From: Cyanophora paradoxa CCMP329
Lineage: Eukaryota; Plantae; Glaucophyta
Reading direction: 5' to 3'
DNA: 64,000 bases
NCBI GenBank assembly: GCA_004431415.1
Contig: QPMI01000034.1
Location: 1 to 64,000 of the forward strand
How positions within the stretch are numbered: the stretch's first letter is position 1; each line of letters starts with the position of its first letter. The translations under genes and the position numbers were made by a program. The notes beneath the pieces were generated by a model that made no database searches, was not told the DNA's origin, and saw only the letters and a list, made by a program, of their open reading frames with translations. This document shows, piece by piece, positions 1-64,000 of the stretch.

Positions 1-14
1 CCTCTGCCGGCACG

Positions 15-2105
15 TCAGAGGAGGCGGGGGTAAGGGGCGGCGGGCGCGCCGGCGGAGAGAAGGGAGGTGTCGGGGGAGTCGGCGGGGGCGGCCCGGGGCG
101 GCGAGATCGGGGGGAAGCGGCCGCGCAGCATCGCCCGGATCTGCGGCGGGCGCCGGTCGGGGGCGGGCGGGGCGGGGCGGGGCGGCGGGGCGGGCGGACG
201 CGGAGGATGGAGGTCTCCACGGAGGGGCCTCCTCCGCGAAGGACGCCTCGTCCTCGTCGCCCTCGTCGACCTCCCCGCCGCCTCCTCCCGCATCTGAACG
301 CCCGCAGCGTTGCGGGGGGCGCGAGGGACCGGGCCGGGCCGCAGATGCCGCGGCGCACCTCGGCAATGGTCTGGCGGGCGGCGGCGCGCACGTGGGCGGC
401 GCGGCCGCCGTGGAACGCCAGCCGTTGAAGGCCGACCAGAGGGCCGGCCGCCGCCACCGCGCCACCGCCGCCGCAGCGTCTGCGGGAGGGGTCAGCGGCG
501 CCCCTGCGGCTCGGGGAGGGCGGGGCGGACGGCGAGGGTGCGGGCGGCCTCGAGGGAGCGCAGGCGGGCCTCGGCCTCGGCGCGCCAGGCGGCGACCTCC
601 GCCGCCAGCCGCTCGGCCCGCGCCTCCGCCGCCTCCCGCTCCCCGCACGCCGCCCGCAGCCGCCCCTCCAGGTCCGCCACCGCCCCCGCCCCGCCCCGCC
701 GGCGCGGGGTGCGGGGCGCGGGCGAGGCGCCAGGCGGCGAAGGCGCGCTGGAGGCGGAGGCCGAGGGCGCGCTGCTGGCCCGCGCGAGGGCGACGCGCAG
801 CCGCCGGCCGCGCGCGGCCGCCCCGCGCAGGGCGGCGAGGGCGGCGCGGAGGCGGCGGCGGGAGGCGGCGGCCTCGAGGCGGGCGCCGGCGGCCTCTAGG
901 CGGCGGCGGTGGGCGGAGAGGGCGCGCCAGGCCGCGAAGGCGGCGGCGGCCGCCGCGGCGTCCCGCGGACCGCCTCCCGCGCGAGGCGCAGGTGCAGCGC
1001 GAAGGCCCGCGCCCGCAGCGCCCCCGCCTCCGAGGCGGGGGCGGCGGCGGGCCGGAGGCCGGCGCGGCCTGGGGGTGCGGGGCCGGGAGGGGCCGGGGAG
1101 GGCGGCGAGGGCGCGCTGGGCGTCGCCGACGCTGGAGGCGAAGTCGGCGGCGAGGGCGGCGAGGAGCTCCCGCGCCGCCTCGCGCTCCCCGCGCAGCCGC
1201 CGCGCCTTCTGCAGCACCCCGGCCAGCGAGGCCCGCACCTCGCGGGCGCGGGCCTTCTGCGAGCGCGCGGCCGCCACCCAGCGCCCCACGATCGCGTTCA
1301 TCTCCCCCGCCTGCTCCTCCCGCAGGCTCGCGATCTGCCGCCCCCCGCTCAGCCGGCGAGGCGCCCCGCGCGGCGGAGCTCGAGGGCGGGGCACCTGCTC
1401 GAGGAGCTCCTCGGTGGGGTTGAGGGGCCCGCAGCCGGCGCGCTCCCGCCGGGCGGTGTAGAAGAGGTGGCCCTCGGCCTCGGGGCGCCGCGGGGGCGTG
1501 GCCGGCTCGAGGCCCGGCGGGGCGTTCTCCTTGTCGTGGGGGCCGGCGCGGGCGGAGAGGAGGGCGCGGGCGCTCTGGAGGGCGGGGCGGGGCATCTGCT
1601 GGAGGACGCCCTCGAGGTTCGCGATGACGCGCTCCTTGGCCACCACCGAGAGCAGCAGCTTCGCCACCGTCCCCAGCTGCGGCGTCCGCTCCACCGCCCG
1701 CAGGTGCACGCTGATCCCCACCGAGCCGGCCTCGCCCAGCACGCCGTCCCCGCTCCCGCAGCCCGTGCTCGCCGGCGAGAGCAGCGACGCGTCCAGCGCC
1801 TCGCTCCCCTCCGTCCGCGGCGGGCTCACCACCACGTGGCGCGGCGGCGACACCAGCGCCAGCTCCAGCCGCCGAATGTCACGAATGAGCGGCGACTCCG
1901 CCCCGAGATTCGATTTGCCGGGGGACCCGCGGGGCGTGACCTTGGGCGGCGCGCCAGGGCTGAACAGCGGCCGCGCCGGCGCGAGCACCGTCCGCGGGCT
2001 GGTGAGGTCTCCTGACGCGGGGCTGCTGAAGCCTTTGCGCGGGCTGAGGCCGACGGGCGCTGGCGCGCCGGCCGGACTGTTATGTGGCCCTAGCACGCGC
2101 TGCAT
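15..2105 (-). CDS. Hypothetical low-complexity/coiled-coil protein (multi-exon)
   Basis: ATG at 2105 (MQRVLGPHNSP...), Ser-Pro-rich N-terminus, helical segments (GEMNAIVGRWVAAARSQK, AFAAWR/SAFNGWR). Host-type introns (CTGAC..GCAG) near 480 and 295. 3' end uncertain. Confidence 0.5.
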
Positions 2106-2270
2106 CGCGACTAGCTGCGTACGCGGGCTGCCGCGGAGTGCAACGCAGCTCCGGAAGGTCTCCGGCTCTTGCGCGCTCGCGCGGGGCTGGTCGGAAGCCG
2201 CAAGTTTTTCAAGCGCAACGGGCTAAACTGTCCGTACCCGGACCCACTTCATTCCCCCGTCGACAAGAAA

Positions 2271-3655
2271 ATGGGAAAGAAGAAGCGTCAAAAGCAGCAG
2301 AAGCCGTGGTGCTATTACTGCGATCGCCTCTTCGATGACGAAAAGGTTCGCTCCCGCCCGACCGAATGTTCCTCGCGTCGAGCCCCCCCCCGAATCGTGT
2401 CCGATCGCACCCACAGGTTCTTCTCCTGCACCAAAAGGCGAAACATTTCAAGTGCAATGAGTGCCACAAGAAGCTCACGAGCATCGCCGGGCTGGTCATC
2501 CATTGCGCACAAATGCACAAGATAACCCTCTCGAAGTGAGCGAAATGTGTAGCTTTCGTGTCGCTCGCGTCTCTGATGCTTTCCCCCCGCTGTCAGGGTG
2601 CCGCAGGCCCGCGAAGGCCGCGACGACGCGCCTCCCAAGGGCCCGAACGTCGCAGGTACGCGCGACGCACTCGCGAAACCCTGTGCGAGATCTCATGCCC
2701 CGCTCCAGGCATGGAAGGGATCCCGGAGGACTGCCTCGGGCCCGACGGCGGTGCGAGCGGAACTCGCCTCTTCCGCGCCTGCGCTAGCTTATCGGTGGTG
2801 CCCGTCACGCAGACGGAGGTGGCAAGCGCCAGCGCGCGGACGACTCGGACGACGACAGCGGACCCGCGATCCCCGCCGCGCTCCCGGGCATCTCGCTCCT
2901 CCCTCCAGGGACCGGCGGCGCCGGCTTCGTGCACACGCCGGCCTCGATGCCGGCCGGCAGCATGTCGATGGCGAACCCCTACATGCCTCAGATCCCCGGC
3001 ATGGCCGGCAGCATGCCCTCGTTCCCCGGCATGGGGCCTCCGTACGGGTGCGCGCCCGCACCAGAGGGGCGCCGAGGGCCCGCTGAGCGCGCGCTCGCAG
3101 GATGGGCATCTATCAGAGCCTGCAGGGGATGCAGGGGATGCCCCCGCCGCCCCCGCCCCCGCCCATGGGCGGCTACCCGGGCTTCCCGCCGGGGATGTCG
3201 CCGCCCCCGCAGCCGCCGTCTTACGGTGCGCCTCCGCCTCGCGCGAGCCCCGCCCGAGGCGCGCCGCCCGCGCTGACGGCGCGCAGGCGTCCCGCCGGGC
3301 ATGCCGGGCTACGGCTTCCCCGGCGCCCCGCCCATGCCTATGCCCCCCCAGCCGGCCTACCCGGGCACCCCGTCGGCCCGACCTTCCAGCCGCTGGGCGC
3401 CCCGCCCATGCAGCAGCCGCCCAGGCCCCGCCGCAAGGTCCGCCGACGCGCCCCGCGGGTCGCCCCGCGCGCGCTGACGGGGCCGGGCAGCGCCGCCGCC
3501 GCCGCCGGCCGCGCCGGCGAACCAGAAGATGATCTTCGACGACGAGGAGTTCTCCCCCGTGCGTCCCGCGCCCCGCCCCGCGCCCTTCGCCTCGGCCCAC
3601 GCCCGCGCAGGAGGAGAAGCGCGCCGCCCAGGAGCGCTACAAGGTCGAGAACTAG
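2271..3655 (+). CDS. ZNF207: BUB3-interacting C2H2 zinc-finger protein ZNF207/BuGZ (SUF4-like)
   Basis: Spliced MGKKKRQKQQKPWCYYCDRLFDDEK|VLLLHQKAKHFKCNECHKKLTSIAGLVIHCAQMHK, GMEGIP motif, Pro/Met-rich middle, C-terminal MIFDDEEFSP|EEKRA (GLEBS-like). Confidence 0.93.
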
Positions 3656-4140
3656 GCGGGCGACGCCAAGGCGGGCGGCTCGGCAGAGAGCGCTGCACGC
3701 GCGCAGTGCGCCGGTTTTCCAGCGTCGAGACGCCCCCTGACGCCGCCCCCAACTAGCCCCGTCCTCTCCTTCCCCGCTGCTCCCGTGTTCACCGCGCCCC
3801 TGGTGCGCCCGAGCTCGCCTGCCCCTCTGAACGCGCCAGGCGCTAGCCCCGTCATTTCCCACGGTGCGCCTCCGACGCGCCCCGTCCGTCCCTCCCCGTA
3901 GCCCCCCGCCCCCCTCCCTGCTCGTGCTCCGAGCTGCCTCTCCAAATGGGAGAAAAACACGAAAACGAAAATGAGGCGAAGCGCCCGCTGCCCACGCATG
4001 CTCCGAGGCTCTCTCTCCACGATCCCAAAGCGGGCCCATGCCGAGGTGCTTGTCGGCTCGACTCGACTAGTAAATTCGAAGTGGAAGCGGAATTCGAAGG
4101 GAGCACTGGGGCGGGGCTCTGGCTAGGGGCGGGCGGGGGT

Positions 4141-6748
4141 CTACTCGACGGGCCCGTCGTCGTCCTCGGGGTTGCCCTCGTCCTCGGAGGGCTCGAACGT
4201 GTCGTCCGGCACCCGGTAGATCCGCACCACCGGCTGCGCGACCCTCAGCCGCCAGCCAGCGGCGCGGGCGGGGCGGGGCGGGCGGGGCGGGGCGGACGTT
4301 GGCGGGGTCCTTGAGGATGAGGTACTTGCCCTCGGGGTTCGCCAGCAGGATGTCCAGCACCTTCTTGAGCACGCCCCAGCCGTTCGAGAAGTTGAACTGC
4401 GCCGCGTCAGGCCTCCGCGCCGCCGCGGGGGGCGCGGGCGGGGCGGCCGCACGTTGATGCGGGTGGCGAACTCCTTGGGCCGGTAGAGTTGCACGGCGAG
4501 GATCGAGTGCCGGTATGGGTCCCGCGGGTGGATGCGCGTCACGAAGCTGCCCGCCCGTGAGCGGCGGGACGGGGCAGGGGGCGGGGGGCGGGGGCGGGGC
4601 GGGGGCGGACCCGAGCTTGATCTGGGCGACGCCGGAGAGGAGGGCCTGGGAGGCCCAGCGGGCGACCTTGGAGGCGTTGTTGCGGATCTCCGTCGCCATC
4701 ACCGACCCGCTGCGCCCCGCCGCCCCGCCCCTCGGCCCCGCGTCCCCCGCGCCAGCGCGAGGGGAGGGACGGGGAAGCGGACCGCTGGGACTCGAGCTTG
4801 GTGCGCCAGTCGGTGCCGGCGTACTTGGGGTCGATCTCGTTCAGCGCCCGCACGCTGCCGGCCGCGCCGTCAGTGCCAGGGCGGGGCGGGGCGGGGCGGG
4901 CAGGCGGGGCCGGGGGGAGGGACCTGAGGAACTGGGGCCCGGCGGCCTCGCGGGCCTCGGCGGCCTCGGCCGAGGGGGCGACGGTCGAGTCCTTGAGGAT
5001 GCCGTCCACCTCGCACCGCGCCACGATCTTCACGCCCTGCGCACACGACCCGCTTTCGGCCCCCCGCCCGCACGGCACGCGCGGGGCCGGCCGCGGGGGA
5101 CGGGACGCACGCCGATCTCCCACATGCGGTACCGGTAGCCGACCGAGGCGACCTGCTCGCCCTCCGTCGCGAAGGGGTTCGGCCGCCCGAAGTCGTGCCC
5201 GTTCTCCACACCCGCTGCGAGGACCTGCGCCGCCGCTCGCCGCTGCCCGCCGGGCCGGGAGCCGCGGGGGGCCGACCTGCTGGGAGAAGTTCTGGTTGAT
5301 CATCGTCGCCTCGCGGCTGATGCTGCCCGGCGAGTTGATTCCCTCCCCCGTCTTGTCGTCCGCCGCCGGCAGCGCGATCTCCGACCCGTTCTCGCACACC
5401 GTGAGCAGGTCTGCCGTCGCCTCAGCCCGGGCGCAGCGAGGCGATGCCGGGGCGCGCGCGCACCGACACGGGAGCCGGGCCGCTTGTCAAGGAAGAGCTT
5501 GTCGCCCACGCGCCGCGCGACGAGGTCCCACGAGTAGACCGAACTGGCGCCGCACGGTCGGTCCTGGGTGCCGGGATGGGGCGGAGGGGGCGCGAGCGCA
5601 CCGGGGGGCGGCCATAAGGATGGAGAGGATCTGATCGGTAGCGTAAACCTGGCCCTTGTTCGACTCCGCCAGCTGCGCGAAGGAACTGTAAGGAGCGCGC
5701 GAGGAACGAACGCCGCGCCTGCGGCGAACCTGCTGGATGACGGGATCGTCCGACGTTGTGACGTTGTGGAAGACGACGCTCTCGTAGCGCTGCAGCGGCT
5801 TCGGCTGCTTCGTGGTGATGCGGTCGTAGGTCTTGTCGTACGCGCCAACAGCACCGGCGGACAGACTGCGGGCGCGGCCCCGTCAGCCGAGCGCCGAAAC
5901 CGAAAAGACACCACATATTCGCACATTTCCTTCGCCTCCGGAATGTTGTCTACGGTCAGCTTCTGCAGGCCCGCGAAAGCAATCTGATCGACGACCTCCC
6001 ACTCCGGCTTCACGTCGACGGAGCTCTCCTTGAACGCCGAAGCGCGCTCTGCAGAGACGGAATGAGCCGCTTTCCAATAAGTTTGCAACCGGAAACCCAG
6101 CCGCACCCGCAATACGATCACGGCCATACCAGCCCCTCCGATCCCGAGGCTGGAAGCCACGGCGCGTGGTTGTGTTCTCCTGGTCCTTGCGCACGAGCGC
6201 GGACGAGACCTTCTGGTAGCGCCCACCGCGGAAGCCGCCGCGCCAGTTCTGGCCCTTGGGCGCAATAACCTTCGTCGACACGGTCTGGAACGTGTCGTCC
6301 TCGCCGCCTAAGACGCAACGCATCAGCGCTGACGAAGAAAGAAATGCAGCGCTAACGCAAAGCTAAACAGCGCTTGATAGGGGCGGGCGTGAGACTCTAG
6401 CCGGGGCGGTGATCGTGAGCGACGCACGGGGCACGACGCCGCGGAAGCGCGCCTCCGCCTGCCAGTCTGCCGCCTTGCCGAGACGACCCGTCCGCTCGAA
6501 CGCATCGAAGAAAGGCGGGAGGCTCTCGACAAGGTCCGCCGGCGGCTCATCCGGCGGGCCCCAGCCCTCTGCGGCGTGAGAGGATGCCAAGCGTCAGCAC
6601 ACAGGCACACCGGCGCATCGAATGGCGACCGCTATGAACTCCTCGTCGCCCGATGGCGCGAGGTTGCCACATCGCGCCGGAAGGAGCGCTTCGCGCTGAC
6701 GGGCCACGCACCCCTGTTATCAATGCATCCGGGAACGTCGAACACCAT
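4141..6748 (-). CDS. EIF3D: Translation initiation factor 3 subunit D
   Basis: MVFDVPGCIDNR|EGWGP..RLGKAADW, SSVDVKPEW, SVYSWDLV..LFLDKR, EATMINQNFSQQ, ALNEIDPK..DWRTKLESQR, ATEIRNNASKVARW, GKYLILKDP. Confidence 0.95.
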
Positions 6749-6994
6749 TTCTTCTCGCACACGCCGCGGATTTGCTCGCCGCGACGATGACCGATGTCGA
6801 CGGTACCCCCGCTAAGATCTCTCCCCCCTCTCCAAAAGACCCCGCCAGCGAACGCGCGCCGCCGGACCCGTCCGAACTCAGCGCTGTGCACGCGGCGTGC
6901 AACTCAGCGCTGGGCGCATCGAAGCTCGGAGGCCCGAACGGTGGTTTTGAAAGCCTTGCCCTGACGAGCATGCAACGATAGCGTCGCGGCTGCG

Positions 6995-9900
6995 ATGAAG
7001 AGCGTGCACGGCATGCGGAGACATGCCGCCTCGCGGCCGGCGGCGGCGTCGCACAGACTCTTCGCGGCGGCGCTCCTTGTAGTCTTGGCGCTGGACCCGC
7101 TGCACGCAGCGCCGACGGCCCCAGCGGACCCCGTAGATAGTCTTTCTCAGGTTGCTTCGGCCGATGAGACGTGCCGCGTGCTCGTGGACGACGTCGTTTT
7201 CGACCTCACCCCGCTTGCCAGCATTCATAACGGCGGTGCGAGCACGCCTTCCGCTGCGCGGTGTAGCTCTTCTGAATGGAAGCGCATGCAGGTCTCGATA
7301 CGATGATAGGCGACTCGATACAGCTCAACCCGTGTGGACCTGTCAGCAATGCGCTGTGCCCTGCTGGGTGCGAGCTCCCGCTACGTGTGCCCGCGGACCC
7401 TTAGCTAATTGAGCTGGCAGGTCGTCGGTGTGTCGCCTCGACAAGACCGACAACCCGAACAAGGACATCGGGTCGTTCAGCTCGCGGATCTGGGTCACGC
7501 AGCAGGGCTTCCCGGTTCTCAGCCTGGAAGGTGCGCGCCGCGGGCAGGACTCGGAGAGTGCCGGAGGGCTGACCGGCGAGCGCAGGCGAGAAGATCAAGC
7601 CGGACGAGGAGCAGCGGTACAAGACGCTGATCCTGTTCAAGTGCGACGAGACGGCGAAGGGCCAGGGCGCGATGGACCTGGTGACTATCAACGGAACGGA
7701 CCCGAGCCTGCTCACGCTGATCTGGCGGACGGCGCTCGTGTGCCGCTCGGGAGGCGTCCTCTACCCGCCCCTCTCGACGGCCTCGCCCGAGGCGGTCACG
7801 GCGCGCTCGGGCGAGAAGGCGTACTTTACGGTGCGCCTCAAGGACGGGAACCGGCAGGAGCTGCAGAACTGCACGGGGATGAGCCCCGTCGTGGCCGTCG
7901 ACATCGGGCCCGTGTCGTTCGAGCCCTCGTTCGACGCGGCCACCTGCACCGCGCGCGTCGCCGTCTGGGCCGCCGCCGCGAGGCTCTACCCCGTCGCCGT
8001 CCGCGTCAACGGCCAGCTCATCGGCACCGCCGTCACCCTCACCGTCACGCCGAGTGCGCCCCCGCCAACGCCGAGAACCCCTCGAACCGGCCGGCGCGGC
8101 TGACGCCAGCGGGGGCGGGCAGGCGAGCCCAAGATGTGGTTCTTCCTGGACCTGCGGCCGCTGGTGGCGGGCAGCCCGTACAGGATCCGCTTCTACGCCG
8201 TCGACGCCGCCGGTGCGGCGCCCGCCGCCCTTCGACGGCGGCGCGGCTGAGGCGGGGCGCAGGGAACAACGTGACCTTCTGCGTCGCGCCGGGGGCGGCC
8301 GGCTCCTCGCAGGCGCTCTTCACCCTGGCGGACGGCTCGCAGCCGGCGCTGCCCATCGCCTGCAACTCCGGCGACTACTACGTCGAGGCCTCGTGCGCCC
8401 GCCCCCGCGCCCGCCCCCGCCCGCCCCGCCCCGGAGCGCGAAGCGGCGGGCAGGTTCACGGTGGCGGGGGCGGGGAGCGTGCGGATGGTGGTGAACGGGA
8501 CGGAGGTGCTGCAGTCGGCGCTGGAGGTCCAGCCCTCGAGCTTCGTCGCCCCCTCGTGCTCCCTCCTCTTTGAACAGAACGACCCCAGCTCCGTCATCGC
8601 CGGCCAGCCCTGGGCCACCCTGTCCGCCCCGAGTCCCCCCCGCCCCGCCCCGCCCCGCCCCGCCCGGACCCGGCCAACCCGCGCGGCGCAGGGTGATGTG
8701 CACCCAGGACCGGTTTGGAAACAAAGAGGCGGGGTGCTACCCGCAGCACGGGATCACGGCGGCGGTGGCCGGCCCGACGGCGGTCACGACCGTCTCGCAG
8801 TGCGCCACGCGCGGCCTCGTCGAGATTAGCTTCACCGCCACGCGCGCCGGCCTGTGCGCCCGCCCCGCCGCCCCTCCCTCCCCGCCCGCGCGCCGCCGCG
8901 AGCCCCTCGCCAGGTACACGGTGTCAGTGAACGCGTCGGGGGAGGCCATCCCGAACGGCCCCGTCGACGTCGTCGTCCTCCCCGGTGCCCGACGCCGGCC
9001 CCGCCCCCGGCGCCCCGCGCGGCCGACGCGCGTGCGCAGCGTCGCCCGAGGCGACGGAGGCCGAGCTGCGGGACAAGTGCCCGCTCGAGTTCCGCGTCGC
9101 CGGCATGCAGTGCGTCGCCTACGTCCAGATGAAGGACAAGTTCGGTGCGCAGCGCCCCCCCCCCCCCCCCCCCCCCCCCCCCCGCGCGCCTCACCGGGGG
9201 GCAGGGAACCCGTCGGCGGCGTGCGAGGACACCGGCCTCAAGCTCGTCATCAACGGCCTCGACGGTGCTCCCCGCCGCCCCTCTCCTCCCCCTCCCCCTC
9301 TGAGCGCCCCGTAGACAACTCCACTGCCACCTACACCTACAACCGTCCGCCCCGCCGCCCCCGCCGCCCCGCTCCCCCTCGCCGCCCGCCGCCGAGCCCG
9401 CGCGGCAGAGTGCCTGGACGGGGCCTACGCCTTCCCGTACAACATCACCAAGGCCGGCCGCTTCACCCTCGGCTCCTACAGGTCCGCCCCGCCCCGCCCC
9501 GCGCCGTCCGCGAGGGCCTGGCGCGACGGCCGCCGGGGCGCAGCACGACGAGCGGCGTCAGCAGCAACGCCGTCGCCGTCACCGTCGTCTCTGGTGCCCC
9601 GCGCCCGCCCCCCCGCCCCGGCCGCGCCCTCCCTCCGGGGTCGCGGGGGTGACGGGGCGGGCGCGCGCAGCGGCCTTCACGCCGACGCAGTCGTACCTGC
9701 TGCGGGACGTCCCGGTGCGGATGACGGCCGGCGTCTCGGACACGATCCGCGTGCAGGCCGCCGACCAGTTCGGCAACGCCAAGTCCGACTGCACCGGCGT
9801 CGACTTCGTCATCTCCCTCACCGGTCCGCCCCGCCCCGCCCCCCGCCGCCCGCCCCGCCCTCCCGCCCGGCCGACGCGCGGGGGCGGGGCAGACATGAAG

Positions 9901-11323
9901 GGGCGGATCAGCACGATCTCGAACAACACCTTCTGCGCGGACGGCGTCTCGTCGGCGCCCGTGGCGCTCACGAAGAGCGGCCGGTACTCCCTCTCGGTGA
10001 CCTCCCTCTCCACGAGCTTCCCCATCAAGGAGAGCCCGATGGCGCTCATCGTGGCGCCCGGGCCCCTCGACCCCGAGAACTGCATCGTCTTCGGCGAGGG
10101 CGTCACCGACGGCGGCACCGCGCACGCCAACGTCCAGTTCTCCATCCAGGCCCGCGACGCCTACGGCAACTACATGGAGTCCTGCGACCAGTCCGCCCTC
10201 TTCACTGTCCGTCGCCCCGCCCCGCGCCCCCCGCCCCCGCCCCGCCCGGCGCCGCCTGACGCGCCGGGGCGGGCGGGCAGGCGCACGTGGCGATGAAGGG
10301 GGTGGCGGACGGGCTGGCGTCGGGCGGGAGCGACGTGAGCTCGCCCTTCGCCGACTACAACGTCGGCCGCACCGCCGCCGCCAAGATCCTCGGCACCGTC
10401 ACCTCCTGCCGCTCCGGCGTCTACAACATCACCGTCCGCCCCGCCCCGCCCCCCCGCCCCGCCCCGCCCCGCCCCGCCCTGCCCGCCGCTGAGCGCCGCG
10501 CAGTACGTGCCGCCGGAGCCGGGCGAGTACCTCATCGAAGTCCGCTACGCCAACGTCAGGTACGCCGCGCCGCCCCCGCCCCCGCCGCGCCGGTGCCGGG
10601 CGGGCCGAGCGTGCGGGGCAGCATCACGGCGGAACCGTTCGGGGTGGTGACGAAGCCGCCGCTGCCGGACTCGTCGTCGCGGCGGGAGTCGGAGGTCATC
10701 TTCCTCATCTGCATCATCTGGGTCGCCGGCCTCCTCGTCCTCGCCGGCGCCTGCTTCCTCGGTGCCCCGGCCCCCGCCCCGCCCGCCCCGCCCGCCCCGC
10801 CCGCGCTGACGGCGCGGGGGGCGCAGACTGGAGGCGGAAGCGGGGCCTGGGGAGCATGGGCTCGGAGGGCCCGGACCTGGAGCGGGGCGGGAGCGCGGCC
10901 TCGGACGCCGCCTCGCCCGAGGAGAGCCGCGGCGGCCGCCTCCTCAAGGAGGGCGCCCCCGCAGCGACGCCCCCGCCCCGCCCCCGCCGCCCCCGCCGGG
11001 GCCGCCCCCGCGGGCCCCCCGGCGGCAGCGGCACGCCGCCCTCGAGCTCGCCGGCGCCCTCGCCGGCGGTGCAGTCGCCCGAGACGGGCTCGAGGCCGCC
11101 GGCGCCCCCGTCGGGGGCCACCAGCCGCCCGGCGACCCCCCCCCCCCCGTCGAGCTCAAGGAGTTCGGCCCCGCCTCCGCCCGCGACCCCGACGACCCCC
11201 CCGCCAGCCCCTAGACAGCACCCGCAGGCAGCATTACCGTTTTTCACATCGAACAGATCGTTTTTTTTCAGCTGCCGGCCGTCGCGTGCGCCTGCAAACG
11301 CCGCGGCGTCCACTGCTCGCTAG
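6995..11323 (+). CDS. Type-I membrane protein: signal peptide, MRH (mannose-6-phosphate receptor homology) domain, several filamin-type Ig repeats, TM helix, Pro/Ser-rich tail
   Basis: Hydrophobic leader (LFAAALLVVLAL). MRH signature VFDLTPL..LNPCGPV..VC..TLILFKCD..LIWRTALVC. Filamin motifs QDRFGN, KDKFGN, ADQFGN, RDAYGN. TM VIFLICIIWVAGLLVLAGACFL then WRRKR. About 18 short introns. Confidence 0.8.
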
Positions 11324-11594
11324 CTACAGCGCGCGCGCTAGAGCAAGCGCTAGCAGTGCCTAGCACCGCGAAGCCGCAGGCCTAGGGCCGATTTCTTCCC
11401 CCCCCCCTCCCCCGTCTCACCGCAGACGAGTACAGGTTTCGAGCTCAAGCGAACTCGAAAGCTAGGCACAGGATCCCAGCGAACAGCGTTTCAGCGAGCT
11501 ACTGATCACTGCCAGGCTTCGAAAAGAAAGCCGTAACTCGCCCAGCGATGGCGGGCGTTGTTTGTCGCTAGGCACGAGAGACCAAGCGATTCGG

Positions 11595-14500
11595 ATGGAG
11601 AGACCACCAAAGTACGTGCCTTCTAGATGCGATAGCTCTGCGGACGTCGCTCCTTGCCCGCCAGCGTGGCCGTCTCGTCGTCCTTCGTAAGCTTCCGCTC
11701 CGTAGCTCGCGGCCGTACGGCTTGCTTCGTGTAGCCGCATGGGCTGAAAAGTATAAGAAGCCGTGCCTGCGCTTTGCTGATCGCCCCCGCCGCAGAGGCC
11801 CCGCGGCTGTCGGCCCGCCGCTCGCAATTCGGCTGCCGGACCTTCCCGGCCTGCCACATCTACCGTAAGCCCAACCGCGCACTCGCATGCGACGCTAGCT
11901 AAGGCCTTCCTGCAGACCGAAGCCTCCACCGGGCTTGATCCCGGGGCACACGGGATGGGTTTCTCCGAGGCCGCCCACGTCACAGAGGAGCGGGGGGCAG
12001 TTCGCGCGCAAGCCAGGCAGCGCCGGCGGTCGCCCTCCAAGCGCTGGGCCCGTCGTCACGCCTGCGAAGACCCCCGGCCTGGATGGTGCGCCAGTAGCTA
12101 ACCCAGCAGGCTCCCACAGCCGGCGCCGCTGACGCCCACGACAGTGGCGACCGAGATGCCTGTGATGCCAGCCGAATCGGCGCGGTCAGCGCGGCCGCCG
12201 GTGCGGCGGCTGAGCCTCGCGAGCGAGAACGCGTCGCCGGCCGCGCCGCCGCAGCGGGCGCGCTCGGCGGGCCCGACCGGGCGGCTGCCGCCGCGGGTGG
12301 CGAGCACCGAGCCGGATCGGCCGCCCACCGCGGCGCAGTACCGCACGTTTGACCAGAACATGGGTCGCCCGGGCAGCCGCGCCGCGCACGCCGGCGCCCC
12401 GTCGCCCCCGCCGGCGCCGGCCGTGGCGCCCGGACCGCACGGCCCGTCGGAGGCGGGAACTGGCGGGGGATGGTGGCGGCGAACTGCGCGCCCCGGCGCC
12501 CGACGGCGGAGGCGGCCGAGTCGAGCGCGCAGGAGGCGGAGGCGCGCGCCGCCGCCGAGATGTCCGAGGCGGCGGCGGCGGCGGCAGCGGCGGCGAAGGA
12601 CATGGCGGGGCGGCGGCCGACGGAGCGGATCGGGGTGCTCTGGAGCCCCGGGGCGGTGCACCTGACCGTCCTCGGCATCTACAACGCCGACATGAAGCAC
12701 TCCGGCGCCGAGCGCGGCCGCGCCGCCTCCCCGCGCCCCGCCTCCCAGGCCCGCCCGCCCCTCCCGCCCCTCCCGGCCGCGCCGAGCGAGGCCGGCGCTG
12801 AGGGTGCGGCAGGGCGGAGGACCAGCACGAGCCCGTCGCCGACGCGCGCCGCGCTGGCCGCCCCGACCCCGCCGGCCACCCGGCCCCCAGCGCGTGCGCC
12901 CCGCCAGCGCCCCCGCCCCGGCCCGCGCCCGACGCCGCGCGCAGGGGCGTGACGACGCGGAACGCGTGGGTGGGGACGGCCGGCGTGCCCCGCACCGACT
13001 CGCCCCGGGGCCCGCGAGGGCGGCGAGGCCGGCGGCGCGGGGGCGGCGGGGGCGGAGGCGGAGGCCGTGGCGCGGGCGGGGAGCAACCCTTTCGGGGAGC
13101 TGGCGGTGCCGGGCTCCGAGCGCGAGGAGGACCGCGATCCCGTGCGCGCTTCCCCCTCCCCCGCCCATCCCGGGGCCCGCCCGGCCGCCCACGCCGCGCC
13201 TCCGGGCCCGCAGGAGGACCACCCGTCGTTCCCGCTGGAGGCCTTCGACGACTTCACCTTCGAGACGCGGGAGCCACGCGAGTGGCTCGCCCTGGGGGCC
13301 GGCCGCGGGGGCACCCCGGCCCGCTCCCTCTACTGGGTGCCCGAGGCGGGCGGGCACTACGCGTGGATGCCCTGCGACGTCGTCGGCTACGACGAGCGCC
13401 TCGACAAGTACGAGATCCGCTGGCGGCACGTGGACAAGAAGAAGCTCGTCAAGCGCCTCACCCTCATCTTCGACGTCGAGCAGCCGGCCCGCTTCCAGCT
13501 CCGCATCCGCACCGCCCGCCGCCTACGCTCCGAGGCCGAGTGCCTCAAGGTCCGCCCCGCTTCCCGCCCCCCGCGACCCTCCCCGCCTCGTCGAGCCCGG
13601 CGCCCGCGCAGCGGCTGTGGGAGTACATCAACGGGGACGCACCGGAGGACCTGCCGCCGCTCGACGAAGAGGCGACGCTGCGCATCCTCTCCCTCGCGCC
13701 CCCCGCCCTCGACCAGTCCCGCCTCCCCTCCGTCCGCCCGCCCCCGCCGCCCTCCTGCCACACGCCCTCCCTTTACTCCGGGGGCGGCAGGTGGACCGGA
13801 TCCTGCAGGAGGTGCGGGAGAACCACGCGTACGGCGTCAAGCTCGCCCGCTACCTCTACCGCGTCCGCATCCCCGCCCCCGTGGCACCGGGCGCGCCTGG
13901 GCCGAGCCGCGCGGCAGATGAAGGACGGGCTGCAGTTCGAGGCCTTCCGCCACATGAAGCTGCCCCCCATCAGGGAGCCGCCCTTGGCCCCCGAGTGCGC
14001 CTTTCTCCCCCATCGCACCGCGCGCCGCCGCCCGGGCGAGCGCCGGGGTGGCGCGCAGGATGGGCTGCCTGCAGCTCGAGGAGCGGGAGTTCGAGTTCGC
14101 GGAGACGGCGGGGGCGCTGCAGGGGTGCATGATCCGGACGCTGCCGGGGATCGCGGAGGCGCTGGACGCGCTGGGCGGGGCGTGGATGAAGTACTCACAC
14201 CTCCGCTTCCTGGACGGGCGCCTCCACCGCGAGCAGCTCCCGCTCGAGCTCGCGGCCTTCGTGCGGGCGCAGGAGGCGCATATGCAGGACGTCGAGGACC
14301 AGCTCTTTACCCAGTGGCGCGCCGCCGTCATGGGCGCCCTCTCCGACAACCTCGACGTCCGCCCCCGTCCCCGCCCCGCCCCTCCCCTCCGCCCCGGGCC
14401 GAGCCGAGGCCGCCCCCGCAGGGCAAGTACGACTTCTACGTGTTGAGCGAGGAGAACTACGCGGGGACAGTGCTCAACCGGGCGATGTGCCTGGTGACGC

Positions 14501-17500
14501 GCATCATGGGGGACCAGCTGCGCCTCCTCGTCGCCTGCTCCGTCCTCTCCTGGGTCGCCTTCTTCGAGCAGTGGCTGCCCCGCGCCCGCCCCCCGCTACC
14601 CCCGATCCCCTTCGTCGGCGGGGACGCGTGGCGCGACGAGCTCCCGCCGCTGCGGCAGCCGCTGCTGAGGGTGGCGCTGAGCCTGGACGAGGCCGGCGGC
14701 TTCGTCTTCGTGCCCTCGCTGGAGGCGGTCGAGGCGGAGGTCCTGCGCGCCTTCGACCTCATGTTCACCGACTACGCCAAGATCGCCACCGTGCGGCCCC
14801 GCCCCCGCCCCCGCCCGCCCCGCGCGCCCGGCGGACGACGGGGGCGCAGCCGGAGAGCTCGCTGGTGCCGCTGCTGAGCTCGCTGAACGCGAACATCCCG
14901 AGCATGCCGCGGGAGCACGCGCTGGTGGAGGAGGCGCGCCGCCGCATCCGGGCCGTGCTGGAGGCCAACGCCGAGGGCCCGCGCGCCGTGATGGACTCCT
15001 ACGCCGAGTTCCGCTACCTCTTCGAGGCGGACCCCATCGAGCGCGCCGCCGCCCTCCACGCGTCGCGCCCCACGCTGGAGGAGTACGCGGCGGAGATCGG
15101 ACGGCTGCAGCGCGCCTCGACGGAGGTCCGCCTGCGCTCCATCAACGAGGTCGAGCGCGGCATGTACCGCATCCTCACCGAGGAGTTCAAGGAGCAGCTC
15201 GACCGCCGCGCCGCCCTCCAGGCGCACCTCCACCTCACCACGATCGCCTCGGACTGCCGCGAGCAGAACGTCACGATGTGCGGCGAGTTCGAGGTGATGC
15301 TGGCCACCATCCTGCAGGAGCCGCCCGACATCGAGCACTGGGTCGAGCTCGACGCCTTCTGCAAGGCCGCGCCCGTCGCCGTCGAGGCCCTGCAGAAGCG
15401 CATCGACGGGGTGCAGGAGTGGATGGACCTCCTCGCCGACCGCGGGCACCACGTCACGGACGAGGAGTTCACCATCTCGTGGGACGCGATCAAGTGGCCG
15501 TGGCGGGTCTACCAGACGCTGGTGGACAACGAGCACCGGATGCGGGAGCTGCACATGCGCTTCAACCGGGAGCTGAAGGCGGACCAGGAGCAGTTCCAGG
15601 TGGACATCCGGGAGTACGCGGCGCAGGCCGACTCGCTGCTGGCCTTCGGGGAGATCGAGGAGGTCGACCAGGTGGCCGACATGGTCGTCAACCTCAAGGG
15701 CGAGCTCGACAAGGCCCTCGCCCGCGCCGCGCTGTACGCATCCCGCGAGAAGCTCTTCGGCGTCTCCCTCATCACCGAGTACCCCACCCTCAACACCCTC
15801 CTCGACGACTTCGAGCCGTGCGCCGCCCCCGCCGCGCCCCCCGCCCCTCCCGCCCCCGCCCAGCGTGAGGGCGGCGCGCAGGGTGCACTCGCTGTGGACG
15901 ACGGCGCTGGAGTTCTGCAAGGCGATGCCGATCTGGTTCGACGGGCCCTTCATCGAGCTCAACGCGGAGCAGGTGGACCAGAGCTTCCACACGTGGATGA
16001 AGACGATGAAGCGGCTGCAGAAGGACATGAAGGAGAAGCCGCAGCCGCTGCGCGTCGTCGAGCACGTGCACGGCAAGCTCACCGAGTTCAAGCCCAACCT
16101 GCCCCTCGTCCAGCTCCTCCGCGTCCCCGGCATGCGCGGCCGCCACTGGGAGAAGCTGAGCGAGGCGGTGGGGACGCGGATCGTGGCGAGCCCGGAGCTG
16201 ACGCTGGTGCACCTGCTGGAGCTGGGGCTGCTGAACCACATGCCGGCGGTGCGCGAGGTCTCGGACCTCGCCTGCAAGGAGTACGCCATTGAGACGGCCC
16301 TCGACTCCATGACCAACGAGTGGCGCAAGATGAAGGTCCGCCCCGCGCCCTCTCCGCCCCGCGCGCGCGCCCGCCCCTTGGGGCCGGGCCCAAGCGAGGG
16401 CGCGCAGTTCGAGACGATCGCGTACCGGGAGACGGGGCTGAGCGTGCTGCGGGCGACGGAGGAGGTGGTGCAGCTGCTGGAGGACCACCTCATCAAGACG
16501 CAGGCGATGCGCGCCTCGCCGTACATCAAGCCCTTCCAGGATCGGGTCGCCAAGTGGGAGGACCAGCTGCGGCTCGTGCAGGACATCCTCGACGAGTGGC
16601 TCCGCTGCCAGACCTCCTGGACGTACCTGCAGCCGATCTTCGAGACGGAGGACATCCAGGCGGCGCTGCCCGGCGAGGCCAAGCGCTTCGCCGGCGTCGA
16701 CACCTACTTCCGCTCCCAGATGACCTACATCTCCCGCTCCCCCTACGTCCTCAACATCACCAACATCGAGAACGTCCACGCGGGCTTCCGCCGCGCCAAC
16801 CTCGACCTGAGCCTCGTGCAGAAGGGCCTCAACGACTACCTCGAGTCCAAGCGCATGGCTTTCCCGCGCTTCTTCTTCCTATCCAACGACGAGCTCATCG
16901 AGATCCTCTCCCAGACCAAGGCCCGCCCCGCCGCCTCCCCGCTCGCCCCGCTCGCGCCGCTCGCGCTGAGGGGCGCGCGTGCGCAGAACCCGCTGCGGGT
17001 GCAGCCGCACGTGAGCAAGTGCTTCGAGGGGATCGCGGAGCTGGACTTCACGCCGGAGCTCGACATCGTCGGCATGAAGTCCGCCGAGGGCGAGGCCGTC
17101 CCCTTCGACGCCGTCCGCTCCTTTCTTTCCGCTCCGCCCCGCTCCGCCGCTGACGCCGGCCGTGCAGGCGGTGACGCCGAACCGGAACGTGGAGCAGTGG
17201 CTCAAGTGGGTGGAGGAGGCGATGCGGGCGAGCCTGGCGCGCATCACCCGCGACGCCGTGGGTGACTACTACGCGACGAAGCGGCGGGCGGAGTGGGTGC
17301 TGCGCTGGCCGGGGCAGGTGGTGCTGGCGGCGAGCCAGGTGGCGTGGACGAAGGAGTGCGAGGAGGCGATCTCCACGCGCAAGGGGAGCAGCGCGCTGAT
17401 GCGCGTCGAGCAGCGCCTCACGAAGCAGCTCGAGGACCTCGTCAACGTTCGCCACCCCAGCCCCCTACGCCCCTCCGACCCCGCGGCTAACGGACCCGCG

Positions 17501-20500
17501 CGGGGCAGCTGGTGCGGGGGGACCTGACGGAGCTCAACCGCATCACCCTCAGCGCCCTCGTCACCCTCGGTGCCCTCCCCCGGGGCCCCGGTCCCCGCGC
17601 GGGCGGCGCTGAGGGGCGTGGCCCGTGCAGACGTGCACGGGCGGGACGTGGTGGGGGAGATGGCGGAGGCGGACGTGTCGGGCGTGGAGGACTTCGAGTG
17701 GCTCGCGCAGCTGCGCTACTACCTCGAGGAGGGCGCGGTGCGCGTCCGCATGATCTCCGCCTCCATCGACTACGGCTACGAGTACCTCGGCAACACCCCT
17801 CGCCTCGTCATCACCCCCCTCACCGACCGCTGCTGTGCGGCCGCTTTCTATCTCGTTCGAGCCTGCGGCGGTTGGCCGGGACTGACGGCGCCGCCCGCGC
17901 GCCGCAGACCGCACGCTGACGCAGGCGCTGCAACTGAACATGGGGGGCGCCCCCGAGGGCCCCGCCGGCACGGGCAAGACGGAGACGACCAAGGACCTCG
18001 CCAAGGCCATCGCCAAGCAGTGCTTCGTCTTCAACTGCTCGGACGGCCTGGACTACCTGGCGATGGGCAAGTTCTTCAAGGGCCTGGCGGCGGCCGGCGC
18101 GTGGGCGTGCTTCGACGAGTTCAACCGCATCGACATCGAAGTGCTCTCGGTGATCGCGCAGCAGATCCTCACCATCCAGCGCGCCATCGCGGCGCAGGCG
18201 AAGAAGTTCACCTTCGAGGGCGTCGAGCTCGCCCTCGACCGCACCTGCGCCATCTTCGTGACCATGAACCCGGGCTACGCGGGGCGCACCGAGCTCCCCG
18301 ACAACCTCAAGGCCCTCTTCCGCCCCGTGACGATGATGGTGCCGAACTACGCGCTCATCGCCGAGATTTCGCTCTACTCGAGCGGCTTCAAGGACGCGCG
18401 CAACCTCGCCCGCAAGATCGTCGCCACCTTCCGCCTCTGCTCGGAGCAGCTCTCGTCGCAGGACCACTATGACTTCGGTATGCGCGCCGTGAAGGCCGTC
18501 CTCGCCGCGGCGGCGCGCCTGCGCCGGGAGAGCGCCGAGGCCGGCGAGGCGGAGCTCGTCCTCCGCGCCATCGACGACTGCAACCGTGCGCCCCCCGCGC
18601 CGCCGCCGCCGCCGCCCCCCGTCCCCTGCGCTTCTTTCCTGAGGCGCGCCCCCGCGCCGCAGTGCCTAAGTTCCTGTCGCACGACATCCCGCTCTTCAAG
18701 GGGATCACGTCGGACCTCTTCCCGACGACGACGCTCCCCGCCCCGGACTACGAGGCGCTGCTGGAGGCGGTGAGGGAGCAGGTGGCGGGGATGAACCTGC
18801 AGCCGCTCCCCGCCTTCCTCGCCAAGGTCCTCCAGCTCTACGACACCGTCCTCGTCCGCCACGGCCTCATGCTCGTCGGGCCGACCCTCGCCGGCAAGTC
18901 CGAGTGCTACCGCGTGCTGGCGGCCGCCCTCAGCAGCGCCGCCAAGGCGGGGCGCGCGGGGATGACCAAGGTGCGCTACCACGTGATCTGCCCCAAGGCG
19001 GTCACCCTGGGCGAGCTCTACGGCTCGTTCGACGAGACAAGCCACGAGTGGGCGGACGGCATCCTCGCGAACACCTTCCGCCAGTGCGCCTCCCCCGAGG
19101 TCGTCGGCGAGCGCCGCTGGATCGTCCTCGACGGGCCCGTCGACGCCGTCTGGATCGAGAGCCTCAACACCGTCCTCGACGACAACCGCAAGCTCTGCCT
19201 CAACTCGGGCGAGATCATCAAGCTGACGGGCACCATGACGATGATCTTCGAGACGGAGGACCTGGCGCACGCCTCGCCGGCGACCGTCTCGCGCTGCGGG
19301 ATGGTCTACATGGAGCCGGCAGCGCTCGGCTGGGAGCCCCTCGTCAAGTCCTGGCTGGCGACCGTCTCGGGGATGGTCAAGGAGCGCCTCCTGCCCCTCA
19401 TCGCCGCCACCCTCGACTGGATCCTCGCGCCCTGCATCGGCTTCCTCCGCGGCCGCGCCCGCCCCTCCCCCGTCGCCGCCGCCGCCTCCGCCTGTGCCGG
19501 GAGCCAGGCGGCGGCCAAGAGCGGGAAGGCGGCGGCGGCGTCGGAGCCGTACCGGCCGCGGGAGGTGCTGGCGACGGACGACGGGTGGCTGGTGGCGAGC
19601 TTCCTGCGGCTGCTGGAGGCGCAGCTGGCGGAGCTGGCGGCGTCGCCGCAGATGGACAGCCTGCGCGACCGCGAGCTCGGCATCCGCGCCGAGGCGCACG
19701 TCCTCTTCGCCCTCACCTGGGGCGTCGCCGGCGCCCTCGACGCCGCCAGCCGGCCCCTCTGGTCCCAGTTCCTCCGCGAGCTCCTCGCGGGGGCCCCCGA
19801 GAGCGGCGGCCACGGGAAGACGCTGCCGAGCAAGCAGACGCTGCCGGACGGGCTCGGCGCGCACGACATCGTGTGGCTCCCCGAGGAGAACCGCTGGGCG
19901 GCCTGGATGGAGAAGCAGCCCAAGTACGTGGTCCCCGCCGAGGCGCAGTTCCACGAGATCGTCGTCCCCACCGCCGACACCGTCCGGTGCGCCCTGCCCG
20001 CCGCCGGCGCCGCCCGCCTGAGGCGCCCCTGCCGGGCAGGTACTGCCGGGTGCTGCGGCTGCTGGTGGAGCACGGGAAGCACGCGCTCCTCGTGGGGGAG
20101 ACGGGCACCGGCAAGTCCCTCAACGTCGCCCGCGTCATGGCGGGGGGGCCGGCCGCCGGGGGCGTGGAGCCCGACAAGTGGGCCTTCCACACCCTCAACT
20201 TCAGCGCCCGCACCAGCGCCGCCCAGACGCAGGACATCGTCGACGGCAAGGTCGAGAAGCGCCGCAAGGGCGTCTACGGGCCCACCTTCGGTGCGCCCGT
20301 GCCCGCGCCGGGCCGGAGGGGCTCGGGGCGGCGGGCGCGCCTCCTCACTCACGCCCCGCGCGCAGGGAAGCGCTTCGTGGTGTTCGTGGACGACCTGAAC
20401 ATGCCGGCGCGGGAGAAGTACGGCGCGCAGCCGCCGATTGAGCTGCTGCGGCAGTGGATGAACTTCGGGGGCTGGTTCGACCGCCGCTCGACCGACTTCA

Positions 20501-23500
20501 AGCACGTCGTCGACACGCAGTTCGTCGGGGCGATGGGCCCGCCCGGCGGCGGCCGCAACCCCGTGACCCACCGCTTCCTCCGCCACTTCGTTCTCATCGG
20601 CCTCACGCCGTACGACGACGAAAGCCTGCGCACCGTCTTCGGCACCATCCTCGAGTCGCGCCTGAAGGGCTTCCAGTCGAGCGTGCACCAGCTGACGCAG
20701 CCGCTCGTGGCGGCGACGGTGGCCATCTACCGCCAGATCGCGCGCTCGCTGCTGCCGACGCCGGCGCGCTCGCACTACACGTTCAACCTGCGCGACCTCG
20801 GCAAGGTCTTCCAGGGCCTCATCATGGCCGACCCCAAGCGCATGAAGGTCGCCACGCACATGCTGCGCCTCTGGGCCCACGAGTGCGAGCGGGTCTTCTG
20901 CGACCGCCTGATCAGCGAGGAGGACCGGGAGTGGTACCGGCGCTTCGTGGGGCAGGTGGCGGAGGAGCACTTCAAGGTCCCCTTCTCGCAGGTCGTCGGG
21001 CCCAACGAGACGCTCCTCTTCGGGAGCTTCCTGGGGGAGGACGGCGGGCCCGTGGCGGGGGACGCGGAGGGGGTCCCCTACGCCGAGCTCCCCTCCATCT
21101 ACGAGGCCCAGCGCGCCCTCGAGGCCTACCTCGCCCGCCACAACCGGCAGGCCCGCACCCCCATGCGCCTCGTCCTCTTCTCCTACGCCGTCCAGCACGT
21201 CTGCCGCGTGCACCGCATCATCCGCCGGCCCTTCGGGCACGCGCTGCTCGTCGGCGTGGGCGGCTCGGGGCGGCAGAGCCTGGCGCGCCTCGCGGCGCAC
21301 ATGGCCGAGTACGAGCTCTTCACGGTGGAGATCGGGCGGCAGTACGGGCGGGTGGAGTGGGCGGAGGACTGCAAGCGGCTGCTGCGCAAGGCCGGCGTGG
21401 ACGCGCAGCCGTGCGTGCTGCTCCTCTCGGACACGCAGATCGTGATGGAGAGCATGCTGGAGGACGCCAACAGCATGCTCAACGCGGGGGAGGTCCCCGG
21501 CGTCTTCGCCCCCGAGGAGATGATCGCCATCGCCGACACCCTGCGGCGCCACGCGGGGAACGCGGGGCGGGGGACCTCGCTGCAGGCCGTCTGGGCCTTC
21601 TTCGTGGAGCGGTGCCGGGAGAATCTGCACGTCGTCCTCTGCATGTCCCCCGCCAGCGACGCCTTCCGCACCCGCCTGCGCATGTTCCCGTCGCTCGTCA
21701 ACTGCTGCACGATCGACTGGTTCGCGGAGTGGCCCTCGGAGGCGCTGCGCTCGGTGGGCATGCAGGAGCTCGCCGACGTTGACCTCGACGCCCCCGTCGC
21801 CCGCCACAGCCACGGGCTGCACCGGCGGCAGCCCTCGGAGGCCCCCTCCGAGGGCCTCTCCGCCTCCGCCCACGGCCCCGCCGTCGTCAGCGCCCCCGCC
21901 TCGAACCTCAGCGTCGGCGCCTCGAGCTTCCACCTGCCGCCGCCGCCGCCGTCGGGGGAGGAGGAGGATGGGGCGAGGGAGGAGGAGGGGGCGGGGCGGG
22001 TGGAGCACGGCCTCAAGAACTCGACGGTGGTGGACTGCGCGGTGGCGATGCACGAGTCCGTCCTCGCCCTCGCTCGCCGCTTCCACGCCGAGCAGCGCCG
22101 CCCCGTCGCCGTGCCCCCGACCTCTTTCCTCGAGCTCATCGGCATGTTCAAGGCGATGCTCGAGAAGCGCCGCGAGAGCGTCCGCGCGCAGCGGCAGCGC
22201 TACCTCTCCGGCCTCGACAAGCTCCTCGCCACCGCGAAGCACGTCAAGGAGCTCCAGGGCGAGCTCCGCAGCCTCCAGCCGACGCTCCTCGCCAAGACGC
22301 AGGAGATCGAGCTCCTGGTGAAGCGGATCGAGGCGGAGACGGTGGAGGCGGAGCAGACGAAGGTGATCATGAAGGGGGAGGAGCAGGAGGCGTCGGAGGC
22401 GACGGACGTGGCGCGGGCGATCAAGGCCGAGTGCGAGGCGGAGCTGCAGCTCGCGATGCCGCAGTACATGGAGGCCCTCGAGGCGCTCCAGACGCTGGAC
22501 AAGGCGGACATCGTCGAGGTCCGCTCCATGAAGAGCCCGCCGCACGGCGTCAAGCTCGTCATGGAGGCGACGTGCATCCTGATGGGGATCAAGCCCCGCA
22601 AGAAGGGGGTGCCCGAGGGGGAGAGCCCCTACTGGGAGGTCTCCAAGAAGGAGCTCCTGGGGGACCCCAAGTTCCTGCAGCGCCTCGTGGAGTTCGACAA
22701 GGACAACATTCCCGACGCCCGCATGGAGCTCCTCGCCCCCTACATGGACAACGACGAGTTCCTCCCCGAGAAGGCGCGCCCATTTTGCTGCTGTGATTGT
22801 TTCCCTTGTGTCTGGCCCAGGCTGAGGCGGGTGGGGGCAGGTGGCGCGGGCGTCGAAGGCGGCGCGGGGCCTCTGCATGTTCATCCGGGCGATGGGGACC
22901 TACCACCGCGTCGTCAAGGAGGTGGCCCCCAAGAAGGCCCGCCTCGTCGCCGCCGAGGACCGCCTCCGCGCCGTCGTGGAGCAGCTGAACGCGAAGAAGG
23001 AGTCGCTGCGGCTCATCGAGCTGCAGATCGCGGACCTGACGGCCTCGTACCGGCAGGGCCTGGGCGACAAGGAGGCCCTCCAGGAGCAGGTCGCCTCGTG
23101 CGAGCTCCGCCTCGAGCGCGCCCAGAAGCTCCTCGGCGGCCTCGTCGGCGAGAAGGACCGCTGGACGGCCGCCGCGCACGCCCTCGGCGCCCAGTTCGAG
23201 AACATGGTCGGGGACGCGCTGCTCGCCTGCGGCGCCCTCGCCTACCTCGGGCCCTTCACCAAGCCCTACCGGGACGAGTGCGCGGCCGGCTGGCTCGAGC
23301 TGCTCGACGAGCGCTGCGTGGCGATGGGGGACGCGTGGAGCCTGGTCGGCTGCCTGGGGGACCCCGTGCGGCAGCGCCAGTGGCTCTCGTTCGGCCTCCC
23401 CTCGGACCCCTTCTCGACGGAGAACGCGCTGATCGTGACGGAGGCGCGGCGCTGGCCGCTCATCATCGACCCCCAGGGCCAGGCGACGGCGTGGATCAAG

Positions 23501-26500
23501 CGGCTGGAGAAGGACCGCGGGCTCATGGCGGCCAAGGCGCGGGACCCCGAGCTGCTGCGCGTGCTGCAGAACGCCGTCCAGCTGGGGACGTGCGTGCTGG
23601 TGGAGAACGTGGGGACGGCGCTGGACCCGGCGCTGGACCCGCTGCTCTCGCGGCAGGTGGTGCAGCGGGGCGAGGGCCTCGTCGTCCGCATCGGGGAGCA
23701 CGAGGTCGAGTACTCCCCCGACTTCCGCCTCTACCTCGCCACCCCGGCCCCCAACCCCAGCTTCGCCCCCGAGCTGGCGGCCAAGGTCACCGTCGTCAAC
23801 TTCAGCCTCACCGAGGAGGGCCTCGCCGAGCAGCTGCTGGGCGTCGTCGTCGCCGCCGAGCGGCCCGAGCTCGAGAAGGAGAAGAACGAGCTGATCGCGC
23901 AGTCGGCCTCGAACCGGCGGGAGCTGCGGGACCTGGAGGACACGGTCCTCTCGCTGCTCGCCAACGCGGAGGGGAACCTCCTCGAGAACGAGAAGCTCAT
24001 CAAGACGCTGCAGCAGTGCAAGTCGACCAGCGAGGAGATCAACGCGCGGGTCAAGATGGCGGAGTACACGGAGAAGAAGATCGACGAGACGCGGGGCAAG
24101 TACCGCCCCGTCGCCGCCCGCGCCGCTGCCCTCTTCTTCGTCGTCTCCGAGCTCCACGCGCTGGACCCCATGTACCAGTTCTCCCTCGCCGCCCACTCCA
24201 AGGCCCGCCCCGCCCTCCCCCCGCCCCCGCGTCTCGTTTGCCTCGCGCTGAGGGGGCGGGGGGGCAGCTCTTCGAGGGGACGATCGCGGGGGTGCCGAAG
24301 GAGGAGACGCTGGAGGGGCGCCTGGCCTCGCTCGCCGCGCACTTCACGCAGGCCGTCTACGCCGCCGCCTGCCGGAGCCTCTTCGAGCGCCACAAGCTGC
24401 CCCTCTCCCTCGCCCTCGCGTTGAAGGCCGTCCAGTCCGACGACCGCCTCGCCGCCGAGGCCGCCGCCCGCGCCCGCGAGGCCGAGGTCCGCGAGGCCCG
24501 CGCCGCCGCCGGCGGGCCCCAGGCCGGCGGCGGCGCCCAGGCCAAGGGCGGCCCCGCGGCCTCCGCCCGCGACTCGACCAACTCGCCCCGCCGCGTCCCC
24601 ACGACGCCGGGCGCCGTCCCCGCCACCCCGGGCGGCCCGCCGGCGCCCTTCTCCCTGCCCCGCCCTCCTCCCGCCGCCCCAGCATCGACGCGACGCCCGG
24701 CGGCGTGCCGGCGACGCCGTCGGCGCCGCCCACGGCGCGGCGGCGGTCGCCGGTGCCCGGGGCGGGCCCCGGGCGGGGGCGGCGGCCCTGGAGGAGGAGG
24801 CGCTGGAGCTCGGCCTGCCGCCCTTCGCCCCGCCCGAGCCCCGCGTCGACCCCGCCGAGCTCCGCTTCCTCCTCACCGGCGGCGCCCTCGCCGCCCCCGA
24901 CGAGGCGGAGGCGCCGGGGCCGGCCTGGCTCGCCCCAAGCAGCTCGCCGAGCTCCGCCAGCTCGCCCGCCTCCCGCCTTCGCCGCCGCCGCCGCCCACGC
25001 CCTCGACCCCGCCCACGCCGACGCCTGGCGCGCCTGGGCCGAGGGGCCCGCCCCGCACCGCTCCCCGCTCCCCTGCGCCCGGCCCCGCGCCGGCCCCGGC
25101 GGGGCCCCGCCGCCGGCCCCGCCCAAGCCCCGCGAGCGCTCCCCGTCCATCACCGGCCCCGCCGGCCTCCCGCCCGCCGGCCCGAGCCCCGCCGCCCCTC
25201 CCTCGCCCCCGCCCCGCCCCGAGGCCCGCCGCCCCTCCCTCGCCGCCGGCGCCCGGCCCAGCCGGCCGCCGCGGGCCAGGCGGGGCCCGGGGCGACGAGC
25301 CCGTTCGTGTCGCCGCTGCTGGGCCCGCTGCCGACGCCGAAGGGCCCCGAGCCGGCCGGGATCGCGGCGGCGATGGCGCCCCCCGCGGTGCCCCCGCTGG
25401 GCCTCGCCCCGCCGCCCGCGGCCCCGAAGGGCCTCTCCCCCTTCCAGCTCCTCCTCCTCGTCCGCGTGCTCGCCCCCGCCAAGCTCGTCCCCGCCGTCTC
25501 CGTGCGGCCCCGCCGGCCCCCTCCCCCCCGCCCCCTCGCTCGCTGACGCCCCGCCCCGCAGGACTTCATCGCGGGGGAGCTGGGGGCTGCGTTCGTGGAG
25601 CCGCCCCCGATGGACGTCCCCGCCGCCTACCGCGAGACTGGCCCCGACACGCCCCTCCTCTTCCTCCTCAGCCCGGGCGCCGACCCCGTCCCCCACGTGA
25701 CGCGCCTCGCCCAGCAGCTGCGCTTCCACCTCAAGCTCGCCGTCGTGTCGCTGGGGCAGGGCCAGGGGGCCCTCGCGGAGCGCCACATCCGGGATGCCGC
25801 CAAGCGGGGCGCCTGGGTGCTGCTCCAGAACTGCCACCTCGCCGCCTCCTGGATGCCGGCCCTCGAGCGCCTCGTCGACCAGGCCGCCGCCGGCGACCTC
25901 GGCACCGTGCACCCCTCCTTCCGCCTCTTCCTCACCTCGGCCCCCACCCCCGCCTTCCCCGTCTCCGTCCTCCGCTCGGCGGTGAAGGTGGCGGCGGAGG
26001 CGCCGCGGGGCGTGCGGGCGCTGCTGCAGCGGGCGTACGCGGCGCTCTCGCCCGAGTTCGTGGACGGGGCGGAGTACTGCCAGTGGAAGGCGGACGTGCA
26101 GATCCCCGGCAACGAGAAGAAGAAGCCCCCGAAGGAGTCCCCCGCCCGCACCACCTTCAAGCGCCTCCTCTACGCCCTCTGCTTCTTCCACGCCGCCGCC
26201 CTCGAGCGCCGCAAGTACGGGCCGCTCGGGTGGAACGTGCGGTACGAGTTCACGGAGGGGGACCTCGCGGTGAGCGTGCGGCAGCTGCACGCGTTCCTGC
26301 TGCCCCGCGGCGAGGAGGGCCCCGCCGCCCTGCCCCTCAAGACCCTCCACTACCTCGTCGGCCACGCCAACGCGCGCCCCGCCCCTCCCCTCCCGCCACT
26401 CCCGCCCCTCTCTCCCTTCTGACCTCCTCGCAGTACGGCGGCCGGGTGACGGACGACTGGGACCGGCGGGCGCTGCTGGCGCTGCTGACGGAGTCCCTCT

Positions 26501-27756
26501 CGGAGCAGGCGGCCGCCGCCGCCGGCCACCGCCTGACCCCCTCGGGGCTCTACCGGGCGCCCGCGGACGGGCCGTACGAGGGGGTGCTGGAGCACGTGCG
26601 GGGGGTGCCGGCGCGGGACGAGCCCGAGGTCTTCGGGCTGCACCCCAACGCCGAGCTCGCCTACGGCCTCGCCGACTCCGCCTCCCTCCTCTCCTCCCTC
26701 CTCGCCCTCCAGCCCCGCGACGCACCCGCCCCGGGCGGCCACGCCGCCGCCGCGCACGCCCCCGCCCCGGTCCTCTCCCCGGCGCCCTCGCGGCGGGGCC
26801 CGGGCCCGGCCCCCGGCCCGCCGGCCGGTTCGAAGGAGGGCGCGGTGCTGGCGGTCGCCGCGGAGATCGTCGGGCGCCTCGCCGGCAGCCTCGAGGGGGA
26901 CGCCGCCGCCACGGGGCGCCCGGCCGCGTACGAGGACCCGATGAGCGTGGTGCTCGCGCAGGAGCTGCAGCGCTACGGGCGCCTCCTCGCCGCCGTGCGG
27001 GCCTCCCTCGCCGACCTCCGCGCCGCCCTCTCGGGGCTGGCGCCGATGTCGCCCGAGCTGGAGGCCCTCGCCCAGGCCCTCTTCGACGGGGCGGTCCCCG
27101 CCGCCTGGGCCGCCCGCTCCTACCCGACCCTCAAGCCCCTCGCCTCCTGGCTCGCCGACCTCTGCGCCCGCCTCGCCTACCTCCAGCGCTGGGCCGACGA
27201 GGGGCCCCCCGCCAACGCCTGCTTCTGGCTCCCCGCCTTCTTCTTCCCCCAGGCCTTCCTCACCGCCGTCCTCCAGGGGTACGCGCGCCGCCACCGCGTC
27301 CCCATCGACATCCTCTCCTTCCGCTTCGCCGTCACCCGCCACTCGGGGGCGCCCGGCGACGAGCCGGCGGCCGCCCCGCCCGACGGCTGCTACGTGCGCG
27401 GCCTCTTCCTCGAGGGCGCCCGCTGGGACCCCGCCGCCGGCTGCCTCGCCGAGCAGCGGGCCCGCGAGCTCCGCGCCCCCTTCCCCGTCCTCCAGCTCCT
27501 GCCCTTCCAGACCCGCACCTACGGCCCCGCGGGGACGGCGGGGCGGGCGAGCTTCAAAGACACCGGCCCGGGGGCGCTGAAGCCCGGCCTGGAGTGGTAC
27601 GCCTGCCCCTGCTACAAGACGGCGGGGCGGGCCGGCACGCTCTCCACCACGGGCCACTCCACCAACTACGTCCTCACCGTCCACCTCCCCTCCGACCGCC
27701 CCGAGGCCTTCTGGGTCCGCCGCTCCGCCGCCCTCCTCTGCTCCCTACCCGAGTAG
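11595..27756 (+). CDS. DNAH1: Axonemal inner-arm dynein heavy chain, DNAH1/DHC2-like (>=20 introns; start uncertain, 11595-12156)
   Basis: P-loops GPAGTGKT (~17960), GPTLAGKS (~18880), GETGTGKS (~20095), GVGGSGRQS (~21255). [33 protein letters not shown], stalk coiled coils, C-terminal [19 protein letters not shown]-terminal [14 protein letters not shown] and [14 protein letters not shown] resemble the DNAH1 tail. Confidence 0.93.
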
Positions 27757-28026
27757 CCGCCGCGCCGGCTCTTCCCGTCGTTGTAGTCGCGTAGCTGCCT
27801 GTATTCTCTGTTAATCCACATCGATATCGCCCGTCGGCGTCCACGATCGCGCTGCGGGCGCCAGCGCTAGCTGCAGTTCGCCAGTTTTTCGCCGAAGCGA
27901 TCAAATCTGGGGGGGGGGAAGAGAGTTGCCGGGGCTACGTACATTGCGTCGGAACTTGATCGAAGGAGCTTGGTTTTCGTAGATCCAGAGCCTGCCTTGC
28001 TGTAGTTCGCTTCTCGCAGCCGCAGC

Positions 28027-29275
28027 ATGTCCGGAGAAGCAGCGACGCGGCAGTTTCCAGACACAGGGCCGGGGCACCTCGCTCGCCTGCAGCGGCCGGG
28101 GTGCAGGTACTTCAATCTCAACCCTTACGAAGGTGCCCTTGCTCTTTCTTGCCCCTCGTATCCGCTGCCGTCTCACCACATTCGTCGGAAAGTTCTCGAC
28201 CTTCCCTACGATGCCGACAACGACACCATCAAGAAGACATACCGACGCATCTCGCTGATGGTGCATCCAGACAAGAACCCGGACGTCCCGGCGGCGAAGG
28301 ACGTCTTCGACGCAGTGAGCAAGGCCTACAAGTCCCTCGTTGTGGTTCGCACATCTGCCGCTTCGCTTCAGAACGCTCTTCTCCTCTATTCTTTCCACGG
28401 CATGCCGGGGCCGAGGCCCCGGTACGCGGTCGCGCGTCCCTGAAACCGGCCGCTCTCCCCATCCAGATGAGCCAGCACGCCGGCCCCACGCCGTGCTCAA
28501 CGCTCAGCCGTAGCGGTGGGACATTTCGCAGTAGCTTAAGTCTAGCGCCGTAGTCAGACTGCTTTCCCGCCTCGCCTGCCTTCCCCGCTATAACAGTTCC
28601 CTCCCGCAGGACGAAGAGGCGCGCGGTGTCGTGGACAGAATCGTTGCCGAGTCGAAGAAGCGAGTTGAGGACGAGTACAAGAAGCAGAAGAAAGAGAAGG
28701 ACAAGGACGGGAAGACCCTGATGGATCAGATGGGGCTCGTCAAGGAGGAGGACTACACGCAGACAGAGGAGTACAGGAACAAGATGCGGGTCAGTCCCTC
28801 GTTCTCACTGCACATGCGCGCCACCCTCATCGTCTGCGAAGGTCCTCACATGCAAGCTGTTCATGGAAGTCGAGGTGGAGAAGGAGAAGCTGCAGCAGCG
28901 CGAGTTCAACGAGCGGGCGCGCGAAGCGGAGAAGGACAAGGAGGAGAAGACGAAGCGGAAGAAGGAGGAGGACCACGACAAGGAGTGGGAGGAGAGCCGC
29001 GAGGGCCGCGTCGGCACCTGGCGCGACTTCACGGACGGCTCCCACAAAAGGCCCAAGGTCCGCCCCCGCCGCTGCCGCCGCCTCCACGGGAGGCTTCGCT
29101 CACGCAGCGCGCAGGGCATGGTCAAGCTGCCGACCAAGAAGCTCGAGACGAAGGCAGACGTCAAGAGTGCCGCACAAGCAGCCTCGGCGTCCGTTCCGGT
29201 GCGCGGCGTTGCGCGAATCGCGGATACTGCAATTGAATCTGACCGTTTCCGCAGCTCATGCGCCGCATGGCGTAG
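28027..29275 (+). CDS. DNAJC8: DnaJ homolog subfamily C member 8 (Spf31)
   Basis: RLQRPGCRYFNLNPYE|VL..YRRISLMVHPDKNP J-domain. C-terminal KEWEESREGRVGTWRDF. Spliced stop at 29275. Confidence 0.92.
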
Positions 29276-29546
29276 GCATCGACTTTCGACGCGCTCCCTC
29301 CTCGCCCCGACTTCAACCCTCTCCTCTCCCCTGCCCGTCTCTCACCTGCACGCCGCCCTCTTTAATTCCCCTCCCGCGCTCCAGCCTCGCTCCCTGCCCC
29401 CCGGCGCCCCATTGTCTGCTCCCCCCCCCCCCCCCCCCCTCTGCTCAGCTTCCCCACCCGCCTCTGCGCTACGACTGACCTCCGCCCCCACCTGTGCCCT
29501 GTGAATAGAACCAACCCTGCTTTCAAACGAAGGCGCGCGGCGCTCG

Positions 29547-31079
29547 CTATCTGTACCCGATGCGGCCGCCGCCGCCTCGGGGGGACCTGCTGCTGGCGAG
29601 CGGGCTCCCGCCGCCGAGGGAGGAGCGGCCGGCGCCGAACGACGACCCCTTGGACGCCTCGGCGCCCCTGCACCGACGCGCGCGTCAGCCGGGGCGCGGC
29701 GGGGGCGGGGGGCGGGGGGCGCGCTTGCGGGGCGAGCTGCGCTGCTGGTTGAACTCGGCGGAGTGGAAGGGGTCGCGGTGGCGCCGCGGGCTCTGGTCCC
29801 CTTGTAGCGCGGGCTCCGCGCCCGCCCGTACTTCCCCAGGTCCACCCTGCCCCCGCCCCTCAGCCGCGCCCCGGCCCCCGCCGGCCTGCCGCGCCCCGCG
29901 CGCACTTCGCGGGCTCGAGGGCGCGCTTCTTGAGCCTGGGGCGGGGCTCAGGCGGGGGCGGGGCGGGGGAGGGGGCGGGGGCGGGGGCGGGGCGCCTGCA
30001 GAACTCGGTGAAGGAGAGCTGCCGGTCCTTGTCGATGTCCTGCGCGTTGAAGAGCTCGCTCGCCTCCGGGTTCTCGTACACCTTCTTCCCGAACCGCTGC
30101 CCCGCCCCGTCGGCCCCCGCCCGGGCGCGAGGCGGGCGGGCGTGGGGGCGGGGGGGCACCATGAACTCGGCCTGGAAGTACTCGTCCACGGAGACGAAGC
30201 CCGACCCGTCGCTGTCGTTCATCTGCGCGCCCCAGCCCCGCCCCGTCGGCCCCCCCCGCCCCGCCTCGCGCCGGCGCCCGGCCGGCCCCGCCCCGAGCCG
30301 CACACCATGAACTCTGCCGAGGGCGTCAGTACGGCGCGGGGCGGGGCGGGGCGGGGGCGGGGGGACCGGCGAGGATGTAGAGGTCCTTGGGCTCGAGGCC
30401 GCTCTTGTCCTTCCGGCTCCGGTAGAACATCCGCCTGCGCGCCGCCCCGGCCGCCACGTTCGGGCGCCGCAGGGGCGCCGGGGCGGGGCCCTGGGGCGGC
30501 GCACTGGAACTCGTCCCAGCTGAGCATCGCGTCGCAGTCCTCGTCCACCTGCCACAGCATGTCCTGCACCTCCGACTGCCGCGCGCCCCGCCCCGCCGTC
30601 AGCGCCGGGGCCCCGCCTGTGACAGGGACGGGGCGGCGCGGCGCACCCGCTTGACGGCGTGCTTCAGCTTCACAAACTGCGCGTGCAGCTCCGGCACGCT
30701 GATCTTTCCATCCTGGTCCTTGTCAATCGTCTCAAATACACGCCTGAGGTTCTCCAGCTCCTGTGGCCGGCGTCAGCGAAACAGAGAAGGGCCGAGCGGA
30801 TGCGCAGGCGGCGACCCCAGGCGGAGATTCCCACTTTATGATGCTCTGTTTAGTGACGCCGCTGGCTTTAGGGCTTGGGCCAGGGCCCAGGGCCGGCCTT
30901 AGCTGGCAGGGTCGTTCGGGGTGACCCGCCGGTCGATTAGAGAGCACGCTTCTGCCCCATGCTGCTCACCTGCCTACTTGCATACTCCTTGAACTCAACG
31001 CTGCCAGGGTGCGTGCGCCGCCTTAGCTGGACTGGGCATCACTTGGGCGGGTGTCGCACCTCACGAGCTTGGCGTCCAT
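29547..31079 (-). CDS. EF-hand protein, outer dynein arm docking complex subunit DC3 (ODA14)-like, with C-terminal extension
   Basis: Spliced ELENLRRVFETIDKDQDGKIS..EVQDMLWQVDEDCDAMLSWDEFQ..MFYRSRKDKSGLEPKDLY..EFMMNDSDGSGFVSVDE..QLSFTEF matches the Chlamydomonas DC3 pattern as recalled. 3' end approximate (probable indel). Confidence 0.8.
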
Positions 31080-31535
31080 AGGCCCGCCGGGGCGGGATCA
31101 AGCTAGCTACAGCTTTCTCTCCTTGCACAAGTTGTCAGCCTGTTTCAGCGGTCGTGTTAACCCTAGCCTCTTGTTTGTTTGCCACTCTACCCCCAGCAAA
31201 GTTGCCGATAACCGTGCCTTCTGCCTCGGCCTGCTTTTCGAGCATCTGCGTGCCTTTTCCCAGGCTTTGAACATCATCCATTGCTGAACGGAGCTAGCTT
31301 TCGCCCAACGGACCTTACAAGCTCCTGCACTGCCGCGCAGTGCGGCAGTTACTCTAGATCTTCACCCCTTCGCATCGACCTGGTCCGCCGGCTTCCATTT
31401 CGCTAAACAACTTGCAATTTGATTGCTATCCTGACGATCAGCAGGCCGGCGCCGGTCGAGGACAGTAATTCCCCGTTGCCTTGCCCCTGCTGACGGCCCG
31501 AGGCTTGCAAACGAACCCGTCTCTCGCGCATCAAG

Positions 31536-32882
31536 ATGGCGTCGCCGGCTAACTCGTCCGACGGAGGGGACGCCGTGCTGCTGGAGCCGACGCTGAGCGC
31601 CCTGAAGCGGAGGGCCTCCACGGGGAGCCCCCTGGACCAGCTCAAGTTCGGCGGCAAGCGCTCCTCCGTCGTGGAGACCGTCGTCGGCCTCGACGAGCGT
31701 GCGCGGGACGCCCCCCTCGCCCGCACCCAAGCGGCCACCGCTGACGGCGGCGGCTCCGGACAGACGCGGACCAGTACGCGATGCTGGCGCGCTCGTTCCT
31801 GGCCAAGCTCGAGGAGCAGTCCGTGCAGCTCGCGCGCTCCCGCGAGGACGCCTCCTGCCGCCTCGAGGTCCGCGGCGGCCCCGCCGGGGCGGCGCGGTGA
31901 CGCGCGCGCCGAGGGCGGGGCGGGGCGGGGCGCAGGCGTCGCAGGACAGCGCGCTGCTGGCGGCGTGCGAGGCGTCGGTGGCGGCGGCCGCCGAGGAGGA
32001 GAAGGCCGCCGCCGTCGCGCGCGCGAACCGGGAGGCGCTGCGGCTGCGGCACGCGATCGCGAAGGGGCGGAAGGAGTGGGAGAAGCAGCGGGGGCGGCTG
32101 GAGCGGGAGGAGCGGACGCTGGCGGCGGCGGAGGAGCAGCGGCAGAAGGCGGAGGCGGGGTACCTGGCGGCGCAGCGCAAGTGGGCGCTGCAGACGAGCG
32201 AGAAGCAGAGCCTCGAGGAGGAGCTCGCCGCCATCCAGAAGGCCGTCGCCGACGCCCAGCTCCGCCGCCGCGTCATCGCCCAGGAGGTGCCCCGCCCCGC
32301 CCCGCCCCGCCCCGCCCCGCCCCGCCCGGGACGCTGGGCCCGACGGGGGGGGCGGCGCGCAGACGGAGGAGGCGCAGCGGCAGCTGCGGGAGTGCAACAC
32401 GCGGTACTACCAGGAGTCCCAGCGGATGGCGCTCGAGGCGAAGAAGGCGACGGAGCTGCGGCAGGCGATCGTCAAGGCCCGCAAGGAGCGCGAGCGCATG
32501 GACGCCCTCGCCCGCCTCGAGCAGGAGGCGGCCAACGGGCTCGTGCGGGAGCGCGTGGAGACGGCGGCGCGCCTCGAGCGCGAGATGGCCGCCCACGTCG
32601 AGGCCATGGAGCGCCTCACCGTCCTCGCCGCCGCCGACGCCCCGCCCCGCCCCCCCGCCTCCGCCTCCCCGCCCGCCACGCCGACCAAGCCGCTCGCCCC
32701 CGCCACCCCGGAGCGCGCCAGGCTGGCCCCTCGGTGGGGCGGCGGCGGGGCCGTCGAGCGCGGGGTCGACGCCGGAGCGGCGGGGCTCGGCGGCGCGCCT
32801 GCTGGCCTCGTGGGGCCTGCGCCCCATGGAGGCCGGCCCCGACGCCTACCCCGCACCCTGCGCCCCCTGGCCCGCCTCCTGA
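31536..32882 (+). CDS. Hypothetical coiled-coil protein
   Basis: MASPANSSDGG start. E/R/A-rich heptads (RKEWEKQRGRLEREERTL; MALEAKKATELRQAIVKARKERE). Host-type introns. Confidence 0.6.
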   Translation: MASPANSSDGGDAVLLEPTLSALKRRASTGSPLDQLKFGGKRSSVVETVVGLDERARDAPLARTQAATADGGGSGQTRTSTRCWRARSWPSSRSSPCSSRAPARTPPAASRSAAAPPGRRGDARAEGGAGRGAGVAGQRAAGGVRGVGGGGRRGGEGRRRRAREPGGAAAAARDREGAEGVGEAAGAAGAGGADAGGGGGAAAEGGGGVPGGAAQVGAADEREAEPRGGARRHPEGRRRRPAPPPRHRPGGAPPRPAPPRPAPPGTLGPTGGAARRRRRRSGSCGSATRGTTRSPSGWRSRRRRRRSCGRRSSRPARSASAWTPSPASSRRRPTGSCGSAWRRRRASSARWPPTSRPWSASPSSPPPTPRPAPPPPPPRPPRRPSRSPPPPRSAPGWPLGGAAAGPSSAGSTPERRGSAARLLASWGLRPMEAGPDAYPAPCAPWPAS

Positions 32883-32999
32883 GCCAGCCCCGCCCCGCCC
32901 CCTCGCCGCCTTCAGATCTCCCACATTTACAGGGGGGCCCCCGCCCCGGGCGCTGCCCCTTACGCGCTGTAGCTCTTGATCTTGAAATCGAAGCCCTCA

Positions 33000-33820
33000 G
33001 CTGTACTACGGTAGTCGCCAGCTGTCAGGTCGATTTCTTTTCTTTGAATGCGTGTTTTCGTATCCGTATGCACAGACTTCGCCCAGAAACACCGTAGTTC
33101 TAGAAATTACGAAGTTAGAAGAGCTCCCGGAGTCCGCTGCAGACATCGCTAGCGCTGGTTTTCTTTTTCTTTGAACCTGTTTTTCGGTTCGTATCGGTAT
33201 ACGTATACGTACTACGGTATGTCCGGGACCAAATATCATAGTATGCTCATGAACTTCATGATCAAGGCTTCGAAATTCAGAACTCTCATGGCATATGCAT
33301 GCATTGTTGCCTTAGTAGTTAGGCCGGGCCATTGGCCAATGATTCATGCTCTGAGAGTCAAGACTCGGACTCGGGATATTGATGTACATGTAGGCACTGA
33401 TCATGATCCGATGATCATCGGATCACAAGCTTTCAGGTCTCAGAGTCTCGCGAGATCATCGCGTCCGACGGTCGAATCGAGCTTCAAGGCTTCAAGGGCT
33501 CCGGGCTTGCCAGGCCCGGCGGCCCCGGCGGGCCGGGTTCCCCTTTGAATCTGTTAAACTTCAAGGCTTGTTAACGTTAAACGAATCTGTCACAGTGTTC
33601 ATCGGATCCGATATCGATGATCTTCGGATCATGAACTTCGGAAGCCATGATCAGTGTTTCAAGTTTATCGGATATCACAGTATCGATAATGTACAATGTG
33701 ACATTACGCAGCCTGGCAGCCTAGACTAGTACTGGTAGCAGCCTGTGCATGCTGGCAGGCTCGAGCCAGAGCGTACTAAGTTACGGTACCGACCGTACGG
33801 TCGCGTAATTATATCGCGTG
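33000..33820. repeat. AT-richer, palindrome/micro-duplication-rich intergenic tract
   Basis: Dense GATC/TCATGA/GTAC/TCGA palindromes and stutters (gactcggactcgg, cttcaaggcttcaagg, gtatacgtatacgtac). Confidence 0.6.
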
Positions 33821-34696
33821 CTTGAGGAGGGGCGGCGGCAGGCCCGGGAGCAGAGGAGGAGCCCGCCGCCTCGGAAGGCTCGCAGTGCTCGCCGCCGCTG
33901 CCGGCCGCGAGAAGGCCGCGGCGCAGCTCGCCGGCCGCTGCCCGCCGCCGTCACCCCGAGCCGGCGCACTCCCCGCGACCCCCGCGCACACCGCCGCGTC
34001 GCGCTGCAGGCCAGCGCTGCGCCCAGGCGGCTTCAGCGGCGGGCCGTGGTCCGAGCGCGCGGCCTCGGGAGCCGCACGTGGAGTGGGCGTAGGCGCCAAC
34101 GTACTCGGCGAGGACGAGGCGGTAGGCCCGGTTGTGCCACCCCACGAGGAATGCCCCCGCACACAGCCCCGTCTGCAGGCGCGTCAGAAGCGGCCGGGGG
34201 CGGGCGGGGGCGGAAGGGGCGGGGCGGGGCGCTACCCGGAGGAGCAGGCAAAGACGTCTTGAGCAGCGTCTTGGCGTCTTGAGAGGACCACCCGCGACGC
34301 CATCGCGCACGCCGCCAGCGAGAGCAGCTGCAGCTGCCCCAGCCGCTCGTCCGAGCTCGTCGCGTTCAGGCCCTGCAGATCCACAAAGCCCCTCACCATT
34401 CGATACGCGCAGCTCCGTTGGTAGACCTGCCGCTCCGTTGGTACGCGCAGGCGGAGCCTGCAAGCGCGTGGCACCATCATCACGGCTGTGCGTCCACGCG
34501 CGCGGTTTGCAGCAGCGTCGCCCGTAGCCGCATTCACTCCAGAGCGCTCCCACTTCAAGACGCCCTCATTCAACTCCGGCGCGCTTTCGCGAGTGCGTAG
34601 AAGAGGCACGGCGACTGGCAGCGGGTTCTCCATCGAGCTCTGCGATAGCAGGCCAGCCGTAGGCGCCGACGAGCACAATGAAGGTGGATGTCGCAA
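33800..34696 (-). CDS. Possible hypothetical protein (boundaries uncertain)
   Basis: Protein-like segments RQVYQRSCAYRMVRGFVDLQGL and GLCAGAFLVGWHNRAYRLVLAEYVGAYAHST separated by host-type introns (CTGAC..CAG). Confidence 0.35.
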
Positions 34697-34892
34697 GTGC
34701 CCACAGGCGACGTCGGACTCTCATCTCGTCGACCTGCACAGGAAGGGGGAGCTAACCCGGCTGGGGTAGAGAGTACACGAGGGCCGGGGTAAGCGAAACA
34801 GAGTGGGAACCGCGTCCTCGATCCGATTCCTCGCATTCCGTTTAGAGCCGACGTCGAAAGCAACCGTGTTCAGAGAGCCCGCGCCGACAGCC

Positions 34893-35589
34893 ATGACTAC
34901 AATGCAGCCGCCGCGCGCCGAGCTACCAGGCACCGAGCAGCTGCACAGCGCACAGGCCGCCCAGCGCTCGGGACGGACTGGAGTGTTTTGCGGCGGCATG
35001 GGGGACGCGCCGCGGGTGCCCGCTTTCATTCGAACAGCGCCGCCGCGCCAACTGCACCGACCGCCGCCCAGAGCGCAGGACGGGTGGCGTGGAGCTGGAC
35101 CAAGTGGGGAGGCCAGAAAGTGTTCAACGGTGCGGACCGAGCGCGCTGGCACGCCGCTCGGCGGCTCGCGCCGACGCCGAGCGCTCACAGGCATGTGGTA
35201 CTTGGGCGAGACGTTCGCGAGCATTCTGGGCCTGTACAACTCGAAGTACCAGGACGTGCTCGACGAGTACCTTCGGATCAAGCAGAAGGTGCCGGCCCGC
35301 CGCGCCGTCGACGACGACCGCCGGGCCGCCCGCACCAACGGTGCCCGGCGCCCACCGCGCGCAGGAGATGGAGGAGGCGAACAGGAAGCTGGCGGAGGAG
35401 CAGGCGAAGCTCGCGCAGAAGGACCGCGAGGCGTCCGAGATGGAGGGCGGCGACGCGCCGCGGACCCGCTCCGCCTCGGCCGGCGGCGTCGGCGTCGAGA
35501 TGCGGGAGGGGCCCGGCGCCCCGAGCGCCTCCCCCATCCAGCTCCAGCTCCGCAGCGCGGCGGACGGCGGCGCCGGCGTCGCTGTGTAG
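34893..35589 (+). CDS. FAM177-like small protein
   Basis: Spliced WSWTKWGGQKVFNG|MWYLGETFASILGLYNSKYQDVLDEYLRIKQK|EMEE resembles the FAM177 core (LGE..A..LG....KYQ..IDEY). First-exon frame unresolved. Confidence 0.65.
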
Positions 35590-35808
35590 CGCGCAGCAGC
35601 TCCTCCCGCCCTTCCCGCCCTCGGGCCTCCCGCCTCCCCGACCCCCGTCCCCACTCGCCGCCGCCCAGCCCCCTCGAGCCCCAAACCAACTCGTTCCACC
35701 CGCCTCTCTCGACCCCACCTCTGGCTCCGCGCCCCCTTGCACCGCCAGACCTCGCCCCGCCCCTCGAACCAGAACCAGCACCCGTGCTTTCAAATGTACA
35801 GGCTAGTA

Positions 35809-38349
35809 CTAGTCGAGCTCGACGAGGTGGGCGGGGGCCGGGGGCGCGCAGCAGTCGGCGACGCTGCCGGCGGCGGGCCGCAGGACGGCGCAGCGCGGGT
35901 GCAGGGCCTGCACGAGGGCGCCGCAGGGGCGCGCCCCCGGGCCGCGGCCCGGGGCGAGGACGACGAGCTGGGCGGAGGCGCGGACGGCGGCGAGGCGGGG
36001 GCAGGCCTCGGCGGAGAGGCGGGCGAGGGCGAGGCAGGCCTCCGCCGAGACGCGCTCCAGGCGCGGGCAGGCGACTACGGCGAGCTCGCGCAGGCCGCCG
36101 GCCGCCAGCACGGCGAGGGACTCGAGGCGGGGGCCCCGCGCAGCTCGAGGCGCTCGAGCAGGGGGCAGCCGGCGAGCTCGAGGCGCTCGAGGCGGGGCAG
36201 GCGGCGGGGAGGGCGGCGAGGAAGGGGGCGCGGGCGACGTGGGCGGCGCCGGAAAGGCGGAGGGAGCGGAGGGCGGGGCAGCGGAGCTCCAGGCGCCGGA
36301 ACTGGGCGCTCGGGTCCAGAAAGGCCCGCGCGGGGGCCCCGCGGCGCTCGCCGGCGAGGGGCGGGCGAGGAGGACGGGGGCGTGGGAGCCCTCGTCGGCG
36401 GCGCGCGGGGCCGGCGGGCGCCCCGGCTCGTCCCCCGCGCACACCTCGAGCTCCCGCAGGGCGGGGCAGTCGAGGGCGAGCAGGGAGGGGGCCTCGGGGA
36501 GGGAGGGGGCGGCGGAGAGGCCGGCCAGGCGGAGGCGGCGGAGGGCCGGGGAGGCGATGCGGAGGGCGACGGGGTAGGGCGGCCCCTCGAAGTGCACGTC
36601 CTCGAGGGCGAGGGAGGTGAGGGCGGGGAAGCCGAAGGGCCCGAGGAGGGCGCGGGGGAGGAGCGAGTCGGCGAGGGCGGGGCCGCCGGGGGCGGCGCCA
36701 GCGCGAGCTCGCGGAGGCGGCGGCGGCGGCGGCGTCGCAGGCGAGGCCGGCGAGGGCCTCCCCGGGCCGGCCGCGAGCCGCGCCACGCCCCGCAGCGCCG
36801 CCCGCTCCACAGCCGGGCACTCCACGAGCTCCACCGCGGGCCGGCCTCGGGGGCCCAGCCGCAGGGCGCCCACGCCTCCCGCTCGCGGTGCTCGTCGCAG
36901 GAGGAGGACGGGGAGGAGGGGCGGGCGGGCGGTGGGCGTGGGCGTGGGCGGCGGCGAGGGAGAGAACGCGGAGGCGGGGCAGCGGGTCGCGCGGAGGGCG
37001 CAGGGCCCGGGGCCTCGACGCGGAGGGCGAGCTCCTCGAGGGCGGGGCAGCCGGCCGCCCCCGCCCGCAGCGCGGCGAAGCCCGGGCCCTCCAGCGCCAC
37101 CCGCCGCGCCTTGTGCGCCGGCCCCAGGCTCACCGAGGCGGCGACGGGCCGGAGGAAGCCCGGCGGGAGGCCTCCGATGCAGAGCTGCGCGCGGCGGCGT
37201 GAGGGGCGGCGGGCGGGCGGGCGGGGCGGGGGCACCTCCTCGAGCCGCTCCAGGCCGGGCCCGAGCTCCACAACCGGCGGTGGGCCCTCCGCCCCGCCCC
37301 GCCCCAGCGCGCTGCCCCACGCGCCGCCGCGGATGCGGAGGACGCGGAGGGAGGGGAGGGCGGCGCAGAGCTCGGGGAGGGGCGGGAGGCGGCCGGTGTC
37401 GCCCCAGTGCGGGAGGGCCACGTCGAGGCAGGCGAGGCGCGGCAGGCAGCTCCGGAGGCTCTCGGGGGGAGCAGCGCCGCGCCGGGCGGGGCCTCCTCCT
37501 CGAGCCCGCCGGCGCGGGCGACGACGGCGAGCCGCTCGAGGCGCGCGAGGGCGCTGCTCCTCGCGAGGACCGCCCGCACGGTCTCCGGCGGCGCGACCAG
37601 CGCCTCCAGCTCCGAGCGGCGCGCGACCAGCGCCTGCGCCACGGCGCCCGCCTGCGGGCACCCGACCACCCGCCGCAGGGCCCGCGCGCTGCCGCCCGGT
37701 CATGATCAGATGCAACGCGCCGCTTTTGATCATGGGGGCGCACTTCGAGATGAGCGCAGCGGTGGGCAGCTGCGCGTTGGATGGCACAGGGGCCGGGTCC
37801 TCTCCGAAGCGCAGCTCCTCCAGCTGAGGGAAGAGGCTGTGGAAGCGCGCCGCCTCCGCAACCGACGCCGGCGCGCGGAAGCGCTCCAGGCTCACTGCAG
37901 CGGCGTTGAGATGATCCCGGCGATACGGAAGCCGCGGGGCGCACCGATCTTAATCGCCGCCGAATCCTCGAAGCGCGCGGCGAGCGCCAGAAGGTCCGCG
38001 AAGCGAAGAGACCGAGGTGCATCGACTCCGGGAGGCAGCAGTGACAGCGTGTGGCGCTCCCAAACAGCACGAGACAGCGCAATCCTGCGACGGGGACGTG
38101 AGGGGGACAGCGCATGCGCAGTGCGCTTGCGGGGCCTGAGCGCGCGAACCTCCTGAGCCGAGCGCACACGAGCGCCACGTTCACCAGAATCTCGTAATCG
38201 TTGAGCTGGGCGACAACAATTTCGAGAAGGCGGTCCGGCAGCTGCAGCAGAGCGAGCGGCGTCGGCTCGAGCTCCGCATCGCTCCCTCCGCCTTCGTCCT
38301 CTGCAGCGCTCGCGGGGCGTTTCCGGCCGCGGGAGCTGCTCGAGCTCAT
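35809..38349 (-). CDS. F-box/LRR protein
   Basis: N-terminal F-box LLQLPDRLLEIVVAQL..ILVNVALVCARLR followed by many CPxLxxL-type leucine-rich repeats. Frameshifts probably from assembly indels. Confidence 0.8.
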   Translation of the reverse strand: MSSSSSRGRKRPASAAEDEGGGSDAELEPTPLALLQLPDRLLEIVVAQLNDYEILVNVALVCARLRRFARSGPASALRMRCPPHVPVAGLRCLVLFGSATRCHCCLPESMHLGLFASRTFWRSPRASRIRRRLRSVRPAASVSPGSSQRRCSEPGALPRAGVGCGGGALPQPLPSAGGAALRRGPGPCAIQRAAAHRCAHLEVRPHDQKRRVASDHDRAAARGPCGGWSGARRRAPWRRRWSRAARSWRRWSRRRRPCGRSSRGAAPSRASSGSPSSPAPAGSRRRPRPARRCSPREPPELPAAPRLPRRGPPALGRHRPPPAPPRALRRPPLPPRPPHPRRRVGQRAGAGRGGGPTAGCGARARPGAARGGAPAPPARPPPLTPPRAALHRRPPAGLPPARRRLGEPGAGAQGAAGGAGGPGLRRAAGGGGRLPRPRGARPPRRGPGPCALRATRCPASAFSPSPPPTPTPTARPPLLPVLLLRRAPRAGGVGALRLGPRGRPAVELVECPAVERAALRGVARLAAGPGRPSPASPATPPPPPPPRARAGAAPGGPALADSLLPRALLGPFGFPALTSLALEDVHFEGPPYPVALRIASPALRRLRLAGLSAAPSLPEAPSLLALDCPALRELEVCAGDEPGRPPAPRAADEGSHAPVLLARPSPASAAGPPRGPFWTRAPSSGAWSSAAPPSAPSAFPAPPTSPAPPSSPPSPPPAPPRAPRARRLPPARAPRAARGPRLESLAVLAAGGLRELAVVACPRLERVSAEACLALARLSAEACPRLAAVRASAQLVVLAPGRGPGARPCGALVQALHPRCAVLRPAAGSVADCCAPPAPAHLVELD

Positions 38350-38497
38350 GGTGGCGACGGCTCTTCACAGTGTGCGCGGCAATGCGCCAAGTGCCCTCTG
38401 TACCCCCCATCAAGCCAACCTTCTACCCCTAGCCTGTAGGCCTCTCGTACCCCCCTCTTACTTTTTTGCGGTGGGGTTTTTGGTGGGTAATTCATGA

Positions 38498-40339
38498 TCA
38501 GGGCCCCGGGCGTGGGGCGGAGGTGGGGGCGCCATGGCCAGCTGCAGCTGCAGGCGCGCCCTGCTCGGCCGCGCCGCGGGCCAGGGAGACGCCCCTGTGG
38601 TGGGGAACGGAGGGCCGCACGAACGTGTGGAAGCTGCGGGCGGGGCGTGAGCTGCAGGCGCGCGGACGGGGCGGGGCGGGGCGGGCGGGTGGTGGCGGGG
38701 CGGACGTGTCGTGCCAGAGGTCGCCGAAGGCGAGGGCGCGCGAGAGGCGGGCCAGCAGCAGCGGCTCCTCCGCCTCCGCCTCCGCCTCCTCGTCCCCCGC
38801 CGACGAGGGCAGCGTCCCGTACGCCGCCGTGGGCGTCGGCGTGCGCGGGGCGGCGCGGTGGCGCCCCGGCTCGAACTGCTCGGCGCTGAAGGCCACGCTG
38901 AAGACCGCCGCCGCCAGGAACATCTGCCGCCGCCGCTCGGTTCCGGCGCGGGGCGCGGGCCTAGGGCGGCGGGCGGGCGGGCCTCGAGGCAGATGAGGAA
39001 GCCCTGGATGCCGATGGCGACGTTGCGCTGCTCGAAGGGCGGCACCGGCACGATGTACCCCATCCGGAAGAGCGCCGCGATCACCACGCCTGCGATCCGG
39101 GGCGCGTGGGCGGGGCGCGGGCGGCGAGGGGCGGCGGCGCCTGCCGCGGCTCACGCACCCTGCCAGAAGTTGAAGAAGACGATCCACTGCGCGGCGGGTC
39201 AGGCGCCGGGGGCCGGGGGGGGGGCGGCGGGGGCGGGGCGGGCCTTGATGCAGAAGAACTTGAGGACGGGGTAGAAGGGCCCGAGCTCGGGGCGGAGGAC
39301 CCAGTAGAAGGAGGCGAGGGCGTACATCGCCGTCGAGATCGACGCGTTCTCCAGCACCAGCAGGTAGATGTACGCCCGGTCCTGCCCCCCGGCCCCGCCC
39401 CGCTCGCCCAGGCGCGGCGGGCGCGGCGGGGCGGGGCGGCGGGGGGAGCGCACGGGCTCGAAGACGGTCTCGTTGTACCAGTGGAAGAGCTGGAGGAGGG
39501 CGACGGCGACGGCCAGCAGCGGCTTGATGAACACGAACTGCAGCACGCCCTGCCGGCACCGCAGCAGAAAGCCCGGCCCCTGCCCACGGCGTCGCTCCCG
39601 CGGCGGCTGGGGCCAGGGCCGGGAGGGGCGGGTGGGGCGCACGGGCTGGTAGGGGGGCAGGCAGCAGAGGGGCGGGAAGGGGTGGTAGGGCTCCTTGGCG
39701 GCCAGGATGGCCAGCAGCTTCCTCTCCCCGCCCAGGAAGTCTGTGCGCGCGCGCGTCAGGGCCGGCCGCGCGGGGGAAGGAGCAGTGGACGGGCCGCTGA
39801 GCATGGCGAAGAACTGGTAGACGCTGCGGGGCGGGGCGGGCGTCGGGCGGGGCGAGGAGCAGGGGCCGGCCGCGGGCGGAAAGCGGCGGACATGAAGCCC
39901 TGGTAGAAGTCGCGGAGCTGGGGGGGCGCGTGAGGCGCGGGGCGGGCGGGGCGGCGGGGCGGGTGGGGCACCATGGCGATCCAGTCGGCGGCGCGGGAGA
40001 GGTGGAGGGCGTTCCAGAGGGTGACCCAGCTGCTGAGCGAGTAGACGGGCACCATGAGGACGATGCGGATCGCCCGCGACTGGATTGTCGGCCGCGTGAA
40101 CGTCCGCAGGTGGCCCAGGATCGTAACCGTGCTCACGATGCACTGAGATGCGCGGTCAAGCCGGTTACCGAGGTTAGCACGCATACGTGGGTTCGCACCG
40201 CAAGAACTGTGGCGACGCCGGCGACGGAAAGCGACACGCGGTAGTAGTCCATGTGCCCAAAAGGCCCGCTGGTAGGCCCATCGTCCCCGCCGGACTCCTC
40301 GCCGCCGGCCGGCCGCGGCCACGCCATCAAATTGGCCAT
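38498..40339 (-). CDS. TMEM184: TMEM184/organic solute transporter alpha (LAZ1-like) membrane protein
   Basis: GHLRTFTRPTIQSRAIRIVLMVPVYSLSSW, HPFPPLCC, CRQGVLQFVFIKP, PVLKFFCIK, FFNFWQ, IQGFLICLEM. Confidence 0.9.
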
Positions 40340-40904
40340 GATTGCGCCACTTCCCGTCAACTCGGTCGACGAAGCTATGCAGTCGACGGTGGGAGATATT
40401 CTAGCGCTGCAGACAATGTCTTCGCCGCACGCGTTCAACCAGTCAGCTCCGCCGTCACGCCTTGCAGCTGGCTTCTGGCGCAGACTCGCGCTTCGCTTCG
40501 CGCGAGAAGGCCTAGAGAGGCAAGCTGTCTCCACGTGGCCGAGGTCGGCCGCCGCCCGGGCTTGGTCGTCGTACGAAGCGCTAGCTTCGTGACGGCAGGA
40601 GGCGTGTCTTCGGGTTCACAACAACCCCGCACGCGCTTCCGACCGCTTTCCGACACTCAGACTGCCGCTGCAAGCTCAGTTCGGCCGGCGGCCGCGAACC
40701 GACGGGTACAACAAACCGAGCGCCTGCATTTCCCTGGTGCTGCTCCTGCTGCTCGGCTGTGCTCATACAAGAACTGTAGCTAACAGCATCTACTGCACGC
40801 TGCATCTGAGGACGAGTCTTGAGAGGCCGTCCGCACATCTCAAATTTCGAGAGGAGCAGCCTCGGCGCTCAGCCTCGGCGGGGCGGCAGAGCTGCAGTAC
40901 AGCG

Positions 40905-41435
40905 ATGAGGAATCCGTTCAGCTTCATCTTCACGGTCCGCACCGCCCTCGCGTCCCTCTAGCTGTTGAGCGGCCGCGTCCACTTTGCGACGCGTTAGAGT
41001 ACGTGCTGACACGCTGGGTCCAGGGCGTTGTCTTCTCGATAATAGGCTACGCCGTTGGCATAGCTCTCGAGCGTGTGATCTGGTCGGGGACGCCGCCCAC
41101 GCCACTGAGCATGCTGCCGAAGCGGATAGGGCGCCGCAACTGCGCCTTCGTGCAGCTCGCTATCAACATCGTCGTGCTGTACGTCTTCGAGCTACTCGCC
41201 CCGAGCTGGGCCGTCGCCCTCACCCTCACAGGTCCGCTGCGCATGGGCCGAGCCGGCGCCCCTGCCGCCTCCCGTTGGCTCACTCCGCTGCGCGCGCGGG
41301 CTGGCAGAGGGCATGCTCTTTCCCGCGGTGCTCTTCGGGGTGCAGGCGAGGATGTTCGAAGCGATGGCCGACACGGCGGGGCGGGACGGCACCGGCCCGC
41401 TCCTCGGCCGCGCCGCCTCCGATAAGCTCGCATAG
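40905..41435 (+). CDS. Small multi-pass membrane protein, unknown family
   Basis: Three exons give MRNPFSFIFT|GVVFSIIGYAVGIALE..FVQLAINIVVLYVFELL..|EGMLFPAVLFGVQARMF..* with in-frame GT-AG introns. Confidence 0.6.
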
Positions 41436-41452
41436 CCTCAGAGAACCTGCCT

Positions 41453-44400
41453 TCATTCTGTACATAACCAACAGCACGCTTTGCTGGGCGGGTCAGCTGG
41501 CGGCGGCGACGAGGCGGGCGGCGGCGGCGGCGGCGGAAGCGGCGGAGCGGCCGCTGACGCTGCTCCACGGCCGCACGGCGTCGACCGAGCCCCGGCGCTC
41601 GTCGGGCCCCGCCGCCCCGCCCCCTCGGCCCCCGCCGCCGCCGGCGCGGGCTGCACCAGAACCGCCGGTGGCGCGGGCGCAGGACGGACGAAGGGGGCGG
41701 CCTGCTGCCGGGAGGGTTGGGGCGGCGGGCGGCCGGGGCGGAGGACGGAGGGCGGGGCGGCGATCGATGCGGGATGCGAGAGGGCGGCGTGCGGGGCGGG
41801 GAACGCGGGCCGCGTGGGAGGGAGCGGGGCGCGGGCGGCGGAGGCGGGGGCCGGGCTGCGGGGCGGCTCGGGCGGGGCGAGAGGGCGGGCGGGAGCGGGG
41901 CGGCCCCTCGAGGCCCCAGACGGCCTGCAGGGAGGGCGCGGAGACGGCGTGCCGCAGCGGGCTCGGCTGCTGCAGCGACGGCCGCCGCGCCGGCACGCCG
42001 CCCCGCAGCGAGTCTGCGCGGCGGCGTCAGCGGGCGTGATGGGCCGGGGCGCGCGGAGCGGGCGCGCGCGCCTGGGAGAGCGGGCCGCGTGGGAGGAGCG
42101 GGGCGTGGAGGGCGGCGGGGGCGGCGAGGGAGTCGAGGAAGACCGAGGGCGGGGCGGAGTCGAGCGCCGCCGGGGAAACGCGGGGCGGCGCCCCGAGGCG
42201 AGCCGCGCGAGGGCGACGGCGGCAGCGCCGGGGCCCCGCGAGGGGCGCGGAAGCGCGGGAGCACGGGGACGCCGCCGCGGGATGCGGGGGCCGGGGAGGG
42301 CGGGCGGAGGCGGGGGCGGGCGTGCGCGGGCGCGGGCGGCGTCGGCGGCGAGGGCGCGGATGGCGGCGGCGCCGGCGGGGGCGGGCGGGGGGGCGGGGCC
42401 GGGCGGGGCGGGGCCCGTGGGAGGAGGCGGCGCGGAGGCGGGGGCGGTGAGGTCGCCGAGGCCGTAGAGGGAGCCCGTGCTCGCCGGCCGCGACGGCCCG
42501 CCCGACTCCGACGCGGCGCCGGGGAGGCCCTCGGGTTGATCGGGGCGGGGCGGGCGGTGCGGCGGCGGGGGCGGCCCCGCCGGCCCCGATCTCGGCGGCC
42601 AGGAGGGAGGCCTCCCCGAGCTCCGCCGCCATCCTGCGCGCCCCCGCGGCGCCGTCAGACAGTGTGCTCGTAAGTGGCAGGGGCCGGGGGCGGGGCGGGC
42701 CTGGCGGCGGCGGAGCGCCAGGCGCTGCGGCGCTGGTCGGGGTCCAGCATCGAGCGCGGCGAGGGCGCCCGCCACGCGCTCTCCCGCGCCCGGCCCTCCG
42801 GCCCGCCCCCTCCCGCCACAGGGGCGCCCCGAAGCCCCGACGCGCTCCGCCGCCTCGGGCTCGGGCGTCGCCGGGGGCTGGAGGGAGGGCTGCCGCCAGC
42901 CGAGCGGCGGCGGGAGCTCCAGGAGGGGCCCCGGCCCCGCCGGCCCGGCCTCCTCCTCCACCCCCTCCAGCCCCGTCAGGAAGGCCGCCGGGGCCGCCGC
43001 AGGCGGCGCGGAGGGCGGCGCGGCGGGCGCGGGGGCGGGCGCGCGTCGGGGCGGCGGGCGGGGCGAGGCGCGGGCGGAGCGGGGCGGGGCGGGGAGCGAG
43101 CGGCGGGGCGGGCAGGGGTGGGGCGGGGGTCCGGGGAGGCAAGGGAGCGGGCGCGGGCCGGGCCTTGGGGACCTCCAGGCTCGCCCGCCGGCTCCCGGGG
43201 CGCTCGCCGGCGCCGCCAGCGACTGCTTCCGCCGCCGCCGCGCCGCCCGCTCCCGCGCCCCCGCCCCTCCTCCCGTCCGCGGCGGGGCCGGCCTCGAGCG
43301 GAGCCTCGGCCTCGCCGGCGGGGGGCGGGCGAAGGAGGGGAGGCGGTCGATGGCGAGGTGCTCGCCGGTCGAAGCGGCGTGGAGCCAGGCGCGCAGGGTG
43401 GCGGCGTGGCGCCCGGTCCCCTCCGCGGCGTGCTCGAGGAGCTCCTCCCAGAGGGCCCGCTGCACCGCCTCCTCCGCCACCCCCGGCCCCGCTCCGTGCC
43501 CGTGCTCGTGCCCGTGCCCGTGCCCGTGCCCCGCCTTCGGCGACACCTGCCGCCCCGGCGTCAGGCCCGCGCGGCGAGGCTGGGCTGGGCGGGGCGGGGC
43601 GGACGCACGGGGTTCGGGGAGTGCGGGGAGGGGCGGGGCGCTCGGCCTCGAGGCGCCGCATGCGCGCGTTGACGACGTCGGCGAGCCACGCGTGAAACTC
43701 CGCCGCCGCCTCCGCCTCGCTCACCTCCGCCGCCTCCCCCAGCCCCCGCCGATGCCCCCGCCCCGGCAGCGGCAGCGAGCTCCGCCGCGAGGCGCCGCCC
43801 TGCGCGAGGCGAGCGCGTGAGGGCGGCGGCAAGGGGCGAGGCGGGGGCGGCGGCTCGCCTCGCGGGAGAGGCCGAGGCTGCGGTCCAGGGCCTGCTGCTG
43901 CGCGCTCTTCGCCCTGCGGCGGGTGCGGAGGTCGGCGGGGCGGGGCGGGGAGGGCGGGGGGCGGGGCGGCGCGTACAGCGTCACGATGCCCATGATGGAG
44001 GTGCGCCTCGCGGGGGTCAGCAGGCCGAGCTCCCGGAGCTGCCGTATCGCCCGCGCGCGGCTGCGGTCGACGTCGTACTTGGGCAGGCCGAGGCGCTCCC
44101 GCCGCAGCTCCTCCATCACCTCCCGCGGGTCCCGCATCCACTCCGCCTGCGACACGTCCACCTGCGCCACCGCCCCGCCCCGTCAGCACCCGCGGCCTCC
44201 CGGCGCGCCCGGGGGCACGGGCGGCGCGCCTTGACGATGGAGGGCCGGCGGGCGGTCGCCCTCTCGGCGGGGGCGAGCAGGGGCGAGAGGCCGCCGGGCC
44301 GCGGCTCCTCTGGCGCCGGCGACTCCAGCTCCGCATCCGAGTAGTCCGCCAGGAGCACGACCTGCGCCGCCCCGTGAGCCGCACACGGAGCTCGGTGGGC

Positions 44401-44718
44401 CGGGGGGCGGTTGGGGCGCACGGGGCGTGGCGAGGTCAGAAGCGAGCCGCGCCGAGAGGGGCTCAGGTCCTCGCGCGTTGGCGACGCGACGCCGAAGCCC
44501 TCGAGCGCGGAGCCGTCCGCATCATCAGTCCGGGCTTCGTCGCCGCTTTGGGACGGGTCCACTTCCTGTGACACCTGCACTGCGGGCTCCTCGCGGCTCC
44601 CCTCGCTCGCTGCCTCATCCAGGGATATCGAGGGCGGCTGCAGAGTCTCAGTCTCATCATCTCGCGCCTGCTGCTCCCACTGGCGGAGCGCCTCCTCCTC
44701 GTCAGCGTCCCAGCTCAT
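41453..44718 (-). CDS. Hypothetical low-complexity protein
   Basis: MSWDADEEEALRQWEQQ start. Ordered patch EWMRDPREVMEELRRERLGLPKYDVDRSR. (GH)n repeat at 43495-43531. Host-type introns. Confidence 0.55.
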
Positions 44719-44899
44719 CTGCGCATGCCTGGCATATGGATGACACTGTATATCAGCTGAAGCTGCCTCAGGGCCTAGATCTGATCGTAACTCAGGAGCC
44801 TTGGAGCACGGAGCTGACTCCTCAAAATTGATCTACCCCAACGCTAACGCACTGCGTTGCATCCGTCGCTGCAGCTGGCAGTTACCAAGCTACGGCAAA

Positions 44900-45878
44900 A
44901 TGAGAGCGCAGCGAAAAGAGCAGCAGACTGCGCTCACAGCTGCGAAGCTGCACGTCGCCTCCAGTGCAACAGTCGTCCGGGTGCCCTTCATACGTGCCGA
45001 TACACGCCCAGCCGAGCCGCCTGAGCGCTGCGGCAGGTGCTGGTGGGCTTTAGCTTCATATCAGGGCTCCTTTTCGCCATCGGGTGCGTGCTGCCCTTGA
45101 CGTCGCTTCGGCCCATCGCTTCGCCGGCCTGAACGACCGGCGCATTTGACGGCTGCCTGCTGTATACCTGACGATCCGCGACGCCTCGCGCAGCGCGGGG
45201 ATCAACTTCAAATTCCACAGCGGGTATTGGGTCGTAGGCGTCATGTTCACACTGGGACTGCTGCTCATGGGCTCGGCCGGTGCGCCGCGCGTCCCTGGTC
45301 GACAGTGCAAGCCGCGTACGTGTTGAGCCGGGGCGTGCGCAGTGGTGGCGTGCCACGGGATCAGCCGGCGGCGGAAGTGGGAGCTGACCTGCTTCGCCTG
45401 CGTGACGGGGCTCGTGGCCGCGCTGGAGGCCTCAGCATCGATCTACTGTCTCTGGGGTGCTCCTCGCCCATCCTCCCGCCTGCCCGCGGCCAACCAACCC
45501 CGCCCGCAGCTGTCGCGCACATCGCCGAGTCGCTGCGGCGCCTCGCTGCGGAGAGTGCGCCGCGCGGACCCCCGATGCGCCCCGCAGCGGGCGGCTGAGG
45601 CGGCCGGCAGAGCCGGAGGAGTTCGCAGCGACGTTCAACGGGCAGCCGGTGGAGGATGCGATCCAGGCGGTGCGGGGCAACCTGGAGTGGACCGCCGCCC
45701 TCGGCCTCGCCCTCAGCGTCGCCCAGGTCGCCTCCATCATCGCAGGCCCGCCCCGCCCGCCCGCCCGCCCCCGTCCCGCCCCGTGCTGACCGCGGGGTCC
45801 GCTGCAGGCCTGATGTACCGGCGGGCGATACGGGAAGGGCTCTACGCAGAACAGGCGCAGACCGCACAGTGGGTCTAG
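44900..45878 (+). CDS. Multi-pass (tetraspanin-like topology) membrane protein
   Basis: Spliced hydrophobic segments VLVGFSFISGLLFAIG, LTCFACVTGLVAALEASASIYCLW and WTAALGLALSVAQVASIIAGLMY. Confidence 0.55.
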
Positions 45879-46017
45879 CTGCCCCCGTCTCCCCCCTTTC
45901 CCCCCTCTTCCCCCCCCCCACCCCACCCCCCCCCTTCCTTCAAACTCCTCCGGCCGGCCTCCCTCCCTCCAGCGCGCACCGGGCCCCGCGTTTCAATGTA
46001 CAGCTCGTTCGAGGCCG

Positions 46018-46958
46018 CTACTGCTCGGGGAGGGGCGTGCCCGGGGCGCCGATGGCGTCGAGGGTGAGCCAGACGACGTGGGCGTTCTGGATGCGGAGGG
46101 TCTGGGCCTGGCGCGGGAGGGCGCCCCACGTCTCCCCGGGCAGGCACAGCTTCCCCACGTCCGCCAGGAGCTCCGCCAGGGGCACGCCCTCCCGCCGCGC
46201 CCGCGCCACGTCCCGCACCACGTACTCCAGGCCCTGGCCCCGCCCCGCACCCCGCGTCGGCGGAGCGCCCGGCGGACCCCGGCCCGGCGCGCGCCCCCGC
46301 TCGAGGGCGCCGGCACCTGTGCGGCGGGGTCGTCGAGGCGGGGCTCGCTCCAGCCGCGCTCGCGGGCGTCGTGGGGCCGGTAGCGTTCGTGGCGGAGGGC
46401 GGCGTAGACGGCGAGGATCCAGCCGTTGCGCGCCACGCACTCCTCGTCGTCCAGCCGGATGAAGCTGTCCACGCCGTCGTCCCCCGAGCTCAGCTCGTTC
46501 CCCGAGATCTCCAGCCGCAGCGCCGGCAGGCTGAAGCCGTGCAGGTACGCCGCGATGGCCGCCTCGCAGAAGGCGCGCAGGCAGCCGAAGTAGCGCGGAT
46601 CGCCGCGCCGCGCCTGGCCCGTGTAAGTGTACACGAAAGCCTTTCGGAAGGTATTCTCCAGTGCGAGCGTGATAATCTCTCCGGCGTCCTGCGGCGCCGA
46701 CAGCTCCGCCGCCACCTCGGCTGGCCTCGGTCGCGGTCGAATTGCTATTTGGAGCGCGGTCGGTATCCGTAGCGTGCTGGTCGGAACAAACTCCGTTCGC
46801 GGTAGCAGCCGGCCCTCTAGTCGCCGCGCTCTTGCACGTGCGCGCTCAGAAGCGCTCGGCCGAGGCGCGCCCGGGCACACCAACGAGCTAGCAAGTGCGC
46901 ATTGAGAGGGAGCTGAGTTGCGGCCGGCCGCCGGCGCGGGGCTCACGAAGCCGGGCAT
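46018..46958 (-). CDS. Probable plastid-targeted uncharacterised protein
   Basis: N-terminus MPGFVSPAPAAG.. is Ser/Ala/Arg-rich with Phe at position 4, followed by a globular region (LENTFRKAF..LRAFCEAAIAAYLHGFSL..RNGWILAVYAAL). Confidence 0.6.
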
Positions 46959-46960
46959 GT

Positions 46961-47106
46961 CGATCGCTAGCTAGCCTGGCTGCACTCAAGACTTGTCACG
47001 AGCTTACGGTGGTTGCGCCGCTATGTGGCCACTCGGCGGCTATGGCAAGTGCTTCGGAGCTGCGCTGGCGTTCCGGCGAAGCTGCAGTTTGATCCCCCCT
47101 CGGCGG
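46961..47106. repeat. ~146-bp dispersed repeat copy 1 (occupies the divergent promoter between the 46958 gene and RPL18)
   Basis: Reverse complement nearly identical to 62903-63056. Confidence 0.95.
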
Positions 47107-47142
47107 GTACAGGAGGTTCATTAGGGGGATACCGGCGAAAAC

Positions 47143-48065
47143 ATGGTGCGGGCCCGCTCGCGCCCCGCGCAGCCCGGCGAGGCGTCGGGGCGATTCAAGA
47201 ACACGGACTTACGATGCCCGCCGCGCTTTCCGCGTGCAGGGTGTCGATCTCGAAGCGGGTGGGCGCAAGAAGAACCAGGGCCGCACGGAGCCCGCGAGCC
47301 AGAATGTCTACATTCGGCTCCTCGTCAAGGTTAGCCAGAACGACCCGGAAGCCCGGGATCCCAAACGGACCTCTCGTCGATCACGCACGCCGTGCTAGTC
47401 CTGGCGACAGCAGCGGCCACCTGGCGATATGCGCGACTGCAGCACAAAGCTAGAAGTCTAGATTACGCTAGCGCACCCCGCAGCGATCCCGTGCATGCCC
47501 TGGTCGCTCACGCTCGCCGCAGCTGTACCGCTTCCTTGCGCGGCGCACGGACTCCAAGTTCAACAAGATCATCCTGAAGCGCCTGTTTATGAGCCGCGTC
47601 AACCGGGCCCCGATCTCGCTGTCCCGGCTCGCCCGCCTCCTGAAGGGCAAGGGCGACAAGATCGCCGTCATTGTCGGCACTGTGACCGACGACGTGCGCC
47701 TCCTGGACGTCCCCAAGCTCACGATCTGCGCTCTGCGTGTCACGGAGACCGCCCGCGCCCGCATCCTCAAGGCCGGCGGCAAGATCATGACCTTCGACCA
47801 GCTGGCCCTTAAGGCCCCCACTGGCGCCAACACCCTGCTGCTCCGCGGCCCCCGCTCGCGTGAGGCCATCAAGCACTTCGGTGCCGCTGGTGTGCCGCAC
47901 TCGACTGCCAAGTGAGCTCCCCGCCGCCGCCTCCGCCGCACTCCTCGTGCTCGCTATTGCGTAGCGCAGCCCTAACGCGTGTTGCGCAGGCCCTACGTTC
48001 GCTCGAAGGGCCGCAAGTTCGAGCGCGCGCGTGGCCGCCGTGGCTCGCGTGGCTTCAAGGTATAA
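47143..48065 (+). CDS. RPL18: 60S ribosomal protein L18 (eL18)
   Basis: ATG-only first exon, then [30 protein letters not shown]|[61 protein letters not shown]. Confidence 0.98.
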
Positions 48066-48313
48066 GCGGGCAGCATCCTCCGCTAGAGACTTGGTCTCCC
48101 CATTCGCCAGTTCTGTGCCGCACCGATCCCCCGGGATCTGTCAAATCGTCGAGGTCCCTCATCTCAGTATTCCGGATGCGAGGCTCGCGTTGGGGCTCGA
48201 GGGTTCGGGCGGGTGTTGGGCTGGGGCCTCGCGACGCGACGGGGCCAGCCGCTCTCCCTTCCTCTTGCTTCTTTCACTTTCGCCCCGCGTTTCCGTCGTC
48301 ATTTTGGTTTTCC

Positions 48314-48465
48314 TCTCCCACAACGGTCCGGCTGGTCTAGCGGCGTGCGAACACACGTCGCGTTGGCCTTGCTGATCTAACCCATGTGGGGAACATAAAC
48401 GGAAAGCAAAAAGCACTTGTGCTCGATTTCTATTGACAGCACGAGTCGTCGTCTTTCCCACATCA
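48314..48465 (+). ncRNA. Box H/ACA snoRNA, copy 1 (two predicted LSU rRNA pseudouridylation pockets)
   Basis: Hairpin-H(ACATAA 48393-48398)-hairpin-ACA(48460-48462). Pockets ACGGTC/AACCCA and CAAAAAGC/CGTCGT lie 13-14 nt from the boxes and are complementary to conserved LSU sequences. Confidence 0.88.
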
Positions 48466-48526
48466 TGCCTTTGCAGTATCTGCCCCCCGCTCTCCCAGTT
48501 CTGTTTTCTTTCTGGCATGCCGATGC

Positions 48527-48679
48527 CACCTCGTAACGGTCCGGCTGGTCTAGCGGCGTGCGAACACACGTCGCGTTGGCCTTGCTGATCTAACCCATAC
48601 GAGGCACACAAAAAGGAAAGCAAAAAGCACTTGTGCTCGATTTCTATTGACAGCACGAGTCGTCGTCTTCCCGACAATC
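48527..48679 (+). ncRNA. Box H/ACA snoRNA, copy 2 (paralogue)
   Basis: Same pockets, H box ACACAA 48606-48611, ACA 48674-48676. Basal stem is CCTCGTA/TACGAGG (compensatory relative to copy 1). Confidence 0.88.
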
Positions 48680-49210
48680 CCCACTGATCTCCCGTCGAAG
48701 TCATAGCACTGCCATCTACCTTACCCGCATGCCTAATGCCTAGACCATTGGCATCGGACTGCTGGATTTGTATGCAGCGGACGCCGCCCCAGCGCCTGTC
48801 AAGTGCACAGTGGGTCTTCGAAAGCCGTGCAGAATTCGAAGGCGCTTAGACTTGATTCGTCATGAAATACCCTACAGCTGCAGGGATTCAACAAAACAGG
48901 CTAGTTGTACGTATACAGAGAACATGAAAATTACAGGAGAGGAAACTGTGAATACAAGGGAGAAAGTTCGCCCAAGCTAGAGAAATTGGGGCAGTTAGCT
49001 GCAGGCGCTTGAACAATGCCGCGGTGCGAGCGATGTCCGGTCCTTCTTGAGCAATGACGAGCGAGCTCTTCGATGTCGCATCAGCTGCCCCCCGCCGCCT
49101 CCGATCGATCGCGCGCCGCCTCCCGCCTCCGCCGCAACTTGTCAGAGCTGCAGAAATTTAGACGCGGCTGCGAGCACCAAATTCAGCGGGCTGGTGCACA
49201 CCTGAAGCTC

Positions 49211-49689
49211 TTACTTCGCGACAGCGCTGGCGGGCTTCTTGTCGTCGCTGTTGTAAACGCTGAGGCGGCCCTCGCGCATGACCATCTTGTCCTCGGCGTT
49301 CGGTGCCTTAGAAGGCGTCGCCGCTGCGCGTTCGAACTGTCAGAGAGCGGCTGACAGGAGTAGCTAGCATTAAGCTCCCGCAAAAAGCGCACGTTTCGAG
49401 CGCAGGAGCGGGAGCGCCGAGATACCCTGCGCGTGCCGTGAGCACGTCAACACGGCGGGGCGCAAAAGCGCCGTGCGTGGCGTACCAGAACGAGCGCCGT
49501 GCCTGTGCAGCGACAAGGTGGCACACAAGGCGCGCGGCGTTGCGTTAGCTGAGAGCCGGCGAGCCGGCATGGCGGCGGCGCTGAGGTGGCGCGGGGCGGC
49601 GCAAACGTACCAAGAGCCACGTAGAGCTTCTCCTTCGGGCCATTGGACATGCTCCACATAAGCGATTGTGTCTTCTTGGCGTCCGCCAT
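49211..49689 (-). CDS. ~80-aa single-pass membrane microprotein
   Basis: Four exons splice in frame: MADAKKTQSLMWSMSNGPKEKLYVALG|TALVL|GISALPLLRSKP|ATPSKAPNAEDKMVMREGRLSVYNSDDKKPASAVAK*. Confidence 0.6.
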
Positions 49690-49996
49690 GGCTCTGTGCG
49701 GAAAGCTTCCACGTAAGCTCTTTGAGATTGCGATTGGGAGGTTGCTCGCTCGAGAGCAGCGAGGACGGACCTCGGCGAAAGTGAGCCGTAGCCGGTGCGG
49801 GTCCCCCCCCCCCCCCCCCCCCTCGGCCGCGTGTGGCGTGTATTGCAGGCCGAAGAGAGCTAGCTGGCAGTGCAGCGCGGCCAATCGGCATCGGCGGCCG
49901 CGTGTGTTGAACGCTGAGCTGAGCAGCATCGGTCGCTTGAGCGTGACAGCTGCAGATAGCGGCGAGTCTGTAGCTCACAGCGCCGCGCGCGGTGCG

Positions 49997-51387
49997 ATGG
50001 CGCTCCCGGAACGCGGCTGGGGGCTAGCGCTCCTGCCCGCCGCCGTGCCGCCGCAGTCCGGTCCGACGTGCGGACTCGTCGCCCTCTCTGCGGCCGCGGC
50101 CGCGGCCGGGGCGCGGGCGACGCTCAGTGAGGGCGCGCTGGTCGAGCGGGCGCGCGCCCTCGGCTTCTCGAACGAGGGGGAGATGTTCTCGGCGGCGGAG
50201 CTCGCTGCGCTGGGGGCCGCCGTCTACGGCCCGGAGCTCGAAGTCCGCTGCGCGAGCGAGTGGTCGCCCTCGCTGGTCTGCCGCGAGCTGCTCGCCGGCC
50301 GCACTGTGCTTGTCCCGTGCGTCCCCGTGCACCGCTGCACTCCCCGACCCCGCCGCGCCGCGCCGCGCGCGCGCTGACCGACGGGCCCCCGGGCAGGTAC
50401 GACGCGGACTACAACAACGAGCCGGCGGTCTTCGGCGGCGCGCGGGCGCACTGGTGCCTCCTCGCGGGGCTGCTCCTGCCCCTCGAGGACCCGCAGCTGG
50501 AGGGGCTCGCCCTGCGGCCCAACCCGCTCAGCGACCTCGTGCTCGACGTACCCCTCCACGATGGCGGCCCCTCCGCACCACCTGCCGACCTCCCGCCCCT
50601 CCCTCCGCCTGCCCCCGACCGCCACCCGGCGCCCCCCAACTCCCAGCCCCCTCGGCCCGCTGCGGAACGGCCCGGCGGTGCCGGTGCCGGCGGGGCGGGG
50701 CCGGAGGGCGGCGTCGGCGATGGGGAGGGCGGGCGGCGGGGGGTGCGGGGCATGATCGACTGGTGGAACGCCTCTTCTTCCTCCTCCTCCGGCAGCCGCG
50801 CCCCTGTCCCCCGCCCCGCCCCCGCCCCGCCCCGCCCCGCAGGCCGCCCCGGCCAACGGGAGGGGCCCTCGAGCCGCCCCCCGCGCAGCCCGCCCGGCCT
50901 CGGGTGCCTCCGCGGGGGCGGGGCGGCGGGCGGGCCGGCCGGGACGTGGGCTCGACGCTGCTGCGGTGGCTGCGGCAGGCGGGGGCGCCCGCGGGAGGCC
51001 CACGTGGTGGCCCTGCACGGCCGCACCGCCCACGCCGCCGTCTGGCGCCTCGCCGCGCTGCACGAGTCCAACGCGAGCCTGCGGGCGGCGCGGCGGGACC
51101 GCCTCGAGGCCGGCCGCTTCCGCATCCCCGGCGACCTCGCCGCCCTCCGCGGCCACGCCGTACTTTGCGGCCGGCCCTCCGACCCTCCTCCCCACGAGCC
51201 CCGGGCCCCACCGTTGGGCTCTCCTTCCGCCGCGCCCCACGCGAGCCCCGCTCCGCAGCCCGTCCCCAGCGGCACCGGCAGCCAGCAGACGGCTAGCCCC
51301 GGGGGGCGTAGGTGTAGCACAGGTCAGCATCAAACATGCACTAGATCTAGGTCAGAGGCAGCAGAGGAAAAGCTTTCAAATGCCTAG
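49997..51387 (+). CDS. ACTMAP: Actin maturation protease (C19orf54/UPF0692)-like cysteine peptidase
   Basis: QSGPTCGLVAL, ARALGFSNEGEMFSA, VLVP|YDADYNNEP..GARAHW, HG..VW..LHESNASL. Confidence 0.85.
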
Positions 51388-51483
51388 AGATGATTCGAAG
51401 AAACGCGCGCAAAAGGGCCTAGGAAACGAGCGAATTCGAAGGGGGTTAAGGGATGGAAGAGGGCGCCACGGGCGAGCAATCAA

Positions 51484-52712
51484 CTAGCGTGGGGAGGAGG
51501 AAGGCGGGGGCTGCGGGCCCCGCTCGTGGCCCGGGTAGGCGCTGAAGAGGACGGGGCTGTGGACCGACTGCAGGGGCTGCAGGGAGGCCACGGGGGGCAG
51601 GGGGACCGACGCGCCGGAGACGAGGGAGGAGGGCGGCGGGAGGGGAGGGGGGAGGGGCGGGGGGAGGTGCGGGGGGAGGGGCGGCGGGGCGGCGCTGGGG
51701 TCGTGGTGGTGGTGCATGGCGGGGCCCATCTCGGGGAGGTGCGGCGACTGCGCGTAGTGCCCGTGCATGACGATGGAGCGCAGGTCCTCGAGGCTCACCG
51801 CCTCGTCCCGGTGCTGCCGCCCCCTCAGCGGCCGCGCCCGCATAGCAAGGGGCGGGGCCGCGCACGCGGAGGATGCTGGATATCGCCTGGAAGCGGCCCA
51901 GGGCGTCGTTGAGGACCTCCATCGGCGAGTTGTAGCGGATGTGGTAGAGCTTCAGCTCGTTGCGGAGCATGCGCACGAGCTCCGCAATGCGCGTGAACTC
52001 GTTCGCCTGCAGCGTGAAGCCCTCCGCATGGAACGACTCCCGCAGACCGCCGCCCCCGCCGTTCTGCCGCTTCTGCTCCTGCGGCGGCTCGTCGTCGTCC
52101 AGGTTGTCGCTCGCCCTCCGCTTGTACGTGCGAGCCGCCTGCGAGCCGCCCGCCTGGAACTCCGCCCGCACATTCTCCGGCACCTTATCGCAGGCCGCGA
52201 GGTGCTGCTTCATCCGCGTCGTGTTCTTGCGCTGCGGCGGGCGGTGTCACGCTGGAGGTCGCCAGCAGGCGTTGCGATCGAGAAAACGGGGTGGCGGGCG
52301 CGAAGTGGCTTAGCTAGCTTCTGGATTATCGGGCCAGCGTGCGCAGGGGCGGAACGAGATGGATGGGCGCGCGCGCGGTCACCTTCAACCTCCACTTGCC
52401 GCAATGAAGGCAGATCACAGGGCCGAACTCTTTATCTTTCTCGGGGAGCTCGAAATGGTCGTCTGTCTTGAACGTCGACCTCGAGCTCTTACGGCGCTGC
52501 TGGTCCGGCTGCTGGTCCCGATCCTCCTCGCCCGAAGGCGACTCTCCATCGTGCCCCAGCGCATCAGCGTCAATGGAAGCGCTCGGCCTCCGAGTTGGCA
52601 GGGTTGGAGGCATCGGCAACGGCTGCGGCCGCCATCCAGTGTCGGGAAGGGTTCGAGGCGAAGAGTCCAGGGTGTCGGAAATCGGTGGGTGTAAAGAGCT
52701 TGATGAGCTCAT
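51484..52712 (-). CDS. BED zinc-finger protein without transposase domain
   Basis: Spliced VICLHCGKWRLK|RKNTTRMKQHLAACDKVP (C-x2-C-x15-H-x3-C), then a helical segment and His/Pro-rich tail. Confidence 0.75.
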
Positions 52713-52956
52713 CTCCAGCTTTCGCCGGTGTCGCCAAGAAAACTCTCGATCGCTAAGCTCTGTTCAATGGGTACCCATTGTCCAGGAACTTTCCCATTTC
52801 CCTCGGGAAATTTGGAGAATTTCCCGCAGGCGGCGGCTGGTGAATTTCCCGCAGGCGCCGGCGGCAGTAGTACTATCCTATAGGCTATAGCGAGCCTACA
52901 GCTGCTGGGCCGCCGATCGCAATCAGCGCTGCTAGATAGATCTGCGGCCGCCTGCG

Positions 52957-55562
52957 ATGGGGCACGCACAGAGCGCCATTGGGCGGGCGTTCGACGCGAC
53001 GGCGCGCACGGTCTTCAAAGGGCGCAAGATCCGCGTGGTCATGGTCCGCTTCGCGCCCTCTGCCTGCGGCGTCCGCCCCCGATCCGCGCCCTATAGCTGG
53101 GCCTCCGCCGATGCAGCGTCGCGGCACGTACGCGCGCCTAGTCTCCGCTCACGCTTCCCCGGGCGCAGGTCGGCCTGGACTCGGTACGCGGACATATGCC
53201 CCTGCGTGTGCCGTCGACGTCCTGCGCCAATGCATGTCCTGCGCCAATGCATATCGGCATGACCGGTACCGCCGACTCCACGCCTAGATCTAGATCTGTG
53301 TGGGGCGCCGATGCTGGCCTGCCGGCCGCGGGCCATAGCTAAGCGCTCCTGCAGGGAGGGAAGTCGACGGTGCGGCGCCGACGCGTCTGGCCAGCGCCAC
53401 AGCGCGCGGTCCGGCGCGCGCGAGGGCCGCGGACATTCTGATTTGGCTTGGCGGGCGGCGGTGCGCGCGCAGGTGCTGTACCGGTTGAAGCTCGGCGAGA
53501 TCGTCACGACGATTCCGACGTGAGGGCGCCGGCTCGGGGCGCGGCCGGGCCCCCCCGTCGCCGACGCTCCGCGGCGCGCGGGGGCGGCAGGATCGGCTTC
53601 AACGTGGAGGAGGCGAAGGCGGACGGCGTGACGGTCACCTCGTGGGACATCAGCACCCGCGGCACCGTCCGCCCGCCCCGCCCCAGCGTCGGCCTCGCCG
53701 CCGATCGCTGCCCGCTCCCCTGCGCGGCCCGCAGATCCGGCCCCTGTGGTGCGCCCCTCCCCCCCCCCCCCCTTCCCCCCCCCTCCCAAAGCCGGGGCGG
53801 GGATGGACGCGCGGGGGGGCAGGCGGTACTACTTCAACGGGGTGGCGGCGCTCATCTACGTGGTGGACGCCACCGACCGCGACCGCCTCGCCGCCTCCCT
53901 CGACGAGCTCTTCAGGCGCGCCCGCCCCGGCGCCCCCGCCCCGCGCCGCCGGCCCCTGAGGCAGCGGGCGGGGGGGTAGGGTGCTCTCGGAGGTGGAGCT
54001 TGAGCAAGCAGTGCTGACAGTCTTCTGCAACAAGCGCGACGTCCCGCGCTCCATGACAGGCGACGAGCTCCGCGCCAGGCCCGCCCCCGCGCCCCCGCGC
54101 GCCCTCTGGCGGGGGCCGGGGCTCACGCGCCGGGGGCCGCAGGATGGAGGAGCGGGAGGAGCGGCAGCTGCGGGACCTGCGGGGGCGGCCGTGGCGGGTC
54201 TTCGAGACGGTGGCGACGACGGGCGCCGGCATCAAGGAGGCCCTCGAGTGGACCGCCGACGCCGTCGCCCGCCAGCTCGTCCGCACCCCCCGCCCCCCGC
54301 CCAGCCCCGCCCGCCCCTCAGCCGGCCCCGCCGGCGCAGGCGGCGGAGCAGGGGGCGGCGGAGGGCGTCGGGGGCGTGCAGCGCCTCACGGAGAAGCAGC
54401 TCGGCCTGCCGCCCCTCGTCGCCGTCCGCCCCGCCCCGCCCCGCCCCGGGCCTCTTCCCGCGCCCCACCGACGGGCCGCAGCGGGGGGACCCGACGACGG
54501 AGACGGCGGCGCAGGCGGCGCAGGCCATCGACGAGTCCCGCCGCCGCACCCGTGCCAACTTCGCCCCGGGGTCCGCCCCGCCCCGCCGCTCGCGCCCTCC
54601 CCGGCCCGTCCAAGCCCGGCTCGACCGCCGGGCTGCGGGCAGGTGGTTCCGGGACTTCGAGGCGAGCAACGGGAAGACGGACGGGCAGCTACGGGAAGAC
54701 TTCGAGCAGGGCCGCCTCACCTACGACACCCTCGGCCACGGCACCATGGTCCCCGCCCCCCGCCGCCCCAGGCCCGCCCCGGCCGACGCGCCGCAGATCC
54801 GCGTGATGTGGATGCTGCTCTCCGAGTCGGCGGCGGAGCGGGCGGAGAAGGGCCAGGGGCGGCGGCGCGCCGTGGACGCGATCCTCGGGGGCGTGGAGGC
54901 GGCGCACCGGCGCTCGGGCCTCGTCTTCCACCTGACCCTCACCTACTTCTGGCTCCAGCTCGTCGACCTCGCCGTCCACTCCCCGCCCCACGCCCCGTCC
55001 GCCCCGCCCCTCCCCCCTCCTGCTGCCCGCCTCGGCCGACGCCCCCGGGGCCGCCCGGCGCAGGGGCAAGGAGGAGGAGGACGCGGCGCGGGCCGAGCAG
55101 CTGCAGCTCGAGGCCCGCGCCGCCCCACCCGCCCGCCGGCCCGCCGGATCCGAGCTGAGCGGCCGGCGCGCGCAGGCGGCGTGCGAGGCGGAGCCGCACA
55201 TGGCCGCCTTCCGGCGCTTCCTCGTCGCCAACCGCTTCCTCGCCGACGACGTGCCCCGCCTCCTCCCCCGCTCCCGCCCCCGGCCCCCGGCCCCCCGGCC
55301 CCGCGCGCTCAGCTTTCCCTCCAGGGCCTGCCGGTCAGCTTCTACTCGCACGAGCTGATCTTCCGGGACCCGCGCTCCCCCGCCGAGTTCGTCCTCCCCG
55401 ACCTCAGGGTACCCCCCGCCCCGCCCCTCCCACGGCCCCTCCCACGGCCTCGAGCCTCGACGGCGGGCGTGACGGGGCGCGCAGCCCCTCCCCTCCATCC
55501 TCTCCTTCAGCCGCAAAACCCTCCTCCGCCCGCCCCGCCGCCTCCCCGCCAAGCCCGCCTGA
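52957..55562 (+). CDS. ARF/ARL-like GTPase domain fused to an uncharacterised C-terminal helical domain
   Basis: MG start, VGLDS|GGKST, LKLGEIVTTIPT|IGFNVE, IRPLW|RYYF, IYVVDATDRDRL, CNKRD. C-terminal FHLTLTYFWLQLV..FYSHELIF..FVLPDLRPLPSI. Confidence 0.85.
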
Positions 55563-55743
55563 CCCGAGCTCGGAGCGCCGCCCGCCCGCCCCCGCCCGGG
55601 CCCCATCCCCCAGCAACGAGAATGCTTGCGCGCGTCTGTTGGCAAGAGCACACAGGGAAGAGGGGCCTGGGAGACTCGAAAGTTCGGGGTGCGCGGTGGG
55701 AAGAGGGAAGGGTGCAGGGGAGAAGGGCAGGGCGCAGGGGGTG

Positions 55744-57766
55744 TTAGAAGGCGCGGGAGATGTCGTCGGCGGCGGCGAGGTAGTCGGCGAGCTCGCGCTG
55801 GACGACGGTCTCCGTGAACTCGGGGAAGTCCCCGAAGAAGGGGTGCCGCAGCAGGTCGGCCGCCGTCACCGCCCCGCCGGCCTCCCCGCGGCACGCCCGC
55901 AGGATGTGGGCCAGCACAGGGCTCACCCCCAGCTCCCCGATCCCCGGCAGCTCCGGCCGCGCGCGCGCCGCCCGCTCCGCCGCCGCCGCCTCCTTGCGCC
56001 GCCCCGCCTCCGTCACCTTCTTCGCCTCCTCCGCCGCCCGCGCCGCCAGCCGGTTCGCCGACGCCGCGGGGGCCGCCGCGCCCGCCTTCGTGGGCCAGCG
56101 GCGCGCCGCCTCGCCCTCCCACTCCTCGTCCTCCTCCTCCTCGCCGGCCCAGAGGCCGTAGACGTGCGCGGGGGCCCGTGGTAGACCGAGTGCGGCGGGA
56201 AGGAGCTGCGCGCGGCGGCGGCGCCGGGGCCGGAGGCGGGCGGGCCCCGGGCCGCGCCAGCCGGAGCCGGGCTGCGGGGCGGGGGCGGGGGCGCCGGGGC
56301 GCTTGGGGACGACGCCGGAGAGCATGGAGACGAGGAGGTCGGCGAACTGGCGCAGCAGCGCCCCCTCCATCTGCCGCGCGAAGAGCTGCCCCTCGGGGCC
56401 CATCCCGGGCGCGTTCCGCCCGGGCCGCTCGGGGCCCCACGCCAGGTTGCGGAGGGTGAGGCGCCAGCCGCCGCCGGAGATCCAGACGGAGGCGGGGCCG
56501 ACGGGCCGCTGGAGGGTCAGCGTGCAGCGCCCGAGGAGGTCGTCGAGGGCGCGGAGGAGCTCGCGGGCCCAGAAGCGGAAGAGGATCTGGTCCTCGGGGA
56601 TGGGCCCGCCGCGGCGGAGGAGGGCGGCGAGGGAGCGGGAGGCGGGGAGGTGCTCGGTGAAGAAGAGGACGGCGCTCGGGTCCGTGACGTCGTCCGAGCC
56701 GAGGTAGCGGGGCACGCGCGGCGAGAGCGCCAGCTGCCGGTGCGCGTCGAACGTCCGGAACACCGCGCACGACACGTGGTACGGCACCTGCCCGCCCCGC
56801 GCCAGGTCGGGCCCGCGCCGGCGGGGCGGGGCGGGCGGGGCGGGGGGCGCGCACGCCGACGCGGGGGACGCGGAGGATCTCGACCTTGATGCCGCTGTCG
56901 GTGGCGGAGCCGGCGACGCGCTGCATCCCGTGCTCCATCTCCGCCAGCACCACCGGCTTCTTGTCCCGGTCCCGGTAGAACGCCTCCCGCACCTGGCCCC
57001 GCCCCCTCGCCATCGGCGGCCGCCCGCGCCGCCGCCCGGGCGGGGGCGCACCTGGTAGCGGCCGAACTCGGCGTCGATCTCGGCGGCGTGGCGGCGCTGG
57101 TAGGCGAACGGGTCGGGCGGGAGCACGCTCGACGGGCCGTCCCCGCGCTTCTGCTCCTCGTCCGCCGCCGGCCGCAGGCGGTCCCAGAAGAAGAGCCGGT
57201 TCTCCTCGTCCTCCAGGCGCTGCTGGCCGGGCGCCTTCCCGCCGTCGGAGATCGCCGCGTGGATGTCGCCACCGGCGTTGCGTATGCCCTGCACCAGCGC
57301 CAGCACCTGCTCCGCCGTCGCCTCGTCCATCTGCTCGATCTTCCACGCGTGCACCATGTCCGCCACGTCCTGCGCGGCGCTCGGCTCGCGCGGCCGAGGG
57401 GGCGGGTCGGCGGGCAGGAGTCACCTGGGCTCGCTCGAGGCAGTCCCCAAGCAGCCTGGCGCATGCCTTCGAGTAGTCGCGGTTGTAGCGGTGCATGAGC
57501 AGCTCAAGGAAGACGTTCCAAGTAAACATCTCCCGCGGCTTGCGCCCCGTCCACAGCTTCAGCAGGTCCACGCGGTCGCTCTCCAGGATCTTGCCGTGCT
57601 GCTGCAGCAGGTCCACGAAGGCCGCCCAGTGAGCGTCCGTGGAGAGGGCCTCCATCCCGCCCGCGGCGCGTCGGAACAGCTCTCGGATGGGCTCCAGAGC
57701 GTCCCTCATCCCGCCGGAAGGCGCTCCGGGCGCGTGCTCCGCTGGGGGCGCGCTGGCAGCGAGCAT
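55744..57766 (-). CDS. Protein-kinase-fold pseudokinase
   Basis: PRVPRYLG, LFFTEHLP..SLAALLRRGGPIPE, FWARELLRALDDL, TAADLLRHPFF. No HRD or DFG motif. Confidence 0.65.
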
Positions 57767-58020
57767 TTTTTTTGAACTGAGGCGCGCCCAACGGCCCTAG
57801 CTGCGGCTGCTCAAAGAGCCAGTTGCCTACGCCTGTCTACTGAATAAGCGTGGCCGCGAGGCTGGGCGTCGCTCGCTGGCTGGGCGGTTCAAACACAAGA
57901 GCACGCGGGTTCGACTCGGGCCCGTGGCACATTTTCGTGGCGGGCAGAACGCCGGCGCCCGTGAATGAGGAGGCCCTGACGCGCACTATCGTAGTACGGA
58001 GAAGTGATCGACAAAGAAGC

Positions 58021-61000
58021 ATGGCGAAGCCAGGTACACGCACGTCCCCCTCGCGCCCGGCCGCCCCCGCGGAAACTCGGCGTCAGGTCATCTGGTCGCC
58101 GTCGTGGTGAGCGGAGACAGTCCAAGCAAAGTCGGTGCGACGGTCGCCCGATCGGCCGCTTATGAAATCGACCCGAATTCGCGTCGCAGGCGCGTCAGAG
58201 CCGCCCACAACGACGACGTACGAACATCCGTTGCGTAGGATGTTTCAATCGCGCGTTGACCCCTCTGCGCAGCTCGCCCGCGACGTCGCCTGGTGAGACG
58301 GCAACCGGCTCTTCGCTGTCGTCAGCACCGGCGACCGTACGTCGTCGCTATCGTCATAAGTGCCACAGAAGAGCGATCGTATTGACGCCGCGCGCGCCCG
58401 CGCAAGCAGGACGCCGCCCCCGGTCCCCCGCATGCAACCCCTGCAGCTGGCGACGAGGATCCATTGGCGAGCTTGAAGCGCAGGCTGCACGGGTTCTCGC
58501 AGAACCTAGGTGAGCACGCGCGCGTAACACGCCAACGAGACACGCTCACGGGCTTGCCAGAGTCTGTTGTGCTCAACACGAGCTCGATCGTCCCGCGCTT
58601 GAATGCGGCGTCCAGCTCCCAGCAGCTGCGTCCCAAGTCGCCCGGCCTGAGCACGCACTCTTCATCTTCATTCTACTCGGTGACTGGATCTGCGAGCTCC
58701 CCAACAGCCTCCGGATTGCGTGCGTCACGAGTGGCGCCATGCAGTTCTGCGCGCCCAAGCCGCGCCGCGCAGGGTCGACCTCGTGGAGCGGGAACCTGGG
58801 GTCCTCGCTCAGCGCTCAGATGGCGCCCACGGCGCCGCCGCCGTCGCCGATCAACCCACCAGCAGCGACGCAGCCGGCGCCATCCGCGCCGCAGCCGGCG
58901 GCCCCGGCGTCGCCGGAGCGGCCGGCGCCGACGGCCCCGGCGCCGACGGTGGAGGACGTGTCGCTGGCGCCGGCGATGGGCGCGACGACGCCGCTGCCGC
59001 CGCCGGAGGCGACGTCGATGGCGCACTCGGCGCCGGTGACGCCGATGCTGGGGCCGCTGAACGTGCCGCGGGAGGCGGAGCGGACGCACTCGGAGTCGCA
59101 GGGGGAGGCGCCGGCGGTGCACGAGGTGAAGGCGGGGGACACGCTGGCCGGCATCGCCCTGCACCACGGCCTTTCCAAGGGCGAGCTCATGCGCACCAAC
59201 CGCCTCTTCTCCGAGCACGTCTACCGCGGCCAGGCACGCCCGCCCCCCGCCGACCGGCGGCCTCGGCGCCGGCTGACGCGGGGCGGCAGATCCTGTTCGT
59301 CCCGCGGGGGCGCCGGAAAGAGTCGTCGGCGGAGGCGGCGGCCATCGAGGCCTCGCTCGCCGCCCGCCAGGCCCGCGCCTCCGACGGCGGCGGCACCCCG
59401 CGCCTCCGGCCCCGCACCCCGACGGGGGTCCGCCCCCTCCTCCCGCGCCCCCGCCGCGTTCTCGGCGGGAGGGGCTCTGACGCGGGGCCGCAGTCGAGCG
59501 TGTCGGAGCGGGTGCTGCGGCCGGTCGGGGAGACGCCGAGCCTGCTGTCGCTGCGGGGCATCGAGGGCGGGCTGCCGGGGACGGAGAGCCCGGCGGAGGA
59601 GGCGCCGCCCGAGTCGCACGACATCACCTTCATCAACTCGGCGTGCCCCTCCCCGCCCCGCCACCGCCACCGCCAGCGCCGCCACCACTCCATGCGCCAC
59701 CGCCGCCGCACCTCGCGCGAGCGCGCCGCCCTCGCCGACATCTTCGGGCCGGGCGCCGTCCTGGAGAGCTCCAGCGGCAGCGGCGGCGAGTCGCCCAGCG
59801 GCTCCGACGCCTCCTACAACTCGGCCCCGGAGACCGACCCGAACGCCCCGGGGCGGCCCTTCCGGCGGCACCCCTCGTTCCTCTCGCAGCTCGACAAGGC
59901 CGCCCTCGCCGCCGCGGGGGGCCTCCACCACGCCGCCTCGAACCCCGCGGCGCCGGCGACGCGGGGCGGCGGGCGGGGCGACGTCTGGAAGGGGGCAAGC
60001 GTGATCTTCTGCCCGGCGGAGGACGCGCAGGTCAAGGGCGTCCTCACCGTCTCGCCGACCCTCGTCATCTTCGAGGCCCGCCGCCCCGCCCGGTGCCCGG
60101 CCCTCCGCGCGCCCCTGACGCGCCGCGCAGCCGTACGAGCACGACAGCGTCGTCCGCGAGCGCGGCCTCGTCAGCAGCCAGGCCCGCCCCGCCCCGCCCC
60201 GCCCCCGCCCCCGCCCCCGCCCCGGCGGCTGACGCGCACGGGGGCGGCAGGTCTGCATGGACGCGGCGTCGATCGTGCGGGTGCGGCTGGTGCAGGGCCC
60301 GCCGGCGGCGGAGGACTGGGCGGCGCTGCGGCGGCGGATGCCGCCGGCGGGGATGGAGGCGGGGGAGCCCGAGGCGCCGGCGGAGGGCCCCGAGTACGAC
60401 GGGAGCAGCACGAGCGGCGGCGACCCGAGCATCACCCGCAGCAGCGGCGACCCCTCCATCAACAAGCGCGCCCCCGAGGCCGCCGCCGCCGGCCACCTCG
60501 CCGACGTTGCCGAGGAGGGCGGCGCCGGCTCCGGCGGGGAGGAGGTGGAGATGGAGCGGGGCGGGCGGGGCCGGGAGCGGCTCCTCTCGACGGGGGCCGG
60601 CGTGAGCGGCCTCTCGTCGAACGCCGCCGCCGACGCCGACCACTTTATCGCCACCCACGGCGAGGTCTCCTTCGCCCCGCGCCCCGCCCACACGCCCCAG
60701 CTCCACCCAGCCCCCGCCCCCGCCGCCCCCGCCCCGCCCCCTCGACATCCCGCCCACGCCGCAGCTCTCCGCCTCGCCGCCCCCCTCGCCGCGCCAGGGC
60801 GGCCCCGCCCCGCACCCCGCGGCCGAGGCGCACCTTGGGACGCTCCACACGCACCCGCCGGCGGCCACGCGCTCCCGGGGCGGGCCAAGATGGTCCCCGC
60901 GCCCCGCCCCCGGTCGTCCCGCTGCAGCCCGAGCGCATGCTCTGGCTCTGCCTCGCCTGGCGGGGCGCCCCGGGGCCCTCCCCCCCGCCCCCCGCCCCCG

Positions 61001-62329
61001 GGGGCGGGAAGCGCCCGCAGAGCCCGACCTTCTACGCCTTCTTCGCCGGCGTCCAGCAGACGTGCGCCCGCCCCCGCCCCGCCGCCCGCCCGCCCCGCCT
61101 CTGCCGCGCGGACCGAGGCGGCGGGCAGGATGCTGGAGGCGTACACGGCGCTCTGGGCGGTCGTGGACGACGCGTGCCGCCGGCGGAGCCTGCGCGCCGC
61201 GCGGCGGCAGCGGGCCGACTCGGGGCCGGCCGAGAAGAAGCCCGAGCGGGAGCGGGAGAAGGCGCGGCGCTCGCTGGACCTGCCGGCCAAGGAGGCGCCG
61301 CCGCCGCCGCGGGAGACGGGCGGGGCGGGGAGCGCGGCGGCCCGGGCGCTGCTGAGCGCGCCGCACGTGCCGCTCCTCTCCGACAAGTCCTCCGCCATCA
61401 ACCCCGACATCGCCGCCCAGGCGCCACCCCCCCCCCCCCCCCCCCCCCGCCCGCCCCGCCCGGCACCCGCCCCCCGCCCCCGCTGATCCCCCGGCGGCCC
61501 CTCCCGCAGATCGGGCAGCGGCTGCCGAAACGGTACCAGGGGGCGGACTGGCACCTGCTGTACAGCACGGAGAAGCACGGGATCTCGCTGAAGACGTTCT
61601 ACGCGCGGACGGACGACATGGGCCCGACGGTGCTGGTCGTCCGGGACCGCACCGGGGGCGTCTTCGGGGCCTTCTGCGCGGAGAGCTGGCAGATCTCCCC
61701 CAAGTACTTCGGCGGCGGCGAGGCCTTCCTCTGGGTCCTCCGGCGCCCCGCCCCCGACGCCCCCGCCCCCGCCAAGCCCCGCGTCGAGGCCCGCCCCCGC
61801 CCCCCGCCGCCCCCGCCCCCGCCGGCGCGGCTGACGGGGAGGCAGGTGTTCGGGTGGAGCCACAAGAACGAGTACTTCCAGCTCGGCAAGGAGGACTCCC
61901 TCGCCATCGGCGCCGGGTCCGCCCCGCCCTCCCGCGCCCTTGCGGCCCGCCCCCGCCCCGCCTCACGGTCCGCGCAGGGGCCACTTCGGCCTCTGGGTCG
62001 ACGCCGAGTTCGAGAACGGTGCGCCGCCGCTCCCCGGGGGGCGATCCCCTTCCCGCCCCGCCCCGCGGGCCTGAGCCGGCCGCGCCGGCAGGCACGAGCG
62101 GCGCGTGCGACACCTTCGACTCCCCGCCCCTCGCCTCCACGACCGAGTTCCAGGCCCGCCCCGCCCCGCCCCGCCGGATCGTGGAGCCGGCCGTCCGCTG
62201 AGGCCGCGACAGATTGTCACGTTCGAGGCGTGGGGCTTCCGGGACAGGCCCATCCACAACGCCTCCCTGCGCGCCGCCCTCCGCGCACAGCAGACCAGCC
62301 TCGGCTTTGGCGGCGGGCGTCGGCGGTAG
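58021..62329 (+). CDS. OXR1: OXR1/NCOA7-like LysM + GRAM-like + TLDc protein
   Basis: LysM HEVKAGDTLAGIALHHGLSKGELMRTNRL. VKGVLTVSPTLVIFE|P. TLDc WHLLYSTEKHGISLKTFY..GVFGAF..YFGGGEAF..FEAWGF. Upstream exons from ATG 58021 splice in frame. Confidence 0.88.
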
Positions 62330-62740
62330 ATCTTGAGGTCGTGTAAATGAAGTGCATGCGCATGGGAAAGGTGTCGTAGAGCTCGCAAAGTCGCGGGAGC
62401 GAGTTTAACGAAAGCTGCGAAATTCAGCCTGCCCCCCCCCCCCCCCCCCCCCCCCCGCCTTCCCTTGCAGGGATACAGCATATGCACCGCATGTCCGCGG
62501 CCGTACCGATCTGTTATCCGCTGCACTCGGTCGCGCGAGGACAAGTCCTGGATGCCCTGTGACGTTGACGCGCGCAGTCGGCGAGCGCCGCGTCGAGGGG
62601 CTTGAGCTCGTCGGAAAAGTTTCCATCGATAGAGCGCGCCGCGGGAGCAGCGCCTCGCTCACTCGGCTGAGCGCTTGAGGTGCCGGGCTCAGACGCCCAT
62701 CCCCGCCCGGCTGTCCGATGCTGACGCCTGGTGGTCGCAC

Positions 62741-62902
62741 TGCATGTTGCAGCAGCACGCGCCCAGGAACTTCTCAAGGTGCTTCTCCAGCTCTGCCCGC
62801 GCCCCCCGCCTTCGTCAGACCGCACGCGCGCGGCAGCTCATGCAGCACGAGATAACGCACCCGCGAAGCCGTGCGCGTAGCGGCAGGCGCCGCCTGAGTA
62901 GG
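62741..62902 (-). pseudogene. 5'-truncated CCCH zinc-finger gene fragment
   Basis: AYSGGACRYAHGFA|ELEKHLEKF across a GTGCG..CTGAC..GCAG intron. The first two cysteines are absent and the repeat begins at that point. Confidence 0.5.
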
Positions 62903-63056
62903 CCGCTGAGGGGGGATCAAACTGCAGCTTCGCCGGAACGCCAGCGCAGCTCCGAAGCACTTGCCATAGCCGCCGAGTGGCCACATAGCGGCGCAACCAC
63001 CGTAAGCTCGTGACAAGTCGTGTGTCTTGAGTGCAGCCAGGCTAGCTAGCTGATCG
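62903..63056. repeat. ~154-bp dispersed repeat copy 2 (inverted relative to copy 1)
   Basis: Matches revcomp of 46961-47106 except a 7-nt insertion (GTGTGTC), a 1-nt indel and one substitution seen by eye. Confidence 0.95.
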
Positions 63057-63067
63057 CTGCGGGCGCG

Positions 63068-64000
63068 ATGCAGCACGAACAGCAAGCCGGAGGTGGCTGG
63101 GTGCCTCCGGCCTTGCCGGCGCCCTTCATGTATGCGGCGGGAATGCCGGTGCGGTCCCGCCGCGGAGCCCGAGCGTGCGCCCATCGCGCGTTTCTTACGT
63201 TGACTATGCACGCCCGCAGTGGGGCCAAGGTCCCTCGACTTCCGGAGCCGCGCCCGCCCACATACATCCCGCGTCCGCGCCCATGTCCATGGGCGCCGGC
63301 GCGGCTGTACATGTGCATGTAAATGGCCATCCTGGAGATAGTAGCATTGGCCAGCGCCAGCAGCTGTCGCCCCCGGCACCGCAGTTCGAATTCACTGCAG
63401 CAGTCCCCAACAGCGCTCATTGGCGCGGGCCCCCGCCCTCGCACATGTACAATCAGCCAGCCACCACAACATGCGCGTCTACGGCTCCAGCTATAGCTAT
63501 AGCTATGAGTGCTCATCCAAGCCTCGTGTCGCCCGAACAGCTCGGCTTTGCGCCCCCTTTGTACCCGCCGGACCAACTGTACCTGCCGCCCCCTCCTCCT
63601 CAGGCTCAGCAAGTGCACTTGCATCCACATGCTTTACGTCCGCGGCCAGCGATGCCTTCAGCTGGCCACATTCAGCTCCCGGGACCGACGCAGCATCAGT
63701 CTGCCTTCGCCCCTCAGACGTCTGCCGCCCCATCCCTTCACGTCTCTGCCCCCGTGAGCTCGATATTGGTGTGCAGGCTTTGTCACGCGCATCATTCGTT
63801 GTTCATCATCATGATCATTAACTGAGCGTCCTCGCAGCAGCGACACAGCAGCCACATGGGCGAGAACGAGTACACTCTCTTGTGCCTGATCTTTCTTAAG
63901 CTTGCAGTATCCGACCCGTGCTGCCGCTCAATCGCGCTGCGCAGCGGTCGAGAACGGCAAAACGCGGCGCTCTTCAGTCTCCCTGGTCCAATTCAGCAGT
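63068..64000 (+). CDS. Pro/Gln/His-rich hypothetical protein, runs off window
   Basis: MQHEQQAGGGWVPPALPAPFMYAAGMP|WGQGPSTS.. via a GTGCG..GCAG intron. Much lower GC3 than neighbouring genes. Confidence 0.45.

Follow-up and report, generated by a model that had tools for sequence, protein, structure and literature searches.

Silent-site codon choice in the analysed genes of Cyanophora paradoxa is organised by the exon, not by a fixed period. G-ending codons prevail where exons begin and C-ending codons where they end: G3 is 0.77 in the first 30 exon nucleotides (n = 429) and 0.09 in the last 30 (n = 468), where 91% of the sites are C-ending. Where a codon lies within its exon nearly decides which synonym is used, an effect much stronger than the slight exon-end trend reported for Ectocarpus siliculosus. 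We tentatively regard the pattern as an extreme form of the weak splice-related G/C antisymmetry of that species, which selection for intron recognition may well have produced.

Genes and features of the window

All statistics were derived from nine hand-annotated genes, three of them on the minus strand, in one window, the whole 64-kb stretch of DNA that was analysed. An automatic intron scan gave many false calls and served as a guide only. Runs X15-X19 were taken as RNA by guess; GT-AG joints are present in them, and they are termed RNA-type here. The axonemal dynein heavy-chain gene was identified by the Pfam domains DHC_N2, AAA_6, AAA_7, AAA_8, AAA_9, MT and Dynein_C and by homologues at 72-80%. 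It has 21 introns annotated from position 13142 on, four of which are GC-AG, and a GC3 of about 0.98. The host genome is GC-rich and intron-dense. The features referred to below are as follows.

4144..5407, minus strand: eIF3d-like gene (named by eye) with the same exon polarity
7586..11213, plus strand: intron-dense gene, exons of 30-468 nt, many introns confirmed by joints
12156..27756, plus strand: axonemal dynein heavy-chain gene, its start codon presumed; the exons keep a consistent frame and contain no stops
14850..15817, plus strand: 968-nt exon with G-ending start, C-ending end and internal switches at about 15062 and 15458; unbroken RNA-type contig
16921..16986, plus strand: GC-AG intron on a C-to-G switch; 66-nt joint in 4/4 RNA-type runs
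17113..17167, plus strand: GT-AG intron on a switch; joint in 4/4 RNA-type runs
18663..19986, plus strand: 1324-nt exon with internal switches
19451..19507, plus strand: in-frame 57-nt stretch, C-rich then G-rich, intron-like (GG..AG) but unspliced
19987..20039, plus strand: GT-AG intron on a switch; joint in 4/4 RNA-type runs
20291..20365, plus strand: GT-AG intron on a switch; joint in 4/4 RNA-type runs
20366..22773, plus strand: 2408-nt exon; 10 internal C-to-G switches at irregular distances, the first at 20664 and the last at 22566; RNA-type contigs near-continuous
22774..22840, plus strand: GC-AG intron on a switch; split contigs in runs X15 and X17
22841..24202, plus strand: 1362-nt exon with 5 internal switches
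24620..25290, plus strand: low-complexity coding stretch; several single bases missing from the window are present in contigs
25502..25561, plus strand: GT-AG intron; an RNA-type contig piece starts at 25562
25562..26371, plus strand: 810-nt exon; three switches without introns, placed by the HMM at about 25747, 25978 and 26218
26372..26433, plus strand: GC-AG intron; split contigs in runs X15 and X17
26434..27756, plus strand: last exon of the dynein gene
38706..39916, minus strand: membrane-protein-like gene with the same exon polarity
55748..57330, minus strand: kinase-like gene (named by eye); exon polarity as in the other genes, further switches inside exons

The stretch 24620..25290, in which contigs carry insertions behind 24657, 24932 and 24971, an X1 contig shows 11 gaps and the frame drifts, was excluded from the codon statistics. 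A GG-AG intron at 19451-19507 was rejected, as contigs of X15, X16 and X17 are unbroken over 19288-19985 and that of X18 over 19288-19875. The stretch lies within an insertion relative to homologues (poorly aligned run 19453-19588) and is possibly a relic intron at an intron-less switch. Exon counts exclude this intron; the switch list and the cycle lengths were computed with it.

Splice-site anchoring of the exon gradient

Among the internal exons (3 of 74 were unscorable), 68 of 71 start G-richer than they end, including 56/59 on the plus strand and 12/12 on the minus strand, which bears out an earlier claim that minus-strand genes share the pattern. The preliminary description had further argued that the pattern is its own reverse complement and hence no transcription-strand bias. 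This argument fails: the gradient from 5' G to 3' C is identical on either strand, so that self-complementarity has no power to exclude a transcription-linked cause.

A C-to-G step occurs at 71 of 78 scorable junctions, and a step of at least 1 at 57/78 compared to 6.1% of 4271 exon-interior points; the proposed placement of introns on C-to-G switches was understated, if anything. Two intron switches reported at 25545 and 26435 correspond to the 3' portions of introns 25502-25561 and 26372-26433. The longer the exon, the later its crossover (rho 0.78 between G-run and exon length, exons of up to 260 nt). The acceptor-to-acceptor unit has a median of 184 bp; 21 of 74 exon-plus-intron units are shorter than 147 bp and 16 of the 18 scorable ones keep the polarity, which in the gene at 7586..11213 is retained down to 50-nt exons.

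The C zone covers about 60-75 nt before the donor and continues through the first two-thirds of the intron, and the G zone begins close to the branch point and takes in roughly the first 50-60 nt of the following exon. The switch is off-centre, lying about 15-20 nt before the acceptor in gene direction. Both zones form a plateau, decay within 60-90 nt and are back at baseline by about 80-120 nt. The pattern fades in the first 600 nt of genes, and introns up to 600 nt from the start codon lack the signature and are spliced all the same (C share 0.42-0.44 vs 0.63-0.72, 19 vs 65 introns, p = 5e-8). The 3' ends of genes and the 3' UTRs are C-rich on the sense strand, and the mirror G arm is mostly absent at the C-rich 3' ends of non-convergent genes. 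In the final 90 nt of the dynein gene 0 of 20 four-fold codons are G-ending, and no strong mirror G arm follows.

Runs of G-ending and C-ending codons

The alternation of G-ending and C-ending codon runs described earlier is confirmed by the 2471 four-fold G/C sites of the dynein gene, which form 726 runs compared to 1217 +/- 24 in 1000 shuffles that kept codon family and next base (z = -20.5). This makes the gene the most extreme of 65 dynein loci, the 64 homologous ones ranging from z -6.3 to +4.4; 16 of 80 loci had been dropped for too few four-fold G/C sites. The comparison loci were found by uninterrupted match, so they test the interior runs and not the exon polarity. All eight four-fold families respond equally. 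At aligned codons the zones are not common to homologues (mean r = -0.013 over 27 high-GC3 loci), and they are therefore not set by the protein. Protein-determined zoning was rejected by this comparison and CpG-driven zoning by a flat CpG o/e and an equal switch of non-CpG families; zoning driven by cryptic donors was likewise rejected.

Switches within long exons

Inside exons, 46 C-to-G switches lie farther than 60 nt from the nearest splice site, and a model based on exon-end enhancers gives no reason to expect them. The intron-less switches reported near 25745, 25975 and 26220 were recovered by the HMM at 25747, 25978 and 26218. Internal switches have less pure zones (0.72/0.22) than introns do (0.83/0.12). 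The suggestion that the C-to-G switch is abrupt within exons receives weak support, with log-likelihoods of -1296 for a sawtooth, -1301 for its reverse and -1289 for a symmetric shape. Among these 46 switches no marking motif was found. Internal switches are enriched neither at intron-like breaks of homologues (4/27 within 30 nt, 21% expected) nor at insertions (7/37, p = 0.30), a weak test because the homologues are distant and intron-poor.

A regular period of 200-250 nt, as originally proposed, did not survive autocorrelation and Fourier analysis. The whole-gene spectrum consists of a broad band of about 200-350 nt with a peak at 215 nt, and the autocorrelation falls to a trough of -0.12 at 100-140 nt with a rebound of only +0.03. 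Twenty-seven interior cycles at least 75 nt from splice sites span 63-498 nt with a median of 237 nt; intron-less switches exist as described, and their spacing, said to be similar, is as irregular as random two-state switching (CV 0.52 vs 0.55 +/- 0.08). Relative to random switching, the interior autocorrelation gave p = 0.14 for the trough and p = 0.04 for the rebound. Dwell models fitted worse with increasing regularity (Erlang k=1 -1333, k=2 -1335, k=5 -1346, k=8 -1359), and no rebound was seen 200-280 nt downstream of the acceptors in 14 long exons. The example cycles of 231 and 240 nt in the preliminary description come from an unusually regular stretch. A quantisation of the 27 cycles near 130 nt (p = 0.03 vs a gamma null) was not relied on.

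Composition and folding of introns

The claim that introns begin C-rich holds for 78 of 83 introns at +7..+30, and its counterpart, that they end G-rich, for 52/83 at -20..-4, where G exceeds C, and not for the remainder. The same segment is only 43% pyrimidine and 5% T, i.e. the 3' pyrimidine tract is missing. Predicted pairs bridging the 5' and 3' parts are more frequent than in shuffled introns (6.6 vs 4.5, p = 0.006), with no gain in folding stability (MFE -55.7 vs -55.9). C-load and G-load are uncorrelated within introns (rho -0.08), neither partner-specific RNA pairing (48 exons, p = 0.36-0.95) nor better splice-site exposure (44 introns) was found, and intron lengths are not enriched for multiples of three (20/83).

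A proposed compositional code for splicing

Nearly all silent sites in the gene bodies carry G or C, and which of the two is used follows the nearest splice site. In the explanation we tentatively favour, this would be due to selection, and not mutation, for a compositional code that helps the spliceosome to tell short introns from exons. The donor-side C tract and the acceptor-side G/purine zone might act as splicing enhancers or as loose C:G bridges, replacing the pyrimidine tract. The choice between G and C is presumably cheap, so that weak selection could fix a preference almost fully. Interior runs fall outside this explanation; they could be remnants or cryptic versions of the code's unit, or chromatin could add a layer of its own. 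In favour of the explanation count the exon polarity itself and its persistence in units below 147 bp, G runs that track exon length, zones that decay without an echo, introns with C-rich starts and few pyrimidines near the acceptor, the greater purity of zones at introns, the parallel in Ectocarpus, zones not common to homologues and the excess of bridging pairs. Against it count the interior switches, the splicing of introns near start codons without the signature, the shift in all families and before every next base, i.e. without motif specificity, the lack of partner-specific pairing, of better splice-site exposure and of a correlation between C-load and G-load, the C-rich 3' UTRs, and a folding energy that is unchanged or 2-8% weaker than in shuffles. 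The pattern is neither confined to exon ends nor tied to specific enhancer motifs, given the 46 interior switches and the shift of all families and contexts.

A more far-reaching version, which we consider doubtful, is that this glaucophyte has given up the 3' polypyrimidine tract in favour of a C-then-G code, which runs from the end of one exon through the intron to the start of the next and occupies nearly every silent site, the same unit recurring in long exons where introns have been gained or lost, possibly in register with nucleosomes. If true, codon choice, intron position and chromatin would share one signal. The long-standing question of whether splicing selection, chromatin or mutation underlies codon bias near splice sites becomes open to direct test here, in an alga that can be cultured and has a published methylome. 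The bias also provides a simple feature for predicting genes in this genome, with gene structures described by its authors as problematic for HMM predictors (PMC6704402), and it calls for caution with codon-optimised transgenes and synonymous-rate estimates in the glaucophyte lineage.

Alternative explanations

It is conceivable, though rather unlikely, that positioned gene-body nucleosomes bias mutation, repair or selection and leave a palindromic signature of a G-rich and a C-rich half, with introns located at, or inserted into, the C-to-G point, the presumed linker. The self-complementary pattern, its palindromic step on both strands and its fading near gene starts fit this reading, which accounts for interior runs. 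So do the 184-bp median unit and the loose 140-240 nt scale of interior cycles, whose lengths are closer to those of exon plus intron (KS p = 0.06) than of exons (p = 0.01); the Erlang models with k=2 (220-nt cycle) and k=1 fit equally well. Passages of two yeast studies describe asymmetric palindromic base profiles of mononucleosomal DNA that reach the codons (PMC4422121) and nucleosomes movable by synonymous changes (PMC5088595); in the same passages these signatures are population averages, mainly of A/T, and not near-deterministic at each locus. Further objections are the reset in units too short for a nucleosome's 147 bp, cycle variation equal to random switching instead of regular spacing at the repeat length, regular models 12-26 log units worse, the missing phased echo from introns and the off-centre switch in gene direction. 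Two observations keep a nucleosomal signature among the rivals, namely the runs in exon interiors and the missing pattern at introns close to gene starts. In a literature search on nucleosome mapping in Cyanophora, the MNase passages of the matching paper concern Micromonas. Very improbable is that linker-phased methylation, DNMT5-type 5mC or AMT1-type 6mA, writes the pattern. A published table lists AMT1 = 0 and AMT6/7 = 0 for C. paradoxa (PMC12695648), and the passages at hand ascribe internucleosomal 5mC to haptophytes and prasinophytes. CG methylation of C. paradoxa is described as DNMT1/DNMT3-type and mainly on repeats and silent genes (PMC12344493), and the passages on this methylome do not list DNMT5. 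In the window, CpG o/e is 1.03-1.12 across zones and switch, the non-CpG families GTN, CTN and GGN switch as much as NCN families, and neither CpG nor ApT is enriched at the 46 internal switches (CG z at most 1.6). The CpG spectrum, which has no verified positive control, peaks at a ratio of 2.4, within the 1.0-4.2 of other loci, and an AMT1 6mA mark would be expected at the 5' end of genes, where the pattern is absent. Of the chromatin or methylation reading put forward initially, the link between introns and switches is real; methylation phasing is unsupported.

No mutational process known to us yields 91% C over the 30 nt next to a donor, which speaks against a neutral by-product of transcription, a reading that we find unlikely. 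It holds that the state of the polymerase or of R-loops changes around splicing and 3'-end processing, with the result that C upstream and G downstream of each site is promoted by mutation, repair or gene conversion; runs in exon interiors would then be traces of polymerase pausing or of introns since lost. In its favour, the shift is the same in every family and context, and the pattern, missing from the early part of genes, is found ahead of stop codons and in 3' UTRs. An intron-like stretch that is not spliced also coincides with an internal switch, and amino-acid usage is little affected (E/D odds 1.45, not significant; Q/H odds 2.2, p = 0.03 at variable columns). A phase-dependent mutational model has been proposed for gene-level skew in fungi (PMC3315797), where, as far as the passages concerned show, the polarity is opposite and gene-wide. 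Internal switches lack enrichment at insertions or at intron-like breaks of homologues, and cycles are longer than exons. Single-base deletions in the window near 24.6-25.3 kb, one hand-annotated intron that turned out coding and the manual annotation of nine genes might point to an artefact of assembly, annotation or protein composition. This is refuted and practically negligible: DNA contigs match the rest of the window with 0 differences in the long pieces listed, the shuffles keep the amino acids, the homologous loci reach only the z values given above, and their aligned codons do not share the zones.

Comparison with known systems

By title and beginning of abstract, no prior description of the pattern in Cyanophora was found, in a search with most subscription literature outside its scope. 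As in DNMT5 systems, the sequence of algal gene bodies is patterned on the scale of nucleosomes, with effects on codons and on where introns lie, and linker-phased intron insertion was reportedly described by Huff, Zilberman and Roy in 2016. In passages on the DNMT5 internucleosomal CG methylation of prasinophytes and haptophytes (Huff and Zilberman 2014, via PMC12344493 and PMC12695648), the signal is a strand-symmetric CpG enrichment with a regular period, in contrast to the flat CpG o/e, G vs C skew and irregular spacing found here. The yeast profiles resemble the present pattern in their asymmetric palindromic composition, which reaches codons at a 150-200 bp scale in fission and budding yeast (PMC4422121; PMC5088595). 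According to excerpts of these studies, they are defined by mapped nucleosomes, visible mainly in A/T and only as averages, regular and also present in non-transcribed DNA, whereas the pattern here concerns G/C and is visible in each exon, irregular and splice-anchored.

Complementary low-complexity composition at opposite intron ends, to which the C-rich starts and the less consistent G-rich ends of the present introns may correspond, is known from structure-bridged introns, i.e. the (AC)m-(GT)n introns of zebrafish, described as U2AF2-independent, and the GGG/CCC introns of human (passages of PMC4691745). The human introns have G first and C last, opposite to the order here, and structure-bridged introns exceed shuffled ones in stability; in the present introns bridging pairs rise modestly, folding energy does not improve, and the composition spreads into synonymous sites. 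Fungal genes likewise carry a transcription-oriented GC skew at four-fold sites. As described in parts of PMC3315797, in which exons are not analysed, this skew is opposite at the two gene ends and runs from C to G gene-wide, whereas in C. paradoxa G comes first and C last, with a reset at each intron and C-rich gene 3' ends.

The closest parallel is Ectocarpus siliculosus, in which, as reported in passages of a study of splice-related skews (PMC3787667), CTC, GTC and ACC are disfavoured at exon 5' ends and preferred at 3' ends, and GTG, ACG, CGG and CTG show the reverse. Both species share G-ending codons at exon 5' ends, C-ending codons at 3' ends and an effect that decays from the splice site. 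In the same passages, the Ectocarpus antisymmetry is a 'nuance' within mostly symmetric trends, CCC is symmetric and the 3' pyrimidine tract is classical. In C. paradoxa, by comparison, the pattern is nearly deterministic (77% to 9% G3), involves all eight families and runs on into C-first introns that have no pyrimidine tract; it also reappears within long exons and weakens towards gene starts.

Gene content and annotation

With 73% GC, many genes and short introns, the window can be set beside the C. paradoxa assembly paper, whose accessible text gives 67.6% GC and, for introns, 9.2 per gene with a mean length of 86 bp (PMC6704402). An RPL18 exon of the window matches the EukProt protein tig00000142_g8653.t1 at 99% (next matches at most 82%), and this protein is named in the style of the genes in that paper. 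Nine genes were annotated by hand; they contain 83 introns with a median length of 64 nt and 74 internal exons with a median of 122 nt. GC donors occur in 16 of the 83 introns, e.g. at 16921, 22774, 24203 and 26372, and many introns, GC-AG ones included, are supported by contigs from sequencing runs presumed to be RNA. The region described previously takes in most of an axonemal dynein heavy-chain gene, whose exon frames agree without stops. Compared with DNA and RNA-type contigs, several single bases are missing from the window at 24.6-25.3 kb, shifting the dynein frame; 24620-25290 was therefore excluded from the statistics, and the deletions are likely assembly errors. Another G is missing behind 12454.

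Dynein gene and other features of the window
12156..27756, plus strand: axonemal dynein heavy-chain gene
33000-33800: intergenic DNA that is AT-richer, lacks the skew pattern and has, by eye, many TCGA/GATC/GTAC-type palindromes; possibly a repeat remnant
47330-47522: second intron of RPL18, AT-richer and, at 193 nt, unusual in its length; a small RNA might lie within it
48320-48410 and 48530-48670: downstream of RPL18, a stretch of about 130 nt in two nearly identical copies (noted by eye), perhaps two small nucleolar RNA genes in tandem
53170-53330: about 20 nt in direct duplication, with palindromic words, close to where an Arf-like gene starts; this gene seems to have a long extension fused to its C-terminus

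The exon as the unit of the pattern

The start is G-richer than the end in 68/71 scorable internal exons (56/59 on the plus strand, 12/12 on the minus strand, where the pattern had been said to recur), and the G share at four-fold sites falls from 0.77 over the first 30 nt of internal exons to 0.09 over the last 30 nt. The proposed link between introns and C-to-G switches was borne out by a step of this polarity at 71 of the 78 junctions. The G-to-C crossover shifts with exon length (rho 0.78; median position 42% of the exon), and the shift is present in all eight four-fold families, regardless of the following base; amino acids show only a weak shift. The median acceptor-to-acceptor unit is 184 bp, 21/74 units are shorter than 147 bp, and polarity is kept in 16/18 scorable exons of these short units. 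Introns have a skew of about -0.57 at +5..+19, and its zero point lies 15-20 nt ahead of the acceptor, close to a branch-point-like motif; a 3' pyrimidine tract is absent from the annotated introns (43% pyrimidine, 5% T).

Read as codons, the donor consensus G[T/C][C/G]CGC is C-ending and the acceptor G-ending, so that coding DNA over a switch is already intron-like. Inside the dynein exons (14850-24200), G-ending codons are disfavoured where T follows (G share 0.21 vs 0.45-0.54) and GT dinucleotides are few (367 vs 410 +/- 7 shuffled), possibly reflecting avoidance of cryptic donors; GCAG is in excess (87 vs 68 +/- 5).

Codon runs and their spacing

G or C occupies 2471/2497 four-fold sites of the dynein gene. 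The reported alternation of G-ending and C-ending codons is real: these sites form 726 runs vs 1217 +/- 24 in shuffles preserving codon family and next base. In a comparison with 64 metagenomic dynein loci (the analysable ones of 80 fetched), the gene's z of -19.6 lies outside their range of -6.3 to +4.4, and the zones are unmirrored at aligned codons in 27 high-GC3 homologues (mean r = -0.013); the codon-run pattern is therefore lineage-specific and resides at the nucleic-acid level. Weaker clustering of G and C (z -4.7 to -6.3) occurs in some metagenomic dynein genes with high GC3, namely L054 (whose introns are C/A-rich) and L060, both from the AAA1 region, L065 and L025, which may be milder cases from other lineages; L058 and L062 show the opposite, alternation above shuffles (z +4.4 and +3.0).

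The 200-250 nt oscillation of the preliminary description survives as a fair mean scale, exact for its own examples, but not as an oscillation. The spectrum of the whole dynein gene exceeds shuffles, a weak null once runs exist, across a broad band with a peak at 215 nt. Runs continue away from splice sites (state emissions 0.75 and 0.15), where cycles measure 63-498 nt (median 237) with a CV of 0.52, in line with the 0.55 +/- 0.08 of random two-state switching. Here the trough falls short of significance (p = 0.14), the rebound is marginal (p = 0.04), and in fourteen long exons there is no rebound 200-280 nt past the acceptor. Erlang models with k = 1 (cycle 139 nt) and k = 2 (220 nt) fit equally, and the more regular k = 5 and k = 8 fall behind by 12 and 26 log units, respectively. 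In length, interior cycles exceed exons (KS p = 0.01) and come closer to exon-plus-intron units (p = 0.06). Interior switches are not enriched at homologue breaks or insertions, and a single candidate relic intron was found at them, 19451-19507, in-frame and intron-like, C-rich then G-rich, with GG at its start and AG at its end. It was rejected as an intron, as RNA-type contigs keep it unspliced; an exonised intron or merely a low-complexity insertion within C-zone codons is possible.

Gene ends and transcriptional orientation

In introns lying up to 600 nt from the presumed start codon (assigned by eye), the C share is 0.42-0.44, vs 0.63-0.72 further in, and the flank jump is small (19 vs 65 introns; p = 5e-8 and 5e-5, respectively). 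Gene starts are AT-richer over the first 600 nt, with introns lacking a C tract (e.g. 2271-2800, 28027-28400, 47143-47900), and promoter regions appear by eye rich in CTAG/GCTAGC-type palindromes. The sense strand is rich in C near stop codons as well as in 3' UTRs, which also accounts for intergenic C-to-G switches at convergent pairs. This 3' UTR richness is strong, and stronger where genes converge than where they lie in tandem (e.g. 3656-4141, 29275-29800, 35590-35820, 45877-46020, 55560-55745). A sustained G arm is mostly absent at six non-convergent gene ends. The argument that a pattern equal to its own reverse complement has no transcription-strand bias thus fails on C-rich 3' ends mostly without a G arm and on the off-centre switch; a transcription-oriented cause is compatible with self-complementarity.

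Possible origins

Our favoured reading, held tentatively, is a splice-site-anchored compositional code under selection; the causal step is one that we infer. Such a code would account for why short units still reset, why the pattern scales with exon length and decays over the distance observed, and why purity is higher at introns and a pyrimidine tract is missing. It leaves the 46 interior switches and the unmarked 5' introns unaccounted for, and these same features keep two other explanations alive: a nucleosomal signature, which is a less probable but serious competitor, and a neutral bias coupled to transcription, which we consider rather improbable. Phasing by methylation, also proposed initially, is very unlikely: a supplement row lists AMT1 as absent from C. 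paradoxa (PMC12695648), and CpG o/e stays level from one side of the switch to the other. According to the available text of another study, 5mC in this alga is maintained by DNMT1/DNMT3 and mostly repressive, and in expressed genes it builds up somewhat towards their ends (PMC12344493). At the RNA level, no partner-specific pairing was found, splice sites are no better exposed and folding energy about equals that of shuffles; 5'-3' bridging pairs in introns are in modest excess (6.6 vs 4.5 shuffled, p = 0.006; higher in 49/83). The initial observation is partly confirmed, and its interpretation partly supported.

Comparison with known systems

No description of the pattern in Cyanophora was found in the literature searched, which covered few subscription journals. 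As far as the accessible accounts go, yeast nucleosomal signatures share its palindromic form and bridged introns share complementary ends with the introns of the window, whereas fungal skews are gene-wide and opposite in sign. The nearest case is Ectocarpus, where, in the available text, codons ending in G and those ending in C are used antisymmetrically at the two ends of exons, with identical polarity (PMC3787667); the trend is minor there, and the pattern in the C. paradoxa window is an extreme form of this kind of splice-related skew.

Follow-up and report, generated by a model that had tools for sequence, protein, structure and literature searches.

Tandem candidate box H/ACA snoRNA genes beside eL18 in Cyanophora paradoxa, predicted to guide two known pseudouridine sites of LSU rRNA

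What is encoded by the two near-identical units that follow the ribosomal protein gene eL18 (RPL18) in the glaucophyte Cyanophora paradoxa CCMP329, and on what would their product act? The units lie on contig QPMI01000034.1 (assembly GCA_004431415.1), of which positions 1 to 64,000 were analysed; we call this whole 64-kb stretch, with a G+C content of 60-84%, the window. A preliminary description had read the units as ~150-nt direct repeats specifying tandem H/ACA snoRNA paralogues, each with two guide pockets directed at LSU rRNA. We delimited the candidate genes as follows.

48316-48465, plus strand: candidate H/ACA snoRNA copy 1, ~150 nt, with ends placed at the start of the basal stem and at ACA plus 3 nt
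48529-48679, plus strand: candidate H/ACA snoRNA copy 2, from repeat alignment, fold, boxes and pockets

The repeats themselves were readily confirmed. A search in direct orientation found 48322-48385 to equal 48535-48598 letter for letter, and 48397-48455 differs from 48611-48669 only at one hinge base (C at 48400, A at 48614). Aligned in their register of 213-214 nt, the copies have a mean column identity of 94% over ~150 nt. Two 22-nt core probes matched exactly twice each in the 64 kb, with no match expected from shuffles, and thus gave no third copy of the unit within the window. Similarity between the flanks of the two copies was at shuffle level (111 and 73 of 500 shuffles scored at least as high as the real flanks). 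Taken with the two exact matches of each core, this confines the similarity to the ~150-nt RNA unit.

We then compared folds, boxes and stems, which were located at the following positions.

48316-48322 (TCCCACA) with 48385-48391 (TGTGGGG), plus strand: copy 1, basal stem of hairpin 1, from stem comparison
48393-48398, plus strand: copy 1, H box ACATAA, read from the sequence, 14 nt past the first pairing guide base of pocket 1
48460-48462, plus strand: copy 1, ACA box, read from the sequence, 13 nt past the upper stem of hairpin 2
48529-48535 (CCTCGTA) with 48598-48604 (TACGAGG), plus strand: copy 2, basal stem of hairpin 1, from stem comparison
48606-48611, plus strand: copy 2, H box ACACAA, read from the sequence
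48674-48676, plus strand: copy 2, ACA box, from repeat alignment

Both copies fold as hairpin, H box, hairpin and ACA in minimum free energy and centroid structures, the layout that the preliminary description had proposed, and at ~150 nt they lie in the 120-160 nt range of eukaryotic box H/ACA snoRNAs. Folding energies of the whole RNA were -56.2 kcal/mol for copy 1 and -51.4 kcal/mol for copy 2, with z scores against dinucleotide shuffles of -3.8 and -2.8, respectively, and single hairpins scored between -2.7 and -3.4. Forcing the guide bases to be single-stranded left basal and upper stems unchanged in both copies, so the layout is stable with open pockets. The H boxes ACATAA and ACACAA both fit ANANNA and sit in a single-stranded hinge; as had been noted, they vary only at an N position. 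In both copies, ACA comes after the 3′ basal stem, and the similarity between copies ends just past it. We found no UGAG CAB box in the apical loops, which read CGAACA and TTCT, and accordingly rejected assignment to the Cajal-body H/ACA RNAs (scaRNAs).

The 5′ basal stem was said to differ between the copies on both sides while still pairing, and this proved correct. Although 7 of its 14 bases differ, all 7 pairs are kept in each copy (100% pairing). Three pairs have changed on both sides and one on a single side (U.G to C-G); the two-sided changes are all transition pairs, for which a wobble intermediate is possible. Sliding the stem partners against each other lowered pairing from 98.8% to 35-44%, and we calculate that full pairing of two unrelated 7-mers is to be expected about once in 1000 cases. 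A covariation shuffle control reached the observed value in 69 of 500 shuffles, a proportion that has a floor of ~1/8 and low statistical power because there are two sequences. Since we found no orthologue, all of the covariation stems from these two paralogues.

Could one of the copies, most likely copy 2, be a decaying duplicate of a single functional gene? Copy 2 carries an A.C mismatch (48617 with 48670) in the 3′ basal stem of hairpin 2, beside the ACA box, and folds less well than copy 1 by both energy and z score; the two are indistinguishable in the RNA contigs described below. However, both boxes and both pockets are intact in copy 2, and its 7-bp 5′ basal stem is perfect and compensated. 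Because that stem has been restored by compensatory changes, selection on copy 2 itself is implied, and we judge decay of one copy to be quite unlikely. We conclude that the units are probably two functional paralogous genes for one ~150-nt box H/ACA snoRNA.

What such an RNA would guide depends on its pockets, whose arms were assigned as follows.

48323-48328, plus strand: copy 1, pocket 1, 5′ guide arm ACGGTC, pairing with rRNA GACCGU on the 3′ side of the target U
48375-48384, plus strand: copy 1, pocket 1, 3′ strand ATCTAACCCA, of which 48379-48384 (AACCCA) pairs with rRNA UGGGUU
48407-48414, plus strand: copy 1, pocket 2, 5′ guide arm CAAAAAGC, pairing with rRNA GCUUUUUG
48447-48452, plus strand: copy 1, pocket 2, 3′ guide arm CGTCGT, pairing with rRNA GCGACG through one G.U
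48536-48541 and 48592-48597, plus strand: copy 2, arms of pocket 1, from repeat alignment and constrained fold
48621-48628 and 48661-48666, plus strand: copy 2, arms of pocket 2, from repeat alignment and constrained fold

The identical core blocks make the pockets the same in both copies, as the preliminary description had stated. It had also placed them ~14 nt from the boxes, and in both copies 14 nt separate the H box in hairpin 1, and 13 nt the ACA in hairpin 2, from the guide base whose partner adjoins the target U. The target U is therefore 15 and 14 nt from its box, within the published rule of 15 ± 1 nt (PMC8522698). Duplex energies between guide and target ranged from -6.7 to -7.9 kcal/mol per arm. 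The pairings themselves stood with a qualification for each pocket. In pocket 1, ACGGTC and AACCCA match the target, but the 3′ strand is 10 nt long; its last 6 nt pair, and the 4 nt ATCT are left unpaired beneath the upper stem. The 3′ arm thus abuts the upper stem, as in textbook geometry, in hairpin 2 and not in hairpin 1. Reading pocket 1 in the textbook register, with the 3′ arm taken directly from the base of the upper stem, yielded no credible rRNA target and was rejected. In pocket 2 the target is matched, but the pairing of CGTCGT with GCGACG needs the one G.U.

The uniqueness of the targets was assessed on rRNA of other eukaryotes, used as a stand-in since no rRNA was found within the 64-kb window. 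We scored every U (1,400-2,800 per unit) in eight complete eukaryotic rDNA units comprising SSU, 5.8S, LSU and spacers. Pocket 1 (ACGGTC/AACCCA) had one outstanding site with 6+6 Watson–Crick pairs and a score of 12, against 6 to 9.5 for the runner-up. Pocket 2 (CAAAAAGC/CGTCGT) likewise had one outstanding site, with 6+8 pairs including the G.U and a score of 13.5, the runner-up reaching at most 8. The two LSU sites named at the outset thus emerged as the unique best matches in all eight units. We numbered the sites by aligning them ourselves to well-known anchor residues and compared the result with published tables. Target 1 corresponds to human U4502, Arabidopsis U2945, yeast U2955 and E. 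coli U2586; it is the third U within GGGUUUAG and sits right after the equivalent of E. coli U2585 in the peptidyl-transferase centre. In helix 89, the U that follows GCGACG is target 2, which corresponds to human U4401, Arabidopsis U2844 and yeast U2854.

We examined conservation of the sites in 108 eukaryotic LSU rDNA stretches from metagenomes, picked by a 27-nt pattern of the sarcin–ricin loop that is independent of the target sites; 59 of these had enough upstream sequence for the check. The 14-mer at target 1 was exact in all 53 LSU genes with intact rRNA, the six exceptions being interrupted or chimeric. The 16-mer at target 2 was present in 51 LSU genes and varied only at the unpaired base (U in 37, C in 14). 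As a separate observation, in six metagenome LSU contigs (L018, L067; L011, L052, L058, L072) the rRNA stops upstream of the sarcin–ricin loop. Two of them break at or just downstream of GACCGUCGUGAGACA, a segment overlapping target 1, and four of the six have one non-rRNA sequence in common; these may be rDNA-specific insertions or chimeric contigs.

Both pockets land on conserved uridines that are experimentally known pseudouridines. In human 28S rRNA, mass spectrometry identified an m3U-U-Psi-A-G fragment at 4500-4504 with Psi4502 at 100%, and a Psi-C-G fragment at 4401-4403 with Psi4401 at 89% (Taoka et al. 2018, PMC6182160). Pseudouridines have also been mapped at U2945 and U2844 of Arabidopsis 25S rRNA, which were aligned there with human U4502 and U4401, respectively; the guide snoRNA is listed as 'nd' for both (Streit & Schleiff 2021, Suppl. 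Table 2, PMC8351944). Pseudouridine mapping played no part in the first prediction of the targets and therefore provides an independent check of both. Human U4401 has been attributed to SNORA21 (PMC5552212). The site of target 1 is an orphan in vertebrates and Arabidopsis: vertebrate Psi4502 has no assigned guide (Deryusheva, Talross & Gall 2021, PMC8522698), and a literature search, with snoDB and snoRNABase outside its scope, found no assignment after 2021. Pocket 1 fits yeast 25S rRNA exactly, and U2955 is not among the modified residues listed for it; beside target 2, yeast has an A where pocket 2 expects G.

SNORA71 pairs at human 4502 and was inactive in yeast, and SNORA22 puts 4501, not 4502, into the pocket; the same study stresses that complementarity is not enough for activity and does not obey rules strictly, and that the structure of the upper stem can be decisive (PMC8522698). 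It could therefore be argued that the RNA is a genuine H/ACA snoRNA of which only hairpin 2 is active, hairpin 1 being an orphan, inactive or chaperone-like, and any pseudouridine at its site being the work of another guide or enzyme. The four unpaired bases between upper stem and 3′ arm, the lack of a target in the textbook register and the published cases of good pairing without activity at this same site (SNORA71, SNORA22/57; PMC8522698) would fit such a division of roles. Set against them are a perfect 6+6 Watson–Crick match that is unique in the rDNA units and falls on a conserved, fully modified pseudouridine, an H box at the distance that the rule predicts, and complete (100%) conservation of pocket 1 between copies whose basal stems have diverged. 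On balance we consider an inactive hairpin 1 unlikely. Because pocket 1 is atypical and pairing alone is insufficient for activity, we nevertheless rate pocket 2 as the more secure of the two predicted guides.

The same matches bear on whether there is an RNA gene here at all. An intergenic tandem DNA duplication with coincidental hairpins, boxes and rRNA complementarity would account for the absence of a family match, of an orthologue and of mapped RNA ends. It would, however, have to produce by chance two independent, unique rRNA matches of 12 and 14 bp, which by our own arithmetic are expected at the order of 1e-4 and 1e-5 per rDNA, respectively. Chance would further have had to put both matches on known pseudouridines, correctly spaced from H and ACA boxes that are themselves in the right place. 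The units moreover lose their similarity precisely at the RNA borders and have a compensated stem. We regard coincidence as highly improbable, and two genes for an H/ACA guide RNA remain our preferred reading. The interpretation in the preliminary description is therefore supported in silico, in the H/ACA guide features that can be read from sequence and in unique predicted targets on mapped pseudouridines.

We next placed the pair in its genomic surroundings, which comprise the following features.

47143-48166, plus strand: eL18 (RPL18) gene, with start codon 47143-47145, exons 47240-47329, 47523-47911 and 47990-48166, stop codon 48063-48065 and poly(A) site at ~48166
48167-48315, plus strand: spacer of 149 nt that separates copy 1 from the poly(A) site of eL18, with low-depth RNA contig cover
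48851-49693, minus strand: 3′ part of a spliced, convergent neighbour gene, from CT..AC joints and contig ends

eL18 was identified by translation and by matches of single, unjoined exons to Pfam PF17135 (E = 1e-65 and 1e-07). Its exons were taken from GT..AG joints and its mRNA end from contig ends with an A-tail in four public runs, which contain RNA, since they show GT..AG-spliced forms. The gene has features of its own. Its first exon ends on the start codon (ATG, 47143-47145), which is followed by a 94-nt GT..AG intron (47146-47239), which interrupts the coding sequence immediately behind the initiator Met. Its stop codon lies inside AAG/GTATAA (48060-48065), a good-looking splice donor that is unused in the four runs.

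The convergent neighbour has a peculiarity too: between two joints at 49427-49606 (minus strand), the four RNA runs contain 11 letters, AGAACGAGCGC (read on the plus strand), which suggests an 11-nt micro-exon within a 178-nt gap. The product of this gene starts MADAKK..., and its transcripts stop at about 48851-48875. The snoRNA pair lies between that end and the poly(A) site of eL18 and is therefore intergenic; it begins ~150 nt past the poly(A) site on the same strand as eL18. Residence in a host intron was rejected, as no spliced joint flanks the snoRNAs and AAG/GTATAA at 48060 is unspliced in the four runs. A bacterial-type scan, which is not directed at the relevant promoter type, recognized no promoter or terminator in the spacer (48167-48315). 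Upstream of both copies, at 48244-48258 and 48482-48496, we observed a 15-nt motif (GCC..CCGCTCTCCC, 13 of 15 positions identical) followed by a T-rich run. It lies 58 and 33 nt from the respective snoRNA and may be fortuitous, a remnant of the duplication or an upstream element common to both copies.

Contigs assembled from the RNA runs cover parts of the region, and carry no strand, end, level or copy-specific information. One contig (run X1) leads from spliced eL18 exons through the snoRNA region into the spliced neighbour gene, and low-depth contigs from two other runs cover 48163-48313 and 48535-48805. Since contigs with spliced eL18 and neighbour junctions run through it, the snoRNA region is present in RNA. 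All RNA contigs jump from 48321 to 48535, and none lies over 48376-48509. We rejected this 213-nt 'joint' as splicing: 64 letters fit both of its sides, which marks it as a collapse of the identical cores. A further low-depth X1 contig joins 47669 to 50091 (AT..TG ends, side 22) and is most likely an assembly chimera.

The preliminary description had supposed the RNA to be probably unannotated in this lineage, and our comparisons make that plausible. Across the whole window, Rfam gave no snoRNA family at gathering score; when 48100-48900 and 46800-48100 were searched at E ≤ 10 or E ≤ 1, it returned only chance-level matches to a miRNA, a frameshift element and an IRES. Curated families (for example SNORA21, snR10 and plant snoR) were set aside, since none of them matched 48100-48900 at its gathering threshold or even at E ≤ 10. 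In the literature we found no work combining Cyanophora with a snoRNA catalogue. A search for orthologous snoRNAs through relatives of eL18 found none; apart from a EukProt protein that is 100% identical to the eL18 exon, the next best relatives reach 79% identity, with 82% the maximum among those listed, and they come from contigs of ~1 kb or from transcripts.

Among characterized RNAs, one of the closest parallels is human SNORA21 (ACA21), the counterpart of yeast snR10. Both it and the Cyanophora pair are two-hairpin H/ACA guides at a ribosomal protein gene (an RPL23 intron for SNORA21, beside eL18 in Cyanophora), with one pocket for the same helix-89 uridine, human U4401. The two differ in that SNORA21 has no sequence or structure homology to the Cyanophora pair detectable in Rfam at E ≤ 10, and in that it is intronic, whereas the Cyanophora pair is not. 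Its other pocket also differs: SNORA21 is said to guide an A-loop pseudouridine in addition to 28S Psi4401 (PMC5552212), whereas the other pocket of the Cyanophora pair is directed at the U4502 equivalent. SNORA71 and SNORA22/SNORA57 resemble the pair as H/ACA RNAs complementary to the same UUUAG segment beside the U2585 equivalent (PMC8522698), but pocket 1 of the Cyanophora RNA puts the third U, the 4502 equivalent, in place with 6+6 perfect pairs.

A different likeness is one of gene arrangement. H/ACA clusters are intronic in Chlamydomonas and rice, and plants also have non-intronic polycistronic ones. The Cyanophora pair shares with these green-algal and plant clusters the tandem arrangement of near-identical guide copies tied to a gene of the translation apparatus. 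It differs from them in that its copies have diverged, compensated basal stems and are not fully homogenized.

From these elements we can outline how the pair may work. Transcription would proceed on the eL18 strand, either by read-through past the poly(A) site or from an own promoter giving a two-gene precursor, and exonucleases would trim the transcript back to the protein-protected snoRNAs. We put this scheme of non-intronic expression forward tentatively. The RNA would presumably accumulate, each copy assembling with Cbf5/dyskerin, Nop10, Nhp2 and Gar1. The internal loop of each hairpin would then pair with LSU rRNA on both sides of one U and deliver it to the active site of Cbf5. Hairpin 1 would thereby direct pseudouridylation of the U after the U2585 equivalent (E. 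coli U2586, human U4502), and hairpin 2 that of the helix-89 U (human U4401 equivalent). The rRNA of Cyanophora paradoxa itself would have the target sequences and the pseudouridines, and pocket 1 would work despite its four unpaired bases.

A bolder extension concerns other lineages. If hairpin 1 is a real guide of the Psi4502/Psi2945 type, its atypical pocket could explain why predictors have missed such RNAs, and guides of the same geometry could exist in plants and perhaps animals; taken as a whole, this is a speculative proposal that we hold to be rather improbable. A single undiscovered plant snoRNA might carry both pockets.

With this analysis, a deep-branching member of the plant lineage gains a well-supported predicted guide RNA. 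Being placed just past the poly(A) site of a ribosomal protein gene, outside any intron, the pair departs modestly from the snoRNA gene layouts already known. The locus rises slightly above the ordinary by combining a stem compensated within one genome with a pocket predicted to guide the orphan pseudouridine next to U2585. That pseudouridine is fully modified in human ribosomes and among the few in rRNA that lack an assigned guide; with a candidate whose pocket is defined, if slightly unorthodox, the gap left by the missing guide becomes testable.
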